Both the position numbers and the translations under genes were made by a program. This document shows, piece by piece, positions 1-64,000 of a DNA stretch of 64,000 bases (positions are counted from its first letter, which is position 1; every line of letters begins with the position of its first letter). Origin of the DNA: an uncultured Candidatus Saccharibacteria bacterium (GTDB lineage: Bacteria > Patescibacteriota > Doudnabacteria > UBA920); the NCBI GenBank assembly GCA_964348935.1, contig CAYGEJ010000002.1, positions 3,540 to 67,539 on the forward strand. Reading direction: 5' to 3'. Under the pieces are notes generated by a model. The model did not search any database, was not told the origin of the DNA, and worked only from the letters and a program-made list of their open reading frames with translations.

Positions 1-575
1 TGTTTTCTACCGGCCTCCGCGTGTCCGAGCTTGCTTCATTAAAAAGAGATTCCATAAATTTAGACAGGCGGGAATTTACCGTCAGAGGCAAAGGTAGTAA
101 ACTGCGCTTAGTTTTTCTTTCCGACAAAGCAGCCGAGGCTTTAAAAAAATATTTAAACAAAAGAAGTGATGCTAGCCAGGCTTTGTTTATTGGACACTCA
201 AACATTGGCAAGATTTCCAACAAATTAAATAAAAAACTGACTGAAAAATCATTAAAAGCCTCTCAGAATAAAATTGAAAAAGAAATGTCCAGCCAGTCCC
301 CTTCCAAGGACTCAATAAAGAAACTACCGGGACTTACTCCAAGACAAATCCAAAGAATTATAAAAAAATATTGCCGTATTGCCGGAATAATTAAAAAAGT
401 TTCCCCTCATACATTAAGACACTCGTTTGCAACTGACCTCCTACAAAACGGAGCGGACATTCGCTCAGTTCAGACACTCCTGGGACATGCCAGCATTACC
501 ACCACTCAAATCTATACCCATATTACCAATCAAGGTCTAAGAGATATTCATAAAAAATTCCATAACAAGAAATAA
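1..575 (+). CDS. Tyrosine recombinase XerC/XerD-like. The 5' end is truncated by the window; the in-window Met is at 21.
   Basis: The reading frame is open from base 2 (FSTGLRVSELASLKRD...). The C-terminal catalytic region is HTLRHSFATDLLQNGADIRSVQTLLGHASITTTQIYTHI, giving the R..HxxR..Y signature of phage-integrase/Xer recombinases. Confidence 0.8.
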   Translation, partial: FSTGLRVSELASLKRDSINLDRREFTVRGKGSKLRLVFLSDKAAEALKKYLNKRSDASQALFIGHSNIGKISNKLNKKLTEKSLKASQNKIEKEMSSQSPSKDSIKKLPGLTPRQIQRIIKKYCRIAGIIKKVSPHTLRHSFATDLLQNGADIRSVQTLLGHASITTTQIYTHITNQGLRDIHKKFHNKK

Positions 576-628
576 ACTAAGCGCTTGAAAAAAATATCCA
601 AATATGTTATAATTGTTAAAGTTTTTAT

Positions 629-704
629 GCACTCGTAGCTCAGTGGATAGAGCGCTCCCCTGCGAAGGGAGAGGTCGCAGGTTCGACTCCTGCCGGGTGC
701 ACCA
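629..704 (+). tRNA. tRNA-Arg. The anticodon as read is GCG.
   Basis: Cloverleaf drawn by hand: acceptor gcactcg/cgggtgc, D-arm gctc-agtggata-gagc, anticodon stem ctccc/gggag with loop cTGCGaa, T-arm gcagg-ttcgact-cctgc, and an encoded CCA. Confidence 0.75.
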
Positions 705-932
705 TTCGACTCGTTAAAAGTTGAAAGCAACAAATTTGAAGTTAAATACCCAACAATTAAGAATTTAAGAACTATCGTTATTTTTCTTTTCTGTAGGGCT
801 CCCAAAAATTAGGAGCGCAGTTCAGGGCTTTATCTGAACGAGCACGGATTTTTGGGAAAGAGGAGCAATGACGAGTATAGTGAAAGTTTTACCTCTGGTA
901 AAACTTGAACGACAACGAGTCTATTGCGACGA

Positions 933-1007
933 GGTTCCGTAGCTCAATGGATAGAGCAGTGCTCTTCTAAGGCATTGATGTTGGTTCGATTCCAACCGGG
1001 ACCACCA
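933..1007 (+). tRNA. tRNA-Arg (anticodon TCT)
   Basis: Acceptor ggttccg/cgggacc, D-arm gctc-aatggata-gagc, anticodon loop cTTCTaa, T-arm ttggt-tcgattc-caacc, encoded CCA. Confidence 0.75.
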
Positions 1008-1012
1008 TAAAA

Positions 1013-1046
1013 AATACCCCATTCAAATGAATGGGGTATTTTTTAT
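1013..1046. terminator. Rho-independent terminator, bidirectional, between the tRNA and the convergent membrane-protein gene.
   Basis: Hairpin taccccatt-caaatg-aatggggta followed by a T-run. Confidence 0.6.
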
Positions 1047-1053
1047 TATAAAC

Positions 1054-2028
1054 TTATACGGCTTTGGTAAAATATTTCTTATTTAATTTTACAGCGTAGT
1101 ACCCTACTCCCATAATAGCTAGCCCAGCTATAACCAAAGCCAACGGCCAACCTAGACCTTCGCTGAAATATTCTCCGGTCAATTTGAGTATATAGCCAAT
1201 TAAAGCCAATGAACCAAAAACTAAGAATGATTTACTCTTAACATAAACACTTAAGAAGACAATACCAAAAACTAGAAGCGGGTATATTAACTCCCAAAAT
1301 GCATTTTGGTTAGGCGACCAACCGCCTAAAGCCATTGCCGAGCCCAAAAAAATTAATGAGCCAAAACCGTAAAGTACCCCGGTTAATGACTTTTGAGAGG
1401 TCTCTTTAAAATAATAACCCAGTAGCATATACGTTAAACCTGTCACTAAAAAACGATACTCCCAGATCTTCGATAAATTGTCGGAAGTTAAATTGCTTCC
1501 AACTAACCACTGAATGAAAAAGAAAAAAGTAATGGTGGCAAAAATAATCGAAAATAAGGTAAAAATCACTTTTCGAAACATAAAGAAGGAAGACAGGAAG
1601 ATAGTTAATAAAATCAGAAACACGAGCAAGCCAACGGAAGTAGCAGAAGTGTCTAAACCTATTTTATCAAACAAGACATACAATCCAATTGGACTAATTA
1701 AAGCGGAAATTAGAAAAAAGCCCAAAGCCGAACCTTTGAATTCCTCGTACTTTAAAAGTACTACACCTACTAAATATGCAGCTATCGCAGAGCCTAAAGT
1801 AACAACAATTTTGGTTGCTGAGTTAAAATTTTCCCAGTTTTGAAATACCAAAACACATATTCCTAAAAATACGATAGTTGCACCAATATAATACATAACT
1901 TGGGATAAATTTACATGCCTCCTCTCTTCACCTTCTAGCCCTTGGAATGCTGACAAAACTTCAGTTTGAGAAATTTGACCTGCCTGCACCATCTGATTTA
2001 ATTCACTAAGTAATTGTTGTTTATCCAT
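1054..2028 (-). CDS. Polytopic integral membrane protein, function unknown.
   Basis: 324-aa ORF with a soluble N-terminal segment followed by roughly 8-10 hydrophobic helices. Confidence 0.5.
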   Translation of the reverse strand: MDKQQLLSELNQMVQAGQISQTEVLSAFQGLEGEERRHVNLSQVMYYIGATIVFLGICVLVFQNWENFNSATKIVVTLGSAIAAYLVGVVLLKYEEFKGSALGFFLISALISPIGLYVLFDKIGLDTSATSVGLLVFLILLTIFLSSFFMFRKVIFTLFSIIFATITFFFFIQWLVGSNLTSDNLSKIWEYRFLVTGLTYMLLGYYFKETSQKSLTGVLYGFGSLIFLGSAMALGGWSPNQNAFWELIYPLLVFGIVFLSVYVKSKSFLVFGSLALIGYILKLTGEYFSEGLGWPLALVIAGLAIMGVGYYAVKLNKKYFTKAV

Positions 2029-2054
2029 ATATTTAAGATTAATTGATTACACTT

Positions 2055-2597
2055 TTATTTTACCCAGCCTAAAAATCGAAAATTATAATAACTATCTGTA
2101 CCGGTTAATTTAAGATTTAACTTACGGCTTCGATTATATCCTTTTATAAACCAACTGTTGTAGTCTGTGCCACCGTCAAAAAACAAGCCTCCCCCGCCGT
2201 TACCTCGCTCAATTACATAATTATCAGGAGAAATATTACTTGAATCTAAATTATAATTTTTCGCCTGCTCAAAACTAATCTCTGTTGCAGAATCTAAATT
2301 TATATCGTAAAAATAAAAATGAGGTTTAACATTATCAGGCTTGCCATAAAGAGGCATGGTACTAGAAGGTAGTGGATAGTATGTCACTTTACCATTTACT
2401 ACTTCATATTCTCTTTGCCCATAATCGTAATAGCTAGCCCCGGTCATGTAAACAAAACTGTATTGTGCCTTTTTCCCCATCCCTGGGAAATAAATAAAAG
2501 CCGCTACTAAAATAATCATTAGCACCGGTATGCACAGCGCTAAAATTAAAGGGATATTTTTTTTATTGATCATATATTTAACTTTAATTAATTTCAT
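2055..2597 (-). CDS. Hypothetical membrane-anchored or secreted protein. The real start may be the internal Met at about 2573.
   Basis: N-terminal hydrophobic anchor IPLILALCIPVLMIILVAAFIYF. It is Tyr/Asn/Gly-rich, and no family was recognised. Confidence 0.4.
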   Translation of the reverse strand: MKLIKVKYMINKKNIPLILALCIPVLMIILVAAFIYFPGMGKKAQYSFVYMTGASYYDYGQREYEVVNGKVTYYPLPSSTMPLYGKPDNVKPHFYFYDINLDSATEISFEQAKNYNLDSSNISPDNYVIERGNGGGGLFFDGGTDYNSWFIKGYNRSRKLNLKLTGTDSYYNFRFLGWVK

Positions 2598-2668
2598 CCA
2601 TATTATACCACATTAACGACATAATAAATTACTTACCTAATATAGGCTTTGTATGTTAAAATGATCTT

Positions 2669-3355
2669 ATGATTGAAAGACTACAAAAATTTATTAGTAC
2701 GAGCGGAGTTGCCAGCAGAAGAAAAGCCGAAGAATTTATTAAGTCCGGCCAAGTAACTATAAATGGACGCAAAGCAAAATTGGGCGACAAGGTTAATCCG
2801 GAGACAGATACTGTAAAAGTCTACGGGAAACTTATAAAAGCGTCCGAGGAAAAAATTTATATTGCCCTTAACAAACCTAAAGGCTATGTAGTTAGTAAAA
2901 GCGACCCGAAGGGTCGAAAGACGGTTTTTGATTTGCTCCCTGAAGATTTAAAAGGAAAAGTTTGGAATATTGGCAGACTCGACTATGACACCGAAGGCTT
3001 ACTTCTTATGACCAATGACGGCGAACTCACCCAAGAACTTTCCCATCCAAAATACGAGCACGAAAAAGAATACGAAGTCACCACTCAGGAATCCCCTACC
3101 GACGGCATGCTAGAGCATTTAAGAACCGGCGTAGAAATAGCTACCGGAACTACTTATCCCGCCCAAGTAAAACTTCGCGACGGAAAAGTTAGAATAACTA
3201 TCCATGAAGGAAAAAAACGCCAGGTACGCAGAATGTTTTCTACAGTTGGCTTAACCGTTTCCAACTTAAAAAGAATTCGTATAAATAAATTACTCCTTCC
3301 CAAAGAACTCAACGTTGGAAATTTTAAACTTATAAAAAAAGAAGAAATTCTGTAA
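2669..3355 (+). CDS. rRNA pseudouridine synthase, RsuA/RluB family (S4 domain plus PseudoU_synth_2)
   Basis: S4-like N-terminus SGVASRRKAEEFIKSGQVTINGRKA and catalytic-region motif GRLDYDTEGLLLMTNDGEL. Confidence 0.85.
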   Translation: MIERLQKFISTSGVASRRKAEEFIKSGQVTINGRKAKLGDKVNPETDTVKVYGKLIKASEEKIYIALNKPKGYVVSKSDPKGRKTVFDLLPEDLKGKVWNIGRLDYDTEGLLLMTNDGELTQELSHPKYEHEKEYEVTTQESPTDGMLEHLRTGVEIATGTTYPAQVKLRDGKVRITIHEGKKRQVRRMFSTVGLTVSNLKRIRINKLLLPKELNVGNFKLIKKEEIL

Positions 3356-3365
3356 TTTCTGATTT

Positions 3366-4112
3366 ATGACTTTTAGAAAATATACCTTTATAATTACTAC
3401 CTTGGCGGTGATAGCTACTATCATCGCTTTGTTTTTAATTAAAAAACAATACCCAATTACAATAATAGAAATTCCTAAATATTATCACCCAGTCTCAGAA
3501 ATACCATTTCAAGATTCAAAATTCATTATTCCAGACTCTCTCCTGCTGTCCGCCCCCTTCACTCCCCAAGCCCCGACAGGAAACTGGGATATTCTTCACA
3601 ATGAAAATTGTGAAGAAGCCAGTAGTTTAATGGCAATGGCCTACTACATTACTAACTATAGAAATGTACAAAAATTAGATCCTATTTTTGTTGAATCTGA
3701 ACTTACCAAACTCACTGACTGGGAATTAAAAACTTTTGGTTATAACTTAGACATTACCAGCGAAGAAACCGCGAAAATGATTGAAGCCAACTATGGACTG
3801 AATACAAAAATTTTATACAACTATTCCGAAAATGATATAAAAAAAGAATTAACAGAAAATCGCTTGATATTGTTTCCAGCCAATGGCCAAATGCTAAATA
3901 ATCCAAACTACAAACAACCCGGTCCAATTTACCATATGGTGTTAATTCGGGGTTTTAATGAAACTGAATTTATTACCAATGACCCAGGAACCAGAAAAGG
4001 AATGAATTATAACTATCCTTTTACTGCACTTTACAAATCCAACGGCAACTGGAGTCATAAAAACAACAAAGTAGATTTAACTCAAAAAAATATTATAGTA
4101 GTTTGGAAATAA
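3366..4112 (+). CDS. Putative C39-like (papain-fold) cysteine peptidase domain protein with an N-terminal membrane anchor.
   Basis: N-terminal TM helix; candidate catalytic Cys in NCEEASSLMAMAYY and downstream His in IYHMVLIRGF, reminiscent of the Peptidase_C39_2 arrangement. Confidence 0.4.
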   Translation: MTFRKYTFIITTLAVIATIIALFLIKKQYPITIIEIPKYYHPVSEIPFQDSKFIIPDSLLLSAPFTPQAPTGNWDILHNENCEEASSLMAMAYYITNYRNVQKLDPIFVESELTKLTDWELKTFGYNLDITSEETAKMIEANYGLNTKILYNYSENDIKKELTENRLILFPANGQMLNNPNYKQPGPIYHMVLIRGFNETEFITNDPGTRKGMNYNYPFTALYKSNGNWSHKNNKVDLTQKNIIVVWK

Positions 4113-4116
4113 AAAT

Positions 4117-4161
4117 AATCGCGTAAGTGAAAACTGATAAAGTTCTACTTACGCGATTTTT
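4117..4161. terminator. Bidirectional rho-independent terminator between convergent genes.
   Basis: Hairpin aatcgcgtaagt ... acttacgcgatt followed by TTTTT. Confidence 0.6.
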
Positions 4162-4173
4162 GAACCTTCTTAA

Positions 4174-4974
4174 TTAGCGATAATGCAAATCCTTCGCCAA
4201 ACCCAACAATTGCAGTAGCTGAATAAAACGATGATTCGGGTCATATTCCCACCAAGCATTACCATGCCTCACGCTTCTCTGGTGCGCATGATGGTTATTA
4301 TGCCACCCTTCACCAAATGTCAGCAACGCCACCCACCAGTTATTGCGCGAGTCATCTTTCGTTTCGTGAGTGCGGTAACCCCACAGGTGCGTAGCCGAAT
4401 TCACCAGCCAAGTGGAGTGCCACCCGAGCACTACAGGTACAAACACCGCCCAACAGAATGCACCGAAGCCACCAAAACTCAAGACCAAAATTCCAAACAG
4501 GGCAATTGGTACCCATAGATATTTGTTCAGAAAGACATGGAACCTGTCCTTCATTAAATCTGGTGCCATCTTTTTCAGCAGTTTAGGGTCCCGATACTTA
4601 GGATCCGGATGAAGCATCCAATCCATATGCGCCCACCATCTTCCATCACGTGGAGTGTGAGGATCTAACCCCATTATTTCAGTAAACTTATGGTGCAACC
4701 TATGCCACACCACCCACCATATTGCCCCACCCTGCAGTGCCAAGTAACCGCACACAGTGAGTATGTACTCCACCCACTTAGGAGTCTTGTAACCCCGGTG
4801 AGTTAACAGACGGTGAAAGCCCGCTCCTATACCAGGGCAAAGACTGATGGCAAATACCACACCTGCCAAACTCAGCCCTTGAAAGCTTGGAAAGAAAATA
4901 ATTGCAACCACCATGCCGACATGGAAGATCGCGAAAGCAATCGCATTCTTCTTGGAAAGTTCGTATTTCATCAC
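4174..4974 (-). CDS. Membrane fatty-acid desaturase (delta-9 acyl-CoA/acyl-lipid desaturase family)
   Basis: Three histidine boxes, HRLLTH, HRLHH and HNNHH, with TM helices between them, as in the stearoyl-CoA desaturase/DesC family. Confidence 0.85.
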   Translation of the reverse strand: MMKYELSKKNAIAFAIFHVGMVVAIIFFPSFQGLSLAGVVFAISLCPGIGAGFHRLLTHRGYKTPKWVEYILTVCGYLALQGGAIWWVVWHRLHHKFTEIMGLDPHTPRDGRWWAHMDWMLHPDPKYRDPKLLKKMAPDLMKDRFHVFLNKYLWVPIALFGILVLSFGGFGAFCWAVFVPVVLGWHSTWLVNSATHLWGYRTHETKDDSRNNWWVALLTFGEGWHNNHHAHQRSVRHGNAWWEYDPNHRFIQLLQLLGLAKDLHYR

Positions 4975-5066
4975 ATCCTCCTACACACTATCTCAAATTA
5001 AGTATATGCAGAAAATTAAATTCCGCCAAATGTTTTAAACACATGGCGGAATTATTTTTACATTGA

Positions 5067-6818
5067 TTATTCTTCTCTTTCCCCTATTTGCTGTCTCCAC
5101 ATTGCATAGTACAAACCTTTTTGATCAAGAAGTTCTTGGTGCTTGCCACTTTCTGCCAGTTTGCCTTTTTCTAATACGTAAATTTTATCAGCATGCATAA
5201 TTGTCGAAAGCCTATGGGCAATAAGTACGGTAATCTGCTCAGTATTTTTAGAAAGAGACTTTATAGTGTCGGTAATTTGTAGTTCGGTTAAAGAATCCAA
5301 GCTTGAAGTCGCTTCGTCAAAAACTAGTAAGGTTGGTTTTCTAAGTAATGCCCTGGCAATAGACAAACGTTGTTTTTCCCCACCGGAAACCTTAACTCCA
5401 CCCTCGCCAATTACAGTGTCAAGCCCTAATGTAGCACGTTGCATTAAGCTGTCTGCCGCGGCTTGCTTCAAAGCTTTCCATAATTCTTCATCTGTTGCAT
5501 TTGGATTCACAAACTTTAAGTTATCCTTTATGCTACCAGCGAAAACTTGAGTGTCTTGAGTTACTAAACCAATTTGTTTTCTTAACTCATCCAAACTTAT
5601 ATCTTCTAACGACAAATTATTATACAAAACTTTCCCTTCATTGGGCCTATATAAAGCAACCAGTAGTTTTACCAAAGTGGTCTTACCACTACCGGAAGGC
5701 CCAACAAAAGCAACGGTTTCCCCACTAATAGCTTTAAACGAAACACTTGACAAGGCATTTCTGGAACCGCTCAAATGTTTAAATGTAGCAGAATCAAGAG
5801 CAATTTCTTTTAATTTACCTAAGTTTTTTGGATACTGAGCCTTTAACTCTTTTGGCCTGTCTAAGATGTCTCTAAAATTCTGCAAACTCGCCTGAGCTTC
5901 CCGATAAGAATTTATAACATTCCCCATTTCCTGCAAAGGCTGAAACAAAAAGAATGAATATATATAGAGTGAAAAAAATTGTCCGAGGGTAATAGTCCTC
6001 AAAAAAACTAAATATAGCATTACAAATAACATACTCACTCTTAAAGCGTTGACTAGCGTTCCTTGAATAAAACTCAAACTGCGAATATATTTGATTTTTT
6101 GCAATTCCAACTTTAATATTTCGCCAGTGGTATGATTCAAGCGACCAATTTCCTGGTCTGCCAAACCTAACGATTTAACCAATTCAATATTCCTTAAACT
6201 TTCGGTAGTAGATCCAGCTAAAGAAGCTGTCTGGGCAACTATCTTGGTCTGAATGGTTTTAATTTTCTTGCTTAAAAAAGTACTGGCAAAACCCAAAAGC
6301 GGAACCATGGAAATATAAACCACAGCCACAATCCAATTAGCCTGAAATGCGTAAATAATAACAAAAACAAAACCAATCAGTGTTGTAAACACAACATTCA
6401 CCATGGCAGTAATGAAATTCTGAACATTCAGTCTAACCTGTTGTAAAATACCTAACGTCTCACCGCTTCTTTGGTCTTCAAAAACCTGATACGGTAACTC
6501 CAAAGAGTGAGCTAATCCATCTGTATACATTTTTGCACCTAACCGTTGGGTGACAGTATTGACATAATAATCTTGGAAATTTTTTGCCACTCGGGACACA
6601 AAAGCTACCCCCATAGAAGCAAGGAGTAATAGTCCGGCTCCGTTTATAAATTGACTTTTTGTGTACTGCTCAAACTTAGTAACATAGTCATCGAGAACCA
6701 AACGAAATATATAAGGATCGAGTAAAGAAAATATTTGATTAATAGCAGCGAGCACTAATGCTAACGCTAACAATTTCCAGTAATGTTTTAAGTAACTTAA
6801 TAAAATTCTCATATGCAA
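5067..6818 (-). CDS. ABC exporter with fused permease and ATPase (MsbA/lipid A exporter-like)
   Basis: Six-TM N-terminal domain; Walker A GPSGSGKTT; ABC signature LSGGEKQRLSIARAL; Walker B LLVFDEATSSLD. Confidence 0.9.
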   Translation of the reverse strand: MHMRILLSYLKHYWKLLALALVLAAINQIFSLLDPYIFRLVLDDYVTKFEQYTKSQFINGAGLLLLASMGVAFVSRVAKNFQDYYVNTVTQRLGAKMYTDGLAHSLELPYQVFEDQRSGETLGILQQVRLNVQNFITAMVNVVFTTLIGFVFVIIYAFQANWIVAVVYISMVPLLGFASTFLSKKIKTIQTKIVAQTASLAGSTTESLRNIELVKSLGLADQEIGRLNHTTGEILKLELQKIKYIRSLSFIQGTLVNALRVSMLFVMLYLVFLRTITLGQFFSLYIYSFFLFQPLQEMGNVINSYREAQASLQNFRDILDRPKELKAQYPKNLGKLKEIALDSATFKHLSGSRNALSSVSFKAISGETVAFVGPSGSGKTTLVKLLVALYRPNEGKVLYNNLSLEDISLDELRKQIGLVTQDTQVFAGSIKDNLKFVNPNATDEELWKALKQAAADSLMQRATLGLDTVIGEGGVKVSGGEKQRLSIARALLRKPTLLVFDEATSSLDSLTELQITDTIKSLSKNTEQITVLIAHRLSTIMHADKIYVLEKGKLAESGKHQELLDQKGLYYAMWRQQIGEREE

Positions 6819-6829
6819 TATTTAACTTT

Positions 6830-7747
6830 CTAAAACCATTCTTTACGTCTAAAATAAATTATTATACCAACTACCGAAAGCAAAGTAACTAAGTTAATCC
6901 AAGTTAAGGCATGGGAACTGTCTTGAAAAGGCAAGTTTATATTCATTCCATAATAATCAAAGATAATTGGTGGAAGCTGTGTAATAACTGTAAAAATTGT
7001 GAGTGTTTTTACAATATTATTTGTATTTCTGCCTATTAAAGACTCATTTGCATCTTCAAGTAAGTCAATATATGCCTGCGAAGTTTCAAGTTGGTTGGAT
7101 ATTTTATCTTGTTTGTCGACCAAATCTTCAAAATAAGCATTTTGTTCCGCAGGGATAAACAGAGCGTGCCTATGAGCCAAATCTGCAAAAACTTGCCTTT
7201 GAGGAGCTAAGATTCTTCGAATGTTAATAATATCACGCTTAACCGTCATAATTTCCTTAATCATATCGGTTAACTTTGGCTTTTCATAAATCTCTTCCTC
7301 GAGATCAAAAATTAAATCGTTCTTTTCACTCAAAATTGGAAATACATAGTCCATATGGGAATCCAGTACTTCCCATAACAACATAGGTACACCTTGTTCC
7401 ATAAACTCCTCCTGTAAATTCCTATCTTTCATACACTTTTCGAACACTTCAGTAAGCGGACTTAATGCACCATCATTTATAGTTATTAAATAATCCTTAC
7501 TAAAAAATATACTTAGTTCAGACCGCTTAAAAATATGACGAGCTTTTTCGTATACAGGAAATTGCAAAATAATAAATAAATACTTTGAGTAAACGTCAAT
7601 TTTTGGATAAGTGGTTTTTGACAAGACATCTTCCAAATCTAACGGATGAAATCGGAAATTACTCTCCAAGTAATCAACCATTTCTTGATCCGGTTGAGTT
7701 ATATTAATCCACTTAATATCTTTGAATTTTAACTCCTGTAATTTCAT
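6830..7747 (-). CDS. corA: CorA-family Mg2+/Co2+ transporter
   Basis: YGMNINLPF (GMN) motif immediately before two C-terminal TM helices, with a cytoplasmic N-domain of typical length. Confidence 0.85.
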   Translation of the reverse strand: MKLQELKFKDIKWINITQPDQEMVDYLESNFRFHPLDLEDVLSKTTYPKIDVYSKYLFIILQFPVYEKARHIFKRSELSIFFSKDYLITINDGALSPLTEVFEKCMKDRNLQEEFMEQGVPMLLWEVLDSHMDYVFPILSEKNDLIFDLEEEIYEKPKLTDMIKEIMTVKRDIINIRRILAPQRQVFADLAHRHALFIPAEQNAYFEDLVDKQDKISNQLETSQAYIDLLEDANESLIGRNTNNIVKTLTIFTVITQLPPIIFDYYGMNINLPFQDSSHALTWINLVTLLSVVGIIIYFRRKEWF

Positions 7748-7752
7748 ATTTT

Positions 7753-8130
7753 TTAATAATTATTTGATTTATTTAAAAATAATTTTCCTAAAATAGACAC
7801 AACTGATACTATTAGAGCACCAAAAAATGCCGACCAAAAACCTTCAACATGAAAGCCTTTCACAAAACTTCCTAACCAGAACATTAAGGCATTTATAACT
7901 AAAAAGAATGCCCCAAAAGTAACAAGACTCAAAGGCAAGGTTAACAGTTTTAAGGCCGAACCTATAGTCACATTCAGAATCCCCAATACAATAGCAACCA
8001 AGACAGCAGTCCAAAAACTAGAGACCACTATACCTGGTACAATAGATGAAGCGGCTAATACCCCCAGAGCCATAAATAAAATTTTTATAATTAATTTCAT
8101 AAATTGATTATACCATTTTTTGAATTTCAA
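7753..8130 (-). CDS. DUF360 / phage_holin_4_2 family small membrane protein (YvlD-like)
   Basis: 125 aa with 3-4 TM helices; VPGIVVSSFWTAVLVAIVLGILN...INALMFWL...GFHVEGFWSAF resembles YvlD/PF04020 proteins. Confidence 0.6.
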   Translation of the reverse strand: MKFKKWYNQFMKLIIKILFMALGVLAASSIVPGIVVSSFWTAVLVAIVLGILNVTIGSALKLLTLPLSLVTFGAFFLVINALMFWLGSFVKGFHVEGFWSAFFGALIVSVVSILGKLFLNKSNNY

Positions 8131-8180
8131 CGTAATGCTAATATTTGTTCAAATTATACAAAGCATTATATACTAAACTC

Positions 8181-8939
8181 ATGATTAATATAAGTTTTAT
8201 AATCCCTGCTTTCAATGAAGCACGGGGTATCTCAAATACTATTAATTCAATCCTTACAGAAATTAGCAAGTACCCAACTTTAAGTTTTGAAATTATTGTT
8301 GTAAATAATGCCAGCACCGACGAAACAAAAGATATCGCCTTGGCTATCTCCAAGGTAATAGTTATCGACGAACCTAAAAAGGGACTAGTCTTTGCTAGGT
8401 TTGCCGGTGCATTAAAAGCATCCGGAGAATTACTAGCTCATATCGATGCCGACTGCTTACTGCCTGCAGGTTGGATTCAAATTTGTGTTGAAGAATTTAA
8501 TAAAGATCCAAAGTTAGTTGCCGTAAGTGGCCCACACCACTATTACGACGTTTATAATGACCTAAATTTTTTTGAAAAATTTATTGTCAATTCTTATCAT
8601 TCTATTTCATATGCAGTCTACTTTTTAAATCGGCACATTCTTAAAATCGGGTCAATTTTGCAAGGTGGAAATTTTGTAGTAAAAAAATGGGCATGGGAAC
8701 AAATTGGCTCAGCTTCCAAAGAATTCAGCTTCTACGGAGAAGATACGGATTTATGTCAAAGGTTATTTAAAATAGGAAACGTAAAGTTTGAAAAAAAATT
8801 TATAATTAACGCCTCCGGCAGAAGACTCAAAGAGGAAGGCTTAATAAAAACCGGTGGATTATATATAATAAATTATTTTTCAGTATTATTTTTTAATAAA
8901 CCAGCTACCAAAAAATATACAGATATAAGACCAATATAA
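8181..8939 (+). CDS. Family 2 glycosyltransferase. The longest ORF starts at 8145; the Met at 8181 is preferred.
   Basis: ISFIIPAFNEA...IIVVNNASTDET...HIDADC (DxD-type) GT-A motifs. Confidence 0.8.
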   Translation: MINISFIIPAFNEARGISNTINSILTEISKYPTLSFEIIVVNNASTDETKDIALAISKVIVIDEPKKGLVFARFAGALKASGELLAHIDADCLLPAGWIQICVEEFNKDPKLVAVSGPHHYYDVYNDLNFFEKFIVNSYHSISYAVYFLNRHILKIGSILQGGNFVVKKWAWEQIGSASKEFSFYGEDTDLCQRLFKIGNVKFEKKFIINASGRRLKEEGLIKTGGLYIINYFSVLFFNKPATKKYTDIRPI

Positions 8940-8971
8940 AAACCTTGTCGCAAAAGATAAAGATAAGGTTT

Positions 8972-9274
8972 TTATATTTCAAAAATACTCAAGACACTAG
9001 AATCCATTTGTCCTTTACGAATTAAACTTTCACATACAGGCTTCAATTTTATAAAATCCACCTCTCTCATATTAGCAGGCCTCTCCCCTCTTTCCAACCA
9101 ATAAAGTAATCCGGAAATAGAATTTTGTAAATCTAATCTAAACTCTGTAGACATAATCGGTGAAGACTTGTCTAGAGTTTTATGTTTTTTATAAGTTGTT
9201 ACTAATATATCTTCCTTGTCCAAATATTTTATGGAGTTTAAAAAGGCATCAAAATCATATTGCATATAAAACAT
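8972..9274 (-). CDS. Hypothetical protein
   Basis: 100-aa ORF with normal AT-rich codon usage; no recognisable motif. Confidence 0.3.
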   Translation of the reverse strand: MFYMQYDFDAFLNSIKYLDKEDILVTTYKKHKTLDKSSPIMSTEFRLDLQNSISGLLYWLERGERPANMREVDFIKLKPVCESLIRKGQMDSSVLSIFEI

Positions 9275-9423
9275 TATAGCCTTTTAAATTTAAAATTGAA
9301 ATAGTGGTATTGCACTGTTTACTAAATTAATGTTAGACTTAGTTATAGGCTTATTGTCCACGAAGCCACTAAGTTTTTAATACTGCAAGCCAAGGATAAA
9401 GGCTTGAGACGAAAGGAACACTC

Positions 9424-9528
9424 ATGTCTGACGAACCAACAACAACTCCGGTTGTACCACAAGAACCAACAACCCCAACAGATCCACAACCAACAGATAC
9501 AACTCCAACTGCTCCTGCAGCAATGTAG
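9424..9528 (+). CDS. Thr/Pro-rich micro-ORF (34 aa), not present in the supplied ORF track.
   Basis: RBS AAAGGAA 7 nt upstream of ATG. Peptide MSDEPTTTPVVPQEPTTPTDPQPTDTTPTAPAAM. A perfect palindromic terminator follows 4 nt after the stop. Confidence 0.3.
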   Translation: MSDEPTTTPVVPQEPTTPTDPQPTDTTPTAPAAM

Positions 9529-9532
9529 TTTT

Positions 9533-9566
9533 AAAAACCCTTCTAATTAATTAGAAGGGTTTTTAA
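9533..9566 (+). terminator. Rho-independent terminator
   Basis: Perfect palindrome aaaaacccttctaatt/aattagaagggttttt. Confidence 0.65.
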
Positions 9567-9569
9567 ATA

Positions 9570-9598
9570 TTGACCTCAATGCAGAAAAATGATACTAT
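9570..9598 (+). promoter_or_regulatory. Candidate sigma70-type promoter upstream of tRNA-His
   Basis: TTGACC, a 17-nt spacer, then TACTAT. Confidence 0.35.
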
Positions 9599-9787
9599 AT
9601 CTTCACCTGACATCTGACGTCATTAATAATGATGTTTGACAATCAGCAAGGAAATATGACACAGCATATGACCTTCCGCTCTTCACAAATCCTGCCCAAG
9701 GCAGACAAGCTGTGCGAGAGTTTTTCTTTTGTCCAATGTCTTATTAACAAAATTGGACTATTCGTACTTGGAATTTTTTACTCACTT

Positions 9788-9862
9788 GGTGCCCGTAGCT
9801 CAATGGTAGAGCACCGCTCTGTGGCAGCGGCTACGAGGGTCCGATTCCCTTCGGGCACCCCA
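9788..9862 (+). tRNA. tRNA-His (anticodon GTG) with encoded G-1 and CCA
   Basis: Extra 5' G pairing with discriminator C; acceptor gtgcccg/cgggcac; anticodon loop cTGTGgc; T-arm gaggg-tccgatt-ccctt. Confidence 0.8.
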
Positions 9863-9873
9863 AATAATTTTTT

Positions 9874-10086
9874 ATGAAAATTTGGGATTTTTTTCTTTAC
9901 ATAACCAATAACGAAGAGAAGTCCAGACATGAACATGTGTTTGATGTAATATTTTTTATAGTAAATACACTTGCACTCATTGTAGGGACTTGGCTATTTA
10001 TTCAATATAAAGAACCTCAATGGATTTCAGTACTAGTAATTGAATACACTTGGGCGATGGATAACATGCGCCATAATCGTCTTTAA
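9874..10086 (+). CDS. Small hypothetical membrane protein (70 aa)
   Basis: One central TM helix; lies between tRNA-His and a terminator. Confidence 0.3.
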   Translation: MKIWDFFLYITNNEEKSRHEHVFDVIFFIVNTLALIVGTWLFIQYKEPQWISVLVIEYTWAMDNMRHNRL

Positions 10087-10090
10087 TTAT

Positions 10091-10124
10091 AATAAACCCC
10101 GTTATATTTTAACGGGGTTTATTA
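10091..10124 (+). terminator. Rho-independent terminator
   Basis: aaaccccgtta-tatttt-taacggggttt followed by a T-rich tail. Confidence 0.55.
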
Positions 10125-10153
10125 TATACGTGAAAAAAATAAATTAACCTACT

Positions 10154-10558
10154 ATGGATAATATAAACGGCATAGATATTAATGAAGAAAAGTTAAAGAG
10201 TAAACTAACCCCTGAGCAATATAAAATTTTAAGGCAAAAAGGTACAGAAAAACCTTTTACTAGCCCACTACTTAATGAGCACGGCAAAGGCATGTTTAAT
10301 TGTGTGGTCTGCGGTCAACAATTATTTGTAAGTGATTCTAAATTTGACTCCGGCACTGGATGGCCAAGTTTTGATAAAGCAATTCCTGGAGCAGTTGAAT
10401 TTAAACATGACGACGAATACGGTATGGAAAGAACAGAGGTTGTATGTAGTAAATGTGGTAGCCACTTAGGCCATGTCTTTAACGATGGACCGGCCAACAC
10501 AACTGGCAAAAGATTTTGCATAAATGGTGCGTGTCTACTAATGGAAAAACATGAATAA
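10154..10558 (+). CDS. msrB: Peptide-methionine (R)-S-oxide reductase MsrB
   Basis: CxxC pair CVVCGQQLF; GWPSF; second CxxC plus catalytic region CSKCGSHLGHVFNDGP. Confidence 0.9.
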   Translation: MDNINGIDINEEKLKSKLTPEQYKILRQKGTEKPFTSPLLNEHGKGMFNCVVCGQQLFVSDSKFDSGTGWPSFDKAIPGAVEFKHDDEYGMERTEVVCSKCGSHLGHVFNDGPANTTGKRFCINGACLLMEKHE

Positions 10559-10560
10559 AT

Positions 10561-10588
10561 AAAAACCTCTACGAAAGTAGAGGTTTTT
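10561..10588. terminator. Bidirectional terminator between msrB and the convergent glycosylase gene.
   Basis: aaaaacctctac-gaaa-gtagaggttttt. Confidence 0.6.
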
Positions 10589-11186
10589 ATTTGAGCTCTA
10601 AACTCTCCCAAAGTATTCTTGATACTGTTGTACGATACGGACTCCAATTTTGATATAGTTTTTTTAACTTTTTAGGTTCTAATTTAATATCAACTTTATA
10701 CCATCTCTTTACAGCATTCCTAAGTCCCAAATCCCCTTCGCTAAATATATCTGGACGGTTTATGCAAAACATTAAAAACATTTCTGCCGTCCACCGCCCT
10801 ATCCCCTTTACTTTTACTAATTCTAAAATAATATCGTCATCATTCATTTTAGAAAATTTATTAAAGTGTATATCTCCAACACTGACTAAACTTGCCAAAC
10901 TTTTAATATAGGATATTTTTTGAAATGACAACCCAGCTTTACGAAGCTGTAAATCTTTAATTTTTAATACCTGTTCTGGTTTAGGAAATCTGGTTTTTGG
11001 AAATAATTTTTTAAATCTTTCTATAATTGTAGCGGAAGCCTTTGTTGAAAGTTGTTGGCTAATTATAGACGTGCATAAAGACTCGAAATACCTCTTGTGA
11101 GGTTTTCTATGCTTTAGTTCTATTTTAGAAATTAAATCTGCCAGAATATTATCTTGTTTTTTTAAATACTCTATTGCTTCTTCCAT
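10587..11186 (-). CDS. HhH-GPD superfamily DNA glycosylase (DNA-3-methyladenine glycosylase II / AlkA-like)
   Basis: Helix-hairpin-helix VKGIGRWTAEMFLMF followed by the conserved Asp region SEGDLGLRNA. Confidence 0.8.
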   Translation of the reverse strand: MEEAIEYLKKQDNILADLISKIELKHRKPHKRYFESLCTSIISQQLSTKASATIIERFKKLFPKTRFPKPEQVLKIKDLQLRKAGLSFQKISYIKSLASLVSVGDIHFNKFSKMNDDDIILELVKVKGIGRWTAEMFLMFCINRPDIFSEGDLGLRNAVKRWYKVDIKLEPKKLKKLYQNWSPYRTTVSRILWESLELK

Positions 11187-11755
11187 TTTGATATTAATTT
11201 GCTCTGCTCTTTTTCAGATAATAAATAATTCTCTAAATCTTTAGCTCTTTGTCTAAAAACTTCATACATTAAAATCGCAGCAGTTACCGACAAATTTAAA
11301 CTTTGTACAAACCCCTGCATTGGGATATAAATATGCGAATCTGAATTCTCAATTGCATATTGACTTAAGCCACTATGTTCATTACCAAACACCAAAGCTG
11401 TTTTAGGATTGTTAAATTTAGTTTTAAATATTGACGTGGCTTTATCATCTAAGACAGTCCCAACAATACTATACCCTTCCTTTTTAAGTTTGATAAAACA
11501 ATCCTTAGTAGAATTAAAGACTTCAAAATCTAACCACTTGTTTGCGGAACTGGAAGTCGACTTACCCACTCTTTTTGGATTATACTTTTCCTGCTTGTCA
11601 AAAATGAAGCAAACTCTTTGAATACCAAAAGAATCACAAGTTCTAAGAACTGCCGCTGCATTATGGGGGTCGTGTAAATCCTCTAGAACCACCACACCCT
11701 GCTGCCTTTGCCCGGCAACCTCTTTTATTCTTTTTAGTCTTTGTTCAGATATCAT
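11171..11755 (-). CDS. SpoU/TrmH-family RNA 2'-O-methyltransferase
   Basis: SPOUT motifs VVLEDLHDPHNAAAVLRTCDSFG, LVFGNEHSGLS and IPMQGFVQSLNLSVTAAILMYE. Confidence 0.85.
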   Translation of the reverse strand: MISEQRLKRIKEVAGQRQQGVVVLEDLHDPHNAAAVLRTCDSFGIQRVCFIFDKQEKYNPKRVGKSTSSSANKWLDFEVFNSTKDCFIKLKKEGYSIVGTVLDDKATSIFKTKFNNPKTALVFGNEHSGLSQYAIENSDSHIYIPMQGFVQSLNLSVTAAILMYEVFRQRAKDLENYLLSEKEQSKLISKWKKQ

Positions 11756-11758
11756 AAA

Positions 11759-12352
11759 TTATCTTTTCTTTAATATTACCTTCCAAAGCATAACTGAAAG
11801 CACCATACCTCCAACTGATAATATCCAAAATTTATTAGAAAGTTGACTAAAATATTCCCAATTATTCCCAAAAATAAAACCTATAAACGCAAAAAATACC
11901 ACCTCGGAAACTTCACCCAAAGATTCAAATAAAAAATATTTTCTGAATGACAATCTAGTAAGACCTGCCACCACATTAACAGCTGGAGCAATCGCAGTAA
12001 AAAATCGACTAAAATATATAGAAAGAATTGGATAATCCTCTAAAAGCTTGCGCGCATATGTTAACCTTTCTTGCTTAAAAAATTTTCCCAACCTTAATTT
12101 ATGAACCACGGATATACCGTACCAGCGAGTTAACCAGTAACCGGTATTATCCCCTGCTATATTACCAGCAATCCCAACCAAAACTACAAGATAAAAATTC
12201 ATATACCCTTGGACAGCAAAAGCCGCAGCTGCAGAAATAACACTACCGGAAGGTAGAGGCAATGCAAAAGCTCCTAAAAAAGTTATCACAAAAATTCCTA
12301 AGTACTTATATATTTGGACATAGGAAAGCAAGACTGAAAGCAAATCATTCAT
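11759..12352 (-). CDS. DedA/SNARE-associated family membrane protein
   Basis: GxxxP...GS..S(A) DedA-type N-terminal region FLGAFALPLPSGSVISAAAAFA, multi-TM, about 197 aa. Confidence 0.65.
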   Translation of the reverse strand: MNDLLSVLLSYVQIYKYLGIFVITFLGAFALPLPSGSVISAAAAFAVQGYMNFYLVVLVGIAGNIAGDNTGYWLTRWYGISVVHKLRLGKFFKQERLTYARKLLEDYPILSIYFSRFFTAIAPAVNVVAGLTRLSFRKYFLFESLGEVSEVVFFAFIGFIFGNNWEYFSQLSNKFWILSVGGMVLSVMLWKVILKKR

Positions 12353-12756
12353 GGGTTTTGCGCTCCTCCTGCCTGATTAATAAAATAATTTTTTACGGAT
12401 TCTTGCGTTTTGGTCAATACGGTAATTACTGTCCGTCTTTGTTTTTGTGCCAAAACATTTATCGAAATATTAGGATATCTAGAATCAATAATATTTAACT
12501 GCTCCTGCAAATATGCTGGCGGTAAATTATAAACAACATTAATATACCTGAATGTCATCCAGCTATGTATATCACTAACCTGAAGCCTTTGAACATCTAG
12601 ATGTAGTTTTCTATAACTCATTCGACCTTCTTGTTTTAGCATGGCCAGACTCTGAACAATTTGCCAAAGTGTATAAAGCAAAAAAAGACTCAGGACTCCC
12701 AAAACTGCGAGTTGAATATATTTTTTAAAACTATATTTTTTAAACCAATAATTCAT
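12349..12756 (-). CDS. Hypothetical membrane-anchored protein; ATGA-overlapped with the downstream DedA gene.
   Basis: N-terminal TM helix; no motif recognised. Confidence 0.35.
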   Translation of the reverse strand: MNYWFKKYSFKKYIQLAVLGVLSLFLLYTLWQIVQSLAMLKQEGRMSYRKLHLDVQRLQVSDIHSWMTFRYINVVYNLPPAYLQEQLNIIDSRYPNISINVLAQKQRRTVITVLTKTQESVKNYFINQAGGAQNP

Positions 12757-12762
12757 AATTAA

Positions 12763-13296
12763 CTATTTTAACAAAGTAGCAAACTTCTTTTTAAACTTGT
12801 CTAATTTTGGATTAATTACTATTTGACAATAAGCTTTATCCTTATTTCGTTCAAAATAATTTTGATGATATTTTTCCGCTTCATAAAATTTTTTAAAAGA
12901 TTCAATTTGAGTAACTATCGCTAAACCGAAATCTTTTTGATGTTCATGAATATAATGTTCTGATTGTAACTTTTGCTCGGGGGTTGTATAAAAAATAACC
13001 GACCTGTATTGTTCCCCGACATCACTTCCTTGTCTATTTTTAGTTGTAGGATCGTGAGTAGCAAAGAAAACCTCCAGTAATACTTCTAAAGGAACAATAT
13101 TTTTATCGAATTCTACTCTAGTTACTTCTGCATGTCCAGTTCCACCACTACAAACTTGTTCATAAGTAGGATTTTCTACACCCCCGCCAGAATATCCAGG
13201 TAAGACGGAAACTACCCCTTTTATATTTTGAAATATGGCTTCATTACACCAAAAACACCCCCCACCAAAAATTATAACTTCTAAATCATTCTTCAT
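12763..13296 (-). CDS. msrA: Peptide-methionine (S)-S-oxide reductase MsrA
   Basis: Active-site GGCFWC motif with GYSGG and HDPTT regions. Confidence 0.9.
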   Translation of the reverse strand: MKNDLEVIIFGGGCFWCNEAIFQNIKGVVSVLPGYSGGGVENPTYEQVCSGGTGHAEVTRVEFDKNIVPLEVLLEVFFATHDPTTKNRQGSDVGEQYRSVIFYTTPEQKLQSEHYIHEHQKDFGLAIVTQIESFKKFYEAEKYHQNYFERNKDKAYCQIVINPKLDKFKKKFATLLK

Positions 13297-13299
13297 ATA

Positions 13300-13725
13300 C
13301 TATTCTCCTTTCCATCTATATGTTTCCATATTAATGGTAAAATTTGCATTTACACTAATCCCATCCTGTATTAAAAATTCCTTCTGATATTCTTTCGTTG
13401 CCATCCAATTCCCCTTAATGCTAATTATACCTTTATTATTTAACACCCGCCACCATGGTATAGACTCAATTATTATGTCCTGCAATACTCTCCCTTTCTG
13501 ATGACCTAAGAGAAGCTCAATATCCCTATCCTTTCGAGTTATTTTTTGATTGGCATTGTTCTTAGCGAAATTTATAGGCTCCAAATTTACATTTCGTAAA
13601 ATCATACCGACCTGCCTAGCAGCTCTTGGCGACCCTGCAAACGCAGCCACCTGACCATAACTAACAACTTTCCCTTTTGGAATTCTTTTTATAAACTCTA
13701 TAACTTTAGTTTTAAAATCCTTCAT
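13300..13725 (-). CDS. Alkyltransferase-like protein (ATL; the MGMT DNA-binding domain without the acceptor Cys)
   Basis: GKVVSYGQVAAFAGSPRAARQVG helix-turn-helix region and PWWRV in place of PCHRV, as in YbaZ/Atl1. Confidence 0.65.
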   Translation of the reverse strand: MKDFKTKVIEFIKRIPKGKVVSYGQVAAFAGSPRAARQVGMILRNVNLEPINFAKNNANQKITRKDRDIELLLGHQKGRVLQDIIIESIPWWRVLNNKGIISIKGNWMATKEYQKEFLIQDGISVNANFTINMETYRWKGE

Positions 13726-14291
13726 TAACTTAATACAGTCTCAGATTGCCTTAATTGCTGTCTCAATACTTTATAATTTGGAATTTCTCTTCCAACTAAC
13801 ATCCAAAAGTTATTTGAATGATTAAACTCCTTTAAATGGCATAACTCGTGGACTATCAAATAATCCAAAACCCTTTCTGTCAAATGTACAATCTTAAAAT
13901 TAAAATTTAAATTTCCTTTCCGACTACAGCTTCCCCAACGGGTTTTTTGATTTTTTATAGCAATTTTATTAAATTTAAAATTATAAATTTGGTTCCAGTA
14001 CTGAACTTTTTGCTGTGCTAGTACCAATGCCTGACTCTTAAATTTTAAGTATTCTTGCCTATTAGATTTTATATGCAACCTCCTCTTAAAAGGACGTGCC
14101 TTCTTCAAGCTTTTTAAAATCCAATGCAATTTTTGTTTAATAAAACTCTCCCCCAACCCCCGATTAAAAGCCCACGGCAAAGTCAGCACAACACTAGAAT
14201 CACTATAAACCGCTATTCGCATGCGCTTGGCTTTTTTACTCAGCTTAACCTGGTATGAAATTTTTGCATCGTCCAAACCTTGTAAATTCAT
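13725..14291 (-). CDS. YgjP/DUF45 (WLM-like) zinc metallohydrolase
   Basis: WGSCS motif and HEXXH-type IVHELCHLKEFNHSNNFW. Confidence 0.8.
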   Translation of the reverse strand: MNLQGLDDAKISYQVKLSKKAKRMRIAVYSDSSVVLTLPWAFNRGLGESFIKQKLHWILKSLKKARPFKRRLHIKSNRQEYLKFKSQALVLAQQKVQYWNQIYNFKFNKIAIKNQKTRWGSCSRKGNLNFNFKIVHLTERVLDYLIVHELCHLKEFNHSNNFWMLVGREIPNYKVLRQQLRQSETVLS

Positions 14292-14305
14292 AATATAACT
14301 ATATC

Positions 14306-14338
14306 AAAAAAACTCCTCGCCGAGGAGAGGAGTTTTTA
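14306..14338 (-). terminator. Terminator downstream of gene 14345..14758
   Basis: Palindrome ctcctcgccgaggag flanked by A/T runs (aaaaaactcctcg...gaggagttttt). Confidence 0.45.
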
Positions 14339-14344
14339 ATTTGT

Positions 14345-14758
14345 CTAATTAGACTTATGCTTTTTTAATTGCTTCCACAACACACCAATTAGGAGGAGCA
14401 GTACAGTCCAGACCATCATGACAGTTAAAATAAACATTAATTCATACCACTGCGAGGTATGTGTATAACTGCTTAAACCCATTCGCCCTGATGACATCAT
14501 AAATTTGCATGGCATTTGACTATTTAAAGCCAAGTCATTACCCGCTAGTTGATTCGCTCCACATGGTACAGAATAATAATTAAAATTTCCCGATTCCCCT
14601 TGTATTTGACTATCAACCGCCCTTATGGCAACCAATCCTTGTTGAGCAGTCGCTTCGTCCGCAATATTTAAAGTTGCATGAATTGGAGTAGCTACAAATA
14701 ATCCACCAAAAACTAATAAAGCAAAATAAACTATATTTTTAACACGAAATGTAAACAT
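14345..14758 (-). CDS. Hypothetical secreted protein with a C-terminal TM anchor
   Basis: Signal-peptide-like N-terminus FALLVFGGLFVATPIHA and C-terminal helix LMFILTVMMVWTVLLLLIGVLW. Confidence 0.35.
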   Translation of the reverse strand: MFTFRVKNIVYFALLVFGGLFVATPIHATLNIADEATAQQGLVAIRAVDSQIQGESGNFNYYSVPCGANQLAGNDLALNSQMPCKFMMSSGRMGLSSYTHTSQWYELMFILTVMMVWTVLLLLIGVLWKQLKKHKSN

Positions 14759-14812
14759 AAATTGATTATTTTAATTTTTATCTTTCCTCTATTATATCAC
14801 ATTTATTCCACT

Positions 14813-14841
14813 TTGATGTTAATATAATATAATGCTAAAAT
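14813..14841 (+). promoter_or_regulatory. Candidate promoter. The -10 element ends 6 nt before the ATG, so the transcript may be leaderless.
   Basis: TTGATG, a 17-nt spacer, then TAAAAT. No SD sequence precedes the ATG at 14848. Confidence 0.3.
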
Positions 14842-14847
14842 GCTTCT

Positions 14848-15621
14848 ATGAATTCACCAATTATTTGTTTCGGACAACAACCTTGTGGAATTTTTCCAAA
14901 AAGATTCCTAGTCGCCAAAATTAATACAGCCAGAAATTTGCAACAGCAAATTGGTGGGAAAATAGTGTTTTTTTATCATGACTCAGACGCAGATTATAGA
15001 GAGACTATTACTATTCTCAATGATATCCAAACCGGAGTTGAGGCTAGACTTAACTTTACCCAAGAAAATAAAATTCAAAAAAAATACTCCCCTCTATATT
15101 TAAAACGCATTCCGGAAGGGTGGAAGGCAGAAACACTCAAACAGCTCCCACGATTCGTAAATACAAGGCTGATAAATATCTTTGAGTCTGTTAATACTAC
15201 AACCGCCGCCGACTTTTGCCTTGAAATATATCAAAAAATGGGATTACTTAACGGTATTGAAGTTATTAGATCATCTGATAAAACCTTTCGAGAACAGGCT
15301 CCAGAATTACAAGAGTATTTTGCCGATATAAGTTTCCAAGGGGAAATTGTTCGGGCTCAATTCAGCAATGGTAAATTTCAAGTCCATGAAGGTGGAGGAA
15401 AATATTTAGAAATCCCTACCCCCACTCAATTAGAAAAGTTTCAAAAAAATCCTGGAAAAGATGAACGGTTTGGCTGGATGAACTCTGTCATTCTCAGTAC
15501 CCATTATATTTTTGGTGAAGGAGAAAAAGCTTATTTAAAGACAGAAGATTTTCCAGAAGTTAATTTTATCCTTCGAGAATCCATACCCAATCCCAACCAT
15601 GCTTGGATTGATTTGAATTAA
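14848..15621 (+). CDS. Hypothetical protein
   Basis: 257-aa soluble ORF; no family recognised. Confidence 0.4.
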   Translation: MNSPIICFGQQPCGIFPKRFLVAKINTARNLQQQIGGKIVFFYHDSDADYRETITILNDIQTGVEARLNFTQENKIQKKYSPLYLKRIPEGWKAETLKQLPRFVNTRLINIFESVNTTTAADFCLEIYQKMGLLNGIEVIRSSDKTFREQAPELQEYFADISFQGEIVRAQFSNGKFQVHEGGGKYLEIPTPTQLEKFQKNPGKDERFGWMNSVILSTHYIFGEGEKAYLKTEDFPEVNFILRESIPNPNHAWIDLN

Positions 15622-15788
15622 TTTATAACTACAATTCTATATTGTCATTATAGACTTCGTTCTTTCCTACCTTAACCTCATAACTCTTTATGAGGTTAAT
15701 TTCTTTTCCTTGAATTTTATTTACCGACAACATATACTCCCCTGGTTTGGCTTTAAGGAAGAATTTACCATCATGAGCTGTAATGGAT

Positions 15789-17045
15789 CTAGCCAGTACA
15801 ACGGGCGGAATTAGCTTTGGTGGTTAAGGTAATAGGATCATTAAGACTGCCGGGCAGACTTAAGTCTAAGTTCTCATTGGTAAAGTCTACATGCAAAAAG
15901 TTCTCCGGATCGAGGAAGGTGGTATTGTACAAACTTAAGTCTTCTTCCTGTTCATAACCTCGACTCTCTAGAACCAGACTCCTTACCACCAGGAGGTCAT
16001 TCATAGCTTCGTAGTTTTCGGTATTGGATAAAGAGTAAACCAGTCTCAGTTTAAAGCTGTTTAAATTATTTAGAATAGCAACTGGCAGGTTGTATTCCAG
16101 AATATGTTCTACAGATGTGGTAGCGTTAGGATTACTGGATATAGTTTCTAAACTTTTCCATACGGTAGAAGTAGAAGAATACTCTACCGAGAAAGTTCCG
16201 TCTGTAATCGGAAGTGAAGAAAGATTTAATTTCAAAATTAAGTTTTCTACCGAAGGCCAGTTCAAATGAGATTCAGTATTGTAACTAAAGTTAGAGTACT
16301 CCAGAATTGGAGCTGATATACGGTTGGTGGATTTTTGAATTTCTAAATTAGATGGCTGAGTTCCGGAAGAGGAACTTTCTAAGACTGGAGGAGGAACTTG
16401 AGCAGTTAGGTCTTCCAAGGCTTTGGCAATTTCCGGATTTAATTCTACGGACGGCGTTGAGGTGGAAGCAGATTCCACTTGAGGAGTGGAAGATGCAGAT
16501 GAATCATCCGATGCGGGAAAGGTGGTAATGACATCTACCTCAGGTTGAACCAACTCCGGAGTAGTTTCGGGGAGACTAATTGCTTCAACGGTTGGGGCGG
16601 GTTCTGGTGTCGAAGAATCTTGACTTAGAATTTCAGTCAATTCCACTTCGCCGGCCAAGGCAGACATTTCCTGTTCTGGCGCTTCCAAGATTTTAGGTTC
16701 GGTGGAAGTTGTGATAATAGTTTCTACCACTGCCGGCTCAGGGACAGATTCCAAAATTACCGATGGTGAAGTACTTGGCGTTTGGACAATTGCATTTAAC
16801 AAATTCAAAGCAGTGGGATGTTCAGACGTTCCGGTTAAAATGGAATCTGAATTTAACCATTCAAAACTTTCATAAGTTTCGTCTGTACTAACTACGGAAA
16901 CATGTTTGGGAGCTAGGGATTCAATCACTGCAACTGATTCAGGTGTAAGAGGTCTAAATGCAAAAGCAAACCCAGGGTGCATGAGCACTGACTGAGTCAG
17001 CAAGAAGGCTAATATTTTTTTGTAGAATTTGTTTTGCTTTCTCAC
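15789..17045 (-). CDS. Secreted Ser/Thr/Pro/Glu-rich surface protein (probably C-terminally truncated by a frameshift)
   Basis: Signal peptide, then about 250 aa of low-complexity S/T/P/E-rich linker, then a structured C-terminal part. Confidence 0.5.
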   Translation of the reverse strand: MRKQNKFYKKILAFLLTQSVLMHPGFAFAFRPLTPESVAVIESLAPKHVSVVSTDETYESFEWLNSDSILTGTSEHPTALNLLNAIVQTPSTSPSVILESVPEPAVVETIITTSTEPKILEAPEQEMSALAGEVELTEILSQDSSTPEPAPTVEAISLPETTPELVQPEVDVITTFPASDDSSASSTPQVESASTSTPSVELNPEIAKALEDLTAQVPPPVLESSSSGTQPSNLEIQKSTNRISAPILEYSNFSYNTESHLNWPSVENLILKLNLSSLPITDGTFSVEYSSTSTVWKSLETISSNPNATTSVEHILEYNLPVAILNNLNSFKLRLVYSLSNTENYEAMNDLLVVRSLVLESRGYEQEEDLSLYNTTFLDPENFLHVDFTNENLDLSLPGSLNDPITLTTKANSARCTG

Positions 17046-17349
17046 AATCCCAAAGCTTGATTTAACTTAAAATTAAGCGATTTAAACTACATATTAATTT
17101 TAACATTTTAAAGATAAGCAGTATATAAATTAAACTTAAAAATGCTAAAAAGAACAATCAATAATATTGAAAATAGTACTTAATCAAAATATAATAATCT
17201 TATTATATTATAATATTATATACTTTAATTATATATTTTCGAATGAAATTAAAAGTACAAAACTACGAGTTAATATCTGTGAAACTGTTCATCAAAATAT
17301 ATATAATTTTCAGCGAAATTAATCCCCATATAAATCATAAATTTTGACT

Positions 17350-17378
17350 TGGACAATAAGATATAAATACCGTAAAAT
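17350..17378 (+). promoter_or_regulatory. Candidate promoter for the bshB-like/bshA-like operon
   Basis: TGGACA, a 17-nt spacer, then TAAAAT, inside a 360-bp intergenic region that is more than 80% AT. Confidence 0.3.
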
Positions 17379-17405
17379 GGTTAAGCAGATAATTAACTTT
17401 CTCAA

Positions 17406-18101
17406 ATGAAAATTTTATGTATCGGTGCGCACCCAGACGATGTAGAGTTTGGAGTTGGTGGTTTAATAATCAAGGAAGCTTTTAATGGCTCTAAAATAAA
17501 AATTATTATAGGCTCTCTTGGAGAAGCAGGAAGCAACGGTACTCCTGAAGGTCGAAAAATAGAAGCAATTAATGCCGCAAAAATTTCAGGCGTTTCTGAT
17601 ATTGATTTTTTAGATTTAGGTGGAGATTGTCATATTGAATACAATTCAAAAAATACAATCTTGATTGCAAAAATTATTCGTGAATTTAAACCCGATATTG
17701 TTCTTGCACCAGAAATGCAAATTAACCAACACCCAGACCATTACATAATTTCTAGACTCGCCCACTCTGCATGCAGACTCGCCCGCTACGGTGGACTCAC
17801 AGAACTTACAAATTTACCAACACACAATGTTTCTTCACTGTACTTTTACCCCTCTCGTGCCGAGTGGGGTGAGAAGCCTCAAATTATAATTGATGTTACA
17901 GAACATTACGAAACTTGGATCAAGGCAATGGAAGCCCATACCAGTCAAATGGGTACAAGAAATTATGTAAATTTAGTATCGACTAAATCCGCGGCTTGGG
18001 GAGCAAGTATTGGCGTAGGCCATGCCATGGGTCTTTGGACAAACGATCCTATAAGAGTAAATAATCTTTCGGATTTAAATCTATCTTCCAGAAATTATTA
18101 A
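17406..18101 (+). CDS. PIG-L/LmbE-family N-acetylglucosaminyl deacetylase (BshB-like)
   Basis: N-terminal ILCIGAHPDDVEFGVGG zinc-binding motif and a downstream HPDH motif. Confidence 0.8.
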   Translation: MKILCIGAHPDDVEFGVGGLIIKEAFNGSKIKIIIGSLGEAGSNGTPEGRKIEAINAAKISGVSDIDFLDLGGDCHIEYNSKNTILIAKIIREFKPDIVLAPEMQINQHPDHYIISRLAHSACRLARYGGLTELTNLPTHNVSSLYFYPSRAEWGEKPQIIIDVTEHYETWIKAMEAHTSQMGTRNYVNLVSTKSAAWGASIGVGHAMGLWTNDPIRVNNLSDLNLSSRNY

Positions 18102-18109
18102 TCCAAACT

Positions 18110-19255
18110 ATGATCGCAACACAAAAATTAAAAATAGGAATTGTCTGTTATCCCTCTGTTGGAGGTAGTGGAATAGTCGCAACAAATTTAGGTTTAGAAC
18201 TTGCCAAACTGGGACACGAAATTCACTTTATTAGTTACGAACCACCATTTCGTTTAATAAAAAAAACAGCTGGTGTATTTTTTCATAAAGTAAATATTAA
18301 TGAATACGAATTATTTAAATATCCAGATTACACTTTACCCCTAGCCGTGACGATTGAAGAAGTACAAAAAAAACACGTACTGGATATTCTGCACGTACAC
18401 TATGCAGTTCCTCATGCCACAGCAGCACTGCTTGCCAGACGAATTATGAGAAGCAACAATATTCCCTTACCTCGCCTGGTAACTACACTGCACGGGACAG
18501 ATATAACGTTACTTGCTCGAGATAAAAATTTGTACGAAGTTATCAAATATTCTATTGAACGCTCACACGGCGTTACTGCTGTCTCTCAAAGTCTGAAAGA
18601 TGAAACTATAAGCGTGCTAAAAACTAGCAAACACATAGAAGTCATTCATAATTTTTACACTCCCCCACCTGTAACAAAATCACGAGAAAAAATTCGTAAC
18701 ATCCTTGGAGTTAAAAATTCAGATTTTCTAGCCATTCATCTTTCAAATCTCAGACCGGTTAAAAGAATCCCCGACTTACTTAGAATTACCGGACTTGTAA
18801 AAAAGAATAGAAATTTTAAACTTTTAATCTTAGCTGGGGGCGACTTTACTCCATATAAAGGTTTAGCAAAAAAATTAAATATTAAAAAACAACTTATTAT
18901 TATCGGCAGGGTTAACGATATTGGCAACTATATCAACGCCAGTGATCTTGGTATTTACCCTTCCGAAACAGAAAGCTTTGGAATGGGAATTTTAGAAACC
19001 ATGAGTTACGGCAAACCAATTCTTGCTACCCGTGTGGGCGGAGTACCAGAAGTAGTCGATAATAGAAAAACTGGTTATCTATTTAAAGTAGGCGACACTA
19101 AAGGTTTTGCAAAACAACTTAACTTGATGATGCTTGATTTAGAAGCAACAAATAAAATGGGCGTGGAGGCCAAAAAAATTGCTAGTGAACGCTTCTGCTC
19201 CAGTGTTATTGTTCCAAAATATGTAGAATACTATAAGTCTATAATGAAAGAGTAA
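18110..19255 (+). CDS. GT4 glycosyltransferase of the BshA type (N-acetyl-alpha-D-glucosaminyl L-malate synthase-like)
   Basis: KIGIVCYPSVGGSGIVATNLGLELAKLGHEIHFIS, ILHVHYAVPHA and TTLHGTDIT, plus a C-terminal E...GxxxLE(A/T)M...PxxxTxxGG(V/I)PE(V) GT4 core. The N-terminus is close to what I recall of Bacillus BshA. Confidence 0.75.
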   Translation: MIATQKLKIGIVCYPSVGGSGIVATNLGLELAKLGHEIHFISYEPPFRLIKKTAGVFFHKVNINEYELFKYPDYTLPLAVTIEEVQKKHVLDILHVHYAVPHATAALLARRIMRSNNIPLPRLVTTLHGTDITLLARDKNLYEVIKYSIERSHGVTAVSQSLKDETISVLKTSKHIEVIHNFYTPPPVTKSREKIRNILGVKNSDFLAIHLSNLRPVKRIPDLLRITGLVKKNRNFKLLILAGGDFTPYKGLAKKLNIKKQLIIIGRVNDIGNYINASDLGIYPSETESFGMGILETMSYGKPILATRVGGVPEVVDNRKTGYLFKVGDTKGFAKQLNLMMLDLEATNKMGVEAKKIASERFCSSVIVPKYVEYYKSIMKE

Positions 19256-19284
19256 GATACTAGATAAATATAATTCCAATATTT

Positions 19285-19320
19285 AAAACCCCTAAAATCC
19301 TTATATATCAGGGGTTTTAA
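19285..19320 (+). terminator. Rho-independent terminator after the bshA-like gene
   Basis: aaaacccct...aggggtttt. Confidence 0.55.
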
Positions 19321-19394
19321 ATTACCTTAATTTACTATTTACAAAAACCTTATTTTGTGTTATAATATATAGCTGCCCAAAGGAGAGGGCACGT

Positions 19395-19436
19395 ATGGAA
19401 GACTTAGAAAAGTTTTTCCGAAAGGAGGAAAAATGA
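19395..19436 (+). CDS. 13-codon upstream ORF (MEDLEKFFRKEEK). Its stop overlaps the next start as ATGA.
   Basis: RBS AAAGGAGAGGG before the ATG; its stop TGA overlaps the ATG of the downstream 57-aa ORF; inside a GC-rich island. Confidence 0.3.
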   Translation: MEDLEKFFRKEEK

Positions 19437-19606
19437 AACTTTGGTGGCATCCGCCCCTGGATACCTTTACCGACTTCGTGCATGAAGTGTTGCACGGAGC
19501 ATGCGACGGATATCTTTGGGCAAAAGAAAACCCCAGAAAATTCTGGGGGATTCTAATCGCCGGCGCCATAATTGGCATTGCCGGCGTGAAGTGGAACACG
19601 CCTTAA
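19433..19606 (+). CDS. Small GC-rich gene encoding a 57-aa protein with a C-terminal TM helix
   Basis: RBS AAAGGAGGAA before the ATG. Sequence MKLWWHPPLDTFTDFVHEVLHGACDGYLWAKENPRKFWGILIAGAIIGIAGVKWNTP. Codons are GC-rich, unlike the flanks. A terminator follows. Confidence 0.4.
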   Translation: MKLWWHPPLDTFTDFVHEVLHGACDGYLWAKENPRKFWGILIAGAIIGIAGVKWNTP

Positions 19607-19641
19607 GGAGGGGCGAATATTTGACCACCGCTACAACTCGC

Positions 19642-19681
19642 GCGCCGTGAAGTACCACCTGGTACCACGGCGCTATTTTTT
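19642..19681 (+). terminator. GC-rich rho-independent terminator
   Basis: gcgccgtg ... cacggcgc followed by tatttttt. Confidence 0.55.
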
Positions 19682-19696
19682 ACCCGGCACTTATTT

Positions 19697-20317
19697 TTAT
19701 TTTTTTCTAAACTCTGTAATCTCCCCTACTTTTATTTCTATATTATCTGCACGACGGAGATTTTTTATTTGTACTTTATTTAAAATTTTAAAATGCTTAA
19801 CTTTATCTAACGCACGAGGTATTTCAAAAAGATTTTTATCAGAAGTTTTCCAATCAGAAATATTCAACACATTTAAATCAAATAGCTCGCTATATTCCCT
19901 TAATGTTTTTTTGCCATTGCTTAAAAAATACTCGTGGAAATAGGAAAGAGCTAACTCCCGAATTGTTTTATAAATTGGCTCTCTAAAACGAAGTACGGCG
20001 TGATTCGTTTTACTCACGGCACCATAAAACCCAAATTTTTTATAAATACAAACCACGTGATCAAAATCACCACTGATTGCGCGCAAATCCAATAACCAAG
20101 CTTTATTTTTATGGAATTCCAAAACAGAAGCCGCGAACATAGCGCCTTCCATACAATGGGCAGTTTGATTTTTAATCACCAACCGAGGTGAATAGCATGT
20201 CTCTCCCTGTTTTTCAAAATTAAATTTTAAACTGTTTAAATAATCTTGAACTTTACTCGGTGAATTCAGCTTATTAAATAATTTTATCTCGACTGGGCTA
20301 TATTCGTTGTTCCTCAT
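19697..20317 (-). CDS. Hypothetical protein with a Cys...His arrangement (NAT/transglutaminase/papain-like?). It is the last gene of the zwf operon.
   Basis: TAHCMEGAMFAASVLEF and, about 33 aa later, DFDHVVCIY. Family not resolved. Confidence 0.35.
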   Translation of the reverse strand: MRNNEYSPVEIKLFNKLNSPSKVQDYLNSLKFNFEKQGETCYSPRLVIKNQTAHCMEGAMFAASVLEFHKNKAWLLDLRAISGDFDHVVCIYKKFGFYGAVSKTNHAVLRFREPIYKTIRELALSYFHEYFLSNGKKTLREYSELFDLNVLNISDWKTSDKNLFEIPRALDKVKHFKILNKVQIKNLRRADNIEIKVGEITEFRKK

Positions 20318-21219
20318 TTTTTATTTATAGAATGACCGCCAAACTGCTTACGAAGCAAAGCAACAATTTTATTGGAAAATTTATTTTGATTCTTAGGATC
20401 TTTTGACTCTTTTCGTACGTTGACCGAATCTTCTAAAACTCTAACTTCCACTCCGAGATCCTTGCCAGCTTCCACCGTCCACTCACCCTCTCCAAGCATA
20501 TTAATAATTCCAGAAGTTTCCTCAATATTTTCTTTTTCAAAAATATCTCTTACTAAATCAATTAGCCAACTACGAATCACTGTTCCTTGTTGATAAATCT
20601 TTGTCACCTGTAGTAGATCTAAGTCTAAAGGACTGGCTTTCATAATACCATAACCTTCTCCTATGGCTTCCATCATCCCATATTCAATCCCGTTATGAAC
20701 CATTTTTACAAAATGCCCAGCGCCGTTTTTTCCTACCAACCCATAATTTTCTCCGCTGGATAAGGACTTAAAAATTGGCTCCACTACAGACCACTGCGCA
20801 GACGGACCGCCTACCATCAGAGCAAAACCATTTTTCTCTCCCCAGACCCCACCACTAGTACCACAGTCAAAATAATGTACACCCTGTTCTTTTAACATTT
20901 CCGCTCTTCTTATAGACTCCTTATAAAAACTATTTCCCCCATCTATAACTATATCCCCAGAACGCAAATATTGCCTGAGTTGATTTTGCAAAAAGTCCTC
21001 TAGTGTTTCTTGTAAGAGCATTATCCAAAATACCCTAGGAGATTCATCCATAACTTTAACCACCTCCTCAACCAAAGCAAAAGTTTTGACCCCTGATTTA
21101 GCAACTTCAACTCGTGGCGCTTCTGAACGATTCCAAGCTAAAACATTAAAATTATTTTTATGTAACCTTCTCGCAATCTGCGCACCCATTTTTCCTAAAC
21201 CAAAAACTGCTACTTGCAT
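20314..21219 (-). CDS. 6-phosphogluconate dehydrogenase (decarboxylating), short Gnd/YqeC-like form
   Basis: NAD(P)-binding VAVFGLGKMGAQIARRL and the GGNSFY...DCGTSGGVWG region typical of 6PGDH-like enzymes. Confidence 0.75.
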   Translation of the reverse strand: MQVAVFGLGKMGAQIARRLHKNNFNVLAWNRSEAPRVEVAKSGVKTFALVEEVVKVMDESPRVFWIMLLQETLEDFLQNQLRQYLRSGDIVIDGGNSFYKESIRRAEMLKEQGVHYFDCGTSGGVWGEKNGFALMVGGPSAQWSVVEPIFKSLSSGENYGLVGKNGAGHFVKMVHNGIEYGMMEAIGEGYGIMKASPLDLDLLQVTKIYQQGTVIRSWLIDLVRDIFEKENIEETSGIINMLGEGEWTVEAGKDLGVEVRVLEDSVNVRKESKDPKNQNKFSNKIVALLRKQFGGHSINKK

Positions 21220-21292
21220 AAATAATCCAATTTAATACTTAAACCACATTGTTTAATTAAACCGTATCCAATATTTTACTTTCTTCAAACCT

Positions 21293-22777
21293 CTAACGTG
21301 TCCACCACTCTGTTGCATCCTTTTGTATAAAATCTTCTGCTTCCTTCGGGCCATTGGTTCCAGGCTTATACTTATAGACCGGCATTTTTTTAAATTCCGG
21401 ATTTTCTATTATTGAATCTACAAATTTCCAAGCTGCCTCTATTTCGTCAGACCTAATAAACAATCTTTGGTCGCCCTGTAAAAAGTCCAACAGCAATCTC
21501 TCATACGCACCCGGTAACTCTCCTTTAAAAGTCATTTTATAGTTAAAGTCCAAATCTGCCTGGTGGAGCTTTACACCAAATCCAGGTATTTTGCTGTTTA
21601 TTTGCAGGTGGACACTTTCATTGGGCTGAATTTGAAAAGTTAAAATATTCCCTCCACACCCGTCAAATAAACACCTAACAGGTTCACGAAAATGAATAGA
21701 AATTTGTGTTAATTTTTTAGATAGCTGTTTTCCGGTTTTTAAATAAAATGGTACTCCTGTCCAACGAGGTAAATTTAAATAAGTTTTTAAAGCAAAAAAA
21801 GTTTCAGTATTACTATCAACCCCTGCCTCCTTTTTATATCCTTCGTATTGACCTTTAACTAATCTAGTTAAAAGCTTATCGTTGCTCAGTGGCTCTAAGG
21901 CTTTTAATATTTTTAGTTTTTCATTTCTAATAAATTCTGCGGTTAAATTATATGGTTCCTCCATAGCAATTAACGCGAGCATCTGTAAAATATGATTTTG
22001 TAAAAAATCTTTAATAGCTCCAGTATCGTCATAATAATCTGTCCGATCCTTTACGCCATCTTTTTCCAAAACACTAATTTCCACATGATCAATAAACCTA
22101 TTATTCCATAAAGGCTCAAACAAACTATTAGCGAATCTAACAACCATTAAGTTCTGCACGGTTTCCTTGCCGGCATAATGATCTATTCGATATATCTGTT
22201 CCTCTTCAAAATGCTTAAGTAGTAAATGATTTAAACTTTGGGAAGATTTCAAGTTAAAACCAAAAGGTTTTTCTACTAAAACTCGAACTTTTCTTAAATG
22301 TGCGGAACAAGAGGTAAGTAATCCAGCGGTTTTCAAGATTTCCGTTATAGAAGCAAATTGCTGAGGCTTTGTCGCAAAGTAAAATAGTCTGTTATAACAC
22401 TTGTGCTTAATGCTTTTCGGGGCGTCCTGATCAGCTAAAACCTTATTTAGTGAAATAAAACTTTCCGGATTTTCAAAATCTCCTTGATGATAAATGAGAT
22501 GTTTTAAAAATTTTACCTTAACTTTTGGATTAACTTTTTTTAATACACTGGATTTTTTGAGTACGAAATTAAAATACTGAAGCGCATTAAAAGGTCTTCT
22601 GCCCACACACACCAATTTGAAATCTTTAGGCAATAATCCATGTTCGCACATACGCAAAAGCGCTGGAACTAAATAGTCAGCCGACAAATCGCCTGTGGCG
22701 CCAAAAATAGTGAGTATGGTTGGAGGTAATTTATTAATGTCTTTGGATTGAATATTTGATTTAGAAACCTTATTCAT
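21293..22777 (-). CDS. zwf: Glucose-6-phosphate 1-dehydrogenase
   Basis: IFGATGDLSADYL NADP-binding motif and RIDHYAGKE active-site motif. Confidence 0.9.
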   Translation of the reverse strand: MNKVSKSNIQSKDINKLPPTILTIFGATGDLSADYLVPALLRMCEHGLLPKDFKLVCVGRRPFNALQYFNFVLKKSSVLKKVNPKVKVKFLKHLIYHQGDFENPESFISLNKVLADQDAPKSIKHKCYNRLFYFATKPQQFASITEILKTAGLLTSCSAHLRKVRVLVEKPFGFNLKSSQSLNHLLLKHFEEEQIYRIDHYAGKETVQNLMVVRFANSLFEPLWNNRFIDHVEISVLEKDGVKDRTDYYDDTGAIKDFLQNHILQMLALIAMEEPYNLTAEFIRNEKLKILKALEPLSNDKLLTRLVKGQYEGYKKEAGVDSNTETFFALKTYLNLPRWTGVPFYLKTGKQLSKKLTQISIHFREPVRCLFDGCGGNILTFQIQPNESVHLQINSKIPGFGVKLHQADLDFNYKMTFKGELPGAYERLLLDFLQGDQRLFIRSDEIEAAWKFVDSIIENPEFKKMPVYKYKPGTNGPKEAEDFIQKDATEWWTR

Positions 22778-22840
22778 TGAATAATTAAGTAAAAATAATT
22801 AATCTATTTCAAAACTGTATATTTAAACTGGTAACTCATT

Positions 22841-23848
22841 TTAAAAATTTGAATCTTTCATATATATGTTAAGTAAAGTAACAAATACTGCCATAACAAT
22901 CGGCCCAAGCAAGAAACCAAGAATTCCAAAAAATTGAATACCGCCAAGAACCGCGAATAATACTAAAAGTGGATGTAAATTTGCCTGCTTCCCTACTAAT
23001 CTTGGACCTATGACATTATCTATTAATCCCACAGCTAGTACACCCCAAATTGTTAAACCAATTGCCTGGCTTGTATGCCCAGTAAGGAACAAATAAAGTA
23101 TAGCGGGAATTAATGACAAAGAGGTACCAAAAGTTGGAACCAAAGCTGCTAAAACTGTGAAAGCTCCCCACAAGTACGGTTGTGGCACACCAAAAAATAA
23201 AAAACCAACAGTTGCCACACAACCTTGTATTAAAGCAACTAAAAACGAACCCTTAACTACTCCTGAGATGGAAATTACCAATTCATCTACTAATTTAGTT
23301 TCATGCGCCTGAGAAAGTGGAAATATTCCTGATACAAATTTCTTAATCTTATCACCATCTTTTAAAAAATAATATAAAGTAAAGAACACCAAGAAAATTC
23401 CCAAGAAAAAATTAGCCACATTTGAAACAATCCCAGCAATCCCGGCAACTGTAGAACCTGCCAACTGTGCCAATCTTCCTGAAATATCCGTAAGGAAATT
23501 CTGTCCAATTCCCTGCAAAGCTATAGGCAAATTTCTGACAATAGTCTCTTTCTCAATTGAAAATGACCCATTGGTTAAAAGACTGATAATTTCAGCATAT
23601 AACGCATAACCAATTAACAACAAAGGTACCAAAACTATGACTAAAACCAACACAACCGTCAAAAATGCAGCCAGGCCATCTGACTTCATGCTTTTTTGAA
23701 AATGCAAATACCAAGGGTTAAATAATACAGCTAAAATTCCTGCCAATGCCAAAAGTTGCAGGAACGGCCAAAACAAAAATACCGCTAAAAAAGCGGCTCC
23801 GCCTAAAAGCACAAAAAAACCTATAGTTTGAAGTCTTTCGTTGAACAT
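22841..23848 (-). CDS. AI-2E (UPF0118/PerM) family transporter
   Basis: Eight-TM topology and a C-terminal GLLGL-type motif GFLLGPIVMAV. Confidence 0.7.
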   Translation of the reverse strand: MFNERLQTIGFFVLLGGAAFLAVFLFWPFLQLLALAGILAVLFNPWYLHFQKSMKSDGLAAFLTVVLVLVIVLVPLLLIGYALYAEIISLLTNGSFSIEKETIVRNLPIALQGIGQNFLTDISGRLAQLAGSTVAGIAGIVSNVANFFLGIFLVFFTLYYFLKDGDKIKKFVSGIFPLSQAHETKLVDELVISISGVVKGSFLVALIQGCVATVGFLFFGVPQPYLWGAFTVLAALVPTFGTSLSLIPAILYLFLTGHTSQAIGLTIWGVLAVGLIDNVIGPRLVGKQANLHPLLVLFAVLGGIQFFGILGFLLGPIVMAVFVTLLNIYMKDSNF

Positions 23849-23898
23849 AAAATATTTAATTTTATCTTTTAACTTTCATGAATATTATAGCAGAGATA

Positions 23899-23928
23899 TT
23901 GACAAAATACCAACATTTATGATATATT
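23899..23928 (+). promoter_or_regulatory. Candidate sigma70 promoter for typA
   Basis: TTGACA, a 17-nt spacer, then ATATAT/TATATT. Confidence 0.4.
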
Positions 23929-24054
23929 TGACCTAACTGCCCTAGAGGTTTATGGGCAATTTTTATTTGCATAATCAGATTAAAGATTTAGGATTAATGT
24001 TGTAAGTATTACAGCTATCCACTTTAATCTAAAACCCTTAATCATAAATCTACT

Positions 24055-25920
24055 ATGAAAAGAGACAACATAAGAAATATTGCTATTATTGCCCACGTTG
24101 ACCATGGAAAAACAACCTTGGTAGACGCTATGCTAAAACAGACTCAAACAGTAAAAGACAATGAAGATACCAAAGACCTGATTATGGACAGTATGGATTT
24201 GGAACGCGAACGTGGTATTACCATTCGTGCTAAAAATGCTAGCTTAGTTTACAATGGAACCAAAATTAACATTGTAGACACCCCAGGACACGCTGACTTT
24301 GGTGGTGAAGTTGAACGCACACTTAGAATGGCTGATGGTGTATTATTGCTCGTAGACGCTCAAGAAGGCCCTATGCCTCAAACCAAGTTCGTACTTAAAA
24401 AAGCTTTGGAACTTGGACTTAAGGCCATTGTGGTAATTAATAAAGTAGACAAAGAAGGCTCTGACCCAGAAGGTACTATTAACAAAACTTTTGACTTATT
24501 TGTAAAATTGAATGCAAATGACGTCCAGTTAGATTTCCCAATTATTTACGCCTCTGGTTACAAAGGACTTGCGGATTTAGACTTGGATGCTTTAAAAAAG
24601 AAAATTACTAGCGGTGCCAACCCGGACGTCTCCCCTCTTTTTGATGCAGTTTTAAAAAATATACCGGCACCAGATGTTAAACCAGAAGACCCATTTGCCA
24701 TGCTGGTTCTAGCTTTGGTTTACGACAACTACAAAGGCAAAATGGGTATTGGAAAAATTGTTTCCGGATCTATAAAAAAAGGTACAAATATTGTTCGTAT
24801 TAAACCTGATGGTAGTAAAACAACTGGAAAAATTTCATCTCTACAAATGTATTTAGGTTTAAAACCTGCAGACGTAGAAGAAGCCCAAGCTGGCGACATT
24901 GTGGCTATTGGCGGTTTTGATGACGTTAGTATTGGTGAAACCTTAACTGACCCTGCAAACCCAATTCATTTAGAACCAGTTGAAATTGAACCGCCAACAA
25001 TTAAAATGACTTTTGGTGTAAACACCAGCCCTTTTGCAGGACGCGAAGGTAAGCTTGTAACTTCCAGAAACATTCGTGACCGCTTAGTTAAAGAATTAGA
25101 AATAAACGTTGCTTTAAAAGTTACCACCCTCGAAGGCATCCCCCTCGATGCGGATTCTGGTGGCGGTGGAGAAAGTTTCTTAGTTTCAGGACGCGGTGAA
25201 CTTCACTTAGGCGTACTTATTGAAACAATGCGCCGTGAAGGGTTTGAACTTCAAGTTTCGCAACCTCAGGTTATTTTTCATGAAGAAAATGGCGTAAAAA
25301 TGGAACCTTACGAGAGTGTAACCATAGACGTTCCTAGTGAATACCAAGGTGTGGTTATTGAAAACTTAGGCAGACGCGGTGGTGAAATGCTAACATTAGA
25401 TACTACTCCTTCTGGTGAAATCCATGCAGAATATTTAATTCCAACCCGTGGACTTATTGGTCTTAAAAACGCCCTTTTAACTCAAACTCGCGGCACAGTT
25501 ATTATTAACAACCTTTTTGACAGCTACAAACCAGCGCACGATGTAGATGAGCACGCAAACGATCATGGTTCTCTAATAAGTAGCGAAACCGGTATTTCTA
25601 ACTCTTATGGATTAAACAATGCTCAAGAACGTGGTGTTATGTTTATTGGTCCTGCTGTAGAAGTTTATACTGGTATGGTAGTTGGAAAAAATGCTTTGAA
25701 TGACGACATAGAACTTAACGTCTGTAAGACAAAGAAACTTACCAACATCCGTTCCTCTGGAACCGACGAGGCAATAATTTTAACCCCTCCAAAATTAGTT
25801 GAATTAGACTTTGCCCTTGAATATATTGGTAACGATGAACTTGTAGAAGTAACTCCAAAGAGTATTCGCATTCGCAAAAAAATTCTAGACGCCAACGCTC
25901 GCAAGAGAGCTTCAAGATAA
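24055..25920 (+). CDS. typA: Translational GTPase TypA/BipA
   Basis: G-domain [23 protein letters not shown] and NKVD motifs, with the EF-G-like domain series. Confidence 0.95.
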
Positions 25921-25926
25921 AATAAT

Positions 25927-25959
25927 AAAAATCCCTCTACAGTTGTAGAGGGATTTTTA
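25927..25959. terminator. Bidirectional terminator
   Basis: aaaatccctctac-agtt-gtagagggatttt. Confidence 0.6.
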
Positions 25960-25964
25960 TTATT

Positions 25965-26429
25965 TTATTGAACTATTAATTTACCTTTCATACCCATCTG
26001 TCTGTGTTTACCAACACTACAGTAATACTCATAGGTTCCGGTCTTGTCCGCAATAAATTCTATAGTTTCAGTCGCGCCATCAGAAATCTGCTTGGTTCTA
26101 GCGTTAAACTCATCTATAACCCAATCGTGAAATCCTCCGGTATTTTCAAAAATAATCCTAACTTTATCCCCTTTATTAACTTTTATTTCAGACGGAATAA
26201 ATGCAAAATTATTTCCCTTAACCGTTATTGTCTTTACTCCCACTTCACTGCTGACTGGGGCTGGTGTAGTAGCTGTAGTAGTTGGATTTATATTACCTGT
26301 CTCTTGGATTTGTTTGGTTGTAGAATCCACCCTTTCAGTGAATATATCTGTCTTAGTGGAGTTACAACCTGCAGCTAACAACACAATAAAACTCGACATT
26401 GCAACTTTAGCGAAACTGGATATTTGCAT
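25965..26429 (-). CDS. Cupredoxin (plastocyanin/azurin-like type-1 copper) lipoprotein
   Basis: Lipobox LLAAGC. The copper ligands are H in GGFHDW, then C, H and M in YYCSVGKHRQMGM. Confidence 0.7.
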   Translation of the reverse strand: MQISSFAKVAMSSFIVLLAAGCNSTKTDIFTERVDSTTKQIQETGNINPTTTATTPAPVSSEVGVKTITVKGNNFAFIPSEIKVNKGDKVRIIFENTGGFHDWVIDEFNARTKQISDGATETIEFIADKTGTYEYYCSVGKHRQMGMKGKLIVQ

Positions 26430-26490
26430 ATTTTTCTATAATAAATTATGAATACATTATTATATCATAATTTATTTAGGACTAGAAAAC

Positions 26491-26523
26491 AAAACCCTCT
26501 CTTAAAATTTAAGAGAGGGTTTA
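26491..26523 (-). terminator. Terminator downstream of 26537..27208
   Basis: aaaaccctctctt-aaaattt-aagagagggttt. Confidence 0.5.
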
Positions 26524-26536
26524 ATAAATTAAGTAG

Positions 26537-27208
26537 TTACTTAGTTTTACAGGTTGCCAATCCTGCACTCCTGGTATCTAATGCCGTTTTATTTGCTGCT
26601 TTACGTGCATCAGATGCAGATTTTAATGAAGCCTTACGGATATCTCTTGCTGAATTGGTTGCATTCTTGTAAGTTTCGCGAGCGGTTTTTAAAGATGCCT
26701 GATATATCGTATTAGATGACTTACGAGCTTCAGTTCTAGCTTTTTGAGCAACTTTGATAGAATCCCTATAAGTTTGATGAATTTGCTTTATTGTTTCTGG
26801 ACTGGTGGTTCCTGCAGAAGCCAAAGCACTGGCTCTACTGGATGTAGCGTTCCCCACTGCCACCTTATAAGCTGTATTTGCGGACTCAATTGAAGCTTTC
26901 TGAACTTCTTTTGCTGTTTTAATAGCTAGTCTATAGGCAGTTAATGCGTCTTTGGTAGAAGTTGCATAAACCTGATTTGCTAACTTAACCGCGCTATAAT
27001 AAGTAGTATTATTTGTCTTTACAACAGTTCTATAGGTGTCCCTAACTGCTTGATTAGCAACCAAACAGGCACGGTACTCAGCCGTAGTTGTGGCATTTTT
27101 GGTAGATGAAACCTTACTTTCAGTTTCGGCCAAAACTGAAACAGTTGGCAAAACCAGCCCAGCAGAAACAACGATTGCGGATACGATCTTAAAAATCTTA
27201 TTTTGCAT
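26537..27208 (-). CDS. Secreted Ala/Thr/Lys-rich protein with tandem amphipathic helical repeats
   Basis: Signal peptide followed by repeated A.YR/A.YK..A.K.A units with roughly 11/22-residue periodicity. Confidence 0.5.
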   Translation of the reverse strand: MQNKIFKIVSAIVVSAGLVLPTVSVLAETESKVSSTKNATTTAEYRACLVANQAVRDTYRTVVKTNNTTYYSAVKLANQVYATSTKDALTAYRLAIKTAKEVQKASIESANTAYKVAVGNATSSRASALASAGTTSPETIKQIHQTYRDSIKVAQKARTEARKSSNTIYQASLKTARETYKNATNSARDIRKASLKSASDARKAANKTALDTRSAGLATCKTK

Positions 27209-27327
27209 AATTTGTTTTTATCTCCTTTCCCTTTATGGGAAATTAATTACTTATTTATTATACCATATAATAAATATACTATATGGTCAGTAATAACTTA
27301 ATCGTTATAGCAATACTTTTGTTTCTA

Positions 27328-28308
27328 TTAAAATAACTGACTCAAAATAAGATCCAAGAGCGTTCGCGGAGGCACCTGTGAAGTCTTAAGTTCTTCGTCT
27401 AAAGCATTAAATTTATTTAAAGTTTCTAAAACTTTTTTAGGTTCAAATCTGTCTGCTATTTTTTTTATTACAAACAACCTCCCGCTTTTCCAACCGGTTT
27501 TTTCTAGAATATCAGTCTCGCTGGTTTTTCTAGTAATAAAATCTTGAACAATTGCAACATTTCTAAACTGCTCGCTTAGCAAGGCGTTTAACTGGATAAT
27601 AGCCCCTTTCTCTTCCGCTCCAGATTGCCCCTTTAAAAACTTATTTAATAGCTCCATGGCCTTCTGCTTCTGTTTATCTGCTATAGCATTAGTTAAACTA
27701 AAAACGTCGGTTTCAATATTTTCCGCAACAAGTAACCCAACTTCTAATGCTCCCACTTCTTTTCCGGAAGCGTATGCAACTAGTTTTCTAATCTCAGAAT
27801 CAGCCTGATACAAATTATAAACTTCTTCTACAGCAACGACTCTACCTCCAACTTTTATTTCCTTGGCATTATCCCGACCAAGTCTTACCGCAAGCTCTTC
27901 CACCCCAGCTTTAGACACAATGCCACCCAAAACGGAAAACCTGGTTTGAATCCACTGATTTAGTTCCGGACCGTGCGGAAGACTAAATTCTTTAATTGCA
28001 ATGGATTTATTGGCAAGTAAAGCTTTATTTTCAGCCACACGTTTGTCCAACTTTCCCTCCATGAGAACAATATGATTTTTAGAAGCAACCAAACTCTCAA
28101 GTATTTTTTCATCCCTAAACTTCTGTATTACCCCTTGAAGAACATACATTTTTGGCTTACTAAATAAATCTTGTATCGCCAAATCTTCAGGTTCTGGCGT
28201 ATTATCAGTGTCTATTATTAAATCTAAAATCAAACCACTTTCCAGGCTTGTTATTTTTAAATATTCTCTTTTAGTAAAGTCATCTGGACCTAAAAGTAAA
28301 GACAGCAT
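27328..28308 (-). CDS. Putative DNA polymerase III delta subunit (HolA-like)
   Basis: 326 aa with an N-terminus of the MLSLLLGPDDF type; the length and predicted helical C-terminus fit HolA, but no strong motif is visible. Confidence 0.4.
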   Translation of the reverse strand: MLSLLLGPDDFTKREYLKITSLESGLILDLIIDTDNTPEPEDLAIQDLFSKPKMYVLQGVIQKFRDEKILESLVASKNHIVLMEGKLDKRVAENKALLANKSIAIKEFSLPHGPELNQWIQTRFSVLGGIVSKAGVEELAVRLGRDNAKEIKVGGRVVAVEEVYNLYQADSEIRKLVAYASGKEVGALEVGLLVAENIETDVFSLTNAIADKQKQKAMELLNKFLKGQSGAEEKGAIIQLNALLSEQFRNVAIVQDFITRKTSETDILEKTGWKSGRLFVIKKIADRFEPKKVLETLNKFNALDEELKTSQVPPRTLLDLILSQLF

Positions 28309-28365
28309 TAGGGGTTGAAAAAAGTTTAAATTTAATGTAAACTATCAAAGAATCGTGAAATACAA

Positions 28366-28441
28366 GGGATGGTAGCTCAGTTGGTAGAGCAGTAGCCTCT
28401 TAAGCTATTTGTCGAGGGTTCGATCCCCTCCCATCCCACCA
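28366..28441 (+). tRNA. tRNA-Lys (anticodon CTT)
   Basis: Acceptor gggatgg/ccatccc; anticodon loop cTCTTaa; T-arm gaggg-ttcgatc-ccctc; encoded CCA. Confidence 0.8.
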
Positions 28442-28586
28442 GTCTCTCTTTAAGCTTGCTCTTTTCACACCAGTCTTGCTTATGAGATATAAAATTACTA
28501 TTTACGAAGCCTACGCGCCAAAATGTACGAAGGCGGACAACCAAGCAACTAAGCGCCCTTTTGGCGCTATTTTTTATGGGAAATTT

Positions 28587-28663
28587 TGGTGCACCCGGTA
28601 GGATTTGAACCTACTACCTCTTGGTTCGAAGCCAAGCGCTCTATCCAAATGAGCTACGGGTGC
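28587..28663 (-). tRNA. tRNA-Arg (anticodon TCG)
   Basis: Reverse complement gives acceptor gcacccg/cgggtgc, D-arm gctc-atttggata-gagc, anticodon loop cTTCGaa, T-arm gtagg-ttcaaat-cctac, and CCA. Confidence 0.75.
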
Positions 28664-28766
28664 AAATATAATCAACAAAAGCAGTCCCCAACTTATAAGG
28701 ACTGCTTAATTATACCTAATATTTGACTAAATTGACAACCTTATAAAGATCTTAATTTCCTAAATT

Positions 28767-29054
28767 TTAATTAAAAGGATTAACCACAGCTTCACTACTT
28801 GGCTCAAAGCTTTGAGCTTGTTCCTTTCTAAAAATCACCTTCTCGTAATTAATAAAATCAATCCTAACTCCCTGCTGTTTGGTGACAATCTGTGGTTCTT
28901 TATTGGCATCTAACACAATTTGCACAGATTTATTAGCTTCCAAAATTTCGAAGCCAAGTAAAATAAGAAAAAAAAGCAAGAAAAACCAGCCCAACTTTTT
29001 ACTTAGGTTAGCTAAAATATTTTTTAAGTCTTTCAATTCAATATTTTTTGGCAT
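28767..29054 (-). CDS. Small membrane protein at the 3' end of the pilus operon (PilP-like?)
   Basis: 95 aa with one TM helix WFFLLFFLILLGF, lying 7 nt downstream of pilO. Confidence 0.35.
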   Translation of the reverse strand: MPKNIELKDLKNILANLSKKLGWFFLLFFLILLGFEILEANKSVQIVLDANKEPQIVTKQQGVRIDFINYEKVIFRKEQAQSFEPSSEAVVNPFN

Positions 29055-29061
29055 ACTAATA

Positions 29062-29613
29062 TTATTTTTTTAAATAAAAACTTGCTGAAAGATTTAAATT
29101 TACCTGTCCATCTGCTGCGTTACTAATAGATACCGCTGTAACATTGGTAATAAAACTCAAGTTTTCTAAAACCTCTACAAAATTTACCACTTGAGTAAAG
29201 CTTCCTAATAAACCTATGGAATAAGGCACTGTACCGATTGGGGTCAGAGTTTTGGCCTTTGGCAGGGTATTAATTGTTCCACTTACCCCAGTCAACTGCA
29301 TTTTAACATTTAATTTTTCTGCCCAGCTTTCCAATGTTCGAATCTCATTAACCAAAGATATATCCTTGCTAAAAAAAGTGTCTGGTTGAATTTCTTCCTT
29401 TGAAATTTTCTGTAAATCTGCTTTAGCTTTAATATAACTCTCTCGCTCTGCAATTAATACAGCCAAATCCTTATTCTGCTGTTCCATTGCTTTAATCGAT
29501 TGAGTATTCGTAATATCTAAAATACTAAACAAGTAAAAAAACATAATTAAAGACAGACTCAGCCAAATTGCCAAAACTATCATTATTTTATTTTTTGCTG
29601 AAATTTTTCCCAC
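29062..29613 (-). CDS. pilO: Type IV pilus assembly protein PilO-like
   Basis: Single N-terminal TM helix, a coiled-coil, then a periplasmic domain; sits after pilN. Confidence 0.55.
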   Translation of the reverse strand: MGKISAKNKIMIVLAIWLSLSLIMFFYLFSILDITNTQSIKAMEQQNKDLAVLIAERESYIKAKADLQKISKEEIQPDTFFSKDISLVNEIRTLESWAEKLNVKMQLTGVSGTINTLPKAKTLTPIGTVPYSIGLLGSFTQVVNFVEVLENLSFITNVTAVSISNAADGQVNLNLSASFYLKK

Positions 29614-29724
29614 GTTGTTTTAAAATGTTTAATTTTAAATATAGATTTCTCACTGAGGTATTAATCCTATATATTATTACTCATCCTTGCAAAATTAGAC
29701 TTACATAGTCGCCAACTAATAAAC

Positions 29725-30282
29725 TTATGGCTGTAAAAGCGAATCTCGAATAAAGAAAGTAAAGTGAAAATTTATTTCCGTAGGTTTTGCAACATTTTCC
29801 AATGGATAATCTATATTATAAAAGTTTGTTTCATCTTTCAAAATATTATTATAGAGTTGAATCACCAATTCTCTAGTTGGACTAAGTCCGTTTATGGAAA
29901 TTGTCTTTTTAGTAACATCAATCATAAAAGTTTTTATTTCTATTTCTTCCGGAGGAAGAACCGCGAAAGCTTTTATAACTCTAGACCATTTTGGGGAAGT
30001 TGTAGATAACTTATTAAAATCAGTAATAATGTCGTTTATTGCTTGCACTTGTTTTTTAACATCCGCATTCTCCTGCTTGTTAACTTGATTTTTTAATTGC
30101 GCAATCTGATCACTCAAAGAACTCGCCTTAATTTCTAAATAAAATTTGGTTGCGAATTGTATAATAAACACTAAAGCAAAACTAAACAATGAAAAAATAA
30201 ATATAGATATCAAGCTGTGATATACAGCCTCATATCTCAATTCATTCTGTCTGATTTTTGGTAATAAATTAATCAATTTCAT
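29725..30282 (-). CDS. pilN: Type IV pilus assembly protein PilN-like. The start is taken at the internal Met, MKLINLLP.
   Basis: Conserved PilN N-terminus M.INLLP, then a TM helix, coiled-coil and periplasmic domain. It overlaps pilM by 14 nt. Confidence 0.6.
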   Translation of the reverse strand: MKLINLLPKIRQNELRYEAVYHSLISIFIFSLFSFALVFIIQFATKFYLEIKASSLSDQIAQLKNQVNKQENADVKKQVQAINDIITDFNKLSTTSPKWSRVIKAFAVLPPEEIEIKTFMIDVTKKTISINGLSPTRELVIQLYNNILKDETNFYNIDYPLENVAKPTEINFHFTFFIRDSLLQP

Positions 30283-31360
30283 ATTCAGCTCCTCTAACTG
30301 CCAAACCCAAAACAGTAACAAAACTTAATGTGCTTAAAGCATCCATTGGAGGATTTTGGCCAAAACCTAAATTTTGCCAAGGATTAGCCAATTCTACCAC
30401 ACTCACTCCATAATCTTTTAATTCTGGTATTAAAAATTCCGGTAAATTTTTCAACTTACTACTCCCCCCGGCTAAAATTAGTTTTGTCGCAGGCTGGGTT
30501 GAGTGTTCATTATGAAATTTTAAAATATTCTTAATCTCGGCAGTAATATTTCCCAAGACAGGCAACATTGCGGTTTTAATATTTGGATATTCTGGGGTAT
30601 TATCTATCCCCACTTTCTTTTTAATCTCCTCCGCTTTACTACTTGCTACTCCTAAAGTTTTTGCAATGCTTTCCGTAAAACTATTTCCGGCAATTGGAAT
30701 TGTGGAAGTAAATTGCAAATTTCCCTGTTCTATCATAATTAAGCTAGTTCTGTAAGATTCTGTATCCAATAACAAAACCGTTTCCTTGCTCCCTTGTGGG
30801 ATTAACGCCCGATGACAGCTTTGAGACTCAACCTCTAAAGCAACTGGCTTAACTCCAGATTTATCCAATATCTCAAGATACTTATCAACAAAATCTTTGG
30901 GCGAAGCTATCATTAAAATATTCATTTTATCGTCAGTTTCACTGACTTTTTGCCAGTCTAAATATACTTGATCAATTGGCAAAGGGATAAAACTTTCGGC
31001 TTCGTATGGGACTGCATTCTCAGCTTCGGCATCGCTCATTTTTGGTATTTGAATCACTCTGACAAAAGATTTCGACTCCGGCAAGCTAGCCACAACATAA
31101 TTGGTATCAATTTTTCCAAACTGTGGTTTTTGCAAGGCTTGTTTAAGCAAAAAATCAAAAGTTTTTTGGTCACTAATCGCATCTGCAATAACCATCCCCT
31201 TTGGAATAAGCACTTCGGAATATCCTTTGATCGAATAGTCTCTACCTTTCTTGCTTACCTGCATAATTTTAAAAGAGCCATTACTAACATCTAAGCCAAA
31301 TGCAGATAAATTTTTAGAAAGAAAATTAAATTTCATATATTTAGTAAAACAGCTTTTCAA
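30269..31360 (-). CDS. pilM: Type IV pilus assembly ATPase-fold protein PilM
   Basis: Actin-like fold, 363 aa, with the FGLDVSNGSFKIMQV start typical of PilM; sits upstream of pilN/pilO. Confidence 0.75.
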   Translation of the reverse strand: MKSCFTKYMKFNFLSKNLSAFGLDVSNGSFKIMQVSKKGRDYSIKGYSEVLIPKGMVIADAISDQKTFDFLLKQALQKPQFGKIDTNYVVASLPESKSFVRVIQIPKMSDAEAENAVPYEAESFIPLPIDQVYLDWQKVSETDDKMNILMIASPKDFVDKYLEILDKSGVKPVALEVESQSCHRALIPQGSKETVLLLDTESYRTSLIMIEQGNLQFTSTIPIAGNSFTESIAKTLGVASSKAEEIKKKVGIDNTPEYPNIKTAMLPVLGNITAEIKNILKFHNEHSTQPATKLILAGGSSKLKNLPEFLIPELKDYGVSVVELANPWQNLGFGQNPPMDALSTLSFVTVLGLAVRGAEYEID

Positions 31361-31372
31361 TAAATAAGCAAA

Positions 31373-32581
31373 TTATTGTATGCTTTGGCTAATACTATAA
31401 ATAGGGGCAATTAGCGCCATTGCCAATACTCCTACCACCCCTCCAATTACCAAAAGCAATAATGGTTCAATAATTGAAGAAAGGTTGGTTAGTATTGTAT
31501 CAACCTCTTCTTCGTAATGCTTGGCCAATTGATCCAAAATTTCCTGCACTGTACCACTTTCCTCACCAACTTGAATCATTTGTACCACTATTACCGGGAA
31601 TAAATTTTCATTCTTCCCCAAAGAATCCGTTAACGATTTTCCTACTTTTACATCTAGCGCGGTTTTAGCTATAAGCTCCCTATAAGGAATACTACCCAAG
31701 GACTCACCTGCAACGTCTAAAGCCTGTACAATTGGAATTCCGCTTTTCAATAAAGAGCTGAGGATTCTAGAAAAACGAGCTAAATTTATTTTCTTCACAA
31801 TATCGTTAATAATCATAAAATGAAGCAGGAAAATATCGAACACTTTTTGACCGTCGTGTGTTTTTAAAATTCCCATACCAGCAAAAACAGTAGCAAACAT
31901 TCCGCCAATAACTAAAGTAGCATTCCCGCTCATAAAATCTGAGAAAGCGATTACCATTTGCGTACTCACCGGCAGGGTTCCGGAAAATTGTTTAAAAACA
32001 GAAGTTAACTGTGGTAAAACAAAAATCGCCATAAGCACGCCAATAATCACCATAGCGCCAACGATCACCGAAGGATATATCATTGCACCTTTTACTTTGC
32101 TTCTTAAAGATGCCTCACGTTGAAGTTGGATACTTAAATATTCCAAGCTTTTATCCAAATTTCCGGATACTTCTCCAACTTTTATCATACTAAAAAAAAT
32201 ATTGGAAAAGACATCCGGATACTTTGCCAAAGACTCAGAAAGACTCTTCCCCTGCTGAACATGATTATATATTTCTGTGAGAATGTTTTTAAACTTTTCG
32301 TTCTTACTCTGCTTAACTAAAATTTGCAGTCCTCTCGAAATAGAAATTCCAGCTTTAAGCATTATGCTTAAATTTTCAACAAAATTAATTTTTTCCGCTA
32401 AAGAAATAGAAGAAATATTTCTTAAAATATTTAAAGTGGTTTTTTTATTTTGCTCCTCAATATGAATTGGCAGTAACCCCTGTTCTTTGAGCAGGTGCCC
32501 AGCTACAGATATATTTGGTGCCTGTATTGTCGCTGATTCTTTACCACCATTTTTGGTTATCGCTGTGTAAGAAAATTCCAT
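31373..32581 (-). CDS. pilC: Type IV pilus / T2SS platform protein PilC/GspF
   Basis: Two GspF-type repeats, three TM helices and about 400 aa. Confidence 0.85.
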   Translation of the reverse strand: MEFSYTAITKNGGKESATIQAPNISVAGHLLKEQGLLPIHIEEQNKKTTLNILRNISSISLAEKINFVENLSIMLKAGISISRGLQILVKQSKNEKFKNILTEIYNHVQQGKSLSESLAKYPDVFSNIFFSMIKVGEVSGNLDKSLEYLSIQLQREASLRSKVKGAMIYPSVIVGAMVIIGVLMAIFVLPQLTSVFKQFSGTLPVSTQMVIAFSDFMSGNATLVIGGMFATVFAGMGILKTHDGQKVFDIFLLHFMIINDIVKKINLARFSRILSSLLKSGIPIVQALDVAGESLGSIPYRELIAKTALDVKVGKSLTDSLGKNENLFPVIVVQMIQVGEESGTVQEILDQLAKHYEEEVDTILTNLSSIIEPLLLLVIGGVVGVLAMALIAPIYSISQSIQ

Positions 32582-32590
32582 AGCTTATTA

Positions 32591-34345
32591 TTATTCTTTA
32601 CTGACTCTAATAATTTCATCTATAGTCGTAATCCCTTTTAAAGCTTTGATAAATCCGTCTTCCCACATAAGTACCATACCTTCCTGCTCGCCTTGATCCT
32701 GAATTTCCTGAGCGCTCTTATGCTCCATAATCATCTGGGCAAGGGTTGGAGTGACTTCCAACACTTCATGAAGCCCTAATCGGCCTTTATAGCCTGTGTT
32801 ATTACACTTATCACAACCTTGTCCTTTAAAGAACTTTAATTCCTTTATACTTTTTGTTTTTGGTGCAACCAGTCCCTCTTTAATTAACATTACAAGTAAT
32901 TTATCCAAGTGAAATTGCTTTCCAATGGTCTCAACAGTGGCATCGTCTAAATTTAATTCAACCTGACAATCTTTACAAATTCCGCGAACCAGTCTTTGTG
33001 CTAACACAGCGTTAATAGTTGAAGCAATTAAATAAGGTTCCACTCCAATATCTAATAATCGAGGGAGAGCGCCAGCGGAAGTATTAGTGTGTAGTGTACT
33101 AAATACAATATGCCCGGTCATAGCAGCATGAACTGCCTCCTCAGCGGTTTCCTTATCTCTAATTTCACCAATCATAATAACGTTAGGATCTTGACGAAGC
33201 AACGCTCTCAACCCCACATCAAAAGTTAAACCTATTTTAGGATTTACCTGCATCTGGTTCGCCCCGACAATTCTATATTCTACCGGGTCTTCAATGGTGG
33301 AAATATTTACTGACTTAGTGTTTAACATTGAAAGAACGGTATACAATGTGGTAGATTTTCCACTACCAGTCGGACCAGTGACCAACAACATACCGTGAGG
33401 TTTTTTAATATTTCGCATAATTGTATCCATTGAGGATTTCTCAAAGCCTAAATCTTCCAAACTCATCGCCTTGGCAGATTCATCCAACAAACGAATTACT
33501 ACTTTTTCTCCGTCAAAAATTGGAATTGTAGATACACGCAAGCTGTACTTATAGCCGTCTTTTTCAATTTTAAAACGACCATCTTGAGGTAGTCTGTGTT
33601 CGTCTATTTTTAAATTAGATAACACCTTAATACGGGCAACAATAGCCGCCTGAATAACTTTAGGCAAAGTCATTACATCATGCAATACGCCGTCTATACG
33701 GTACCTAACTACAACAGAATTTTCCTGAGGTTCAATATGAATATCACTAGCTTTTTCAAAAACCGCATATTCTAACAGGGTATCCACAACACGAATAACT
33801 GGTATTTCTTCAGACATCTTCTTCAATCCATCTTCAAACGAACTCTCACCTTCCGCCGTTGAAGTTAAAGGTTTTGAAGCTGGTGTGAATAAATGCTTAA
33901 TTTCCTTTTCTAAAGAAGAATGGTATTTTGATAGACCAAAATCCAAAGAAGATTTGCCAATTAGAAAAGACTTAATTTTTAACCCGGTCTTTTTTTGAAT
34001 AAATTCTCTGGTTTGAATATCATCCGGGTCAGTCATAGCTAAAGACAGCTCGTCTTTACCTTTAGCAAAACTAATTACCTGATGTCTATGAGCAATTGGT
34101 TCAGGAACTAAGTTTAAAACATCTTGGGGAATTACCTGCGAGGTCAAATCAATAACTGGTACATTTAATGACTTTGATTTAACTTCCAATAATTTGTCTT
34201 CAGTTAGTACTTTTTTTTGAATTAAAAAATCTTCCCAAGATGTTGGACTCTTGAGTTGTAAAATATCCTTTTCCAACACTGTTATTTTCTCTTCATTGAG
34301 AATTTTATTTTGCCTTAAGGCAGTATTGAGTTGCTGTTTATCCAT
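32591..34345 (-). CDS. pilB: Type IV pilus assembly ATPase PilB/GspE
   Basis: Walker A GPTGSGKSTTLY, a His box, Walker B, an N-terminal GSPII domain and a C-terminal tetracysteine CKDC...CDKC. Confidence 0.9.
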   Translation of the reverse strand: MDKQQLNTALRQNKILNEEKITVLEKDILQLKSPTSWEDFLIQKKVLTEDKLLEVKSKSLNVPVIDLTSQVIPQDVLNLVPEPIAHRHQVISFAKGKDELSLAMTDPDDIQTREFIQKKTGLKIKSFLIGKSSLDFGLSKYHSSLEKEIKHLFTPASKPLTSTAEGESSFEDGLKKMSEEIPVIRVVDTLLEYAVFEKASDIHIEPQENSVVVRYRIDGVLHDVMTLPKVIQAAIVARIKVLSNLKIDEHRLPQDGRFKIEKDGYKYSLRVSTIPIFDGEKVVIRLLDESAKAMSLEDLGFEKSSMDTIMRNIKKPHGMLLVTGPTGSGKSTTLYTVLSMLNTKSVNISTIEDPVEYRIVGANQMQVNPKIGLTFDVGLRALLRQDPNVIMIGEIRDKETAEEAVHAAMTGHIVFSTLHTNTSAGALPRLLDIGVEPYLIASTINAVLAQRLVRGICKDCQVELNLDDATVETIGKQFHLDKLLVMLIKEGLVAPKTKSIKELKFFKGQGCDKCNNTGYKGRLGLHEVLEVTPTLAQMIMEHKSAQEIQDQGEQEGMVLMWEDGFIKALKGITTIDEIIRVSKE

Positions 34346-34472
34346 TTATTTTAACTTTTTTGTTTCTGTAATTCTTTCTGAACTTAAAATTATTATACCA
34401 TAGAAGATAAAAAATCCCAAATAAAAAATACCGAAAATACTTTTCCGGTATTTTGATATCTTTTATAGAATT

Positions 34473-35789
34473 TTATCTCCCCTTCCAGGTAAAAATATAG
34501 TAAATTGTCTTTAAAATGATTTCTAAATCAAAAAGAAAACTTCTATTCTTAATATAATATAGATCATACTGTAATTTCATACGACTTTCTTCGATTGTCG
34601 AAGCATAAATATTGAGTTGCGCCCAGCCAGTAATTCCAGGCTTTACCAAATGCCTTTCATCGTAAAATGGAATCTTTTCTTTCATTTCGGCAACAATATG
34701 AGGCTGTTCCGGTCTTGGACCGACTAAACTCATAGTTCCAAATAACAGGTTAATAAATTGTGGCCATTCGTCGATACGACTCTTTCTTAAAAACTTCCCT
34801 ACTGACGTAATTCGGGAATCATTAACGCTTGTCCAAGTATTGGTGGCTCCACCACTCATAGTTCTATATTTATAAACTTTAAAAACCTCACCTTTTTTAC
34901 CAACCCGTTCTTGAATAAATAAAACCGATCCAGGGCTGGTGAGTTTTATAAGTAAGGCACAAATCGGAAAACTAACTAAAAAACCAATAAAACCAATAAC
35001 TCCCAAAACCAAATCAATCAGCCTTTTAGTCAAATTATATAGCCGTTTTTCCTGATAATTAATGTTTTCCAAAAACCAAATTTCATTAATTTGGGATAAA
35101 TACACCCGTCTTAATAAATCCTCATAGAAATCTTTGTGATTATAAAATTTTACTCCAATAGTCCGTAGTTCATAAAACTTTTCAAGAATCTCAGGTTTGG
35201 CATGCAAATTATCAGGCAAAATAATTCCGTCCTGACTGCCAAAATTCGTATTACTAAAAGTCTGTTCATTTAAATGACTAATCACTTTGTACCCTGAATA
35301 TGGCCTGGATATAATCTCTTTTTCTAACTCCATAAGTTCATTATCGAACGAAAAAATATATAAACCTTGGGCAAAACGATTAGCAATAAAATACTTTAAA
35401 GTTAAATGCCATACCAATACAAAAATAAAGGCCAAACCTGCTTCAATTAACAAAAATCTTCTCGGAGTTAAAATCAAGTTCTGTTGAAAATAAAAATATA
35501 AAACTGCAACCAAAACATTCACCACCATTGCGGAGAATAAATTAAAAACCAAAGTGGTATAACGTCGAAAGGAATTTATTTCAAATAAACCGTGAATAAA
35601 AAAAACTACTAGCCAAATTAGAAAAATAACCGAAAAAGCCTGATAATGAATTGCACTTTGTTCGATGGAGATTTGTCCAGCGTATCGAATTTGAATAGCC
35701 AACCAAAGCGAAACATAAAAAAGAAGGCAATCCGGAACTAATATTGCCCAAAAGCTGATATTTTTAAAATTATTGCTATTCACTGCCAT
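34473..35789 (-). CDS. Priming polyprenyl-phosphate sugar phosphotransferase (bacterial sugar transferase, WbaP/CpsE-like)
   Basis: N-terminal TM helices and the C-terminal PF02397 core DLVLGVIGFIGFL...SPGSVLFIQERVGKKG..F.VYKYRTM...DEWPQFINLL.G.MSLVGPRP. Confidence 0.85.
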   Translation of the reverse strand: MAVNSNNFKNISFWAILVPDCLLFYVSLWLAIQIRYAGQISIEQSAIHYQAFSVIFLIWLVVFFIHGLFEINSFRRYTTLVFNLFSAMVVNVLVAVLYFYFQQNLILTPRRFLLIEAGLAFIFVLVWHLTLKYFIANRFAQGLYIFSFDNELMELEKEIISRPYSGYKVISHLNEQTFSNTNFGSQDGIILPDNLHAKPEILEKFYELRTIGVKFYNHKDFYEDLLRRVYLSQINEIWFLENINYQEKRLYNLTKRLIDLVLGVIGFIGFLVSFPICALLIKLTSPGSVLFIQERVGKKGEVFKVYKYRTMSGGATNTWTSVNDSRITSVGKFLRKSRIDEWPQFINLLFGTMSLVGPRPEQPHIVAEMKEKIPFYDERHLVKPGITGWAQLNIYASTIEESRMKLQYDLYYIKNRSFLFDLEIILKTIYYIFTWKGR

Positions 35790-35792
35790 AAA

Positions 35793-36530
35793 TTAAAGAA
35801 ACAATCTAAATTTTAATATTAACCAAGCCAGCCAAAACCCAGGGTAAACTGCTTTATTTTTCCTTATAAGCTTAAGTTGCTTTTGTAAAAAGAGCCTAAA
35901 CTTCTCTTTATTATAACTGGAGAGACGGTATTTTACAAAGGGTTCCTGAAAATTATACATCTGACCTATTTTACCCAATTTTAACCATAAATCATAATCT
36001 TCACATAAATCTATTTCATCTTTTATAAACCCCCCGACTTTAATACCGGCTTCCCTGCGAAACATAACAGTAGAAGTAAAAAAATTATTTCTAAGTAGCA
36101 TTGTCTTATGTATCTCAGAATTTGTTTCTGGTCTAAATTTGTTATTTGTCATTTGGGTTTTGGAATTTACGCTTATTCCACCTCCAACTAAAACTACATC
36201 TGGATGACCATCCAAATATTCCACTTGTTTTTTCAACTTATCTACATCAATCCATTCATCATCATCATCTAAAATTGCAATATACTCTCCCATAGATTGA
36301 TTTAATGCTTCCTGTCTACTCAATGTAATTCCTAAAGATGTGTAATGATTAATAATTTTTATATTATCAAATTTTAAATCTTTTAATACTCTGTCAGTAT
36401 TATCATTGGAGCCATCGTTAACAATAACCACCTCAATATCCTTAAAAGATTGGTTAAACACCGAATTTAAAGCTTGCTGTAACAACTCGGATCTATTTTT
36501 AGTTAAAATATTTATAGAAACTTTAGGCAT
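35793..36530 (-). CDS. Family 2 glycosyltransferase
   Basis: VSINILTKNRSELL...VVIVNDGSNDNT...LDDDDEW. Confidence 0.8.
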   Translation of the reverse strand: MPKVSINILTKNRSELLQQALNSVFNQSFKDIEVVIVNDGSNDNTDRVLKDLKFDNIKIINHYTSLGITLSRQEALNQSMGEYIAILDDDDEWIDVDKLKKQVEYLDGHPDVVLVGGGISVNSKTQMTNNKFRPETNSEIHKTMLLRNNFFTSTVMFRREAGIKVGGFIKDEIDLCEDYDLWLKLGKIGQMYNFQEPFVKYRLSSYNKEKFRLFLQKQLKLIRKNKAVYPGFWLAWLILKFRLFL

Positions 36531-36533
36531 ATA

Positions 36534-37733
36534 TTATTTATTTCCCGCTTGAATCGCGTATTTGTTTCCGCTAAATACATTTTTACCCCAAGACCAAAAC
36601 TTCTTTGGCCAATTTTTATCCATGCAGGGCTTTTCAATTAATAAATAAAAAATTGCAGAACATAGCATAATTATTGGGAATAATATCGCAAAATGCCATA
36701 TATATGAAATTGGATATAAATATGAAATATTAAACGCAATGGTCTTATTGCCCACCACAGCTATAATCAAATAATGCAACAAATAAATTGAGTAGCACAT
36801 TCCTCCAATAATAGTTAACCAACGAATAGAAAATATTCTTTTCCAAATATCATTCGTTAAAGCTAGGAGATAAAATCCAAGTATTGTAACTAAAAATATA
36901 TACTCTAAATAAAATTGAGCGGAAAAATCAACATACATAAAGAACAGTAAACACAACAGACCTATTGGTAAACTTAGCCAAGTCCCAAGCTTCGCCTTCC
37001 ATCCGGAAAGATAAATGTCAACCAATAAAAATCCTAATAGAAAATACTGCAGGTAGTTATAAATACTATAAAATCCTGGCTTGTAAAAGTGTTGGAGCAG
37101 AACGACAGCAGAAATAGCAACAACCAATAAAGTTGTTCTAACTTGCTTTGAAAGCTTAAAAACCAATACCAATAAAGGCACTAAAATATAAAACTGAATT
37201 TCTACTTCCAATGACCAGGCAACCGGGTTTATAGATAAGTTGTTTGGGTAAATAATATTATGCATATAAGCCAAGGATGAAGCAAAAGTCGGAAATAAAC
37301 CCGAAAAAGTTTTAGGAAACATACTAATAAAACCGTTGCCTTTTAAAAAAAGCACTGCAAGAAAACATGCAGTCATAACTAAAAAATATGGTGGTTCCAA
37401 TCTGGTAAGTCTTCTTAAGAAGTAATTTTTTAATTTAACAGGACTACCACCCTGAAGTTCTGCTTTTGCAAAAGGCATGGCTAAAATAAAACCACTAATC
37501 ACAAAGAATAAAAAAACACCTTTACGATCGGTATCTAAAAAATATAAAAACCACCAATAATCCACAGCTGGCTTTGTGAAAATGAAAGGGATTTTATTGA
37601 CCACAAAAATATTAATGTGAAATAAAATCACCATCATAATCGCAACAAACCTTAACCCATCAATCTGCGGAATAAAGCTTAAGCTGGTGGTTTGTCGCTG
37701 AAAAATATTATAAATTTTATCCAATTTATTCAT
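36534..37733 (-). CDS. Acyltransferase_3 family membrane O-acyltransferase
   Basis: DGLRFVAIMMVILFHI N-terminal motif and about 10 TM helices. Confidence 0.8.
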   Translation of the reverse strand: MNKLDKIYNIFQRQTTSLSFIPQIDGLRFVAIMMVILFHINIFVVNKIPFIFTKPAVDYWWFLYFLDTDRKGVFLFFVISGFILAMPFAKAELQGGSPVKLKNYFLRRLTRLEPPYFLVMTACFLAVLFLKGNGFISMFPKTFSGLFPTFASSLAYMHNIIYPNNLSINPVAWSLEVEIQFYILVPLLVLVFKLSKQVRTTLLVVAISAVVLLQHFYKPGFYSIYNYLQYFLLGFLLVDIYLSGWKAKLGTWLSLPIGLLCLLFFMYVDFSAQFYLEYIFLVTILGFYLLALTNDIWKRIFSIRWLTIIGGMCYSIYLLHYLIIAVVGNKTIAFNISYLYPISYIWHFAILFPIIMLCSAIFYLLIEKPCMDKNWPKKFWSWGKNVFSGNKYAIQAGNK

Positions 37734-38658
37734 TTTCTAAAGAACTAACAATATTTAAATATTTCTCTGCGCTAATTTTAAAAGTAAAATTATTTTTAAC
37801 ATACTTATCTGGCGAAAAACTTTCCTGGACAAATGTTTCTAAAACATTTTTAAAATCACTTACATTTTTAAATCTCATTCCCAATTCGTTATTTAAATAC
37901 GGACTTGCTGTATTGCCTTCAAACTTATATTGATCTTTTGCCCAAAAACCTCGATCCCATACCAAAGTAGGAACATTTCTAACCCAAGCTTCAAACATCG
38001 CAATCCCCTGGCTTTCACTTTCAGTTAAATAAATCAAATACTTGGAACGACTCAACAAATTAAAATATTCTTGCTGAGAAAATTTTCCATATTTTATAAG
38101 CTGATATGAATATTTTTCCCTGCCCAAGTCATCGGTAATATGTTTAATTAAAGCATCTGGACAAGTTTTTGCATAAACAAGAAAATCTGTATCCTTTAAT
38201 GTCCCTATATTTTCACTCAAAGCTACCCCAGCAGCCCATATTCTAATTTTACTCGCGATTTGAGGAGCAACACTGGTGTAAAAATCTTTAACCCATTGTG
38301 AAGGAACAATAATAATATCAATATCCGGGTGCTGTAACATTTTCCCAAAGTCATTTGGAGTAATGGCAATATTAGGCCCGGCAATTATTTTTTTAATATG
38401 ACCTAATTTCTTTTGTTTTAATGCCCAGGCTAAGGTTTTATGATTACTTAAAATACAAGCGGTATGGATTCTGCTGTGAATCTTACTGTTAATGGAATAA
38501 CTCACATTTAACTCATCAAGTCCGGAAACCAAACTTCGCATAACTGCCAAAGGTCCTCTGGAATTTTTGCCCAGTATTTTTTTAATCCAATATTTAAATT
38601 GAGAACTAACAAAGTAATTTTCAGTGTAAATATTAATTTTTTGCATGCAACCTCCCAA
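37726..38658 (-). CDS. Putative GT-B fold glycosyltransferase
   Basis: C-terminal E.QGIAMFEA...PTLV resembles the GT4 C-terminal motif; the N-terminus is unassigned. Confidence 0.4.
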   Translation of the reverse strand: MGGCMQKINIYTENYFVSSQFKYWIKKILGKNSRGPLAVMRSLVSGLDELNVSYSINSKIHSRIHTACILSNHKTLAWALKQKKLGHIKKIIAGPNIAITPNDFGKMLQHPDIDIIIVPSQWVKDFYTSVAPQIASKIRIWAAGVALSENIGTLKDTDFLVYAKTCPDALIKHITDDLGREKYSYQLIKYGKFSQQEYFNLLSRSKYLIYLTESESQGIAMFEAWVRNVPTLVWDRGFWAKDQYKFEGNTASPYLNNELGMRFKNVSDFKNVLETFVQESFSPDKYVKNNFTFKISAEKYLNIVSSLENE

Positions 38659-39541
38659 TCACAGCGAGCAAATCCTTATGTCTTTCCAAATGCAACGCTA
38701 AATACATACTAACACCATCTACAATCTTATCGGATTTAACTTCTTGAAGCTCTGGGGAACACAAAAAAACTTTATAACCTAAATTTTGCAAGTTACTTTG
38801 AGTGTCAAAAAAACTATTATTCTTAAAATTGTTTGAATTTGCTGTAAGGGCGGACTCATACCAAATAACGGGATAGGATAAAGAAATTATTCTTTGAGAG
38901 CCTTTTAACACTTGGAGTTCAAAACCCTCAACATCAATCTTCATAAAATCCGGCAACTTTAAATTATGCAATTGTGCAAACTCATCAAGTTTATAAACTG
39001 GCACTTTAACCTTATCTAATTTACTATGCCTGTTACCTAAAAAATCTTTACTTAAAGAACTTCCGCTTCCTGCTAAAAAAAATTCTGCCTCACCTGAAAT
39101 ATCCCCCAAAGCAACATTATAAATATCACATAGGGAATTTAGATTATTTAAACTCAGTGTTTCTGATTCAATTAAATTATTTTTTTTTATTGGTTCAAAA
39201 GAATACGTGTGAATTTTACCTTTACCAATATAAGCTGCCATTACTCCAAAATAACCCGTGTTAGCTCCTATATCATAAAATACCAACTCCTCCTGCTTGG
39301 TTTGCAATTGCTTAAGTATATTAAGCACTAGCTGCGTTCCGTCAGGTTCTACCACTCCATTATACAAAATGCCGTGTGCTATATCGGACATATCTAAAAC
39401 ATTTCCAGAATACCAAAAACCCACACTAGATTTTACTGCTGTAAAATTATTAACCGCAACCTGTTCAGGAAAATAAACAATTCTTCGATTAATTAGTCTG
39501 CCTAATTTATTTAATACACTTATAAATAAACTTCTGAGCAT
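38633..39541 (-). CDS. FkbM-family SAM-dependent methyltransferase
   Basis: YDIGANTGYFG (SAM motif I) and MKIDVEGFELQVLKG, typical of Methyltransf_21/FkbM. Confidence 0.8.
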   Translation of the reverse strand: MLRSLFISVLNKLGRLINRRIVYFPEQVAVNNFTAVKSSVGFWYSGNVLDMSDIAHGILYNGVVEPDGTQLVLNILKQLQTKQEELVFYDIGANTGYFGVMAAYIGKGKIHTYSFEPIKKNNLIESETLSLNNLNSLCDIYNVALGDISGEAEFFLAGSGSSLSKDFLGNRHSKLDKVKVPVYKLDEFAQLHNLKLPDFMKIDVEGFELQVLKGSQRIISLSYPVIWYESALTANSNNFKNNSFFDTQSNLQNLGYKVFLCSPELQEVKSDKIVDGVSMYLALHLERHKDLLAVIGRLHAKN

Positions 39542-39548
39542 TTAATTT

Positions 39549-40151
39549 TTATTTGTTAATTGATTCCCATTTTGTCTGAGTAATTTTAATCCTTGGGTCG
39601 GAGACAATTAAATGCCAAATTACCCCTTGAAAACTTTCTGAATGAGGTGTAATTCTCTCGGCTGAAGCTTCTGGTACTAACACACACGCATTAGCCACTT
39701 CAGCTGTATAACCACCTTTCGGACCCACAACCCCCCCAATACTGCAACCAACTTCCTTTCCGTAAGTAAGTGCCTCAACTAAGTTAGCACTAACATTTTT
39801 TTCTTTATTTCCACCGCCGACAGAAAAAACAAATAACATATCATTTTTATTTAACCTGCTCCCTTTTAGCCATTCCACAAAAACTGTCGACCAACCCTCG
39901 TCGTTGGTTCTGGCAGTTAATTCAGAAACATTATCTGTCGGGGCATAAGCCTCAAAACCTGCAATCTTGCGAAAATCATTTACGGCATGCGAAGCATTAC
40001 CCGCACTCCCACCAACACCCAATATAAATAAACGGCCGTGCTGATCTCGAACTTTTGCCAATAATTCTATTAAATTGTCGATAGATTTTCTATCCAGTTG
40101 CTGTAATATATTCACCCCTTCATTCAAATATGTGTCTATAAAATTTTCCAT
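39549..40151 (-). CDS. gmhA: SIS-domain sedoheptulose-7-phosphate isomerase (GmhA-like)
   Basis: RLFILGVGGSAGNASHAVNDF and FVFSVGGGN SIS motifs, with a GmhA-like length of about 200 aa. Confidence 0.75.
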   Translation of the reverse strand: MENFIDTYLNEGVNILQQLDRKSIDNLIELLAKVRDQHGRLFILGVGGSAGNASHAVNDFRKIAGFEAYAPTDNVSELTARTNDEGWSTVFVEWLKGSRLNKNDMLFVFSVGGGNKEKNVSANLVEALTYGKEVGCSIGGVVGPKGGYTAEVANACVLVPEASAERITPHSESFQGVIWHLIVSDPRIKITQTKWESINK

Positions 40152-40156
40152 AAATA

Positions 40157-41185
40157 TTACTTAATTTGTATAATCTTACCACTTCGTGCCGAGCGGTACA
40201 AGGCTTCTAAAATTTTATTTACTTCCAAATTTTCTTTGGCATTTGCCAAAGGTTCTCTTTTTTCTAAAATAGAATTTCTAAACTCTTTCCACTCTTCTCT
40301 CCAAGAAATATCTTTTTCTTCAAAGTCAAAAATTTGTTCTTTAGGAACTTTACCAAACCCCACTTCAGTTCCTAATACTAAAGTTTCTTTACCATAACTT
40401 TTTCCAAGACCGTTAATAACCAAATAACCCAGGCTACCAAAAATTTCAAAACTAAATTTATTTTTCCATTGAGTTAAGCTTGAGTGAAAAGTTGCGACCT
40501 GTCCTTTTTTATTTGTAAGTTCGCAAAAAGCATTATCTTCCAAATTACTCTTTTTCCAATAGTAATTACGAGTTATGCCAAATGCTTTTGTAAAACCACC
40601 AATAAACCAATTAGCCAAATCTATAACGTGAACACCTTGGTCAAACAATTCACCGCCAACCGAGTACTTCTTTTGCATTCGCCATTCAGTATCGTATCCC
40701 GGCCTGGCACCATGGCCATAAACGGCTCGCAAATAAAATACCTTACCTATAGCCCCGGACTTCACCAACTCATACGCTTTAAATAAAGCGGGATGGTGTC
40801 GGTGATTAAAACCAACCTTGAGCACACGTTTATATTTTTTAGTTAATCCAAATATTTTTTTCGCTTCATGACTACTTTTTCCAAGTGGCTTTTCTGCTAA
40901 AACATCCTTACCATTTTTTAATGCTTCCGCAACTATTTTAACATTTACATCTGTTGGCGTAGCCACAATTATTACATCTATTAAAGGATCTTTAATCATC
41001 TCTTGCCATGTAGAAAATATTTTTACATTTGTGTTAGTGGCTATCTTTCTGGCGTTTTCTAAATTAACGTCAAAAACACCCGTAACAATATCCCTACCTA
41101 ACTCTGTTATAGCCAGAGCTCTTTTATTGCCAATATTTCCAGCGCCAATAATCCCGACTCTAAATTGTTTTTTATTATTCTTCAT
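40157..41185 (-). CDS. Gfo/Idh/MocA-family NAD(P)-dependent sugar oxidoreductase
   Basis: Rossmann VGIIGAGNIGNKRA and the EKP motif LAEKPL. Confidence 0.85.
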   Translation of the reverse strand: MKNNKKQFRVGIIGAGNIGNKRALAITELGRDIVTGVFDVNLENARKIATNTNVKIFSTWQEMIKDPLIDVIIVATPTDVNVKIVAEALKNGKDVLAEKPLGKSSHEAKKIFGLTKKYKRVLKVGFNHRHHPALFKAYELVKSGAIGKVFYLRAVYGHGARPGYDTEWRMQKKYSVGGELFDQGVHVIDLANWFIGGFTKAFGITRNYYWKKSNLEDNAFCELTNKKGQVATFHSSLTQWKNKFSFEIFGSLGYLVINGLGKSYGKETLVLGTEVGFGKVPKEQIFDFEEKDISWREEWKEFRNSILEKREPLANAKENLEVNKILEALYRSARSGKIIQIK

Positions 41186-41190
41186 AATAT

Positions 41191-42057
41191 TTACTTTGAG
41201 TGAAAATACTTATTATCAATCCTTCTAAGAGTAAATTCGGAATTTTTATTTAAATTTTCAACCCTCTCTTCATTCCACTCCTGCCAGTTATCCCATTTCG
41301 CTGAAATAACTTTACCGGTTAATTTTCCCGAACATAAACTCAAAACGAGTTCAGCAGCTAACTCGGCTGAGTCTCCTCCGCTCTTCTTTTGTTGTAATGA
41401 TTTTTCATAAAATTCTTTACCTACTTTTTTTACACCGGCTTTTAATACTTTATCTAGGAACAAAGTATTAATTGCTCCTGGAGCTATAGCATTCACTTGA
41501 ATATTTTGATCTTCGAATTCCTTAGCTAAATTTTCTGTAAACCTTACTACCGCTGCTTTAGAAGTCGCATAGCAAGAAAAATTTGGAAAAGGCTGAACAG
41601 CCCCACCACCGGAAAGATTAATTATTTTGCCACTCTTCTTCTTTAACATTAAAGGTAATACTGCGTTGCATGAATAAGCAGTACCAAGTAAGTTAATATT
41701 CATTGCCTCTGCCCATAAAACCATATCGTTTGTTTCAAACCTCCCAATTGGTCCATAAACCCCAGCACAGTTTACCAGCACATCTATTCTTTTATACTTT
41801 TTATAAATTTCACTATAAATTTTTTTTAAAGTATTAAATTTAGAAACATCAGCTTTATAAATTTCGCAATACCCCAATTTCTGAATTTCTTTTTGAGCTT
41901 CTTTAAGTTTATTTATCTGTCTGCCTAAAATAACAACAACTGCCCCAGCTTTACTAAAACTTTTTGCCACCATAAAACCAATTCCACTGGCTCCGCCTGT
42001 AACAATTACAACTTTTTTGGTAAAATTATAAGTCATATTTTCCAATCCCCGTTCCAA
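41191..42057 (-). CDS. Short-chain dehydrogenase/reductase (SDR)
   Basis: TGGASGIG; NCAG; YxxxK (YATSKAA). Confidence 0.85.
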   Translation of the reverse strand: MERGLENMTYNFTKKVVIVTGGASGIGFMVAKSFSKAGAVVVILGRQINKLKEAQKEIQKLGYCEIYKADVSKFNTLKKIYSEIYKKYKRIDVLVNCAGVYGPIGRFETNDMVLWAEAMNINLLGTAYSCNAVLPLMLKKKSGKIINLSGGGAVQPFPNFSCYATSKAAVVRFTENLAKEFEDQNIQVNAIAPGAINTLFLDKVLKAGVKKVGKEFYEKSLQQKKSGGDSAELAAELVLSLCSGKLTGKVISAKWDNWQEWNEERVENLNKNSEFTLRRIDNKYFHSK

Positions 42058-43327
42058 AATAGTTAAAATTTAATGATTCTAAGTCATTTTTAGATAAAAT
42101 ATTTTTGGTATCAAATATATTTAACTGCTTCAAATTTTTACTAATTTTATTATAATCCAAATTTTTAAATTCCGGCCATTCGGTAATTATTACAACAGCA
42201 TCAGCTCCCATACTTGCCTCATAAGGATCGCTAAATAATTTTACAGGCAAAACCAGTTTTGGGTTGTCTAGCGATGGATCGAAACCATTCACCACAGCGC
42301 CCTTTTTGGTTAGCCAATTTGCAATCTCCAAAGCTAAAGATCTGCGTAAAGTGTTGGTTCCTGGTTTGTAGACCAAACCAAACATGACGATTTTCTTTCC
42401 TTTTAAATTCTTAAGCTGTCCAATAATTTTTTTATAAAATACTTCTTTTCGATTTTGGTTAATTTTATAAATAACAGTAATAAGGGGTAAGCTAACTTTA
42501 TTTACTTGTGCCAAGCCTTCCAAAACCCTCAAATCCCGTCCCAAAGTCCCCCCGGCAAAACCTAAGCCCGGTGCCAAAAACGCCTTTTGACCTATTCGAG
42601 TATCGCTTTTCATTCCTTTAACCACATCTACAATATTTGCTCCCAATTTTTCACTTAAGTCAGAAATTTGATTTATAAAGCTTACGGACATTGCCAAAAA
42701 ACTATTCACTCCATGCTTCACAAATTCCGCACTTTCCAAAGACATAAATAAAATTGGATTTTTATAAAAACTATAAAAATCTCGCATTCTTTCTTCTGCA
42801 ACTTTTGAACTTACTCCAATAATTTGCCTGTCGGCATTTAAGTAAGTATCTATAGCCTGGCTGAGTCTTAAATTTTCCGGGTTATAAACTACTTCCAAAC
42901 CTTTAATTTTTTTCTTTAACTTATTAAAAATTTTCCTGGAAGTTCCGGCTGGAATCTGGCTCATAATTATTACCGTGGAATTTGTACTTGCGTACTTACC
43001 TATCGCTCTTACAGCTTTCTCAATTACAAATAAATTCGGCTTGTCGTTGTCTCCTACTGGAGTATCGTAACCAATTACAATAAACTGACTACCCTTGAGT
43101 TTGCTAAAGTCCGAAGTAAAACTCAATTGCTTGAGTTTTAGCATTGTTTGAGTAAGCTCTGTAAGCCCAGCTTCCTGTATGGGCAGAATTCCTTGCTGTA
43201 GTTTCTCAATATCTTTTTTATCAAAATCGAACCCTGTAACATTAAAGCCTGAACTTGCTAAACTGGCTGCGACACTACAACCCAAATGCCACAATCCAAT
43301 TACTGCAACATTTTTTTTATTTTCCAT
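42026..43327 (-). CDS. UDP-sugar 6-dehydrogenase (Ugd/WbpA/WecC family nucleotide-sugar dehydrogenase)
   Basis: VAVIGLWHLGCSVAAS NAD-binding motif, GLGFAGGTLGRD catalytic-Cys region, and about 433 aa. Confidence 0.85.
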   Translation of the reverse strand: MENKKNVAVIGLWHLGCSVAASLASSGFNVTGFDFDKKDIEKLQQGILPIQEAGLTELTQTMLKLKQLSFTSDFSKLKGSQFIVIGYDTPVGDNDKPNLFVIEKAVRAIGKYASTNSTVIIMSQIPAGTSRKIFNKLKKKIKGLEVVYNPENLRLSQAIDTYLNADRQIIGVSSKVAEERMRDFYSFYKNPILFMSLESAEFVKHGVNSFLAMSVSFINQISDLSEKLGANIVDVVKGMKSDTRIGQKAFLAPGLGFAGGTLGRDLRVLEGLAQVNKVSLPLITVIYKINQNRKEVFYKKIIGQLKNLKGKKIVMFGLVYKPGTNTLRRSLALEIANWLTKKGAVVNGFDPSLDNPKLVLPVKLFSDPYEASMGADAVVIITEWPEFKNLDYNKISKNLKQLNIFDTKNILSKNDLESLNFNYFGTGIGKYDL

Positions 43328-44324
43328 TTGTGTGCTGATATAAATTTAACAAAACCTTACTTCCTTCAAAATCATAGTTAAACGGTAATTCGGTTAAGCC
43401 TTTTTCCGAAAGAACCCTTCTAAATTCTTTTCGATTATTGGGAACGAAAAATAAAAATAAACCGCCGCCGCCACTACCCATAATCTTACCTCCTTCAGCT
43501 CCATTTTGCATCGCCAAATCATAAACCTCATCCATCCAGGGATCGGAAATTTTTGCAGACATGGTTTTTTTAGCTTGCCAGTGTTTGTGCATTAACTTAC
43601 CAAAATTACTGCAATCCCCATTTTCAAATTCAGAAAGAATTTGCACTCCTATATTTTTTATTTCTAGCAAAGCCTTTTCTACCTGGCTTTCACTTATAGA
43701 AGCATTTTCACTCTGTTCCTTTAAAATATCTGTGGTGTCATGTTGCTTGTGGGTGTAAAAAAGCACACACTTATACTCGAGCTCTTCTATTAAGTCTGAA
43801 CTTATGTTTGCCTGTCTAGATTTAACCACACCGTCCCTGTCTATATTTAATACAGTAAACCCACCTAAAGAGGCTAAGTACTGGTCCTGTTTACCAATTG
43901 GTTTTTTTAAAGTTTCTAATTCTATTTTGCATGCTAAATCCGCCAACTCTTCCCGGGAAATAACATCTCTATTTAGTTCATACAAGGCTTTAAGTAACCC
44001 TATTAAATACGCAGACGAAGACCCCATTCCGGTTCCAGCAGGAAGGTCTGCAAAAGACGAAATCTCAATTTGGTCATTTATCCCAGCATGCCTTAAAGCT
44101 TCTCTGGCAAGTTCGTGCTTTAATTCCTCTAACTTAACAACAGTTTCAGATGTAGAATATTTTACTCTAATTAATTTATCTACAAGGGGTTTATTTAAGG
44201 CAACGTAAATATACTTATTAATGCTCGCACTAAAAATAAAACCGCCATGTTTTTTGTAAAAATTTGGTAAGTCTGTTCCTCCCCCGCCCAAAGGCATACG
44301 GAATGGTGTTCGTGTAATTATCAT
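43317..44324 (-). CDS. GHMP-family sugar kinase (D-glycero-alpha-D-manno-heptose 7-phosphate kinase HddA-like)
   Basis: MIITRTPFRMPLGGGGTDLPNFYKKHGG N-terminus and GHMP motif PAGTGMGSSSA. Confidence 0.7.
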   Translation of the reverse strand: MIITRTPFRMPLGGGGTDLPNFYKKHGGFIFSASINKYIYVALNKPLVDKLIRVKYSTSETVVKLEELKHELAREALRHAGINDQIEISSFADLPAGTGMGSSSAYLIGLLKALYELNRDVISREELADLACKIELETLKKPIGKQDQYLASLGGFTVLNIDRDGVVKSRQANISSDLIEELEYKCVLFYTHKQHDTTDILKEQSENASISESQVEKALLEIKNIGVQILSEFENGDCSNFGKLMHKHWQAKKTMSAKISDPWMDEVYDLAMQNGAEGGKIMGSGGGGLFLFFVPNNRKEFRRVLSEKGLTELPFNYDFEGSKVLLNLYQHTNGK

Positions 44325-45085
44325 TATTGTTTAAAATACTTATTAGCTTTTTCTAAACTTTCTAAATTATCTATACCAAATAGAGCTTCATGTGGCTCAA
44401 TTACATACCCTTTTAGTTTTTTTAAATTATTTAGCATTTCCGGAAAAACATGCTTGCCAAAATCGTAAAAGGTTTTTGCAGGAATATAGTTTAATACTTC
44501 TGGAGTTAACTTATAAATACCACCATTTACATAATTTATTTCCGGCTTATGCTGGGCTTCGTAAAAACCTACAACATTATTTTGTTCGTCTATTTCCACT
44601 ACACCTCCTGCAATTCCACTGTTTGCACTTTTTGTCCTGTCGAATAACAATAAACTTCCAACCTCGTCTTTTCCTAAAGTTTGTTTTATAAATTTACTAA
44701 AATCTAAATCAAATAAATTATCTCCATACACCACCAGGAACTCTTCATTATTTTTAAAATGATGTTCTACTTTTTTTAAACCGCCTGCGGTTCCTAATAT
44801 TTCCGGTTCATGGGAATATTCGATATTTACACCAAAATCACTACCGTCTCCAAAATAACTAGTAACTGCTTCTGGGAAATAATGTGTATTAATAACTAGC
44901 TCTGTAACTCCCGCATTTTTTAACTGGGTAATTGTTCGTTCTAAAATTTTCTTCCCCGCAACTTCCACCATAACTTTTGGCTGGCTTTCTGTTAACGGAC
45001 GAAGTCTGGTTCCAAGCCCAGCAGCCAATACAAAGGCTTTTCCGCCAAAGGCCGATCCCGCTTCGCGGGACATATTATTTACCAT
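44324..45085 (-). CDS. Sugar-1-phosphate nucleotidyltransferase (heptose-1-P guanylyltransferase HddC-like)
   Basis: AFVLAAGLGTRLRPLTESQPKVMV NTP-transferase motif; about 250 aa. Confidence 0.75.
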   Translation of the reverse strand: MVNNMSREAGSAFGGKAFVLAAGLGTRLRPLTESQPKVMVEVAGKKILERTITQLKNAGVTELVINTHYFPEAVTSYFGDGSDFGVNIEYSHEPEILGTAGGLKKVEHHFKNNEEFLVVYGDNLFDLDFSKFIKQTLGKDEVGSLLLFDRTKSANSGIAGGVVEIDEQNNVVGFYEAQHKPEINYVNGGIYKLTPEVLNYIPAKTFYDFGKHVFPEMLNNLKKLKGYVIEPHEALFGIDNLESLEKANKYFKQ

Positions 45086-45087
45086 AT

Positions 45088-46083
45088 TTATAATTTCTCC
45101 TTAACAACATATTTTTTTATATACTCAATACTTCCACCCATACCCTGCTCCAAACTAACTTTAGGCTTCCAACCTAAAGCACTGGCTTTGGTTATGTCTG
45201 CTAAATTCTCCTGCGCCTCTCCAACTTGGTCTGGCCTAAATTCTGGTTCAATATTACTTCCTAAAATATTTTTTATAGTTTGAAAAATATCCAAAATAGA
45301 AATATTTTTTCCTGTACCGAGGTTATAAATTTCGCCATTAGTACGATCATCGTTCATAGCCAAAATATGAAAATCGTTTAAATCGTCTACATGAATAAAA
45401 TCTCGGCGTTTACTGCCATTACCATAAATAATAGGACTTTCGCCTTTTAACATTTTTATTATAAAAGCGCTAAAAACTGGTGGAATACTACGTCGATAAT
45501 CTTGCCTTGGTCCGTAAACATTAAAATAGCGTAGCGCAGTGGTCTTGAGTCCGTAAAAACGTTCGAATGCCTCGCCAAAATATTTAGTTGCCATTTTACT
45601 CACTGCATAAAAAGTTTCCGGATGTTCGTCTGTTTCCGGTGTTGGTAAAATTTTACTACCCTCATATATTGCAGAAGTTTCAGCATAAATTACTTTACGC
45701 ACCTTTGCCTTAGCAGAGGCTAAAAATACATTTACAGTTCCAGTTACATTTATATCTGCCGTACCCAACGGGTCAGTTTGACAATCTGGAATGCTGTTTT
45801 TTGCAGCAAAATGAAAAACTGTATCTACCCCTTCAAATATCGGATAAATTTCCGGACTTCGAATATCTAACTGATGAAATTTAACCCCTGTTGGGATTTG
45901 CTCTTTGACTCCATAAGCTAAATTATCTATACCTATTACTTCGTACCCTTCCCCAATCAATCGATCTGCCAAATTACTTCCAATAAATCCAGCGACACCT
46001 GTAATTAAAACTTTTTTATTAGCCATATCTTTACAAAATTTTAACAAGTAATTGTACTGAATTTTACCATAAAAATGCCTCAA
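45088..46083 (-). CDS. NAD-dependent nucleotide-sugar epimerase/dehydratase (candidate GDP-heptose 4,6-dehydratase)
   Basis: VLITGVAGFIGSNLADRL, YxxxK in YAVSKMATKY, 331 aa; located within the heptose gene set. Confidence 0.8.
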   Translation of the reverse strand: MRHFYGKIQYNYLLKFCKDMANKKVLITGVAGFIGSNLADRLIGEGYEVIGIDNLAYGVKEQIPTGVKFHQLDIRSPEIYPIFEGVDTVFHFAAKNSIPDCQTDPLGTADINVTGTVNVFLASAKAKVRKVIYAETSAIYEGSKILPTPETDEHPETFYAVSKMATKYFGEAFERFYGLKTTALRYFNVYGPRQDYRRSIPPVFSAFIIKMLKGESPIIYGNGSKRRDFIHVDDLNDFHILAMNDDRTNGEIYNLGTGKNISILDIFQTIKNILGSNIEPEFRPDQVGEAQENLADITKASALGWKPKVSLEQGMGGSIEYIKKYVVKEKL

Positions 46084-46096
46084 TAGGCAATAAAAA

Positions 46097-46636
46097 TTAA
46101 CTTAAATACTTAGGAATTTGCCCTAGAGATTCCACCTGAAAATCAAAGCCGGTAACTTCTATATTATATTTTGTCTTGACTAAAATACTTTTTATTCCAG
46201 CGTTCATGGCGCAGTCTATATCTTTCTGGCTATCACCCACCAAATAACTTTCTTCAAGATTTATCCCATAATCTTTTACTGCATCTAACACTAGTCCAAT
46301 TTTTGGTTTTCTACAATTACAATTATCCTTGTTGTCATGAGGGCAAACATAAATAGCGTTTATAGTTGGGATGTGTATTTTTAAAAAATCATGCATTTGG
46401 TTTAGTTCTTCCCATTCCATTTTGTTTCTTGCAATATCTGGTTGGTTGGTAATAATAATATTTAAAAAACCCAAAACTTTGGTTTTTGCAAGCACCTCTG
46501 CAACACCCTCAAATAAGTTAAAATCCTGATATTTTAATGGCGAGACATTTTGTTGGCCATCTTGCCTAAGAGCAACAACATGGTTTAAAACTCCGTCCCT
46601 GTCCCAAAATATCGCTTTGTTGTTAAGTTGTGTCAT
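46097..46636 (-). CDS. gmhB: D,D-heptose 1,7-bisphosphate phosphatase GmhB (HAD-IIIA)
   Basis: IFWDRDGVLN HAD motif I; Cys cluster CPHDNKDNCNCRKP; GDS motif III. Confidence 0.8.
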   Translation of the reverse strand: MTQLNNKAIFWDRDGVLNHVVALRQDGQQNVSPLKYQDFNLFEGVAEVLAKTKVLGFLNIIITNQPDIARNKMEWEELNQMHDFLKIHIPTINAIYVCPHDNKDNCNCRKPKIGLVLDAVKDYGINLEESYLVGDSQKDIDCAMNAGIKSILVKTKYNIEVTGFDFQVESLGQIPKYLS

Positions 46637-46637
46637 T

Positions 46638-47870
46638 TTAATTCGGATAAAATTTTCTTAAAACTTTATAGAGTGATGGGAGTAAATAAGTAACTTGTTT
46701 ACCCACAAAAAAGGGAAAAGCTAATAAATTATTCCAATATAAAATTAAATAACCTTTAACATTTCCCAAAGTAGAATTGCCATAATATTTCGAGCAAGCT
46801 TCTCTAAAATCTGCTATTATTTTTTTTGATTGATTTTCAATTCCAAAAATTTCTAAAGCTCTAGCTCTTGCTAATTTACCCATATGCCGAATTTCATTTT
46901 TGTGTTCTAGCATCCACTCCATATTTTTAAAGTATTGGTCAACATTATCCACTTCGGCCCATAAGGAATACGAGGCATCTAGAATATCAAAATGGTCATT
47001 ATGAAAGTGGGACTTGTGAGTTAAGATTGGGTCTCCTGCAAGCATGGCTTCGCCAATTGCCATCCCTACGGTTTCTCCGTCTTTGCGAGCATGAGCAAGG
47101 ACGTCTATTTCATTATAAAATTTTCCTAAACCTTCAGTTTCGGTAATTGCATTTCTATACTCAATATTCTTCACTCCTAACTTTTCTGCCAAAGCAAGCC
47201 ACATTGGTGGTGGGTTAACCACAATATATTTAACTTTACTTGTATATTTGTCTTCTAATTTTTTAAATGCTTTTAGCGCAATAGGATCAAAAATATTGTC
47301 GTCCGATCTACCAATTCTACCAAATAACAACTGTTCACCAATAGGTTTTTTTTGTAAATACTTTTCTTCAAAATCTTCTAAAGGATTAAAAAAAAGTTTT
47401 ACACCACTAACTCCCCTAGCCTTTATTCTTTCAGCATTTTCTTTTCCTGAAACATAAACCAGTGGTACATTTCCATTGTTAGCAAAGTGTCCGAATGGTG
47501 ATATTAATACCAAAGGAATACTTGCAGGAATAGTATTTATTGGGAATTGATAATGCGCGTAGACAGTTGTATAAACACATTGAATATTATACTGTTTAAG
47601 AATTCTTAAAATACCTGGCATCATACCAAGTAATTTATGAGGCTCCTTCAATTGTTTTCTTTTAAAATTAAACTCGACTATATTAACACCAGATTTTACC
47701 AAATCCCCTGCTAAAGCAGAGTCACTAACGGGACCACCTGCAAAAAATACATTAAAATCCTTACTCAAAATTTTTGCCATTTGTCTTAATAGCTTTTGAG
47801 TACTGCCGTAAAAATAACCTTGTTCATCAAAAATTAATATATTATTTTTGGTCATTTTTAGAACTTTCAA
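46638..47870 (-). CDS. Putative GT-B (GT4-like) glycosyltransferase
   Basis: C-terminal E..G.AIGEAM..G.P.I GT4 motif. Confidence 0.45.
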   Translation of the reverse strand: MKVLKMTKNNILIFDEQGYFYGSTQKLLRQMAKILSKDFNVFFAGGPVSDSALAGDLVKSGVNIVEFNFKRKQLKEPHKLLGMMPGILRILKQYNIQCVYTTVYAHYQFPINTIPASIPLVLISPFGHFANNGNVPLVYVSGKENAERIKARGVSGVKLFFNPLEDFEEKYLQKKPIGEQLLFGRIGRSDDNIFDPIALKAFKKLEDKYTSKVKYIVVNPPPMWLALAEKLGVKNIEYRNAITETEGLGKFYNEIDVLAHARKDGETVGMAIGEAMLAGDPILTHKSHFHNDHFDILDASYSLWAEVDNVDQYFKNMEWMLEHKNEIRHMGKLARARALEIFGIENQSKKIIADFREACSKYYGNSTLGNVKGYLILYWNNLLAFPFFVGKQVTYLLPSLYKVLRKFYPN

Positions 47871-48705
47871 TAGCTACTAAAATTTCTTTTTTCCCTTTGA
47901 CGTATGCCTCTTCCATTTTTTCTAAAGTGAGTCCGTGCTCTAGTTCGTAAAGTCTGGTTGCTACTAGGAGTCTTGAAAAAGCAAACAGCAACCCATTTAA
48001 GAGCCCAATTACACCCATTCGCCAAGCACCCTTTAAATAAAAAAGTCTAAAGTAGTTTGCCATGCTACCAAAAGTATAAAACAAACTAAATTTTCTGCTA
48101 TGACTTTCAATTTTATATCTAGCTTCTTCATTAGCATACCTTAAATGGCCTTGTACAAACTTATTCATGTCATACAAGCTAAAATGATAAATTGCCACTT
48201 TTTCACTGTAAGACAAGGTTAACTGCTCCTCTGGCTTTCCTAAAAATGTGCCGAAATGGTGGATAAAGTTTCCTTTAAAAGATACAAAATCGTGCATAAA
48301 AAAATTACCGTACTTTGCACGCATCATTTTATGTTTTATATCTCCCCACATATAAGTATAAACTGGAATATTAACCAATTTATATTTTTCCTGAGTAGAT
48401 AACTCCACCATTTTTTGGAGCAGTTCCAAAGTTAACATATTATCTGTCCAGCCCCAATACAGCCATGGGGTTTTTATATACTGTTTTATAAACAAATAAG
48501 TTTCTTCGGTTTCAATAAACGGTTCTTTAGTTTTAGGACGAACTATAAAAGGCACGCCTAATTTTTCAACAATTTCTTTAGTATTATCTGTGCTGTGGTC
48601 ATCAAAAACTATTACCTCACCAAAAGGTAATACATTACGTATAACATATTCTATTCTGTATGCATCGTTATACGAGAATAAAATAAAAGTAATATTTTTA
48701 GTCAC
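47842..48705 (-). CDS. Family 2 glycosyltransferase
   Basis: ITFILFSYNDAYRIEYVI...VIVFDDHSTDNT. Confidence 0.7.
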   Translation of the reverse strand: MTKNITFILFSYNDAYRIEYVIRNVLPFGEVIVFDDHSTDNTKEIVEKLGVPFIVRPKTKEPFIETEETYLFIKQYIKTPWLYWGWTDNMLTLELLQKMVELSTQEKYKLVNIPVYTYMWGDIKHKMMRAKYGNFFMHDFVSFKGNFIHHFGTFLGKPEEQLTLSYSEKVAIYHFSLYDMNKFVQGHLRYANEEARYKIESHSRKFSLFYTFGSMANYFRLFYLKGAWRMGVIGLLNGLLFAFSRLLVATRLYELEHGLTLEKMEEAYVKGKKEILVAIESSKNDQK

Positions 48706-48729
48706 AATATAAAATATTAATAACTAAAC

Positions 48730-50028
48730 TTAGTAACTAGACGGGGTTTGATTTTGGTATTTTTGTGTCTCAGAATAAAGCAAGCCTTTTTGTAACAAAA
48801 ACTCTCTAACTATTTTAGTTAAATAATCTATCATATCGTCGTTAAGACCATGATGAGCTGCAACCAAAAAAGTATTTTTCATAACCATATCTGACCCAGC
48901 AAGCTCACCTGAGACTTTAATTCCGTACTTATTATTTTTATAGGCGGGATGCCTTAAAATATTACCAGCAAACAATACCCTAGTTTGAATATGGTTGGTT
49001 TCTAAAAATCTTAACAATTCTTTTCTAACAATTCCACTTTCGGGACGAATTGTCACAGGAAACGCTAACCAATATACTTCTGCACCGGGAATTTCTTCAG
49101 GGACAATAAAAAACTGTTCGAATTGTTTAAAGAAACGGTAAATTTTTTCAAAATTACTTCTACGAATTTTATTAAATTCAGCAAGTCGATTTAACTGCAC
49201 AAGCCCAAAAGCAGCCTGCATTTCTACAGCTTTCATATTGTAACCAACTTCTAAAAAAGCAAACTTTCCGTCGTAATCTATATTGTCTAGTTTAAAGTTG
49301 TATCGTTCTTCAAAGGCACCTTCGTAATGTTCGTAATGTTCAGGAAGAGCTCTTCCCCAGTCTCTTAGTATTTTGGCTCGTGTAATCATTTCAAAATCAT
49401 CACACATTATCATTCCACCACCACCGCCTGCTGTAATATTATGAGAAGCATAAAAACTTGTAGTTGTTATATCTGCCCAACTACCACTTGGCCTGCCTAA
49501 ATACTTTCCGCCAATACTATCACAACTATCTTCAATTAATTTTAATTTGTATTTATCACAGATAGCCCTCAATCTGGCCATGTCGTTAATGTTTCCCATA
49601 ATTTGCGGAAGCATTATGGCAACAGTTCTAAAAGTAATAGCTGCTTCAATTTTATCTATATCAATATTGTAATTTCCGGGTTTGGAGTCTACTAATACCG
49701 GGATTAAACCTTTTTGTACAATTGGAGCAATAGTTGTACCAAAAGTCATAGCAGGAGTAATTACTTCACTACCTTTAGGAAAATTTAAAAGTTCAAAGGC
49801 TAACAAGTTGGCAGCAGAACCGGAATTAACAAACAAGCCGTATTTTTTTCCAAAAATCTCGGCAACTCTTTTTTCAAATTCAATTGTGTATTTACCGTTC
49901 CCTAACCAATCTTCATTCAAAGCCTTCACCACTGCTTGAATTTCTTCTTGTCCATAAACAGATTTGGTGTAATATATCCAATCTTCGCCTGGTTTAAATT
50001 TCTGTTCTGGGTTTAATAAATAGTTCAT
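48730..50028 (-). CDS. DegT/DnrJ/EryC1/StrS-family PLP-dependent sugar aminotransferase or dehydratase (long RfbH/E1-like form)
   Basis: FVNSGSAANLLA, the PLP-Lys region, and a length of about 432 aa similar to CDP-4-keto-6-deoxyglucose 3-dehydratase-type members. Confidence 0.8.
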   Translation of the reverse strand: MNYLLNPEQKFKPGEDWIYYTKSVYGQEEIQAVVKALNEDWLGNGKYTIEFEKRVAEIFGKKYGLFVNSGSAANLLAFELLNFPKGSEVITPAMTFGTTIAPIVQKGLIPVLVDSKPGNYNIDIDKIEAAITFRTVAIMLPQIMGNINDMARLRAICDKYKLKLIEDSCDSIGGKYLGRPSGSWADITTTSFYASHNITAGGGGGMIMCDDFEMITRAKILRDWGRALPEHYEHYEGAFEERYNFKLDNIDYDGKFAFLEVGYNMKAVEMQAAFGLVQLNRLAEFNKIRRSNFEKIYRFFKQFEQFFIVPEEIPGAEVYWLAFPVTIRPESGIVRKELLRFLETNHIQTRVLFAGNILRHPAYKNNKYGIKVSGELAGSDMVMKNTFLVAAHHGLNDDMIDYLTKIVREFLLQKGLLYSETQKYQNQTPSSY

Positions 50029-50161
50029 ATTTACGCCTAAAATAATGATTTTCTTGAATTAGTATACAATTTTCTACCCTTTTTGTCTATATCTAAAAAC
50101 TCTAGACAAAAGCTCTATTTCTAAGTACAATATTAGGTCATCTCAAAAGGAGGATGATACC

Positions 50162-50776
50162 ATGAGTGACCAAGGAATTGGATTAACCCCCGCTGAGCAA
50201 AACCAGCTCATCTATCTCCTAGGCAGATTGCAGCAACCGTGGCCTCGGGAAGTTTACAATGCCTTCGCAAGCATCATCTGCTTCACCGCAATTGAGGTGG
50301 CGCTGTTGCGGATGCACGAGGGGCGCCTGCAAATCCTGCTTACCGAAAGAACTGGTGACGAATTCTACGCCGGGAAGTTTCATTCCCCCGGAAGCATGCT
50401 TCGGGCCACTGACGTAGTGAAAACTGACGGGCTCGACCCTTCGGCTTGCACCTACGAAAATGCGATTAAAAGGGTGCTGGTGCAAGACTTGGGATTCCCA
50501 GAAATGATGGTTGAAGAGGATTGGACAATGTATTTTAACTCCCTCCCTCTGGCCATCCCTGGCTTCCCCTACAACACTCCCCGGGGACCGGAAAACTGCC
50601 TGCTGATAATTGGCGAACTTGCTGAAGTTCCGGCACAGGGAGCTTATGTCGACATTGAAAAAGTACTCAACAATCCAGTGGACTTTTTTATGATCCCCCA
50701 CAACCTCCTAGTCATCCGGCGGGCGAAATGGGCATTTAACCTACTCTACCAACTTCGGAATATTGAAGGGTGGTAA
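50162..50776 (+). CDS. GC-rich (apparently acquired) gene: Nudix-fold protein with a degenerate Nudix box
   Basis: GC is far higher than the flanks. The Nudix-fold alignment is VALLRMHEGRLQILLTER...AGKFHSPGSML...YENAIKRVLVQDLGF, with RE..EE replaced by KR..QD. It has its own SD (AAAGGAGGA) and a GC-rich terminator. Confidence 0.55.
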   Translation: MSDQGIGLTPAEQNQLIYLLGRLQQPWPREVYNAFASIICFTAIEVALLRMHEGRLQILLTERTGDEFYAGKFHSPGSMLRATDVVKTDGLDPSACTYENAIKRVLVQDLGFPEMMVEEDWTMYFNSLPLAIPGFPYNTPRGPENCLLIIGELAEVPAQGAYVDIEKVLNNPVDFFMIPHNLLVIRRAKWAFNLLYQLRNIEGW

Positions 50777-50787
50777 ACTCAAACAAC

Positions 50788-50826
50788 ACCGCCGCGACTC
50801 AACACGAGACGCGGCGGTAATTTTTT
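50788..50826 (+). terminator. GC-rich rho-independent terminator
   Basis: accgccgcg ... cgcggcggt followed by TTTTTT. Confidence 0.6.
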
Positions 50827-50830
50827 ATAT

Positions 50831-51661
50831 TTAATTATAGAATGTATTATATAATAGTTTGTCTACTTTATTTTTAGCCACTTCACCTTTTGCAATTCTT
50901 GCAATTTTGTTTATCCAATCTTGGATAAAGGTATTTACCAATGGCTTAACTATTACGGTTTTATATTTAAACTTATTTATATTTTCTAAAACTTTTACAA
51001 ACTCCTGTGCTATATCTTCCACATAAGCTAATTGAACTTTAACATTATTTGTAACTTTAAATTCTTTCCAAGTCTTTATATTTTCAATAATTTGAGGAGT
51101 TAACCGAAGTGGTTTAACATAAGTATCCCCTATGCCAAAAGCAGTAGGGTACTTTAATAAAACAACTGGCAATTCTTTGTTAGTTAAGTACGGACTTATA
51201 AAAAGGTCACTAACAGTTTTAGAAAAGTCGTAAGGCTTTGCCCATAAATTTTCTATTTCTTCTTCTGTGATATTAGAGCTTACCGCCCTGCTACTAGATG
51301 CCAGTACCAAGCCTTTTAAATTCTTCTGTCCTTTTACTGCTTCTACTATATTAAAGGTTGAGGCTACATTGCCCATTAAAGCTTCCTGCATATTTTTTGG
51401 TCTAAGCACTCCAGCTAAATGAACAATATAATCAAAATTATTTTTTACTAATATTTTTTTAGTTTCTGTGAGACTATTTAAATTACAAAATAATATTTTA
51501 GTTTTTTTATTTAAACTGGATTTGTAAAAATTATTTTCTCGATTTTCATTTCTAACAATACAGAATAAATCCGCACCTTGGCTTAAAAGTGCCTTCGCTA
51601 CATAACCACCAATAAAACCTGTTGCCCCAGTTAATAATACTTTTCTACCTTTTAGTGACAT
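50831..51661 (-). CDS. NAD(P)-binding epimerase/dehydratase-family protein (short, atypical)
   Basis: VLLTGATGFIGGYVAKAL Rossmann motif; 276 aa. Confidence 0.65.
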   Translation of the reverse strand: MSLKGRKVLLTGATGFIGGYVAKALLSQGADLFCIVRNENRENNFYKSSLNKKTKILFCNLNSLTETKKILVKNNFDYIVHLAGVLRPKNMQEALMGNVASTFNIVEAVKGQKNLKGLVLASSSRAVSSNITEEEIENLWAKPYDFSKTVSDLFISPYLTNKELPVVLLKYPTAFGIGDTYVKPLRLTPQIIENIKTWKEFKVTNNVKVQLAYVEDIAQEFVKVLENINKFKYKTVIVKPLVNTFIQDWINKIARIAKGEVAKNKVDKLLYNTFYN

Positions 51662-51664
51662 TAT

Positions 51665-53218
51665 TTATGAAATTCTTAAAAACTTAAACACAAAAGACTT
51701 CAATATTGTTGAATCTTCCTTATTCATAAAACCAAAAATATAATACAGACCAAAGTACAGTACTATAGATAGCGGACCTATAACAATAAGCGTCCATACC
51801 GAATTCACCAGATCGACTAAGGCAAAGTGAATAACTAATGCGTCTATAATCGCAGTAAAAATTAACTTAGCGTACAAGATTAAGTAGTCGTTTAATCTCC
51901 CAGACAAAACAAATAAATTTTTCTCAATCCAATAAAAAGCATAGCTCATGGGGAGCACAGAAATAAAATAAGCCCAAGCCGCGCCCATAATCCCAAACCT
52001 TGGCACAAAAATAATCAACAAAATAAAATTTACTACCGCCATAAATATTGACTGCTTGATTAAAAATTTTACTTTCCCCAAACCAAGTAGCAATCCCTGC
52101 AGTGGCATGTATAGAGCGATTAAAAAATAAGTCAGTGTTAACACTATTAATACCTTAGCACCACGATCTGCATACTCTTGGCCAAGCCAAAAAAATAATA
52201 TTTTTTCGCCAAATAACATAATGGAGACAGTTACCGCAGCTGAAATTACGTGCAAATTCCTAAACGCTCTAATATAAATATTCTTCAACTTTTCCTTATC
52301 CCCTGCCCCGGAAAATTCACTCGCCATAGGAAAAAGCATTTGTCCGAAAGTGTTAGTAACAACAGACGTCTTCATTGCCACATTCCCAGGCACACTATAA
52401 AACGGTAACTGTGCCGGCCCCAAAAATATTGGAATTAATAATCTATCCAAAAAAATTAAACTACTAGAAGCGAGATTGGCCGCAAAAGCTAAAAAACCAA
52501 ATTTATATGCTTTTACTAATTCGGACTTAACAAATGTAAAATTTAATTTTAATTCAGGCATTATCTTTCTTACAAAATAATGAAAAAATATTAAAGTTAC
52601 CAATGCCAACAAAGCATTTAAAACCATTAATGCTTTTAACCTGTAATGCATTTCTAACAATACAATACTGCCAATACTACTTACAGCTAAACTAGCTAGA
52701 TTTAATTTGGTTAACAAATCAAATCTTTGAAGAGCAGTTAATACTGCACCATAAACTGTACTTAAACTAGTAAACAAAAAAGTAATCCCTGCAAATAAAA
52801 AAACAATAAAAATATGATTTACACTAGTAAAGCCAATATTAAATAACGGTAAAAACCATTTTCCTAAAACAAAAAAAATCATTAAGCCTAATAGCCCGGT
52901 TATTAAGAATAATAGCCTCGCAGAACTTAATAAATCTTTTAAACCTTCAATATTACCACTACCTTTATATTCAGATGCAAACTTGGTTACTGCAGTACTT
53001 AAACCCAAGTCAACATAATTAATAAATGAGCTTATTGCGTTAATTAAAATTAAAATCCCATACTCACTGGCGCCAAGTTTTATTACCATCATCCTGGTCA
53101 ACAAGATAGTAAAAACCATTGGCAATAAAAAGTTGGCAAACAAAAATACTGAATTTCTTAAAGTTTTATATGATAGTGAGCTTTCTTCCATTAATTTATT
53201 CCTTATAATTTTGTTCAA
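51665..53218 (-). CDS. MOP-superfamily polysaccharide flippase (Wzx-like)
   Basis: About 14 TM helices, 517 aa, with the Polysacc_synt-type organisation. Confidence 0.7.
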   Translation of the reverse strand: MNKIIRNKLMEESSLSYKTLRNSVFLFANFLLPMVFTILLTRMMVIKLGASEYGILILINAISSFINYVDLGLSTAVTKFASEYKGSGNIEGLKDLLSSARLLFLITGLLGLMIFFVLGKWFLPLFNIGFTSVNHIFIVFLFAGITFLFTSLSTVYGAVLTALQRFDLLTKLNLASLAVSSIGSIVLLEMHYRLKALMVLNALLALVTLIFFHYFVRKIMPELKLNFTFVKSELVKAYKFGFLAFAANLASSSLIFLDRLLIPIFLGPAQLPFYSVPGNVAMKTSVVTNTFGQMLFPMASEFSGAGDKEKLKNIYIRAFRNLHVISAAVTVSIMLFGEKILFFWLGQEYADRGAKVLIVLTLTYFLIALYMPLQGLLLGLGKVKFLIKQSIFMAVVNFILLIIFVPRFGIMGAAWAYFISVLPMSYAFYWIEKNLFVLSGRLNDYLILYAKLIFTAIIDALVIHFALVDLVNSVWTLIVIGPLSIVLYFGLYYIFGFMNKEDSTILKSFVFKFLRIS

Positions 53219-53954
53219 AATTTTTCAGTTCGTCAGGTGTCCCAATTATCCACCGGGTTAAAACTGATGCAATTTTAATGTGTTTGCCTGCTACAATTAG
53301 TTCGTTATAACACGGACCAACATAAAATTCATTATTATAGGTTTTGTTGCCGGCAAATTGGGTTTCCGCTGCTTGCACGTAGTCCGAGCCTTTTTTAAAA
53401 TAGTACATACCAATCGTCGCCAAATTGGATATTGCCTGTTTTTCTGCCACCTCTACCACATTTCCACCACTATCAACTTTCGCATAACTATAGCTTGGGT
53501 TAGTTGCTTCAAAGCAAGGAATAACCCCATCTGGGTCTTCTTTAACAATTATATCCCAAATATTGCTGGTCATATAAGTATCGCAATTGTAAATAAACAG
53601 CTTACTGTCGTTGTCTATGTACTGCTTGGCAAGCATACACGATTTACTTTGACCATTTAAAACCCCAGTCGCAGGAATAACTATAGTCTGTTCTCCAAAC
53701 AGTGCTTTGAGCTTAACGTCTATTTGATACTTTTCTATATGTTCATGCAAAACCACAAAAATCAATCTGTAATTCTGAATTTTATCTAAAAAATTAAAAG
53801 ACTTCATTGCCCACTCCACCATAGTCTTTCCCAATACCGGTATTAAAGGTTTTGGATCTATAAACCCTGCCTGAACAAACCTAGAACCCATTCCGGCCAT
53901 TGGAATTAAAATATTCACCTGTGCTTGATTTTCTGAATAAAATTTTGAGTCCAC
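53196..53954 (-). CDS. NTP-transferase-fold protein (putative (cyclitol/alcohol/sugar)-phosphate cytidylyl- or nucleotidyltransferase)
   Basis: ILIPMAGMGSRF...KPLIPVLGKTMVEW glycine-rich nucleotide-binding N-terminus, as in IspD/LicC/NTP_transf_3. Confidence 0.5.
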   Translation of the reverse strand: MDSKFYSENQAQVNILIPMAGMGSRFVQAGFIDPKPLIPVLGKTMVEWAMKSFNFLDKIQNYRLIFVVLHEHIEKYQIDVKLKALFGEQTIVIPATGVLNGQSKSCMLAKQYIDNDSKLFIYNCDTYMTSNIWDIIVKEDPDGVIPCFEATNPSYSYAKVDSGGNVVEVAEKQAISNLATIGMYYFKKGSDYVQAAETQFAGNKTYNNEFYVGPCYNELIVAGKHIKIASVLTRWIIGTPDELKNFEQNYKE

Positions 53955-54116
53955 ATGCTTCCTTTTCTCATACCTAAGTATGGCTTAAAAACAAACCCTC
54001 AATTAGGTTAATTATTCAAAGTTATTGTAGCATTTTTTCCACCCAAACAACAATATTTAAAGCTTTAAATTAAATTGACACTGAGCCTTAAAAATAGGTA
54101 TGATACCTAAAATAAT

Positions 54117-55097
54117 ATGCATATGGAAGTCACTAAACTAAAGGGCGGAAGTCTTAGCGGAACCTATTTATACCAGGAAAAAAATGCTTCCTTTATTCGA
54201 AAAAAGGTGTCTTTAAACGAAAATAGAGAATTTGGTTTTTATCGCTGGTTTTCACAATTGAAAAAACTCCAGTCTCTAGGACGAGAGTTCCCAAATCTAT
54301 TTCCAAGGGTAACCAACATTGGTACCGAAGAAAATACAGCATTTTATGATATGGAGTATATTGCCAATGCTCTTACTGGTTTTGAATTCTTAACAAGCAA
54401 TAGACCCCAAACAGAAGTTGATATTTTTTTTCAAAAACTGATCACAGCTATGGAGTCTATTCATAGTATAAAAATTCCTTCTTTTAAAGGTGGATTGGAT
54501 TTATATTTAGACCAAGAAGTTAGACAAGCTATTGAACTTTGCAAATCCGAGCCATTTTTTTCATCATTCTTGGAATATAAAACCATTTTTTTTAACGGCA
54601 AAGAAACCAAGCCACTACTAGCAAATTTAGATAAATTTTATTTACTTGCTAACAAATATTACACAAAACCTGAAGAATGTTTAACCCACGGAAACATTAC
54701 TTTAGAAAATATTCTTTATATTCCCGAATCCCAACGGATAGTATTCATTGATCTTTACCAAGAAAATTATGTAGATACAATATACAATGAATATTCTCAA
54801 ATTTTACAAAGCTCAAATAGCTACTATGAAGTCTACAATTCCAATTCCGCCCAAGCTGAAATTCAAGAAAATAAAGTACAAATTCATGCGGATAGAATTC
54901 CAAATCTAGATTACTTTAATACCCTATTCAATAACTATTTAAACTCCAAACTGTCACCTGAGGAATACAAACTGACAAAACTCTACGAAGTGACTCAGTT
55001 TACCAGACTGCTCCCTTTTAAGAAAGTTGTCGCCAAAGATAAAATGATTTTCTTTTACGCCCTAGCTTCTAATTTACTCGAGACAATTTCAGAATAA
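54117..55097 (+). CDS. APH/choline-kinase-like phosphotransferase
   Basis: Brenner-like catalytic loop LTHGNITLENILY and IVFIDLY (the DFG-equivalent). Confidence 0.5.
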   Translation: MHMEVTKLKGGSLSGTYLYQEKNASFIRKKVSLNENREFGFYRWFSQLKKLQSLGREFPNLFPRVTNIGTEENTAFYDMEYIANALTGFEFLTSNRPQTEVDIFFQKLITAMESIHSIKIPSFKGGLDLYLDQEVRQAIELCKSEPFFSSFLEYKTIFFNGKETKPLLANLDKFYLLANKYYTKPEECLTHGNITLENILYIPESQRIVFIDLYQENYVDTIYNEYSQILQSSNSYYEVYNSNSAQAEIQENKVQIHADRIPNLDYFNTLFNNYLNSKLSPEEYKLTKLYEVTQFTRLLPFKKVVAKDKMIFFYALASNLLETISE

Positions 55098-55104
55098 ACA
55101 TTTT

Positions 55105-56253
55105 ATGGATTTTATCCCAATTATAACCTCTAAACAAAAATGGACTGTGGAAGCCAAACTCCCCACAACTTTTTTTGTGCAGTTCTCTAATAATTTATTT
55201 GAACCTGAAAATAAAGATTTACTAAGCACTGGAAAAACAGGTAAAGGTGCGAGAAGGCTTATGGTAATTGACGAAAATGTTTATCTACATCATGGAAAAA
55301 AAATAGAAAACTATTTTTCACAAAATGGTATTACCCACAGTACCCTCTTGCTAAAATCCGAAGAAATTAAGAAAGACTGGGAAACCACTATTCAAATTTT
55401 ACATGCAATGGAAAACTTTAAATTGGAACGCACTGGCGAACCAGTAATTGCCATAGGTGGTGGAATTCTTTTAGACTTAGCCGGATTTGCCGCAAACTTA
55501 TACAGACGTGGCGTACCATACATTCGAGTACCAACAACCCTACTTGCTTTAGTGGATGCCAGTGTTGGTGTAAAAACAGGGATAAACCATTTTGGCAGAC
55601 GCAACAGACTCGGCTCTTACTATGCCCCGGTAGGAAGTTTTTTGGATTCATCTTTTTTAACAACTCTACCCGAAAAAGATTTAAGTAACGGTTGTGGTGA
55701 AATTTTAAAAATGGCAGTAATTAAAGATGCTAGCTTATTTTCCCTTCTTGAAAATTTTGGCAAAAAACTAATTGAAAATAAATTTCAGCCGAGCATCGAA
55801 AGCACAGAAGTTATTTACCGCTCCATTCAAGGTATGATTGAAGAACTAGAACCCAACCTTTGGGAAACAGATATGCGTAGGTTGGTAAATTTTGGCCATT
55901 CTTTTAGCCCTATGGTGGAAATGAACGCTCTACCAGAACTTTCACATGGTGAGGCTGTTGCTCTAGATGTTTTATTTTCCAGTATTATTTCGGTAGAACG
56001 CGGACTTATGCGTTTGGACGAAGTCTACAGAATTTATGAAACTATGAAATCTTTAGGACTACCCACCTATCATGAATTATTTAAAAACCAACAAATTCTA
56101 GAAGAAAGTCTAGCGGACACAATACGCCACCGTAATGGGGCTCAAGAGTTACCAATCCCGGTTTCCATTGGTCGTGCCATTTTTATAAACGATATAAACG
56201 CACAAGAAATTAAGAACGCAGCTGAAATAATGAGAAATAAGTTTACTATATGA
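55105..56253 (+). CDS. 3-dehydroquinate-synthase-like sugar-phosphate cyclase
   Basis: GGGILLDLAGFAA, RVPTTLLALVDASVGVKTGINHFGRRNRLGSYYAP and the metal-binding SHGEAVALD. Confidence 0.8.
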   Translation: MDFIPIITSKQKWTVEAKLPTTFFVQFSNNLFEPENKDLLSTGKTGKGARRLMVIDENVYLHHGKKIENYFSQNGITHSTLLLKSEEIKKDWETTIQILHAMENFKLERTGEPVIAIGGGILLDLAGFAANLYRRGVPYIRVPTTLLALVDASVGVKTGINHFGRRNRLGSYYAPVGSFLDSSFLTTLPEKDLSNGCGEILKMAVIKDASLFSLLENFGKKLIENKFQPSIESTEVIYRSIQGMIEELEPNLWETDMRRLVNFGHSFSPMVEMNALPELSHGEAVALDVLFSSIISVERGLMRLDEVYRIYETMKSLGLPTYHELFKNQQILEESLADTIRHRNGAQELPIPVSIGRAIFINDINAQEIKNAAEIMRNKFTI

Positions 56254-57335
56254 GCAAAGATTACTTGGCTAAACCGTCCAATCTAGATACGCATTACAAA
56301 GCACTTTCTTTGCGTTACCAAAATGCCCCATTTAGAGTTTGTGGAAAGAGTGGTTTAAAGCTTCCTCCTCTCTCACTTGGCTTATGGCAAAATTTTAGTG
56401 ACGTTGATCCATACTATAATTCCCGGGAAATGATTCTTGGTAGTTTTGATTTAGGTATTACGCATTTTGATTTGGGTAACAACTACGGCAAACCACCTGG
56501 CTCCGCTGAAAAAACCTTAGGAAGAATTCTAAAAGAAGACTTAGGTAGATATAGAGACGAATTAATAATTTCCACTAAAGCCGGTTACGATATGTGGCAA
56601 GGACCATACGGAGAAAATGGTTCTAAAAAGCATATTATGGCAAGTATAGACCAAAGCCTTACTAGACTTGGACTTGATTACGTAGATATTTTTTACTCTC
56701 ATAAATTTGACAAAAACACACCACTTGAAGAAACTATGGAAGCATTGGCTCAGATTATAAAAACAGGTAAAGCACTTTATGTTGGAATTTCCTCATATGG
56801 ACCCGAGGAAACTAAACAGGCTTTTAAAATTTTAAACTCCTTTGGAGTCAGAAATATAATTGCCCATCAAGCCTCTTATTCCCTACTAAACCGCTGGGTG
56901 GAAGAAGGACTTCTAGAAACTTTAGAAGAATTAGGAATTGGCTGCGTGGCCTTTAGCTCTTTAGCCCAAGGGTTATTAAGCAACAAGTATACTAGTGGAA
57001 TTATTCCTGAAGTTTCCAGAATGTCTAACAAAGAAACTTTACTAGAGAAAAAAATATTAAACCCCGAAGTCTTAACCGCCTTAAATGGACTGGCAAAAAT
57101 AGCGAAAAACCGTAACCAAACTCTGTCTCAAATGGCCTTGGCTTGGGTGTTAAGAAACAAGGTTGTAAGCTCAACTGTAATTGGAGCTAGGAGTCTAGAA
57201 CAAATCAAAGAAAATTTGGGCAGTTTAAATAATTTAAGTTTTTCCGAAGCGGAACTAAACCAAATAGACCAATTTGCAAAAAACATTCCCGGAGTAAACC
57301 TCTGGCCACCCAACTGCCAAACATCCGAAGTGTAA
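56250..57335 (+). CDS. Aldo/keto reductase (Tas/YghZ-like)
   Basis: The AKR catalytic tetrad context (D..Y..K..H) within LGITHFDLGNNYG...; 361 aa. Confidence 0.85.
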   Translation: MSKDYLAKPSNLDTHYKALSLRYQNAPFRVCGKSGLKLPPLSLGLWQNFSDVDPYYNSREMILGSFDLGITHFDLGNNYGKPPGSAEKTLGRILKEDLGRYRDELIISTKAGYDMWQGPYGENGSKKHIMASIDQSLTRLGLDYVDIFYSHKFDKNTPLEETMEALAQIIKTGKALYVGISSYGPEETKQAFKILNSFGVRNIIAHQASYSLLNRWVEEGLLETLEELGIGCVAFSSLAQGLLSNKYTSGIIPEVSRMSNKETLLEKKILNPEVLTALNGLAKIAKNRNQTLSQMALAWVLRNKVVSSTVIGARSLEQIKENLGSLNNLSFSEAELNQIDQFAKNIPGVNLWPPNCQTSEV

Positions 57336-57342
57336 ACATTTT

Positions 57343-57380
57343 AAAAAACTTGTCCCAGTATATATTGGGGCAAGTTTTTT
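57343..57380 (+). terminator. Rho-independent terminator
   Basis: aaaaaacttgtccc...ggggcaagtttttt. Confidence 0.55.
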
Positions 57381-57482
57381 AGTATTGACCCAAGCCTAAT
57401 TTTAAGCTAAAATAATCAATCGTGGTCAAAGAACTTTTGCAGTAGATACCACGAAAGCCGTTACAACAAAACGGGAGGAACA

Positions 57483-58385
57483 ATGATCAAGACATCTGAA
57501 GTTAAAAAAATGCTGTCAGCAGTTCTTGCTTCGATGACTGTTTTGCGGGCTTACCAGCTCGGGGAACGGATCCTACCAGCAGAAGGAAGCGACATCAAAC
57601 CACTTGACCAGAGCCTATTAAGCCGGGCAGATCGTGAGAGTGGCGAGGTGGCAATGAAAATTTTGTCCAAACTCCCTCTCAAGTACGACATCAAACCCGA
57701 AGACACCAAAGGCCGAACAACTCCAGGCGCTCAGAATGTGGTGATGTATGACAATGCGGACGGCACTCGCCCGCTAGTCAACGGACTCAAAACCTCCACA
57801 GTCATTTTGGCCGTCTACGACCTCAAGAAAAAAAAGGTCGTATTTGTAATTATTGGCGAACCCATTTCCGGAGACATTTGGTATGGTGGAGACTCTACAC
57901 CACCAATGCGGTGCAATAAGTATAAAAGAGGTGATAAGCCAAAACCCATTCAGGTCAACCAACATCCTCTCGACGGCCAAGCTACGGTGTTCATTGACTA
58001 TGTCAACAAGATTGGCTTTGCCCGCAAAACCAAAGACGGATCGAGGCAGATCTTTAACGGCGAAGAAAGCAAGGAAATCTGGAATACCGTATACGATCTT
58101 GGTGTCAACATCCTTATGCCCGGTTCCAACGGCCAGCACCAAGCAATGGTTGCCAATGGAGGTGAAAAGACAGTCGCCGGCTTAACCCTTGCAATGGGTG
58201 GTCCTTGGGACGCTGCCGGAGTCTTCCTGGTTATTCTTGCAGGTGGCTACGCCCGGGCCTTCAAACGATCTGAGAATGGTTTTAGCGAGCAGGATCCGCT
58301 GGACCCCACGAGCTACGATATTGCCGTCTACGGCAACTGCAAAGAAGCGGTGGACAAATTCTGTTCCGCTTGTCGATTTGCATAA
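57483..58385 (+). CDS. GC-rich (apparently acquired) inositol-monophosphatase/FIG-superfamily phosphatase-like protein
   Basis: DNADGTRPLVNG matches the IMPase DPIDGT motif and GGPWDAAGVFLVILAGG matches WDxAAG. GC content is far above the flanks. Own SD GGGAGGA. Confidence 0.65.
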   Translation: MIKTSEVKKMLSAVLASMTVLRAYQLGERILPAEGSDIKPLDQSLLSRADRESGEVAMKILSKLPLKYDIKPEDTKGRTTPGAQNVVMYDNADGTRPLVNGLKTSTVILAVYDLKKKKVVFVIIGEPISGDIWYGGDSTPPMRCNKYKRGDKPKPIQVNQHPLDGQATVFIDYVNKIGFARKTKDGSRQIFNGEESKEIWNTVYDLGVNILMPGSNGQHQAMVANGGEKTVAGLTLAMGGPWDAAGVFLVILAGGYARAFKRSENGFSEQDPLDPTSYDIAVYGNCKEAVDKFCSACRFA

Positions 58386-58393
58386 CACAACCC

Positions 58394-58448
58394 GAACAGG
58401 TAAATCTGAGCGCTAAAGACGCCAGAGATACCTGTTCTTATTTTTTTT
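58394..58448. terminator. Bidirectional terminator between convergent genes
   Basis: gaacaggta ... tacctgttc followed by tta-TTTTTTTT. Confidence 0.4.
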
Positions 58449-59748
58449 GTTTCTTATTTAAAACAACAGCAATACCCTTTTTTATATCTCGTTCAAAAGC
58501 ATCTAAAGTAAATTTACTAAAACATACTTCAACAGATTTTTTTGCTCTCTCGGAAAGCCATTGCCCTGACTGGGTAGAGACAAACTTTACAGCTTGTTTA
58601 ACATTCTCTAAATTAATTTCTGAAATTACATAGGCACCATCTTCTTCTGGCATATTACAGCCGGTACTGACCACTGGAATTAAACCATACTGTACACAGT
58701 CCAATACCCCACCGGGAATACTTTCAGAAACCGAAGGCTGAATAATAAACCCGCACTTTTCTATAATATCATAAAACTTTTTTGAACGTTGTTTTAAGTA
58801 ACCTATTTCATGAATATTTTTTTGTTCGTCTAACTTTAACGTCTGACGAATGAGTGGATGCACCTCACAGCACAAATACAAATGGTTTTCGGTTCCAATA
58901 AAACTTTCTATTACTAAATCTAAACCTTTTCTTATATTGTCTCGCCCACCACCAAAAAATAAAAAATGTTTTTTTGCTTTTTCAAGTGCTTCGGGACTTA
59001 AATCTTTTTTATACTTAGTGTCTAAACAAATACCTGTTGTGGTATTGAAATCTGGAACAAAAGGCTGCACAAAAGACTTAGACATTAAATCTCCTATTAC
59101 TAACATTCCATCTGCTTTTTTAATACAAGCATCCTCTCTTTCAGCCTCCGCCTGAGTTTTCATAAAATAATTTAAGTCTTTTTCAGGAAGTTCTACTCCA
59201 TGTCGCTGCTTAAAAGCTAAAAGTCTTTCATTAACTCCTTTATCTACCACTCGCCAATAGGCTACAACTGCAAAAAATATATATAAAGTTTCTTTGGTTA
59301 AATACTTTTGCAGACTTTCGTAATTATAAAAACCTGGAGCAAATATTAAATCGTATTTTTCTTTAGTTTGATAATCACAGTTATCGAGTTTAATTGCATC
59401 TACAACATAACCCATTTCATTTAAAGCCTTGGCTAAACTTAAAATTACTCCGTTATTACTAAAATAATATTTTAGGTTTCCAATATAATACTCCTTATAA
59501 AAAGGACCTATCATATAATTTAGTAAAGCTCTTTTTGGATTTTTAATACCTTTTGGTAAATACTTATCATAACCTATTATTACGTTGTAGTTACCATTAA
59601 AAATATAACTCTTGGCCACATAATATAGAGCTGTGATACCACCAATAAGTTTATTTACTAAAATATTAATACTTTCAACAATGGTTAAATCTGCAGATTT
59701 GAATAACCATGCGAGTCTTCCCCACTTTCCTAAAAATTTATCAGCCAT
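58438..59748 (-). CDS. Putative GT-B (GT4-like) glycosyltransferase
   Basis: C-terminal SESIPGGVLDCVQYGLIPVVS resembles the GT4 E..G...E....G.P.V motif. Confidence 0.45.
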   Translation of the reverse strand: MADKFLGKWGRLAWLFKSADLTIVESINILVNKLIGGITALYYVAKSYIFNGNYNVIIGYDKYLPKGIKNPKRALLNYMIGPFYKEYYIGNLKYYFSNNGVILSLAKALNEMGYVVDAIKLDNCDYQTKEKYDLIFAPGFYNYESLQKYLTKETLYIFFAVVAYWRVVDKGVNERLLAFKQRHGVELPEKDLNYFMKTQAEAEREDACIKKADGMLVIGDLMSKSFVQPFVPDFNTTTGICLDTKYKKDLSPEALEKAKKHFLFFGGGRDNIRKGLDLVIESFIGTENHLYLCCEVHPLIRQTLKLDEQKNIHEIGYLKQRSKKFYDIIEKCGFIIQPSVSESIPGGVLDCVQYGLIPVVSTGCNMPEEDGAYVISEINLENVKQAVKFVSTQSGQWLSERAKKSVEVCFSKFTLDAFERDIKKGIAVVLNKKQKK

Positions 59749-59824
59749 AGAATATAATTAATACGTTTTTGATAAGGGCTTTTCGGCTCGTTGCCAACTA
59801 AAGTTGGCAGACTAACCAACATCG

Positions 59825-61036
59825 CTAATAAAAACCGAGCTTGCTACGAATTTTATTAGCGAATGGAATTAAGCCAAACTTATTTAAAATAGGATACAAC
59901 ACCAACAAAATTCTTTTCAACCTAAACTTTAATGTTTGTAAATTTAAGCCTTGATTTTTTAAAGAATAAGGATTATAAACAATTTCTAAATTTCTTTTTC
60001 TTGCCTGCTCTAATTTTTTAACATCTACCGCTTTGTTAATATCAATTTCTTTAATTCTACTTTTCCAAAATAAAGGAATATCTTGAAGACCGATTTTTAA
60101 ATCGGTTCCATTTTCAGGATCTCTAAAACTATATTTTTCAGCTTGTGGATTAATATTTACCCAACCCTCCCTATTTTTCTCGTAACCATAGGCAATACGA
60201 ATATTATTTTCAAAAAAACCCGGAGGTACAAATAACGAAGGGACTTGGTCAAGTCTAATTTCTAATTTTCCACCTAGTGTGTGCTCGTAACTGTCATAAT
60301 GCGCAGCTAACTGATTTTTTGGAATTATTAATACTTCATCAATAACTTTAACTTTACCTGCGACATCTTCCGCCCGTGCAATTCTCTGCTCCCCAAACTC
60401 CACCGAATTAAACCAAATATAAAACAAGTCTTTACTTACCACTACACAAGAATTAAATTCACCTCTGGGTTCTAATGCTATAATTGCGTCTTCGTCTTCA
60501 TGCAGTACTGTTGTCTCTTTGCAAAAATGATCAAATATTATACTCTTGGGATTCGTTACGTTTATATACTCACTAAAATGAGAGTATGCAATAGCTACAT
60601 TTTTATAAGTCTTGTGTAATTCAATTGCCTTTTTTTCAAGTTTTTTAAAATATTCAATCTGTTCTTCATTACTTAAAAGCAAAGGGTGATCATTATTTGG
60701 CGCATAGAATATAAATTCGTCTGCCATCTTGTCCAGTATTTCAATAGACTTTCTGTATTCTGCCTGTGTTGCGCTACGATTTCCAATAATAATAGCTTTT
60801 GGAAAAAGACTTCTAGCATAACTTTCAAATTCTACAGCCTCTTTGCTGTCGTCTAACTGATACTTTATTAATACATTACTCCAAGGAAATATTGCATAAC
60901 TTGCAAGACTATACTTGGAAATATTAAATCTGGTATTAAATGAATAAATTTTATTTTTTGATCTAAAATTATCTTTAACAGGCTTTGGCCTACCAAAAGG
61001 AATATCCGTTATATAACAATCAAAATATAAAATCAT
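59825..61036 (-). CDS. Hypothetical soluble protein of the glycan locus
   Basis: 403 aa with native codon usage; no motif recognised. Confidence 0.35.
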   Translation of the reverse strand: MILYFDCYITDIPFGRPKPVKDNFRSKNKIYSFNTRFNISKYSLASYAIFPWSNVLIKYQLDDSKEAVEFESYARSLFPKAIIIGNRSATQAEYRKSIEILDKMADEFIFYAPNNDHPLLLSNEEQIEYFKKLEKKAIELHKTYKNVAIAYSHFSEYINVTNPKSIIFDHFCKETTVLHEDEDAIIALEPRGEFNSCVVVSKDLFYIWFNSVEFGEQRIARAEDVAGKVKVIDEVLIIPKNQLAAHYDSYEHTLGGKLEIRLDQVPSLFVPPGFFENNIRIAYGYEKNREGWVNINPQAEKYSFRDPENGTDLKIGLQDIPLFWKSRIKEIDINKAVDVKKLEQARKRNLEIVYNPYSLKNQGLNLQTLKFRLKRILLVLYPILNKFGLIPFANKIRSKLGFY

Positions 61037-61038
61037 AT

Positions 61039-61941
61039 CTAAAAATACCTTCTTAATTTATTGAAAACCCTTTGTATTAACCAAAACGGGTATCGCACAA
61101 CTGCATAAATTATATAAATCCGATTTTTATAATATTTTTTATAATTTGGCATTAATTTATTTATGGAATACCAAATACCTTCTGTTAAAACTTCCTCAAT
61201 GCGATATTTCTGAGCTCTGGTGTAATACCAAAAATCCAATTTGTGTAATGCTCCAAAACGCAATTCTATAGCAGTACGCTCAATTGGTTGCCAGGGAGTC
61301 TTGCCAGTAGAAAGACCCAACCCTTCGTCCAAATAATAACCCAATAGACCTTGCGTCTTAAGTCCCACGCTTTCCACTGCTAACCTCGAAGCATAGTCAA
61401 AATCCGAACCACTTTTAAATTGTTCGTCCCAATAACCTATTCTTTCACATAAATTTTTCCTCCACATATAAAAAGGACCTAAATGCATGCTATAAATAAA
61501 CTCTCTTTGTTCATATTCCGGCTCGGTAATTAACCTACCAGTTTGACCCTGCCATTTATTAACAATAATGTAGTCGCCATAGGTAAATCCAACATTTGGA
61601 TTTGTATCCAACGTTTTGAACATTAACTCCAAAGAATTTGGAGTTCGAAGGTCATCTATATTCCATACACAAACATATTCCCCACTCGATATTTTTATTG
61701 CCCGATTTACAGACACAGCAAAAGGCTCACGAGTGACTATAATATGTTTAAACAGACTCGGGTATTGATTTTGATATTTTTTTACAATTTCTAACTCTTG
61801 TGAGGTGGGATTGTTATGCACTAAAACTATTTCAATCCTATCTACAATAGTTTGCTCTGTACAATTTTCCAGAAAGGCTGGAAGATACTTACTACCGTTA
61901 AAACAAGATACAATAGCACTCACTTTTATTTGCTCATTCAT
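61039..61941 (-). CDS. Family 2 glycosyltransferase
   Basis: VSAIVSCFNGSKYL...VLVHNN...IDDL. Confidence 0.7.
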   Translation of the reverse strand: MNEQIKVSAIVSCFNGSKYLPAFLENCTEQTIVDRIEIVLVHNNPTSQELEIVKKYQNQYPSLFKHIIVTREPFAVSVNRAIKISSGEYVCVWNIDDLRTPNSLELMFKTLDTNPNVGFTYGDYIIVNKWQGQTGRLITEPEYEQREFIYSMHLGPFYMWRKNLCERIGYWDEQFKSGSDFDYASRLAVESVGLKTQGLLGYYLDEGLGLSTGKTPWQPIERTAIELRFGALHKLDFWYYTRAQKYRIEEVLTEGIWYSINKLMPNYKKYYKNRIYIIYAVVRYPFWLIQRVFNKLRRYF

Positions 61942-62085
61942 CTACTAATAATAACATAAAATATAACCTTATTTAAACACTAAGTAATTTGAACCCCAAA
62001 CTCATAGAACCCCCTTTATTATTGCGTTAATGTTATAAATTGTTTATACTTCTTAAGTAATTAAAGCATAATTCTACATAAAAAT

Positions 62086-63015
62086 ATGAATATTCTTGTT
62101 ACCGGTGGGTCCGGCTATATTGGATCACTCCTAGTCCCTGAACTTATAAAAAATGGTCATTTCGTCAGAGTACTAGACAGTCTAGTTTTCGGACAAACCA
62201 GTCTTCTGCCATATTTTATAGACAAAAATTTTGAACTTATCAAAGGCGATGTTCGGGATGTGGACACCGTAAAAAAATCCCTAGAAGGAATAAATGTCAT
62301 AATCCACTTAGCGGCTATAGTCGGCGCACCGGCCTGCAAAAAATTCCCCCAGCTTGCTGAAGAAGTAAATTTCGTTGGTACTAAAAATATCAACGATCTC
62401 AGAAGCGAATCGCAAAAAATGTTTTACGCTTCTACTGGTAGTGTCTATGGAAAAGTTGACGGTGTATGTACTGAAGATTTGGAAGCTAAACCACTTTCTA
62501 TTTATGGCACTACCAAACTTAGAGCAGAACAGGAAGTAATGAAAAAAGGTAACTCTATTGCCTACCGTTTTGCCACTGCCTTCGGTCTCTCCTCAAGGCT
62601 CAGGCTCGATTTACTTCCAAACGACTTTGTTTTCAACGCTTTAAAAAATAGACATCTAGTAATGTATGACAAAAATTTTAAAAGAACTTTTGTCCACGTT
62701 AAAGATATAGTCAGGGCTTACCTATTCGGGATAGACAATTTTGAAGCAATGAAAAATGAAGTTTATAATGTCGGTTCGGAAAAAATGAATGAAACCAAAG
62801 AAGGAATAGCCTTGCTTATAAAAAAACAAGTTAATTTTGAATTATACTTTGCTGACAAAGGCATACCAGATCCAGACTTGAGAGACTATGAAGTATCTTA
62901 CAAAAAAATTAGAGAAAAAGGGTTTGAAACCGCCGTTAGTTTTGAAGAAGGTATTGAAGAACTAGTGAAGGGTCTGCAGACTGTAAATATTAATAATCCG
63001 TTTGCGAACATATAA
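62086..63015 (+). CDS. NAD-dependent nucleotide-sugar epimerase/dehydratase
   Basis: ILVTGGSGYIGSLLVPEL; YxxxK in YGTTKLRAE. Confidence 0.85.
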   Translation: MNILVTGGSGYIGSLLVPELIKNGHFVRVLDSLVFGQTSLLPYFIDKNFELIKGDVRDVDTVKKSLEGINVIIHLAAIVGAPACKKFPQLAEEVNFVGTKNINDLRSESQKMFYASTGSVYGKVDGVCTEDLEAKPLSIYGTTKLRAEQEVMKKGNSIAYRFATAFGLSSRLRLDLLPNDFVFNALKNRHLVMYDKNFKRTFVHVKDIVRAYLFGIDNFEAMKNEVYNVGSEKMNETKEGIALLIKKQVNFELYFADKGIPDPDLRDYEVSYKKIREKGFETAVSFEEGIEELVKGLQTVNINNPFANI

Positions 63016-63048
63016 ATATACAAGTTGCGGATGATTTTAAATTCATAA

Positions 63049-63984
63049 ATGGAACAAAATAAACTAAAAATTTTAATTCTTGGGCAAGGATTTATTGGTA
63101 AAAATTTGTACCAAGCTTTACAAAGTAAAGATTATGAATTGCTTACAAAATCCAAGCGAGACGGTTTGGATTTATTAGACTTTAATAGCACCCAAGAATA
63201 CCTAAAACAACTAGCCCCAAATTATATTTTTAATTGTGCGGCGCACACCGGTAGCCTGCATTACGTTACCACTTACTCCGCAGATGTGCTAAACGATAAT
63301 ATTCAAATGTCTTTGAATATTTATAAAGCGGTAAAGGAGTCCTGTCCAAAAGCCGTTATTATCAACCCCCTGTCCAACTGTTCCTATCCAGGTAGTAGCG
63401 ATTTTCAAACAGAATCAGAATGGTGGAACGGACCCGTTCACGACTCGGTATTCTCCTATGGAAATGCCAAACGTTTTTTATACACCCTGTCCAAATGCTA
63501 CGCGAAACAATATTCTATAAATAGTGTTAATTTTTTAGTACCAAATACTTTTGGTCCGGGTGATTCCGTTGATCCAAACAAAACCCATGCTTTAAATGGA
63601 ATGATAATCCGTATGATTAAAGCTCAACAAAATAACGATCCCGAATTTGAAATTTGGGGAACAGGAAGTCCAATCCGTGAATGGGCATATGTGGACGACG
63701 TTATTGGCGTCCTAATCAAAAGTATAGGACTTGAAAATAATTTAATCGAACCCACTAATATTGGTCAAAACAGGGGCTATACAATTAAAGAATCAGCTGA
63801 ATTTATTGCAGAAGCTCTTAATTTTAAAGGAAAGCTCGTCTTTAATACAAAATATCAAGATGGGGCTCCTAAAAAAATATTGGATAACAAAAAGTTTTTA
63901 GAAATATTTCCTAATTTTGAATTCTTTAATCATAAACAAGGAATTAAGGAAACCGTTAACTACTATAAATCTATTTTAACTTAA
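63049..63984 (+). CDS. GDP-L-fucose synthase-like 3,5-epimerase/4-reductase (Fcl/WcaG family)
   Basis: Blocks that align with Fcl: ILILGQGFIGKNL, NCAAHTGS, TNTFGPGD, WGTGSPIREW, DGAPKKILDNKK. Confidence 0.8.
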   Translation: MEQNKLKILILGQGFIGKNLYQALQSKDYELLTKSKRDGLDLLDFNSTQEYLKQLAPNYIFNCAAHTGSLHYVTTYSADVLNDNIQMSLNIYKAVKESCPKAVIINPLSNCSYPGSSDFQTESEWWNGPVHDSVFSYGNAKRFLYTLSKCYAKQYSINSVNFLVPNTFGPGDSVDPNKTHALNGMIIRMIKAQQNNDPEFEIWGTGSPIREWAYVDDVIGVLIKSIGLENNLIEPTNIGQNRGYTIKESAEFIAEALNFKGKLVFNTKYQDGAPKKILDNKKFLEIFPNFEFFNHKQGIKETVNYYKSILT

Positions 63985-64000
63985 TACCCCTTCCCACTTT

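Follow-up and report, generated by a model that had tools for sequence, protein, structure and literature searches.

A widespread, uncharacterised sugar-activation module, predicted to serve a C7 or C8 aldose, in a Doudnabacteria contig

Enzymes of the eight-gene block

Within the window, i.e. the whole 64,000-nucleotide stretch analysed from contig CAYGEJ010000002.1 of an uncultured Candidatus Saccharibacteria bacterium (Doudnabacteria in the GTDB lineage), positions 39549-46636 are occupied by eight tightly packed ORFs, all on the minus strand, with overlaps or intergenic gaps of at most 13 nt, in agreement with the co-orientation described in a first-pass annotation of the same DNA. Profile models from Pfam and NCBIfam assign them to a HAD phosphatase, a GalE-like SDR, a nucleotidyltransferase, a GHMP kinase, a Cys-less UGDH-like protein, a classical SDR, a Gfo/Idh/MocA oxidoreductase and a SIS isomerase. 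That annotation was right about the SIS, GHMP kinase, HAD and NTP_transferase families but not about a 4,6-dehydratase-like SDR, which is GalE-like; it had also passed over three ORFs within the span (40157-43327), namely the Gfo/Idh/MocA, classical SDR and UGDH-like ones, all part of the conserved block.

The SIS-domain ketose-phosphate isomerase (39549..40151; SIS_2), in the GmhA/LmbN position, has GmhA as its sole named relative, at 48.9 bits for a cut-off of 209, the NCBIfam GmhA models together giving 32-49 bits for cut-offs of 209-320. The top Foldseek match of its AlphaFold2 model (pLDDT 91.8) is GmhA 2xbl (TM 0.78, rmsd 1.9 A, 25% identity). While the GmhA fold is kept, two of the four metal/catalytic positions are changed, H61/E65/Q172/H180 of GmhA corresponding to H55/D59/E172/H180 (Glu65 to Asp, Gln172 to Glu), and the phosphate loop carries a 6-residue insertion relative to GmhA. 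This distinct signature (D59/E172 plus the loop insertion) is unchanged in 66/66 homologues, and between phyla the protein shares 54-72% identity. HAD-SIS fusions are present in some related loci.

The GHMP anomeric sugar-phosphate kinase (43317..44324), HddA/LmbP-like, has HddA as its best NCBIfam model (162.7 bits, under the cut-off of 600). Against solved structures, it scores 135-152 bits with the heptose kinases 4usm, 3k85 and 4n3o, the next family reaching 59, with E = 4e-43 for heptose kinases vs. 6.5e-15 for fucokinase; identity to the 4usm kinase, presumably WcbL, is 31%. Galactokinase models give only 27-44 bits. More than 6,700 homologues were retrieved at E <= 1e-20; NCBI labels them "galactokinase", and JGI gives homologues heptose-enzyme names.

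The HAD-IIIA phosphatase (46097..46636), GmhB/LmbK-like, falls below the cut-off of NF006506 (118 bits for 178) and passes those of TIGR01656 and TIGR01662, with its DRDG motif and C-x-H...C-x-C-R-K-P zinc loop kept in 64 homologues. As for the sugar-1-phosphate nucleotidyltransferase (44324..45085; PF00483, 9.6e-38), in the LmbO/HddC position and with its stop overlapping the kinase start, the top NCBIfam model is mannose-1-P guanylyltransferase (140 bits, cut-off 440), the HddC model giving 94.9 bits for a cut-off of 300; among solved structures 8x7s, deposited as a UTP-glucose-1-P uridylyltransferase, is best with 114 bits vs. 67 for HddC (5xhw). The HMM assignment that had been proposed as a check thus came out for HddA as best model of the kinase, below cut-off, and against HddC for the nucleotidyltransferase. 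The canonical set for GDP-heptose of the D-glycero-alpha-D-manno type claimed earlier is not supported, since 0/4 proteins reach an equivalog cut-off and the SIS active site is systematically unlike that of GmhA.

Regarding the three internal oxidoreductases, the UGDH-like protein (42026..43327), of the nucleotide-sugar dehydrogenase family and in the LmbL position, scores 323.5 bits with TIGR03026 (cut-off 189.8) and 287 with TuaD, below 700. Its GGTLGRD motif has Thr in place of the catalytic Cys in 18/18 module-linked homologues, and also in the related loci L093 and L095, while unlinked paralogues retain GGPCFPRD; it probably acts as a two-electron oxidoreductase and not as a uronic-acid synthase. 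The classical SDR (41191..42057; adh_short, PF00106, 3.6e-52), a putative tailoring ketoreductase or dehydrogenase, has a conserved S...YxxxK motif. The Gfo/Idh/MocA oxidoreductase (40157..41185; PF01408, PF22725, PF02894), in the LmbZ position, conserves EKP and DQGxH motifs; among named models, those of inositol and sugar dehydrogenases match best, none reaching cut-off, and no close solved relative was found, the best structure giving 93 bits.

Conservation of the module across genomes

A scan of a genome collection returned at least 598 tblastn-confirmed kinase loci, 80 of which, spread over many phyla of bacteria as well as three archaeal lineages, were kept; 55 of these are well covered, with at least 5 kb on either side. 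In the latter, the SIS protein accompanies the kinase in 54/55, the HAD phosphatase in 49/55 (with occasional fusion to the SIS protein), a transaldolase in 48/55, the Gfo-plus-SDR pair in 20/55 and the UGDH-like protein in 9/55, every time together with the Gfo protein and classical SDR. In this large family, a core of SIS, kinase and HAD phosphatase is linked to a transaldolase and, at some loci, carries an oxidoreductase extension. The gene arrangement is not due to chance, the block being found again, in register, in many phyla. The four-step logic put forward earlier, i.e. isomerisation of a ketose phosphate, anomeric phosphorylation by a GHMP kinase, distal dephosphorylation by a HAD phosphatase and nucleotidyl transfer, is supported by the right families in co-transcribed genes and by the joint presence of kinase, SIS and HAD in 49-54/55 loci, and heptose is a legitimate reading of these four genes. 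Judged from sequence, the module belongs to a widespread, uncharacterised family distinct from the canonical GmhA/HddA/GmhB/HddC set and devoid of a 4,6-dehydratase.

No transaldolase was found within 10 kb in the window or in four CPR-type relatives (L003, L093, L094, L095). Heptose glycans had been called unusual for such a lineage, a view at odds with at least four further CPR-type contigs that carry the same block. In L003, a second, paralogous SIS/kinase/NTP-HAD set lies 5 kb from the first on a 949-kb contig, and two sets in so little DNA are unlikely to be redundant.

The GalE-like SDR and the flanking genes

At 45088..46083, the first-pass annotation had placed a 4,6-dehydratase and drawn a DdahA/DmhA-type 6-deoxyheptose analogy. 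The protein is an extended SDR, a GalE-like NDP-sugar 4-epimerase (LmbM-like), whose best solved relatives are the 4-epimerases 4zrm (UDP-glucose 4-epimerase, 217 bits), then WbpP and WbgU, dehydratase structures giving at most 137 bits. In its catalytic stretch, YAE-T-S-A-IYEG...YAVSK, the Ser/Thr is not followed by an acidic residue, and the family motif, YAE[S/T]SAxYEG plus YxxxK, is likewise without the catalytic acid; assignment as a 4,6-dehydratase was thus rejected. The true start is likely Met20 (45088-46026), and the gene caller's product in L001 is 312 aa. Homologues with 53-76% identity lie directly upstream of a window-type nucleotidyltransferase in 15 loci. The cluster yielded no dehydratase with a T-D/S-E motif.

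With a GalE-type epimerase at this position, the idea of a 6-deoxyheptose fails. A classical GDP-heptose, 4,6-dehydrated and then epimerised and reduced in the style of C. jejuni Ddah/Mlgh or Y. pseudotuberculosis Dmh, would agree with the named relatives, best or sole, being GmhA for SIS, HddA for the kinase and GmhB for the phosphatase, with the GmhA-like fold, with the JGI names and with Cj1427-like and Fcl-like enzymes in the cluster. Nonetheless it is very unlikely, considering that all four proteins are far under equivalog cut-offs, that the nucleotidyltransferase matches something other than HddC best, that the SIS active site is altered family-wide and that the three internal oxidoreductases would be unaccounted for; besides, the characterised C. 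jejuni route to GDP-heptose uses four enzymes only, whereas this family is linked to a transaldolase.

Next to the SIS gene, an FkbM-family methyltransferase (38633..39541, minus strand; PF05050, 2e-20; TIGR01444 above cut-off) has the same post-SIS position in L003 and L094 and lies inside the block in L093; it probably O-methylates the sugar or glycan. Profile matches uphold this assignment as well as that of an Acyl_transf_3 protein, both made earlier. Directly upstream of the module, GT1-like (46638-47870) and GT2-like (47842-48705) glycosyltransferases (Pfam; both minus strand), found in the same position with 52-67% identity in L003, L093, L094 and L095, are candidate transferases of its sugar.

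Further upstream, the DegT protein (48730..50028, minus strand) is a PMP/PLP-dependent NDP-4-keto-sugar 3-dehydratase, RfbH/E1- or ColD-like: it scores 391.8 bits with NF011936 (RfbH), just short of the cut-off of 423, and 289-293 bits with the solved structures 3bcx and 3bb8 vs. 168 for ColD. In its alignment (SFYASHNIT) His replaces the Schiff-base Lys, and the E1 Fe-S cysteines are lacking, with no Cys where E1 has DCYCAPGCDNTC; an 84% identical copy adjoins the module in L093. UGDH, Gfo/Idh/MocA and DegT proteins together recall WbpA/WbpB/WbpE, and the locus could be read as a mosaic of unrelated hexose pathways, i.e. a salvage pair of kinase (the "galactokinase" of NCBI) and nucleotidyltransferase beside a Wbp-type 2,3-diamino-uronic acid route, with SIS and HAD incidental. 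This can hardly be entertained, however, given a UGDH-like protein without the Cys required for uronic acid, a DegT protein of 3-dehydratase type, the low galactokinase scores, the joint presence of SIS, HAD and kinase in 49-54/55 loci, and the HAD-SIS fusions.

On the plus strand and outside the conserved module, the gene at 62086..63015, earlier called an epimerase, is present, but its product is not a plain one: it is a Cj1427/MlghA-like NDP-sugar C4-dehydrogenase matching PDB 6vo6 over the full length (274 bits, E = 1.4e-80), which we take to be Cj1427, the GDP-heptose C4-dehydrogenase. The Fcl-like 3,5-epimerase/4-reductase proposed at 63049..63984 (plus strand) is likewise upheld, with 115-138 bits to solved GDP-L-fucose synthases (138 for the human GDP-fucose synthase), 68-91 to Campylobacter heptose reductases and 155.6 with NF047922 (cut-off 500). 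Its operon extends past the window, where it encodes a PseC/ArnB-like C4 aminotransferase (downstream genes from L088). The function of Cj1427 has been described, its substrate being GDP-manno-heptose, and the 6-hydroxy heptose branch of C. jejuni resembles the C4-dehydrogenase, Fcl-like reductase and C3-dehydratase of the window (PMC10680097, PMC7949155). Of the Campylobacter analogy drawn previously, this 6-hydroxy branch is retained and the 6-deoxy branch is not.

A canonical or near-canonical GDP-manno-heptose without 6-deoxygenation could accordingly be envisaged, with Cj1427-like C4 oxidation followed by 3-dehydration, 4-amination or 3,5-epimerisation/reduction, the internal oxidoreductases acting on C6/C7. 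The Cj1427-like, RfbH/ColD-like and Fcl-like enzymes, the aminotransferase just past the window and the lack of a transaldolase in the CPR clade would fit, as would a sedoheptulose-7-P cyclase homologue in the window, on account of which S7P is probably available. This scenario is unlikely all the same: the tailoring genes lie outside the conserved module, the SIS signature and GalE-like 4-epimerase suit gluco/galacto chemistry better than manno, and a cupin C3/C5 epimerase was not detected among scanned ORFs. Probable products of the Cj1427-like, Fcl-like and RfbH-like enzymes are additional 4-keto-derived forms, whether 3-deoxy, 4-amino or L-configured, of the module's NDP-sugar or of another one.

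Proposed pathway and the lincosamide GDP-octose counterpart

Observations on the module cover its operon structure, the families and fold to which its proteins are assigned, their intact catalytic motifs and their conserved co-occurrence. The eight genes, the flanking FkbM methyltransferase and the two glycosyltransferases likely form one operon for an activated, tailored C7 or C8 aldose of a surface glycan. The SIS enzyme would convert a ketose phosphate, sedoheptulose-7-P or D-glycero-D-altro-octulose-8-P, to the aldose phosphate, which the GHMP kinase would phosphorylate at C1; the HAD phosphatase would then remove the distal (C7 or C8) phosphate of the sugar 1,n-bisphosphate and the nucleotidyltransferase form the NDP-sugar. 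The GalE-like SDR may epimerise the latter, probably at C4, the Cys-less UGDH-like, Gfo/Idh/MocA and classical SDR proteins would oxidise and reduce the side chain or ring, FkbM would methylate, and the sugar would end in a Wzx-dependent surface glycan.

Regarding chain length, an octose is tentatively favoured, at somewhat short of an even chance; a non-canonical heptose, e.g. gluco/galacto-configured, is only slightly less probable, and a canonical manno-heptose is doubtful. Unbranched octoses have, to our knowledge, not been reported from bacterial surface glycans. Counted against the main reading are the named best matches of SIS, kinase and phosphatase, all heptose enzymes, the S7P cyclase homologue and the GDP-manno-heptose substrate of the Cj1427 relative.

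Only one counterpart of the family has been worked out biochemically, the lincosamide GDP-octose pathway (LmbR/N/P/K/O, then LmbM/L/Z). LmbR forms octulose-8-P out of R5P and either F6P or S7P; this transaldolase has no counterpart near the window's module, and with none in the CPR-type relatives either, the strongest argument for an octose is only indirect for the window locus. The window's DegT protein is, moreover, of 3-dehydratase type, unlike the LmbS transaminase, and its classical SDR has no lmb counterpart. In a 2015 report, the nearest non-lincosamide relatives of CcbK, CcbN, CcbZ, CcbP and CcbO came from Solibacter, Sorangium and Acidobacteria; the annotation of one SIS relative, "sugar phosphatase", is in keeping with the HAD-SIS fusions of this family. 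The first-pass annotation had missed the transaldolase linkage and the match to this pathway. The likeness to the lincomycin route (LmbR/N/P/K/O/M/L/Z) extends to gene content, with nine enzyme types in common, to part of the gene order and to protein sizes, those of the Ccb proteins agreeing with the module's (CcbN 202, CcbP 323, CcbK 185, CcbO 232, CcbM 325 and CcbL 436 aa). The order is lmbR-S-O-P-Z-N-M-L in the lincomycin operon vs. NTP-kinase-(UGDH, SDR)-Gfo-SIS in the window, where Gfo stands between kinase and SIS as lmbZ does between lmbP and lmbN.

An eight-gene operon, probably for sugar activation, within a glycan locus

Between 39549 and 46636, eight ORFs all lie on the minus strand, overlapping or at most 13 nt apart. 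In the order of transcription, they encode a HAD-IIIA phosphatase (46097-46636), an extended SDR (45088-46083, probably starting at Met20, which is the start predicted in the identical contig L001), a nucleotidyltransferase (44324-45085), a GHMP kinase (43317-44324), a UDP-glucose-dehydrogenase-family (UGDH-like) protein (42026-43327), a classical SDR (41191-42057), a Gfo/Idh/MocA oxidoreductase (40157-41185) and a SIS protein (39549-40151). The first-pass annotation had recognised five of these genes but passed over the three internal oxidoreductases, i.e. UGDH-like, SDR and Gfo; the four-step activation logic it proposed is well supported and the gene grouping is real and non-random. An FkbM methyltransferase gene comes directly after the SIS gene (Pfam), and the operon is part of a glycan cluster on the minus strand, about 20 kb long, which also encodes glycosyltransferases, an Acyl_transf_3 protein, a Wzx-like flippase (51665-53218, minus strand) and an initiating Bac_transf (34473-35789, minus strand). 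Plus-strand ORFs of 85-134 aa at 40484-40786, 43804-44208, 44392-44691 and 49682-49939 lie wholly within minus-strand genes and are shadow ORFs, not genes.

The glycan cluster adjoins the type IV pilus genes pilB, pilC and pilM. At 30269-35789 (minus strand), the Bac_transf gene is the last of the cluster and is followed directly by pilB/pilC/pilM. The same Bac_transf-pilB junction is found in L095 (18347-20619), a CPR-type relative bearing the same block, which hints that the glycan may be connected with pilus glycosylation. The nearest homologues of the kinase belong to Portnoybacteria and Parcubacteria bins; from these names and the gene context, the host would probably be a CPR bacterium.

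Regarding the activation enzymes, the GmhA models gave 32-49 bits overall on the SIS protein against cut-offs of 209-320, the equivalogs TIGR00441 and NF010547 scoring 48.9 (cut-off 209.45) and 40.4 (cut-off 320), respectively. Among solved structures, GmhA entries were the sole matches and weak ones (38.5 bits at best). The predicted fold is nonetheless that of GmhA, the AlphaFold2 model (pLDDT 91.8) having exclusively GmhA as top Foldseek matches (TM 0.78, rmsd 1.9 Å, 25% identity). When 77 SIS proteins of related loci were aligned with GmhA, the residues His61, Glu65, Gln172 and His180 (E. coli numbering) corresponded to His55, Asp59, Glu172 and His180 in the window protein, so that both histidines are retained but not the full GmhA set; the equivalents in Burkholderia pseudomallei GmhA are H64, E68, Q175 and H183, as read on a segment from the structure search whose numbering agrees with the deposited mutant names. 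This His/Asp/Glu/His signature is invariant in 66 close SIS homologues and mostly kept in a second, more distant SIS subtype. Besides, six residues are inserted in the S-T-S-G phosphate-binding loop. Because of the Asp/Glu signature and the loop insertion, the SIS protein is best regarded, on sequence and model, as a GmhA-fold isomerase of a distinct subfamily, which NCBI simply names "SIS domain-containing protein".

Of the three other enzymes, the kinase scored 162.7 over its full length with the HddA equivalog NF049969 (cut-off 600); its nearest solved structures are three heptose kinases (135-152 bits, the next family being at 59), including 4usm, which we take to be WcbL, with 31% identity. 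The phosphatase carries the HAD-IIIA motifs and the zinc loop and exceeds the cut-offs of the subfamily-domain models, but it falls under those of the GmhB models (118 vs. 178, 101 vs. 150 and 88 vs. 250). For the nucleotidyltransferase, the HddC equivalog NF049965 was only the sixth-best model (94.9 vs. a cut-off of 300), the best one being a mannose-1-P guanylyltransferase at 140 bits, and among solved structures 8x7s reached 114 bits vs. 67 for HddC. Judged by sequence, the four enzymes would be those of canonical GDP-heptose synthesis at the family level but not at the equivalog level: of the identities first put forward, namely GmhA, HddA, GmhB and HddC, the families hold, equivalog status does not for GmhA, HddA and HddC, and the GmhB models also score under cut-off.

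Epimerase, Cys-less dehydrogenase and neighbouring tailoring genes

The extended SDR at 45088-46083 had been read as a 4,6-dehydratase. Its nearest solved relatives are 4-epimerases, i.e. 4zrm (deposited as UDP-glucose 4-epimerase, 217 bits), a Methanobrevibacter-type epimerase, WbpP and WbgU, and the gmd model gave 46.6 bits vs. a cut-off of 415. Dehydratase SDRs bear an acidic residue after the Ser/Thr, as Thr-(Asp/Ser)-Glu together with YxxxK; the catalytic stretch is here YAE[S/T]SAxYEG...YxxxK and the alignment shows T-S-A, with no acidic residue after the Ser/Thr. On these grounds, the dehydratase identity is discarded in favour of a GalE-type enzyme. No GMD-like 4,6-dehydratase (DmhA/DdahA type) was found among the scanned SDRs of the window and just beyond. 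With 45088-46083 closest to 4-epimerases and devoid of the catalytic acid, the proposed analogy with the 6-deoxyheptose pathways of Campylobacter (Ddah) and Yersinia is therefore left without its key enzyme.

The UGDH-like protein (42026-43327) displays the three-domain architecture of its family (PF03721, PF00984 and PF03720) and passes TIGR03026 (323.5 vs. 189.8), but in its motif GGTLGRD, Thr stands where GGxCxxKD carries the catalytic Cys, the residue needed for four-electron oxidation. This Thr (GGTL[G/A]RD) is present in 18/18 module-linked UGDH-like proteins across phyla, as well as in the CPR-type relatives L093 and L095; Cys is only found in unlinked UGDH paralogues, which retain GGPCFPRD. 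This rules out a conventional dehydrogenase that forms uronic acids; from its sequence, the protein would represent a distinct subfamily. A Wbp-type uronic-acid reading of the UGDH, Gfo and DegT genes was considered and rejected, the catalytic Cys being absent and the DegT protein being a dehydratase.

The latter, encoded at 48730-50028 (minus strand), is an RfbH/E1-like 3-dehydratase (392 bits with the RfbH model vs. a cut-off of 423; 293 bits to 3bcx), in which His replaces the Schiff-base Lys and the four E1 cysteines of the aligned segment are all absent, so that it appears mechanistically ColD-like. It probably combines an E1-like sequence with a ColD-like mechanism requiring no E3 partner. 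In L093 (Portnoybacteria), an 84%-identical copy adjoins the module. On either side of the flippase gene are encoded a divergent nucleotidyltransferase-like protein of 252 aa (53196-53954, minus strand) and an SDR of 276 aa (50831-51661, minus strand), neither of which has a homologue in the related loci, the identical contig L001 excepted; these two may be the start of a second nucleotide-sugar pathway supplying the 3-dehydratase.

On the plus strand, the protein encoded at 62086-63015, previously called an epimerase, matches 6vo6, presumably Cj1427/MlghA, over its full length (274 bits, E = 1.4e-80) and is instead a Cj1427-like C4-dehydrogenase. Cj1427/MlghA is the alpha-ketoglutarate-recycling C4-dehydrogenase of GDP-manno-heptose (PMC10680097, PMC7949155). 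The next enzyme, at 63049-63984, is indeed Fcl-like as had been annotated, though it resembles true GDP-fucose synthases more closely than it does the heptose reductases of Campylobacter. This 62086-63984 operon runs on past the window (10984-13634 in contig L088), adding a PseC/ArnB-like C4 aminotransferase as well as two unknown ORFs of 253 and 211 aa. Its content suggests a 4-amino-4-deoxy or L-configured sugar formed without 6-deoxygenation. As for a cupin C3/C5 epimerase, neither dTDP_sugar_isom nor cupin matches were obtained in the scanned cluster ORFs or over the 5 kb that follow the window, and the Fcl-like enzyme could supply the C3/C5 epimerase activity. The tailoring genes, namely Cj1427-like, Fcl-like and RfbH-like, are absent from the wider family and lie outside the conserved module.

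Distribution of the module and precursor supply

A pattern scan for kinase relatives, with one genome per species, returned at least 598 loci, of which 80 were kept. These span Acidobacteriota, Planctomycetota, Chloroflexota, Nitrospirota, Firmicutes, Proteobacteria, Bacteroidota/Ignavibacteria, Actinomycetota, Verrucomicrobiota and other bacterial phyla, as well as archaea (Micrarchaeia, Woesearchaeota and Thermoplasmatota). In tblastn searches with the window proteins, the SIS protein was more conserved across phyla (54-72% identity) than the kinase (40-59%). Considering the 55 loci with at least 5 kb on each side, a SIS gene was present in 54 and a HAD gene in 49, HAD-SIS fusions also occurring in related loci; Gfo and classical SDR genes were found together in 20, and the UGDH-like gene in nine, never without Gfo and SDR. 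A transaldolase-family gene was encountered in 48/55 (87%) of these well-covered loci, with a median distance of 2.8 kb to the kinase gene and often with translational coupling. The module belongs to a large family, so far uncharacterised, whose core is linked to a transaldolase and which is extended by oxidoreductases in some of its members.

In the cultured actinobacterium Curtobacterium sp. BRD11 (locus L087; JAUZUZ010000008.1, 135502-156110), the order epimerase-transaldolase-kinase-HAD-SIS forms one tightly coupled operon, with carbamoyltransferase, GT2, Gfo/Idh/MocA and SDR genes as neighbours, which makes this strain a tractable organism for work on the pathway. Closer to the window, the order GT2-GT1-HAD-epimerase-NTP-kinase-(UGDH)-SDR-Gfo-SIS (NTP, nucleotidyltransferase) is shared with the four CPR-type relatives L003, L093, L094 and L095, the L093 kinase being 75% identical to that of the window. 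The 949-kb CPR contig L003 also bears another, paralogous set 5 kb away from the module, at 14254-17289, composed of a nucleotidyltransferase-HAD fusion, a kinase (33% identity to the window kinase) and a second-subtype SIS protein. Since a 949-kb genome is unlikely to keep two redundant four-enzyme pathways, the two sets probably handle different sugars. A second SIS-type match stands beside the first in two other related loci (L013 and L078), and in L095 the second SIS subtype occupies the slot usual for the first.

No transaldolase was found in the 64-kb window, within 10 kb in its four closest syntenic relatives (L003, L093, L094 and L095) or within about 5 kb past the 3' end of the window, and neither transaldolase nor transketolase was seen in the scanned window ORFs. 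At 20314-22777 (minus strand), a glucose-6-P dehydrogenase gene lies beside one for a short 6-phosphogluconate dehydrogenase, i.e. the oxidative pentose-phosphate branch. A plus-strand operon at 54117-58385 encodes an unknown protein of 326 aa, a DHQS-like cyclase (55105-56253), an aldo-keto reductase (56250-57335; 424 bits with the L-glyceraldehyde-3-P reductase subfamily vs. a cut-off of 448) and a weak match to the inositol-monophosphatase family (57483-58385). The cyclase reaches 323 bits with 4p53 (deposited as "Cyclase", and which we take to be ValA, the 2-epi-5-epi-valiolone synthase) and 211 bits with 5tpr (presumably desmethyl-4-deoxygadusol synthase), against about 130 for true DHQS. 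This operon, unmatched in the related loci, looks like a C7-cyclitol pathway within a CPR glycan locus, and the matches of its cyclase suggest that sedoheptulose-7-P (S7P) is available. The module and an S7P cyclase could then be imagined to yield an NDP-cyclitol, following an acarbose-like logic; that scheme was abandoned, for the sedoheptulose-7-P cyclase has no counterpart in any related locus and so is not part of the conserved module.

Likely product and comparison with known pathways

Seven of the nine enzyme types of the lincosamide GDP-octose sub-pathway, compared by published functions and sizes, occur in the window operon, namely SIS, GHMP kinase, HAD, nucleotidyltransferase, GalE-like epimerase, nucleotide-sugar-dehydrogenase-like protein and NAD(P) oxidoreductase, assuming for the latter that LmbZ is of the Gfo/Idh/MocA type. 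Set against the published descriptions, the Pfam and NCBIfam matches place the families of LmbN, P, K, O, M, L and Z all together in the window (PMC12945683; PMC4351081). In the producers Streptomyces lincolnensis and S. caelestis, the thio-octose branch of lincomycin and celesticetin begins with LmbR, which forms D-glycero-D-altro-octulose-8-P from F6P or S7P plus R5P (PMC5854111). LmbN is then the isomerase for octulose-8-P, LmbP, LmbK and LmbO lead to GDP-octose, and LmbM, LmbL, CcbZ and CcbS convert it into GDP-lincosamide (PMC12945683; PMC4351081). This branch is the sole characterised pathway that combines transaldolase, SIS, GHMP kinase, HAD and nucleotidyltransferase with a later epimerase, "dehydrogenase" and NAD(P) oxidoreductase.

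The window has in common with the operon order lmbR-S-O-P-Z-N-M-L (PMC12945683) a central stretch of nucleotidyltransferase, kinase, oxidoreductase and isomerase, into which the UGDH-like and SDR genes are inserted here, and the protein sizes are similar (CcbN 202, CcbP 323, CcbK 185, CcbO 232, CcbM 325 and CcbL 436 aa; PMC4351081). In 2015, the best non-lincosamide matches of the Ccb proteins came from Solibacter, Sorangium, Acidobacterium and an uncultured acidobacterium, that of CcbN being annotated "sugar phosphatase" (PMC4351081), a label that would be expected for a HAD-SIS fusion; these taxa and architectures are those of the window family. Differences are also evident. LmbR belongs to the lincosamide cluster, whereas the window and the CPR clade have no transaldolase gene despite its frequency in related loci; the classical SDR is an addition to the lincosamide set; the LmbS-type C6 aminotransferase is not matched, the DegT protein of the cluster being the RfbH-like 3-dehydratase and the PseC/ArnB-like transaminase lying in another operon, outside; and the context is a Wzx/glycosyltransferase glycan locus instead of an antibiotic cluster. 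A search seeded with the actinobacterial homologue P0220 reached neither LmbN nor CcbN. P0249 (280 aa), obtained by an HMMER search with the SIS protein, was dismissed as LmbN since it is a truncated HAD-SIS fusion and not a carrier-protein-SIS fusion. The literature search yielded nothing relevant on octoses in glycans or on characterised homologues of the module.

As to the product, an ordinary transaldolase is able to make octulose-8-P (PMC5854111), and this is a possibility for the window organism. By analogy, an octose seems the leading candidate, short of being probable; a non-canonical heptose is a plausible competitor, and the canonical manno-heptose appears rather unlikely. Against an octose stand the lack of a transaldolase in the window and the CPR clade, the suggested availability of S7P and the fact that octoses, to our knowledge, have not been reported in bacterial surface glycans. 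A GalE-type epimerase and an altered isomerase site would fit a gluco/galacto configuration, as in the products of LmbN and LmbM. We tentatively put forward that the transaldolase/SIS(Asp,Glu)/GHMP/HAD/nucleotidyltransferase module, as extended by the Gfo, SDR, Cys-less UGDH and GalE-like proteins, might be a widespread cell-envelope NDP-octose pathway and the evolutionary source of the lincosamide sugar. Were this true, eight-carbon aldoses would be common yet overlooked in the surface glycans of prokaryotes, CPR bacteria and DPANN archaea among them, and the window would encode an octose-containing glycan, possibly on type IV pili.

Automated annotation, like the first-pass annotation here, labels thousands of such loci "GDP-heptose biosynthesis", when they constitute a separate uncharacterised family, marked by a distinctive active site, a transaldolase of its own and oxidoreductases set within the block, whose members range from Acidobacteria and Firmicutes to CPR bacteria and DPANN archaea. 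If octoses or gluco/galacto-heptoses are made, these would represent a new class of surface-glycan sugars, the origin of the lincomycin octose pathway would be explained and the enzymes could serve glyco-engineering. The question is directly testable, with Curtobacterium sp. BRD11 as a cultured carrier and the required substrates makeable enzymatically.

With respect to heptose pathways, the characterised GDP-heptose route of C. jejuni (Cj1424/Cj1425/Cj1152/Cj1423), in which four enzymes suffice and no transaldolase takes part, has the four enzyme families and the reaction logic in common with the module (PMC10680097). It differs in that the window SIS protein has Asp and Glu for Glu65 and Gln172 plus the loop insertion, that the equivalog cut-offs are missed, that the nucleotidyltransferase is nearer to the ManC and 8x7s (UTP-glucose-1-P uridylyltransferase) types and that the window family is transaldolase-linked, with oxidoreductases embedded in 20/55 well-covered loci. 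Regarding C. jejuni capsular heptose tailoring, the cluster possesses counterparts in the Cj1427-like enzyme, the RfbH/ColD-like 3-dehydratase (cf. the HS:5 C3-dehydratase) and the Fcl-like reductase (cf. Cj1428/MlghC/DdahC), but neither a DdahA/DmhA-type 4,6-dehydratase nor the cupin C3/C5 epimerase of the Cj1427/Cj1430/Cj1428 route was detected in it; taken as a set, these genes recall the enzymes with which Campylobacter makes 6-hydroxy, 3-deoxy or L-configured heptoses and not the 6-deoxy route. The HldE/HldD-type route shares the SIS isomerase and HAD phosphatase families, but the HldE-type bifunctional kinase/adenylyltransferase is absent here, the window kinase being of the GHMP type, and the heptose_epim (HldD) model scored 110 bits on the extended SDR vs. 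a cut-off of 275. On the whole, the family shows as much resemblance to the lincosamide octose pathway as to the heptose pathway.

Follow-up and report, generated by a model that had tools for sequence, protein, structure and literature searches.

A GC-rich Nudix-fold gene beside an RfbH-type gene in a glycan locus: probable horizontal gain and a candidate GDP-sugar hydrolase

The window, that is, the whole stretch of 64,000 nucleotides analysed here, carries a short GC-rich island inside a glycan locus of an AT-rich host that is probably an ultra-small (CPR) bacterium, to judge by synteny and similarity to MAGs of Saccharibacteria/Patescibacteria. The island holds one gene, which encodes a Nudix-fold protein of 204 aa (50162–50776, forward strand) and is supported by the ORF list, a family of 148 relatives, an AF2 model, Foldseek matches and composition. 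The explanation that we favour as fairly probable, taken as a whole, is that an intact member of a Nudix family was recently imported into a conserved slot beside an RfbH-type gene and that its product is a GDP-sugar hydrolase. As part of the same explanation, members of this uncurated Nudix-like family are probably regular accessory genes in loci for nucleotide sugars and surface glycans, mostly those of Patescibacteria (CPR).

The gene has expression signals of its own. A Shine–Dalgarno sequence, AGGAGG (50148–50153, +), was read from the sequence 8 nt before the ATG, and a promoter-like site, TAGACA-17-TACAAT, is predicted at 50103–50131 (+) with 10 of 12 consensus matches, within an AT-rich spacer of 133 nt. 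A consensus scan also predicted a divergent site, TAGACA-17-TATACT, reading towards the RfbH-type gene (50061–50089, −), and the −35 elements of the two sites form a 9-bp inverted repeat (50081–50089/50103–50111). Downstream, RNA folding and an inverted repeat point to an intrinsic terminator at 50788–50826 (+), consisting of a hairpin (50788–50818) and a U-tract (50821–50826). The stem has 9 + 3 bp with an A/A mismatch and the loop 5 nt; the dG was −22.6 kcal/mol (z = −7.1), and none of 200 shuffles was equally stable. The Nudix-like gene and an SDR gene converge on this hairpin with their 3' ends, and it may therefore serve both directions. The strong Shine–Dalgarno sequence and the GC-rich terminator proposed in the first-pass annotation were thus confirmed, as was the orientation against the flanks: every neighbour from 42026 to 53954 lies on the other strand, and these are glycan or nucleotide-sugar genes.

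In principle, the island could be an artefact or no gene: the assembly could be chimeric, the GC-rich element could be non-coding, or the 160-aa antisense ORF at 50219–50701 (−) could be the real gene. GC-rich DNA does yield long ORFs in several frames, and the antisense open stretch of 162 codons exceeds the codon-shuffled mean of 91 (p ~0.013). However, the identical arrangement was found in two more independent assemblies, L001 and L002, which argues against a chimera; it is present in independent assemblies from two sequencing runs and in an NCBI contig. Moreover, the sense ORF belongs to the family of 148 members, with conserved motifs and a confident fold, and the island gave no tRNA or Rfam match. 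As for the antisense ORF, in the homologues it spans 56–132 codons and the best frame varies. It was rejected as a real gene because neither frame nor length is conserved, and its length is explained by the scarcity of TTA, CTA and TCA codons. The artefact reading is effectively refuted.

The composition of the island was clearly different from that of its surroundings. As first described, GC steps up and down with sharp edges, reaching 0.547 in 300-bp windows (50150–50599) against 0.28–0.36 in the flanks. In 60-bp windows, it rises from 0.33 to 0.50 at 50160, the start codon, and falls from 0.53 to 0.15 at 50820, the end of the terminator. The sliding-window profile was far from uniform: among 3170 windows of 615 bp the island had z = 4.2, and only 4 windows equalled its GC, all of them overlapping it. 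Likewise, the gene ranked first of the 67 window ORFs in both GC (0.514 vs 0.35; z 3.9) and GC3 (0.585 vs 0.29; z 4.5). The use of GC-rich codons said to be almost absent elsewhere was largely borne out. Per 1000 codons, the island gene and the host used CTG 34 and 6 times, CGG 34 and 1.7, CCC 24.5 and 3.5, ATC 34 and 4.8, and TTA 4.9 and 52.7, respectively; GGC, however, was not rare in the host (14.7 vs 10.9). The amino-acid usage was foreign as well, with a GARP of 0.265 compared with 0.190 ± 0.028. Furthermore, the gene showed no third-position decay, since its GC3 of 0.585 was that expected from its own GC1 (0.584) and had not drifted to the host value of 0.286, which fits a recent horizontal gain. 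The window also holds an IMPase-like island, which may belong to a second recurrent family of anomalous GC; its similarity to a GC-rich IMPase-like ORF in locus L016 was only E = 0.006.

The proposal of a Nudix fold was confirmed. With an alignment of 67 sequences, AF2 gave a model with a pLDDT of 93.1 and a pTM of 0.87, compared with a pLDDT of 37.5 for the single sequence. The modelled architecture is a single domain in which two N-terminal helices precede the Nudix core and one long helix follows it at the C-terminus. Foldseek returned 203 matches in the PDB at E ≤ 1e-3, the top one being NrtR 3gz8 (E 7e-7), and the best 50 of these 203 were all Nudix-fold proteins. In addition, the family profile matched solved Nudix domains, including 2fml (7e-5), AraR 5bs6 (2e-4) and NrtR 3gz8 (4e-4). 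At the level of the fold, the island protein thus belongs to the Nudix superfamily (Pfam clan CL0261). It lies outside PF00293, as it had no Pfam match even at E ≤ 10, while 23 of its 67 aligned relatives matched PF00293 at E ≤ 0.01 (best 4.4e-7). As a single query, it found nothing in NCBIfam or, by phmmer, in the PDB.

The family comprises 148 relatives, and the nearest is 39% identical to the island protein among 1.8 billion representatives searched. A word-index homologue search with the island protein alone found just itself; with the 67-sequence profile it found chiefly short Saccharibacteria copies, and with the subfamily profile 3 proteins. A phage or defence origin was also considered and rejected: there was no relative in viral contigs and no PHROG match, and in PADLOC only 5 of the 67 relatives weakly matched the candidate family PDC-S07, with no match for the island protein.

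The canonical Nudix box is GX5EX7REUXEEXGU, with three helix glutamates. In the island protein it reads G77...D84...R104-V-L-V-Q-D109-L-G111-F. The change from RE..EE to KR..QD given in the first-pass annotation was off by one; the correct register is RV..QD, because the box arginine is R104. Across the 67 sequences, R104 was invariant (67/67), position 105 was acidic in none (0/67), the first Glu of the EE pair was variable, and E109 was kept in 65; the island copy is the sole case with Asp at 109. The family consensus is R-[IVL]-x3-E-[LIF]-G, and the family as a whole lacks two of the three box glutamates. The box is indeed non-canonical, as first noted, but it was not lost within this gene, since the reduced form is ancestral to the whole family. 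Apart from the helix, the island copy keeps the family residues E45, R63, D66, H74, G77, R81, D84, R141, G142, E144, P172 and H180, together with R104 and G111; His180 is semi-conserved (44/67). In total, 16 of 17 conserved polar family positions are retained, which argues for selection on function.

The reduced box had been taken as a sign of a non-canonical or regulatory role. GDP-sugar glycosyl hydrolases, including GDP-mannose mannosyl hydrolase (GDPMH), are active despite missing box residues (PMC5389931). The sequence used for the comparison was verified as PDB 1RYA (Gmm/NudD/WcaH). Its helix, R-L-T-M-A-E-L-G, retains just Arg65 and Glu70, and the family consensus has the same register. 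Since active GDPMH keeps the same residue subset, the box alone is no argument for a regulatory or inactive protein. The island copy shows this reduced helix as R104 and D109, a conservative Glu-to-Asp change that sets it apart from GDPMH. In hhalign, the family and 1RYA aligned over the core only (probability 65%, E 6e-5), with R63 paired to R37, D84 to the Glu of GX5E, R104 to R65 and E109 to E70. Both are small single-domain Nudix proteins encoded in glycan loci beside GDP-sugar synthesis genes. The family differs in its two-helix N-terminal extension and long C-terminal helix. Specific kinship with GDPMH is weak: the NCBIfam GDPMH model PRK15434 did not match the island protein and matched 2 of 67 relatives at E 2.4e-4, far below the cut-offs, and 1RYA was absent from the best 50 of the 203 Foldseek matches.

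The gene content around the relatives makes the earlier analogy with Gmm reasonable. All relatives with usable flanks lie in NDP-sugar loci (ManC/PMM, rml or RfbH), and several directly follow or adjoin such genes. P0168 follows ManC and PMM, P0171 follows ManC, and P0152 occurs with ManC, PGM and rml genes, so that relatives stand beside GDP-sugar synthesis genes. In addition, P0006 lies beside an NTP transferase and a GHMP kinase, P0008 precedes rml genes, P0011 adjoins a dTDP-sugar isomerase, and P0007 is divergent from an RfbH 72% identical to that of the window.

The neighbours in the window are of the same kind. Divergent from the island gene is an RfbH/E1-type NDP-4-keto-6-deoxy-sugar 3-dehydratase (48730–50028, −; Pfam PF01041), which has a DegT fold with His replacing the PLP lysine; it matched NCBIfam PRK15407 at E 3.8e-117 with 392 bits, below the cut-off of 423. 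Convergent with the island gene is an SDR epimerase/reductase (50831–51661, −; Pfam PF01370 and weak NCBIfam matches). The remaining downstream operon (42026–47870, −), assigned by Pfam and NCBIfam matches, encodes a GT1, a GmhB-type heptose bisphosphate phosphatase, an SDR dehydratase/epimerase, a guanylyltransferase-like NTP transferase, an HddA-like heptose kinase and an NDP-sugar dehydrogenase. The guanylyltransferase-like enzyme, the HddA-like kinase and GmhB place the island gene, too, beside candidate GDP-sugar synthesis genes. The locus matches the published enzyme set for GDP-3,6-dideoxy-heptose (PMC10440746), and the operon would fit a GDP-heptose-derived deoxy-sugar pathway.

On these grounds, we infer that the island protein is a GDP-sugar hydrolase. 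GDPMH, whose catalytic His is His124, uses a His general base and attack at the sugar C1 to give GDP and free sugar, and it trims or regulates the supply of activated sugar on which the glycan draws; the physiological role of Gmm is still debated. The island protein would be a divalent-metal-dependent hydrolase of a GDP-linked sugar, either a pathway precursor or a stalled 4-keto intermediate. Catalysis would proceed through a reduced Nudix helix in which just R104 and a single carboxylate remain (D109 here, Glu in the relatives), working together with R63, R81, D84, R141 and E144. Its role may then resemble that of GDPMH, trimming or regulating the pool of activated sugar that feeds the glycan. 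Canonical Nudix NDP-sugar pyrophosphatases (ADP-ribose, GDP-mannose and UDP-sugar diphosphatases) share the fold and likely the substrate class, and in some glycan loci of Patescibacteria, such as L007/L008, canonical NUDIX genes accompany members of the family. However, those enzymes use three box glutamates and multi-metal catalysis at phosphorus, whereas the island protein lacks two of the glutamates and falls below Pfam NUDIX detection.

It is also conceivable, though unlikely in our judgement, that the protein is a non-catalytic ligand sensor whose Nudix core binds a nucleotide sugar or sugar and modulates a partner in the glycan pathway without hydrolysis. The NrtR Nudix domain binds ADP-ribose and that of AraR binds arabinose. 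Such ligand-sensing domains (PDB 3GZ8, 3GZ5, 5BS6 and 2FML) were the best profile and structure matches of the family and share with it the degenerate box and a (D)PRG motif after the Nudix helix. Moreover, two of the three box glutamates are missing family-wide, with Asp for the third in the island copy, and the gene is predicted to be transcribed separately, divergent from the operon that it might control. However, NrtR and AraR are transcription factors with a C-terminal winged-helix DNA-binding domain. The PDB profile matches covered the Nudix part only, and the modelled 204-aa protein has flanking helices in place of a DNA-binding or effector domain; its TM-scores against those proteins were only 0.4–0.5, at 13–18% identity. 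Non-enzymatic Nudix proteins are an established class, but their domains typically occur within multidomain proteins (PMC5389931). Furthermore, the family keeps the invariant Arg, the near-invariant helix carboxylate and other Arg, Asp, Glu and His positions typical of a metal/diphosphate site, and GDPMH catalyses with the same reduced box.

The slot itself was studied by genome and metagenome scans anchored on the conserved RfbH neighbour. The anchor was 70–84% identical to that of the window in L012, L014–L018 and L020. In each of the six related loci whose upstream sequence could be read (L012, L014–L018), a family member lies upstream of RfbH (70–75% identical), so the view of an arbitrary insertion was not borne out. 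GC-rich copies on the opposite strand also occupy the slots of L014, L016 and L017, and the truncated L023 copy is likewise of this type; in L025, such a copy (GC3 0.577) is found downstream of RfbH at a distance of about 4 kb.

Orthologues with a matching composition at this site would speak against an insertion, and superficially they exist. However, the slot copies are only 26–50% identical while RfbH is 70–84% identical. In the closest cassette sampled, L020 (RfbH 84%), which comes from outside the close kin of the window organism (the window's flanking proteins are singletons at 90%), no Nudix-like gene separates RfbH from the upstream SDR gene. In addition, L017 and the collinear L018, a pair from Saccharibacteria (83–87% identical), differ by a clean 695-bp indel, which corresponds to the GC-rich ORF plus hairpin and is present in L017; the insert is bordered by AAAAATAT, for which microhomology is an equally good explanation. 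The low identity of the copies, the empty L020 and the L017/L018 indel together argue for repeated gain and turnover rather than vertical inheritance.

Horizontal gain of the island gene, as first proposed, is supported by GC and GC3, codon and amino-acid usage and the lack of GC3 decay, and such gain recurs at one slot. Composition and codon usage deviate from the host as in an islet; mobility signatures were absent, with no mobility gene, tRNA or convincing flanking repeat at the island in the window, where the flanking repeats are short and at chance level only. The copy would be a recent horizontal acquisition whose donor was a relative of about 50% GC. Related genomes have probably seen the slot, upstream of and divergent from the RfbH-type gene, filled time and again and its gene replaced, degraded or lost. 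The donor search gave nothing above 39% identity among the 1.8 billion representatives and nothing by word search, which sits uneasily with a very recent transfer.

A different history, which we regard as quite improbable, is that the copies are ancient, fast-evolving cassette members whose GC-richness is actively maintained; one possible cause is codon or mRNA-structure selection setting expression, another a recombination hot spot with GC-biased gene conversion. Consistent with this, at least five lineages (host GC 0.35–0.43) have GC-rich opposite-strand members in this slot, the copies are deeply divergent from each other (26–50%), none has a near-identical donor in very large collections, and none of the anomalous copies shows GC3 decay. 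However, the amino-acid composition is shifted too, beyond synonymous sites, and the genes next door in the same putative hot spot are host-like. The gene is also missing from L020 and from L018 relative to L017. Moreover, copies among the nearest relatives of the anomalous ones (L012, L035 and L036) match their mid-GC hosts, and P0006 and P0008 are host-like in AT-richer genomes, so that the clade has no inherent high GC. Degeneration or truncation affects some of the anomalous copies (L016, L017 and L023), which fits turnover rather than strong maintained selection.

Recent import is the reading that we prefer, and it resembles O-antigen and capsule mosaics and single-gene islets ("morons") in that a self-contained, opposite-strand gene of foreign composition, inside a hypervariable surface-glycan locus, is polymorphic between relatives. 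Classical O-antigen islands are usually lower in GC than the genome and have several genes. Here, a single gene is higher in GC, one family recurs at one slot across lineages, and the searches gave no link to phages or mobile elements. An integron cassette seems unlikely for the ORF plus hairpin unit: on visual inspection, the hairpins resemble ordinary terminators, and there was no integrase among the genes scanned.

A broader possibility, rather improbable in our estimation, is that the GC-rich copies form an undescribed, small exchangeable ORF plus hairpin cassette of one hypervariable Nudix-like family in the glycan loci of Patescibacteria, or that their GC is maintained rather than imported. 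Such a cassette may be repeatedly delivered to a preferred slot beside the RfbH-type gene or a resident short family copy. Delivery may be site-preferring, e.g., by one-sided homology-facilitated recombination with its anchor in the conserved 5' end of RfbH. The unit would then decay and give way to another, and conflict over the cell-surface glycan may be the driver. If either were true, the real finding would lie beyond this single island, in the recurrence of unameliorated, mutually very divergent copies at one slot across at least five lineages.

Assigning a function is harder for Nudix proteins than for most enzymes. CPR cells live attached to other microbes, and to our knowledge their surface glycans are almost unstudied. 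With recent import and GDP-sugar hydrolysis as the favoured reading, an uncurated Nudix family would gain a concrete assignment, as a GDP-sugar hydrolase with a GDPMH-like one-carboxylate helix, because its genomic association with nucleotide-sugar genes is consistent in CPR bacteria. The slot, whose foreign, divergent copies have stayed intact in part of the genomes and are decaying in the rest, would offer a compact system for the uptake and turnover of foreign genes in streamlined, AT-rich episymbiont genomes. If the gene trims the activated-sugar pool, it would be a CPR counterpart of Gmm.

The GC-rich island is an intact gene that can be transcribed on its own and encodes a Nudix-fold protein whose family is tied to NDP-sugar loci. 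Its ORF (50162-50776, forward strand, 204 aa) was the sole one of the region. The GC content was 0.547 at 50150-50599 versus 0.28-0.36 in the flanks on both sides (300-bp windows), and it stepped up at 50160 (from 0.33 to 0.50) and dropped at 50820 (from 0.53 to 0.15) in 60-bp windows. Only 4 of 3170 sliding 615-bp windows equalled the island, and all four overlapped it (z = 4.2). These three scales confirmed the sharp boundaries described in the first-pass annotation. Moreover, the ORF ranked first among the 67 ORFs of the window in both GC (0.514, z 3.9) and GC3 (0.585, z 4.5). Per 1000 codons, CTG, CGG, and ATC each occurred 34 times in the island gene, compared with 6, 1.7, and 4.8 times in host genes, respectively, and TTA occurred 4.9 versus 52.7 times. 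The CTG enrichment proposed earlier therefore held, but the supposed rarity of GGC in the host was not borne out by the codon counts of the window genes. The protein had a GARP fraction of 0.265 (host proteins, 0.190 ± 0.028) and a FYMINK fraction of 0.270 (0.349 ± 0.039).

The gene was preceded by a promoter-like TAGACA-17-TACAAT (50103-50131) and by a Shine-Dalgarno AGGAGG, read from the sequence, 8 nt before the ATG. It was followed by a hairpin at 50788-50818 (dG -22.6 kcal/mol, z -7.1) and then a U-tract. All the neighbours at 42026-53954 lay on the other strand, and all were glycan or nucleotide-sugar genes. The results were in agreement with the earlier description of a gene having its own SD and terminator and opposing the flanking operons. 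The arrangement was identical in independent assemblies of two sequencing runs, which excludes an assembly chimera, and an artefact is regarded as extremely improbable. An antisense ORF (50219-50701) was rejected as a gene because its frame and length were unconserved in homologues; it is a by-product of the GC-rich codons. In addition, a perfect 9-bp inverted repeat, TTTTGTCTA-N13-TAGACAAAA, was found at 50081-50111 across the two divergent -35 hexamers of the Nudix-like gene and RfbH, the neighbouring dehydratase gene. GTCTA...TAGAC motifs also occurred upstream of RfbH in the related loci L017 and L018. The repeat could be an operator, or just two back-to-back promoters.

The island protein alone gave no match in Pfam, NCBIfam or PDB, and it matched nothing but itself when 5.8 billion clusters were searched with a word index. 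Exhaustive searching with HMMER brought up 148 relatives, none more than 39% identical. The signature of the family alignment was ...VLLxxRPxxD..W.G..HSPG[ST]xxRxxD...AxxR[IVL]xxxE[LIF]G...RGxE...P...H. Pfam NUDIX was matched by 23 of 67 family members, and the family profile matched solved Nudix domains in the PDB, with 2fml, AraR 5bs6, and NrtR 3gz8 as the best. AlphaFold, run with the alignment, confidently predicted a Nudix core that is preceded by two helices and followed by a long one at the C terminus (pLDDT 93.1). The best 50 of 203 Foldseek matches at E <= 1e-3 were all Nudix, the NrtR Nudix domain being first. The Nudix fold assigned earlier was thus correct: the protein falls below Pfam thresholds and has no canonical Nudix box, yet its fold is clear. 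The family was classed as an uncurated subfamily of Nudix proteins, extended by helices at the N terminus and having a reduced box like that of GDP-mannose mannosyl hydrolase (GDPMH, or Gmm).

The box had been read as KR..QD, a register off by one: RE..EE corresponds to R-V..Q-D, since the box arginine is R104 (invariant in 67/67 relatives). The residue after R104 was acidic in 0/67 members, and the first E of EE was variable. The last box Glu was kept in 65/67, and the island protein was the sole member with Asp there. What had been taken as a loss of catalytic glutamates in this gene is therefore a family-wide reduced box, and of the 17 polar or glycine positions conserved in the family, the island copy retained 16. 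The retained box residues were the subset kept by GDPMH (R-L-T-M-A-E-L-G), which is active, so the degenerate box does not by itself point to a regulatory role as had been hinted. The GDPMH reference sequence was confirmed as PDB 1RYA; hhalign matched the family core to it (probability 65%, E 6e-5), pairing R63 with R37, D84 with the Glu of GX5E, R104 with R65, and E109 with E70. According to the literature, GDP-sugar glycosyl hydrolases are active despite the loss of key box residues, and such losses arose more than once (PMC5389931). Hence, the reduced box is no argument for inactivity. The island protein did not match PRK15434, the NCBIfam model of GDPMH, and 1RYA was absent among the best 50 of 203 Foldseek matches, so the sequence and model comparisons do not demonstrably make the family GDPMH kin. 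By analogy, the protein may work as Gmm does, but it does not qualify as a member of the Gmm family.

Every relative with readable flanks was in a nucleotide-sugar locus. In Saccharibacteria MAGs, relatives were directly 3' of ManC and PMM, or of ManC alone. Others lay in a locus of ManC, PGM, and rml genes with further NUDIX genes, beside an NTP transferase in divergent orientation and not far from a GHMP kinase, before rml genes, or beside a dTDP-sugar isomerase. The most informative relative, P0007, was divergent from a DegT-type gene 72% identical to that of the window, followed by a GT2 (50% identical). A double-length member, P0152 (369 aa; locus L007, 8001-9110), shared its locus (L007/L008) with a second family copy (4489-5019) and, interspersed with ManC, PGM, and rml genes, two or three NUDIX genes of the canonical type; Patescibacteria glycan loci can therefore hold at least four Nudix genes. 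In the window, the neighbour RfbH (48730-50028, reverse strand) was an RfbH/E1-type 3-dehydratase (NCBIfam PRK15407, E 4e-117) with His for the PLP lysine, and the operon also encoded an HddA-like heptose kinase, GmhB, a guanylyltransferase-like enzyme, and SDR enzymes. This matched the published enzyme set of the GDP-3,6-dideoxy-heptose route (PMC10440746), and by this analogy the local metabolite is likely a GDP-linked sugar.

The Nudix-like protein would carry out metal-dependent hydrolysis of a GDP-linked sugar or a stalled intermediate. Catalysis would use a single helix carboxylate, GDPMH-style, and would fine-tune or clean up the pool of activated sugar from which the glycan is made. 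The overall picture, including such a hydrolase, is considered somewhat probable, with the chemistry rated lower than the whole. Both in sequence and in structure, the protein is similar to the Nudix domains of NrtR/AraR, and it might instead be a non-catalytic ligand sensor of this type with no effector domain. However, NrtR and AraR carry a DNA-binding domain that the island protein does not have, and this role seems unlikely.

Related loci were found with RfbH as the anchor. Five Patescibacteria genomes had an RfbH 70-75% identical to that of the window; three belong to Saccharibacteria and one to Doudnabacteria, and one is unclassified. In 5/5, a family member was directly upstream of RfbH. 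Short copies in this slot (154-160 aa; L015, L017, L018, L024, L025) were on the RfbH strand, host-like in composition, and mutually 51-82% identical. GC-rich copies on the opposite strand occurred in the window (gene GC 0.514, rest of locus 0.349), L014 (0.502, 0.389), L016 (0.479, 0.406), L017 (0.525, 0.348), L023 (truncated; 0.493, 0.400), and L025 (P0020; 0.513-0.523, 0.424). These copies were 26-50% identical to anything, whereas the flanking RfbH genes were 70-84% identical. Synteny between L014 and the window extended across seven genes (54-79% identity), with just 35% for the Nudix-like copy. The copies of the window and L014 were intact, and those of L016 and L017 had lost conserved residues. 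The closest cassette, L020 (RfbH 84%), had no Nudix-like gene, and its upstream SDR gene ended 18 nt before RfbH. L017 and L018 were collinear (83-87% nucleotide identity), and L017 had an extra 695 bp (ORF and hairpin) flanked by AAAAATAT, present once as AAATAT in L018. The absence, the indel, and the divergent, residue-losing and truncated copies indicate that the slot is a site of gain, divergence, decay, and loss.

Several further observations concerned these cassettes. The L023 copy (99-443, reverse strand), GC-rich and divergent beside RfbH, stopped after ~95 family residues and looks like what is left of a similar insert in decay. A ~105-nt stretch at 5915-6020 in both L017 and L018, which adjoins the 695-bp indel and spans the promoter region and initial codons of RfbH, was 99-100% identical in genomes otherwise 83-87% identical; recombination or strong constraint may account for this. 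The lineage of the host was inferred from the synteny and similarity that the window locus showed to Saccharibacteria/Patescibacteria MAGs. Identities for RfbH, GT2, and GT1 were 70-84%, 50-67%, and 30-63%, respectively (window 48730-50028, reverse strand; L012, L014-L018, L020), in cassettes from Saccharibacteria, Doudnabacteria, and Patescibacteria without a class assignment. Different classes thus seem to share the cassette, with a composition that fits the respective host. At L025 (3506-3889, reverse strand) and L030 (2689-3072, reverse strand), a gene for a 127-aa predicted membrane protein outside the family (GC3 0.555 versus 0.42) lay divergently beside an RfbH that was less closely related (51-53% identical), so the slot can hold other compositionally odd small genes.

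The background composition of 21 loci was used to fit an empirical GC1-GC3 line (r = 0.94). The island gene had a GC3 of 0.585 against 0.584 expected from its own GC1 (host GC3 0.286), and by this line none of the other anomalous copies showed third-position decay. An old resident with maintained GC-richness is improbable: relatives in the mid-GC genomes L012, L035, and L036 matched their hosts, and the relatives P0006 and P0008 were host-like in AT-richer genomes, so high GC is not intrinsic to the clade. Together with the amino-acid shift, the GC1/GC3 fit, and the host-like composition of the neighbouring genes, this speaks for a recent gain by horizontal transfer, the source being genomes of ~47-53% GC and the donors probably being other Patescibacteria with the same cassette. 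The recent horizontal insertion proposed earlier thus stood as a gain, in view of the composition and the absence from L020, but not as a one-off event, because the slot is filled in several genomes. Against a recent gain, no donor or close relative was found in very large collections; however, the flanking proteins of the window were also singletons at 90% identity, so the source community is poorly sampled. A search for a phage link of the family found none. One idea is that the slot is used repeatedly via one-sided homology, anchored in the strongly conserved 5' end of RfbH.

Other compositionally anomalous genes were observed. A FA desaturase (4174-4974, reverse strand; GC 0.483, GC3 0.528) and an inositol-monophosphatase-like (IMPase-like) gene (57483-58385, forward strand; GC 0.497, GC3 0.532) formed single-gene islands in the window; their GARP-rich usage and equilibrium GC1/GC3 make them look like unameliorated imports. 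L016, from another Patescibacteria genome, carried an IMPase-like ORF (398-1273, forward strand; GC 0.529 versus 0.41) ~4.7 kb from the RfbH cassette, with weak motif-level similarity alone (E = 0.006) to that of the window; this may be a second family recurring as a GC-anomalous gene near RfbH loci. On the 39.5% GC contig L033, a partial non-family ORF (3-482, forward strand; GC 0.606, GC3 0.794) lay just 5' of rml genes and a family member with host-like composition. In the window, an ORF of 418 aa that matched no Pfam family (15789-17045, reverse strand) had a 5' part (16400-17000) of GC ~0.45, richer than the rest of the window.

A single island of this kind is a fairly ordinary horizontal acquisition. 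What is unusual is that unameliorated copies, divergent from one another, recur at one slot across Patescibacteria.

Follow-up and report, generated by a model that had tools for sequence, protein, structure and literature searches.

A conserved sugar-phosphate cyclase cassette that may supply a nucleotide-activated C7 cyclitol to surface glycans

The C7 cyclitols reviewed to date are all secondary metabolites or sunscreens (PMC12904256). NDP-cyclitols have a precedent in GDP-valienol (PMC9200736), whose synthesis involves kinase, phosphatase, and nucleotidyltransferase steps. The window, a 64,000-nucleotide stretch of DNA from an uncultured Candidatus Saccharibacteria bacterium, carries a cassette of genes around a DHQS-like cyclase. 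The cassette is often inside cell-surface polysaccharide loci, suggesting a surface-glycan building block that has not yet been described. No glycan structure with a C7 cyclitol is known to us.

Layout and conservation of the cassette

The five open reading frames that the sequence-only reading had singled out lie where it placed them and belong to the families that it named (Table 1). It had taken the five genes as a single module. This was not borne out, since the NTP-transferase gene is divergent and the IMPase-like gene lies past a terminator. The kinase-like, cyclase, and AKR genes form one operon, in which the start of the AKR gene overlaps the stop of the cyclase gene by 4 nt and which is ended by a hairpin terminator. 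None of 200 shuffled sequences was as stable as this hairpin, which looks like a bidirectional intrinsic terminator. On the other side of the divergent intergenic region, the NTP-transferase gene comes first in a minus-strand operon with the Wzx gene, which abuts it directly on the 3′ side. The kinase gene is preceded by a promoter-like site, although such sites are in total no more numerous in the surrounding region than shuffling predicts. The IMPase-like gene forms its own transcription unit, with a promoter-like site at 57385–57413 and a GGGAGG ribosome-binding site.

Table 1. Coordinates, strand, and supporting evidence for the features of the window.
Feature	Position	Strand	Evidence or remark
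Bac_transf enzyme	34473–35789		
GmhA-like	39549–40151	−	Below NCBIfam equivalog cut-off
HddA-like	43317–44324	−	Below NCBIfam equivalog cut-off
HddC-like	44324–45085	−	Below NCBIfam equivalog cut-off
GmhB-like	46097–46636	−	Below NCBIfam equivalog cut-off
Wzx-type (MOP family) flippase	51665–53218	−	PF13440 and MatE matches; 13 hydrophobic segments
Small sugar/alcohol-phosphate nucleotidyltransferase, 4EVW-like family	53196–53954	−	PF00483, 4EVW
Promoter-like site, TTGACA-18-TATGAT, 11/12	54075–54104	+	Consensus match; ahead of kinase gene, in 162-bp intergenic region
Kinase-like protein, APH/fructosamine-kinase/NahK fold, predicted cyclitol kinase	54117–55097	+	AlphaFold and Foldseek, linkage
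ValA-type sedoheptulose-7-phosphate cyclase (EEVS-like)	55105–56253	+	4P53, NJ tree, conserved columns
AKR14/YghZ-like aldo-keto reductase	56250–57335	+	PF00248, 233.6 bits; AKR14A1/YghZ-like, 4AUB/3N6Q, 397 bits
Strong hairpin, flanked by A and T runs	57341–57382	.	RNA fold dG −23.2 kcal/mol, z −7.2
Divergent IMPase-family phosphatase, accessory	57483–58385	+	PF00459, 23.6 bits, below gathering score 27
GT-B-like glycosyltransferase, candidate transferase for activated cyclitol	58438–59748	−	PF13692 and PF00534, E about 3e-4
Soluble 403-aa protein, second candidate for transfer step	59825–61036	−	Kept with cassette in L033

The conserved core consists of four genes, for the NTP-transferase, the kinase-like protein, the cyclase, and a ketoreductase, and it occurs in many unrelated bacteria and in some archaea. 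The kinase gene lies directly upstream of the cyclase gene in 24 of the 25 loci, and these are spread over 12 or more lineages, DPANN archaea among them. The loci belong to Saccharibacteria, Holophagaceae, Myxococcales, Fibrobacteria, Polynucleobacter, Desulfobulbaceae, Balneolaceae, Rhodoferax, Bacteroidetes, Actinomarina, Verrucomicrobiota, and Marinomonas, together with two archaea. An NTP-transferase of the same family is found no more than two genes away from the kinase in 23 of the 25 loci. Furthermore, one protein (P0262) is a natural fusion of the kinase and the cyclase. Because the kinase–cyclase pair recurs in this way across many phyla and has been fused once, the gene grouping is far beyond chance. 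The position directly after the cyclase is taken by an AKR in 10 loci and by an unrelated, classical SDR in 18, which amounts to non-homologous replacement at a single position. No conserved transferase accompanying the cassette was found in the loci compared.

The enzymes of the cassette

The cyclase has the Pfam domains DHQ_synthase and DHQS_C, and its best NCBIfam name is aroB, as would be expected if the gene were the AroB of the shikimate pathway and had come to lie in this group by coincidence. However, the aroB score is 227, while the cut-off is 305. The best solved relative of the cyclase is ValA EEVS (4P53, E = 1.7e-95), about 190 bits ahead of any DHQS; DDGS, DHQS, and DOIS follow far behind (5TPR, 1.7e-61; DHQS, about 1e-37; DOIS, 4e-20). 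In a neighbor-joining tree that took in EVS, DDGS, DHQS, and a second EEVS clade, the cyclase falls inside the ValA clade, distant from DHQS and EVS. In its GHSFSP motif, a proline stands at the place of the phosphate-binding histidine of DHQS (GHTxGH). We attach next to no weight to the AroB explanation. The comparisons support the assignment of this DHQS-family protein, from its sequence, as a sedoheptulose-7-phosphate-cyclase-type enzyme of the ValA/EEVS clade, and they bear out the sequence-only reading, which had called it a sugar-phosphate cyclase and pointed to clade placement and discriminating residues as the means to tell. The metal ligands and the substrate-binding residues are kept, and at about 90 conserved EEVS-like columns the cyclase agrees at all but V121I, L257M, and D262N. 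Asn262 corresponds to Asp281 of ValA, one of two sites reported to tell EEVS from DDGS (PMC4426668). The cyclase clade has this asparagine, and the product may therefore be something other than EEV.

The kinase-like protein of the window gave no Pfam or NCBIfam match of its own, including to choline kinase or LicA. A Foldseek search with its AlphaFold (AF2) model (pLDDT 93.4) returned fructosamine-3-kinase, N-acetylhexosamine 1-kinase (NahK), APH(3′), and MTR kinase, with E values from 2e-8 to 1e-6 and 3JR1 and 4OCJ among the structural matches. Thus, the predicted structure resembles the APH/ChoK-like fold that had been proposed earlier, and two anomeric sugar kinases, NahK and MTR kinase, are among its nearest structural neighbours. 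Several members of the family match PF01636 or PF01633. The catalytic loop is THGNITLEN, with asparagine in place of the usual catalytic aspartate, and HGN rather than HGD is present in 177 of the 178 family members. Since the canonical catalytic aspartate is missing from the family, the kinase activity is assumed and not secure.

Could the kinase and the NTP-transferase be ordinary LicA/LicC-type machinery for phosphocholine or another small alcohol, with the cyclase and AKR as unrelated neighbours? The fold also occurs in choline kinases, and weak PF01633 matches were seen for some members of the family. However, the window kinase itself lacks any such match, the cyclase adjoins the kinase in nearly all loci and once in a single chain, and the window genes scanned included no LicD or LicB family member. 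These points make the LicA/LicC explanation very improbable. They agree with the earlier view that the kinase/NTP-transferase pair is tied to the cyclase, with which it occurs across phyla.

The NTP-transferase matches PF00483 at 30.1 bits (gathering score 21.2). Among solved structures it is closest to 4EVW (96 bits), and it has weak matches to rmlA_long, Arch_glmU, and GalU. It is predicted to make the NDP-cyclitol. The AKR is predicted to be the ketoreductase that acts on the cyclase product. It is assigned to the pathway, in agreement with its place in the earlier module, because the unrelated SDR holds its position in the other loci. The window AKR is very near to the housekeeping YghZ/AKR14A1, which counts against this role.

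What is the function of the IMPase-like protein? Only a five-member family was found for it, across which the E-D, DxxDGT, and WDxAG motifs are invariant, and its four homologues match PF00459. The nearest homologue on a long contig (P0252) is in a locus without a cyclase. An IMPase-family gene lies directly after the AKR gene on the P0020 contig and about 5 kb from the cassette, with GDPD and HAD genes, in L030. Since only these two other loci have such a gene adjacent or close to the cassette, we regard it as accessory. Of the earlier proposal that this phosphatase belongs to the module, the family assignment stands, while membership of the conserved core does not. The enzyme probably acts on a cyclitol phosphate.

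Glycan genes around the cassette

Glycosyltransferase genes flank the cassette on both sides in the window. The PF13692 and PF00534 scores of the GT-B-like protein (weak GT1) are below the gathering score, and no PDB sequence match was found for it. Searches of Pfam, NCBIfam, and PDB with the 403-aa protein gave no match, and it has no hydrophobic segments. The layout of the window is seen again in L033, where the order of NTP-transferase and Wzx genes is retained, a 434-aa GT1 lies beside the homologue of the 403-aa protein, and this Pfam-less protein of 403 aa is located between the GT1 and Wzx. The GDP-heptose-type genes of the window (39549–46636, minus strand) are interleaved with other sugar genes, and the assignments support a second S7P-consuming pathway in the locus. 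These four families (GmhA-, HddA-, HddC-, and GmhB-like), along with a carbamoyltransferase, also lie beside the cassette in L035. The earlier proposal of a surface-glycan locus with a shared S7P pool is thus upheld by the Wzx, glycosyltransferase, and GDP-heptose genes and by the co-occurrence of GDP-heptose genes with the cassette in a second locus.

In other genomes, the cassette is often found in glycan loci, with Wzx, Wzz, glycosyltransferase, KpsC/S-like, NeuB, and GDP-heptose genes; in a few cases it occurs alone. Some copies are among Wzy_C/DegT genes and others among KpsC/S-like and NeuB genes, and ManC-GT2-Wzz-GT9 and ABC2-GT10-WavE-NeuB neighbourhoods were also seen. GT2 is the commonest family among 115 neighbouring genes, and a glycosyltransferase or other glycan gene is present within 10 kb in about 17 of 24 loci.

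A possible route to an NDP-cyclitol

We infer all of the chemical steps that follow, and the glycan destination, from the family assignments, linkage, fusion, reductase replacement, and operon structure observed. The ValA-type cyclase would act on S7P, releasing phosphate and giving a C7 keto-cyclitol, either 2-epi-5-epi-valiolone or, because of the Asp-to-Asn change, possibly a stereoisomer. The AKR, or in most other genomes the SDR, would reduce the ring ketone to a saturated C7 cyclitol, a valiolol-type carbasugar. The APH-fold kinase would then re-phosphorylate the cyclitol, a step that could come before or after the reduction, and the nucleotidyltransferase would join the cyclitol phosphate and an NTP to give the NDP-cyclitol. 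Finally, a locus-specific transferase, for which the GT-B-like and 403-aa proteins are candidates, would use the NDP-cyclitol to place the cyclitol, or more plausibly cyclitol phosphate, on an undecaprenyl-linked glycan begun by the Bac_transf enzyme and exported by Wzx. The NDP ester of a saturated carbasugar is a poor donor in ordinary glycosyl transfer, and a scan of window genes gave no LicD-, TagF-, or CDP-alcohol-type phosphotransferase; both points count against this route. We found no description of this pathway chemistry in the literature, as far as searched. We lean somewhat toward the cassette leading from S7P through a C7 cyclitol and its phosphate to an NDP-cyclitol for a surface glycan. 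If this is correct, a nucleotide-activated carbocyclic "pseudo-sugar" would be a building block new to surface glycans.

The cyclitol phosphate might instead be an acceptor or head group, much as in the synthesis of di-myo-inositol phosphate or phosphatidylinositol phosphate, in which the role of IMPase is established. It would be joined to a partner activated by the NTP-transferase, and the IMPase would remove the remaining phosphate. The position of the IMPase-family gene in the window, on the P0020 contig, and in L030 fits such a scheme, as does L032, in which the cassette-type NTP-transferase lies beside an IMPase-like gene with neither cyclase nor kinase. However, most cassette loci have no IMPase, that of the window is in a separate transcription unit, and no gene of the CDP-alcohol phosphatidyltransferase family was found in any of the annotated neighbourhoods. 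We consider an acceptor role quite improbable.

The cassette could also make a soluble C7 cyclitol, for example a pseudo-sugar or a metabolite resembling a glycosidase inhibitor, or one that serves as a signal or compatible solute. The presence of the cassette in glycan loci would then reflect shared precursors or hitch-hiking on mobile islands, with no incorporation into a polymer. This would be in keeping with the nature of the C7 cyclitols reviewed, with the want of a conserved dedicated transferase, and with several neighbourhoods. In L031, the cassette is a bare four-gene operon amid chemotaxis and regulatory genes; no glycan genes were found within 10 kb there or in L007, L009, L010, and L013, and the P0020 contig has a single GT2 nearby. 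We regard a soluble product, taken together with this account of the gene position, as rather unlikely. A nucleotidyltransferase would be pointless for a free cyclitol, yet it accompanies the kinase in almost every locus. Furthermore, the cassette lies between a flippase and glycosyltransferases in at least eight independent AKR-type loci and several SDR-type loci, and in the window the NTP-transferase gene is co-oriented with, and abuts, the gene of the Wzx flippase.

Layout of the cassette and its surroundings

All five open reading frames that the sequence-only reading had joined into a cyclitol-like module are present in the window and, as it had also claimed, they are flanked by a MOP/Wzx flippase on the left and a GT-B-like protein on the right. 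The kinase and cyclase genes are 7 nt apart, and the cyclase and aldo-keto reductase (AKR) genes overlap by 4 nt. The NTP-transferase gene, on the other strand, either overlaps the Wzx gene by 23 nt or is separated from it by 4 nt, depending on the start codon chosen, and it is the first gene of an operon that runs on into Wzx, SDR, DegT, and glycosyltransferase (GT) genes. The same division is seen in L033, the closest relative on a long contig (cyclase 73% identical), with the NTP-transferase and Wzx genes on one side and the kinase, cyclase, and AKR genes on the other. In L033, the copies of the GT-B-like gene, a gene for a 403-aa protein (unk403), and a GT2 gene have been relocated beside Wzx.

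Features of the window and of loci in other genomes (those marked L)
Feature	Position	Remark
tRNA genes	629-701; 933-1004; 9789-9859; 28366-28438 (+); 28590-28663 (-)	five, at Rfam gathering threshold
PilM, PilC/T2SSF, PilB/T2SSE	30269-34345	type IV pilus assembly
Junction of pilus genes and initiating phosphoglycosyltransferase	30269-35789	genes abut
GFO/IDH/MocA oxidoreductase	40157-41185	IolG-like
Wzx-type flippase	51665-53218	13 helices; MOP/Wzx
NTP-transferase	53196-53954 (-)	cassette
Promoter-like site TTGACA-18-TATGAT	13 nt before kinase start, in the 162-bp divergent spacer	near-consensus
Kinase-like protein	54117-55097 (+)	cassette
Cyclase	55105-56253 (+)	cassette
AKR	56250-57335 (+)	cassette
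19-bp hairpin, A and T runs on either side	6 nt past AKR stop	dG -23.2 kcal/mol, z -7.2
Promoter-like site and GGGAGG ribosome-binding site	downstream of hairpin	for the IMPase-like gene
IMPase-like protein	57483-58385 (+)	accessory
GT-B-like protein	58438-59748 (-)	weak GT1 matches
unk403	59825-61036 (-)	no family
Carbamoyltransferase region, L003/L005	14693-18545	
Carbamoyltransferase region, L034	9164-10873	
Carbamoyltransferase region, L035	10607-13008	
TAL_FSA gene, L035	1743-2390	four genes upstream of cassette
Kinase-like and NTP-transferase pair, L016	9818-11745	
RuBisCO-like gene group, L032	10968-14716	

The cassette lies in a large surface-glycan locus that begins directly after the type IV pilus genes and runs from 34.5 kb to the end of the window. 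In order, this locus encodes a Bac_transf initiating enzyme, GT2, Acyl_transf_3, and FkbM methyltransferase; a GmhA-like SIS protein, a GFO/IolG-like oxidoreductase, SDR, and UDP-sugar dehydrogenase; an HddA-like GHMP kinase, an HddC-like nucleotidyltransferase, an epimerase, and a GmhB-like HAD phosphatase; and GT1, GT2, DegT, SDR, Wzx, the cassette, GT-like genes, and epimerases. The heptose genes which the sequence-only reading took to share a sedoheptulose 7-phosphate (S7P) pool with the cyclase are thus present, with all four assignments falling below the NCBIfam equivalog cut-offs. The locus has Bac_transf, Wzx, and no fewer than six GT-like genes, and no Wzy-like polytopic or O-oligosaccharyltransferase-like protein was found within the window; a Wzy may be encoded past the 64-kb end, or the glycan may consist of one unit. 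Comparison of unk403 and the GT-B-like protein with PDB sequences and Pfam gave nothing except weak GT1 matches.

The junction of pilus genes and initiating phosphoglycosyltransferase recurs in L032, a homologous locus of a related genome, with other glycan genes behind it, so that the locus resembles a hypervariable glycan island occupying one fixed site in the chromosome. Two of the five tRNA genes are about 1.5 kb from the pilus block ahead of the glycan locus. The oxidoreductase in the heptose/amino-sugar part of the locus has inositol 2-dehydrogenase IolG as its best NCBIfam model (141 bits, cut-off 355), and its substrate could be a sugar nucleotide or a cyclitol.

Identity of the cyclase and its partner proteins

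The cyclase matches PF01761 and PF24621, the two-domain fold of the DHQS family, and its Glu/His/His metal ligands (E199, H265, and H281) are in invariant columns. Compared with solved relatives, it scores 323 bits against ValA (4P53), 211 against Anabaena DDGS (5TPR), at most 131 against DHQSs, 75 against DOIS, and about 30 against glycerol-1-phosphate dehydrogenases; the identity is 43.5% to ValA, 35% to DDGS, and 25% to EVS. In a neighbor-joining tree, with EEVS, EVS, and EboD-like references taken from an eLife 2015 supplement, it falls in one clade with ValA and the EEVS of Streptomyces sp. CNY228, apart from DDGS, EVS, DHQS, and a second EEVS clade (Cja_3250, SMCF_997, and AciPR4_1231). 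In about 90 columns with at least 93% conservation over a set of about 140 EEVS-like sequences, the window cyclase departs only at V121I, L257M, and D262N, and the agreement covers the metal ligands plus the Lys, Asn, and Arg substrate-binding positions.

The third of these departures is at a diagnostic site. Asp-281 and His-360 (ValA numbering) are the fingerprint pair reported to distinguish EEVS from DDGS (PMC4426668). When these positions are mapped through the 4P53 alignment, Asn-262 (in LVNFGHSF) aligns with Asp-281, and this EEVS fingerprint residue is therefore absent, while His-342 (in RHRNG) matches His-360, which is Thr in DDGS. At the Asp-281 site, DDGS has Ala, and EVS and DHQS have Asn. 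Asn-262 together with Met-257 is fixed in an 18-member clade that includes the window, a Saccharibacteria MAG, and a Parcubacteria protein annotated SalQ, and all other homologues have Asp. It is possible that this subclade makes a stereoisomer other than 2-epi-5-epi-valiolone, a suggestion from the alignment that we make tentatively.

Could the protein be an AroB, the alternative raised by the sequence-only reading? It reaches 227.4 bits with TIGR01357, for which the equivalog cut-off is 305, and ValA is far closer. Furthermore, in the motif GHSFSP it has Pro at the second His of GHTxGH, as EEVS and DDGS do, whereas H. pylori DHQS and EVS keep His; this position is the phosphate-binding His-275 in A. 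nidulans DHQS. The tree also places it far from DHQS, in the ValA lineage. We rejected AroB for these reasons and file the protein as a putative S7P cyclase of the ValA lineage, with the exact product left open.

The kinase-like protein has no match in Pfam or NCBIfam, and its only PDB sequence matches are marginal, to APH(2'') (E about 4e-3). Since the family profile also found no match among PDB sequences at E ≤ 0.01, the fold was set by AF2 and Foldseek instead. The AF2 model, built from 26 family members (pLDDT 93.4, pTM 0.91), matches 3JR1, 4OCJ, 3Q2J, and 2PU8 with a Foldseek probability of 1.00 and TM of 0.45-0.64, and the nearest solved folds are fructosamine-3-kinase, N-acetylhexosamine 1-kinase, APH(3'), APH(2''), and methylthioribose kinase. 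The predicted structure is that of a bilobal eukaryotic-like small-molecule kinase. Two of these nearest kinases phosphorylate anomeric hydroxyls and feed nucleotidyltransferases, which fits the role proposed here. The Gly-rich loop KGGSLSGTY and the Lys of VRKE are conserved in the family, and two residues are invariant: N198, which is the second Asn in the catalytic loop, and D212, the metal-binding Asp of FIDxYEEN. However, in the catalytic loop itself, H-G-N-x4-N (THGN[I/L]TLEN), 177 of 178 members have Asn in place of the catalytic Asp. Kinase activity is thus a parsimonious assumption, and the protein is a putative kinase.

A word-indexed search gave 265 matches to the kinase family, and an exhaustive search of 1.84 billion representatives gave 111 at E ≤ 1e-30. 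Many of the kinase matches are on contigs equal in length to those of the cyclase matches. The plasmid collections queried with the kinase gave no match, and the phage collections gave one weak match in an unannotated phage bin. More remote relatives of the kinase domain (E 1e-28 to 1e-33) include P0351, P0356, P0373, and other proteins of 620-740 aa, in which a C-terminal fusion joins the domain to LPG_synthase_TM, a membrane domain resembling the MprF flippase; in further relatives the fusion partner is Acyl_transf_3 or a HAD domain. These architectures appear to be uncharacterized. One family member of 480 aa, P0255, has a C-terminal GIY-YIG plus NUMOD3 homing-endonuclease module; the explanation is a fusion call or else insertion of a mobile endonuclease beside a cassette.

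The NTP-transferase passes PF00483 (30.1 bits, gathering score 21.2), and its PMAGMGSRF fits the N-terminal G-x-G-[ST]-R signature. Its best relative is 4EVW (96 bits), an uncharacterized Vibrio cholerae "NDP-sugar pyrophosphorylase", and it is only remotely similar to RmlA, GlmU, and GalU. The AKR narrowly misses the cut-off of NF007388 (423.8 bits, cut-off 448) and scores 397 bits against AKR14A1 structures; by sequence it is classed as an AKR14-like (YghZ) protein.

The fifth gene did not keep the place that the sequence-only reading gave it. Four of the five genes form a conserved core, but the IMPase-like gene is outside it, with no homologue in any of the 24 genome loci and with one homologue, P0252, in a syntenic pilus-plus-glycan locus that has no cyclase. 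The protein scores 23.6 bits with PF00459 (gathering score 27), and an indexed search gave a family of five sequences; four homologues carry precomputed PF00459 matches. The family alignment shows no variation in the metal-binding motifs E73-D74, D90-N-A-D93-G-T, and W242-D243-A-A-G; a five-sequence AF2 model had a pLDDT of 44.6, too low to be used. With five homologues, and with L032 lacking a cyclase, the gene might be unrelated to the cassette. That reading is softened by the P0020 contig, in which a different, canonical Inositol_P gene directly follows the AKR gene, and L030 (Parcubacteria) has another Inositol_P gene about 5 kb from the cassette. We read the IMPase-like protein as a recurrent accessory of the AKR-type variant and, from its family motifs, plausibly a cyclitol-phosphate phosphatase. 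In L032, a gene for a RuBisCO large-subunit-like protein of 403 aa lies in the glycan locus, adjoining a cassette-family NTP-transferase gene, a WavE gene, and an IMPase-like homologue, with no cyclase or kinase; this group may be another unusual precursor-supply module.

Distribution and genomic setting

Twenty-four loci came from a profile-guided scan that took one genome for each species. The hosts are Saccharibacteria, Holophagaceae, several Myxococcota, Fibrobacteria, Polynucleobacter, Desulfobulbaceae, Balneolaceae, Rhodoferax, Bacteroidetes, Actinomarina, Verrucomicrobiota, Marinomonas, an unclassified gammaproteobacterium, a Woesearchaeote, and another archaeon. The nearest cassette relatives of the window are in Saccharibacteria and Parcubacteria MAGs, and exact protein matches were found solely in metagenome-derived assemblies; the GC content of the window is about 35%. 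The window also shares pilus-plus-glycan synteny with L032, in which there is a RuBisCO-like gene too, and taken together these four features suggest that it comes from a Patescibacteria (CPR) genome.

By ORF calling and phmmer, the kinase gene is followed directly by an EEVS-like cyclase gene in 24 of 25 distinct loci, and an NTP-transferase homologue is within two genes of the kinase in 23 of them. In P0262 (728 aa), the kinase-like domain and the cyclase are naturally joined in one protein. An AKR gene follows the cyclase gene, often overlapping it, in the window and in L004, L005, L006, L007, L030, L033, L034, L035, and the P0020 contig, and in 18 loci a classical 230-aa SDR takes the AKR position. 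That one NAD(P)H-dependent reductase family stands in for another in the same slot speaks for ketoreduction of the cyclase product as a built-in part of the pathway, and for the YghZ-like AKR as a recruited enzyme, not a bystander. Clustering of all neighboring ORFs found no families co-conserved beyond the four genes; just generic epimerases and DegT recur. The NTP-transferase family extends past the cassette, since the member in L032 (35% identical) has no kinase or cyclase nearby. A kinase-like gene directly followed by an NTP-transferase gene, with no cyclase, was seen in a single locus, L016 (Rhodovibrionaceae bacterium A322), and the substrate of this pair may be imported or made by another route.

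The neighbors of the cassette are often glycan genes. A GT or other glycan gene is within 10 kb in about 17 of the 24 loci, and GT2, which accounts for 9 of the 115 genes around 18 cassettes, is the commonest family, ahead of epimerases, DegT, GT1, Wzx-type, and Wzz genes. The neighbors are Wzy_C, DegT, and a carbamoyltransferase in Saccharibacteria; ABC2, GT10, three WavE genes, and NeuB in Parcubacteria; UGD, Wzx, and GT2s in the Woesearchaeote; and GT4, transaldolase, carbamoyltransferase, and a full GmhA/HddA/GmhB/HddC set in L035. In Polynucleobacter the order is ManC-GT2-Wzz-cassette-GT9-DegT, and two loci have KpsC/S-like, NeuB/NeuC/NeuA-like, WavE, and ABC-transporter genes. Conversely, L031 is a bare four-gene operon amid chemotaxis genes, and four further loci have no glycan genes within 10 kb.

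Proposed route, known counterparts, and destination of the product

In the proposed route, S7P would be cyclized with loss of phosphate, in line with the established mechanism of the DHQS/EEVS family, the ring ketone would be reduced by the AKR or SDR, a hydroxyl group would be phosphorylated by the APH-fold protein, and the phosphate would then be nucleotidylated to give an NDP-cyclitol. We regard this four-step logic, which is drawn from the gene content, as likely. A saturated carbasugar cannot form an oxocarbenium ion, so transfer of the cyclitol phosphate to give a phosphodiester, as with ribitol, glycerol, or choline phosphate, seems chemically likelier than a pseudo-glycosidic mechanism. 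Enzymes that build C-N and C-O bonds from GDP-valienol, the pseudoglycosyltransferases, are known (PMC9200736).

The GDP-valienol branch of validamycin and acarbose biosynthesis (ValA/AcbC, ValC/AcbM/AcbU, AcbJ, ValB/AcbR, and VldE/AcbS) likewise starts from S7P and an EEVS-type cyclase. There, reduction and phosphorylation of the cyclitol, an optional phosphatase step, and nucleotidylylation give an NDP-cyclitol for a GT-like enzyme (PMC9200736). However, the cassette kinase is APH/FN3K-like and its reductase is an AKR or SDR, neither of which is in the acarbose description. The known kinases of those pathways are ROK/glucokinase-like and the known reductases Zn-ADH-type. In addition, the cassette NTP-transferase is a small, 250-aa RmlA-like protein and not GlgC-like (no glgC model match), the cassette itself has no aminotransferase, epimerase, or dehydratase, and there is no GT5- or GT20-type pseudoglycosyltransferase here. 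The setting is a Wzx-type surface-glycan locus instead of a secondary-metabolite cluster, and the hosts span many phyla and archaea, not only actinomycetes.

The GDP-D-glycero-alpha-D-manno-heptose pathway, found in the same locus here and in L035, also draws on S7P, uses a kinase, a phosphatase, and a nucleotidyltransferase, and feeds a surface glycan, but it has an isomerase instead of a cyclase, a GHMP kinase, and a HAD phosphatase, and its product is a true glycosyl donor. Carbocyclic monosaccharide units occur in O-antigens as caryose (Burkholderia caryophylli) and bradyrhizose (Bradyrhizobium) (PMC9671505). These differ in being C9 and C10 compounds, with a carbocycle that is fused to an ordinary sugar or derives from one. 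We know of no S7P cyclase or NDP-cyclitol route linked to either. In the CDP-inositol/di-myo-inositol-phosphate pathway (IPCT/DIPPS), a GT-A-fold cytidylyltransferase activates a cyclitol phosphate and an IMPase-family enzyme finishes the synthesis. That cyclitol, however, is a C6 compound from MIPS, whereas the cassette has a DHQS-family cyclase; in addition, no domain of the CDP-alcohol transferase type was seen here, and the IMPase is not constant in the cassette.

A further parallel, and a rival, is the choline-phosphate type of module. The LicA/LicC/LicD phosphocholine and TarI/TarJ CDP-ribitol systems likewise combine a kinase or reductase with a GT-A-fold nucleotidyltransferase in a glycan locus to make an NDP-alcohol. 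LicA and the choline kinases have a fold in common with the cassette kinase, and their chemistry fits a non-glycosidic polyol. In the cassette, by contrast, the substrate would be a carbocyclic C7 polyol that the cyclase produces de novo. The kinase has no choline/ethanolamine kinase match at threshold (a family homologue scores 16.6 bits on PF01633, gathering score 29), it is linked to the cyclase in nearly all loci and fused to it in P0262, and no LicD- or TagF-type phosphotransferase was found among the window genes scanned. The search for LicD or a LicB permease covered about 35 genes at 27-64 kb, three of whose proteins lack a family, and was negative. Canonical LicA/LicC machinery, which the sequence-only reading had considered as an alternative, was rejected on these grounds; no independent LicA/LicC pair emerged.

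What is the destination of the NDP-cyclitol? In L030, L032, and L034, the cassette-type NTP-transferase gene has WavE genes beside it, but WavE was rejected as a conserved transferase, since jackhmmer found none in the window or other loci and hhalign gave <1% probability against unk403, unk310, and a 285-aa protein of L003. Neighbor clustering, jackhmmer, and hhalign together found no co-conserved transferase family. Modules that supply nucleotide sugars typically show such an absence, since the transferases they serve are specific to each locus, although a pathway with a soluble product would show it too. The near-universal nucleotidyltransferase tips the balance to a donor function. We lean, with moderate confidence, towards a glycan as the destination of the product in the window locus.

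C7 cyclitols are parts of drugs and agrochemicals (acarbose and validamycin), sunscreens (gadusol and MAAs), and symbiosis factors. A 2026 review of cyclitol biology makes no mention of polysaccharide, LPS, or capsule, nor does it link these compounds to the cell envelope (PMC12904256). Full-text searches found no literature linking EEVS or C7 cyclitols to LPS, capsule, or O-antigen, although this gene neighborhood may have been mentioned earlier elsewhere. NDP-cyclitols in validamycin and acarbose, and supply modules for alcohol phosphates and heptose in glycan loci, are already known. Three features are new. An EEVS-type cyclase is teamed with non-homologous partners, namely a kinase of the APH fold, a reductase of the AKR or SDR type, and a small nucleotidyltransferase resembling 4EVW; the cassette extends widely over bacterial phyla and DPANN archaea; and it turns up repeatedly in surface-glycan loci. 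We offer, as a possibility at somewhat less than even confidence, the broader reading that C7 cyclitols are nucleotide-activated building blocks or phosphodiester decorations of prokaryotic surface glycans, supplied by a compact, horizontally mobile four-gene cassette in CPR, several Gram-negative phyla, and DPANN, with the Asn subclade making another stereoisomer.

If the cassette feeds a glycan, a carbocyclic, glycosidase-resistant unit would be added to the building blocks of prokaryotic glycans, and many EEVS genes outside natural-product clusters, including those of uncultivated CPR and DPANN, would be explained. The proposed route would also be a new minimal enzymatic way to NDP-carbasugars (cyclase, AKR or SDR, APH-fold kinase, and small nucleotidyltransferase), useful in glyco-engineering. 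Two points of enzymology become testable: a kinase family that works with Asn for the catalytic Asp, and the steering of the stereochemistry of the cyclase aldol step by the Asp-281 position. Polynucleobacter sp. 80A-SIGWE is a cultured carrier of the cassette in which the hypothesis can be tested directly.

Two further gene associations were observed. A NodU/CmcH-type carbamoyltransferase (PF02543 and PF16861) is a few genes from an AKR-type cassette in three independent loci, accompanied by DUF5989 in two of them and, in one of those two, by an SxtJ-like small protein as well. The association hints that either the product or the glycan is O-carbamoylated; the window encodes no such enzyme. 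In L035, which has heptose genes in the same locus, the gene of the TAL_FSA transaldolase/fructose-6-phosphate-aldolase family upstream of the cassette is possibly a dedicated S7P supply.
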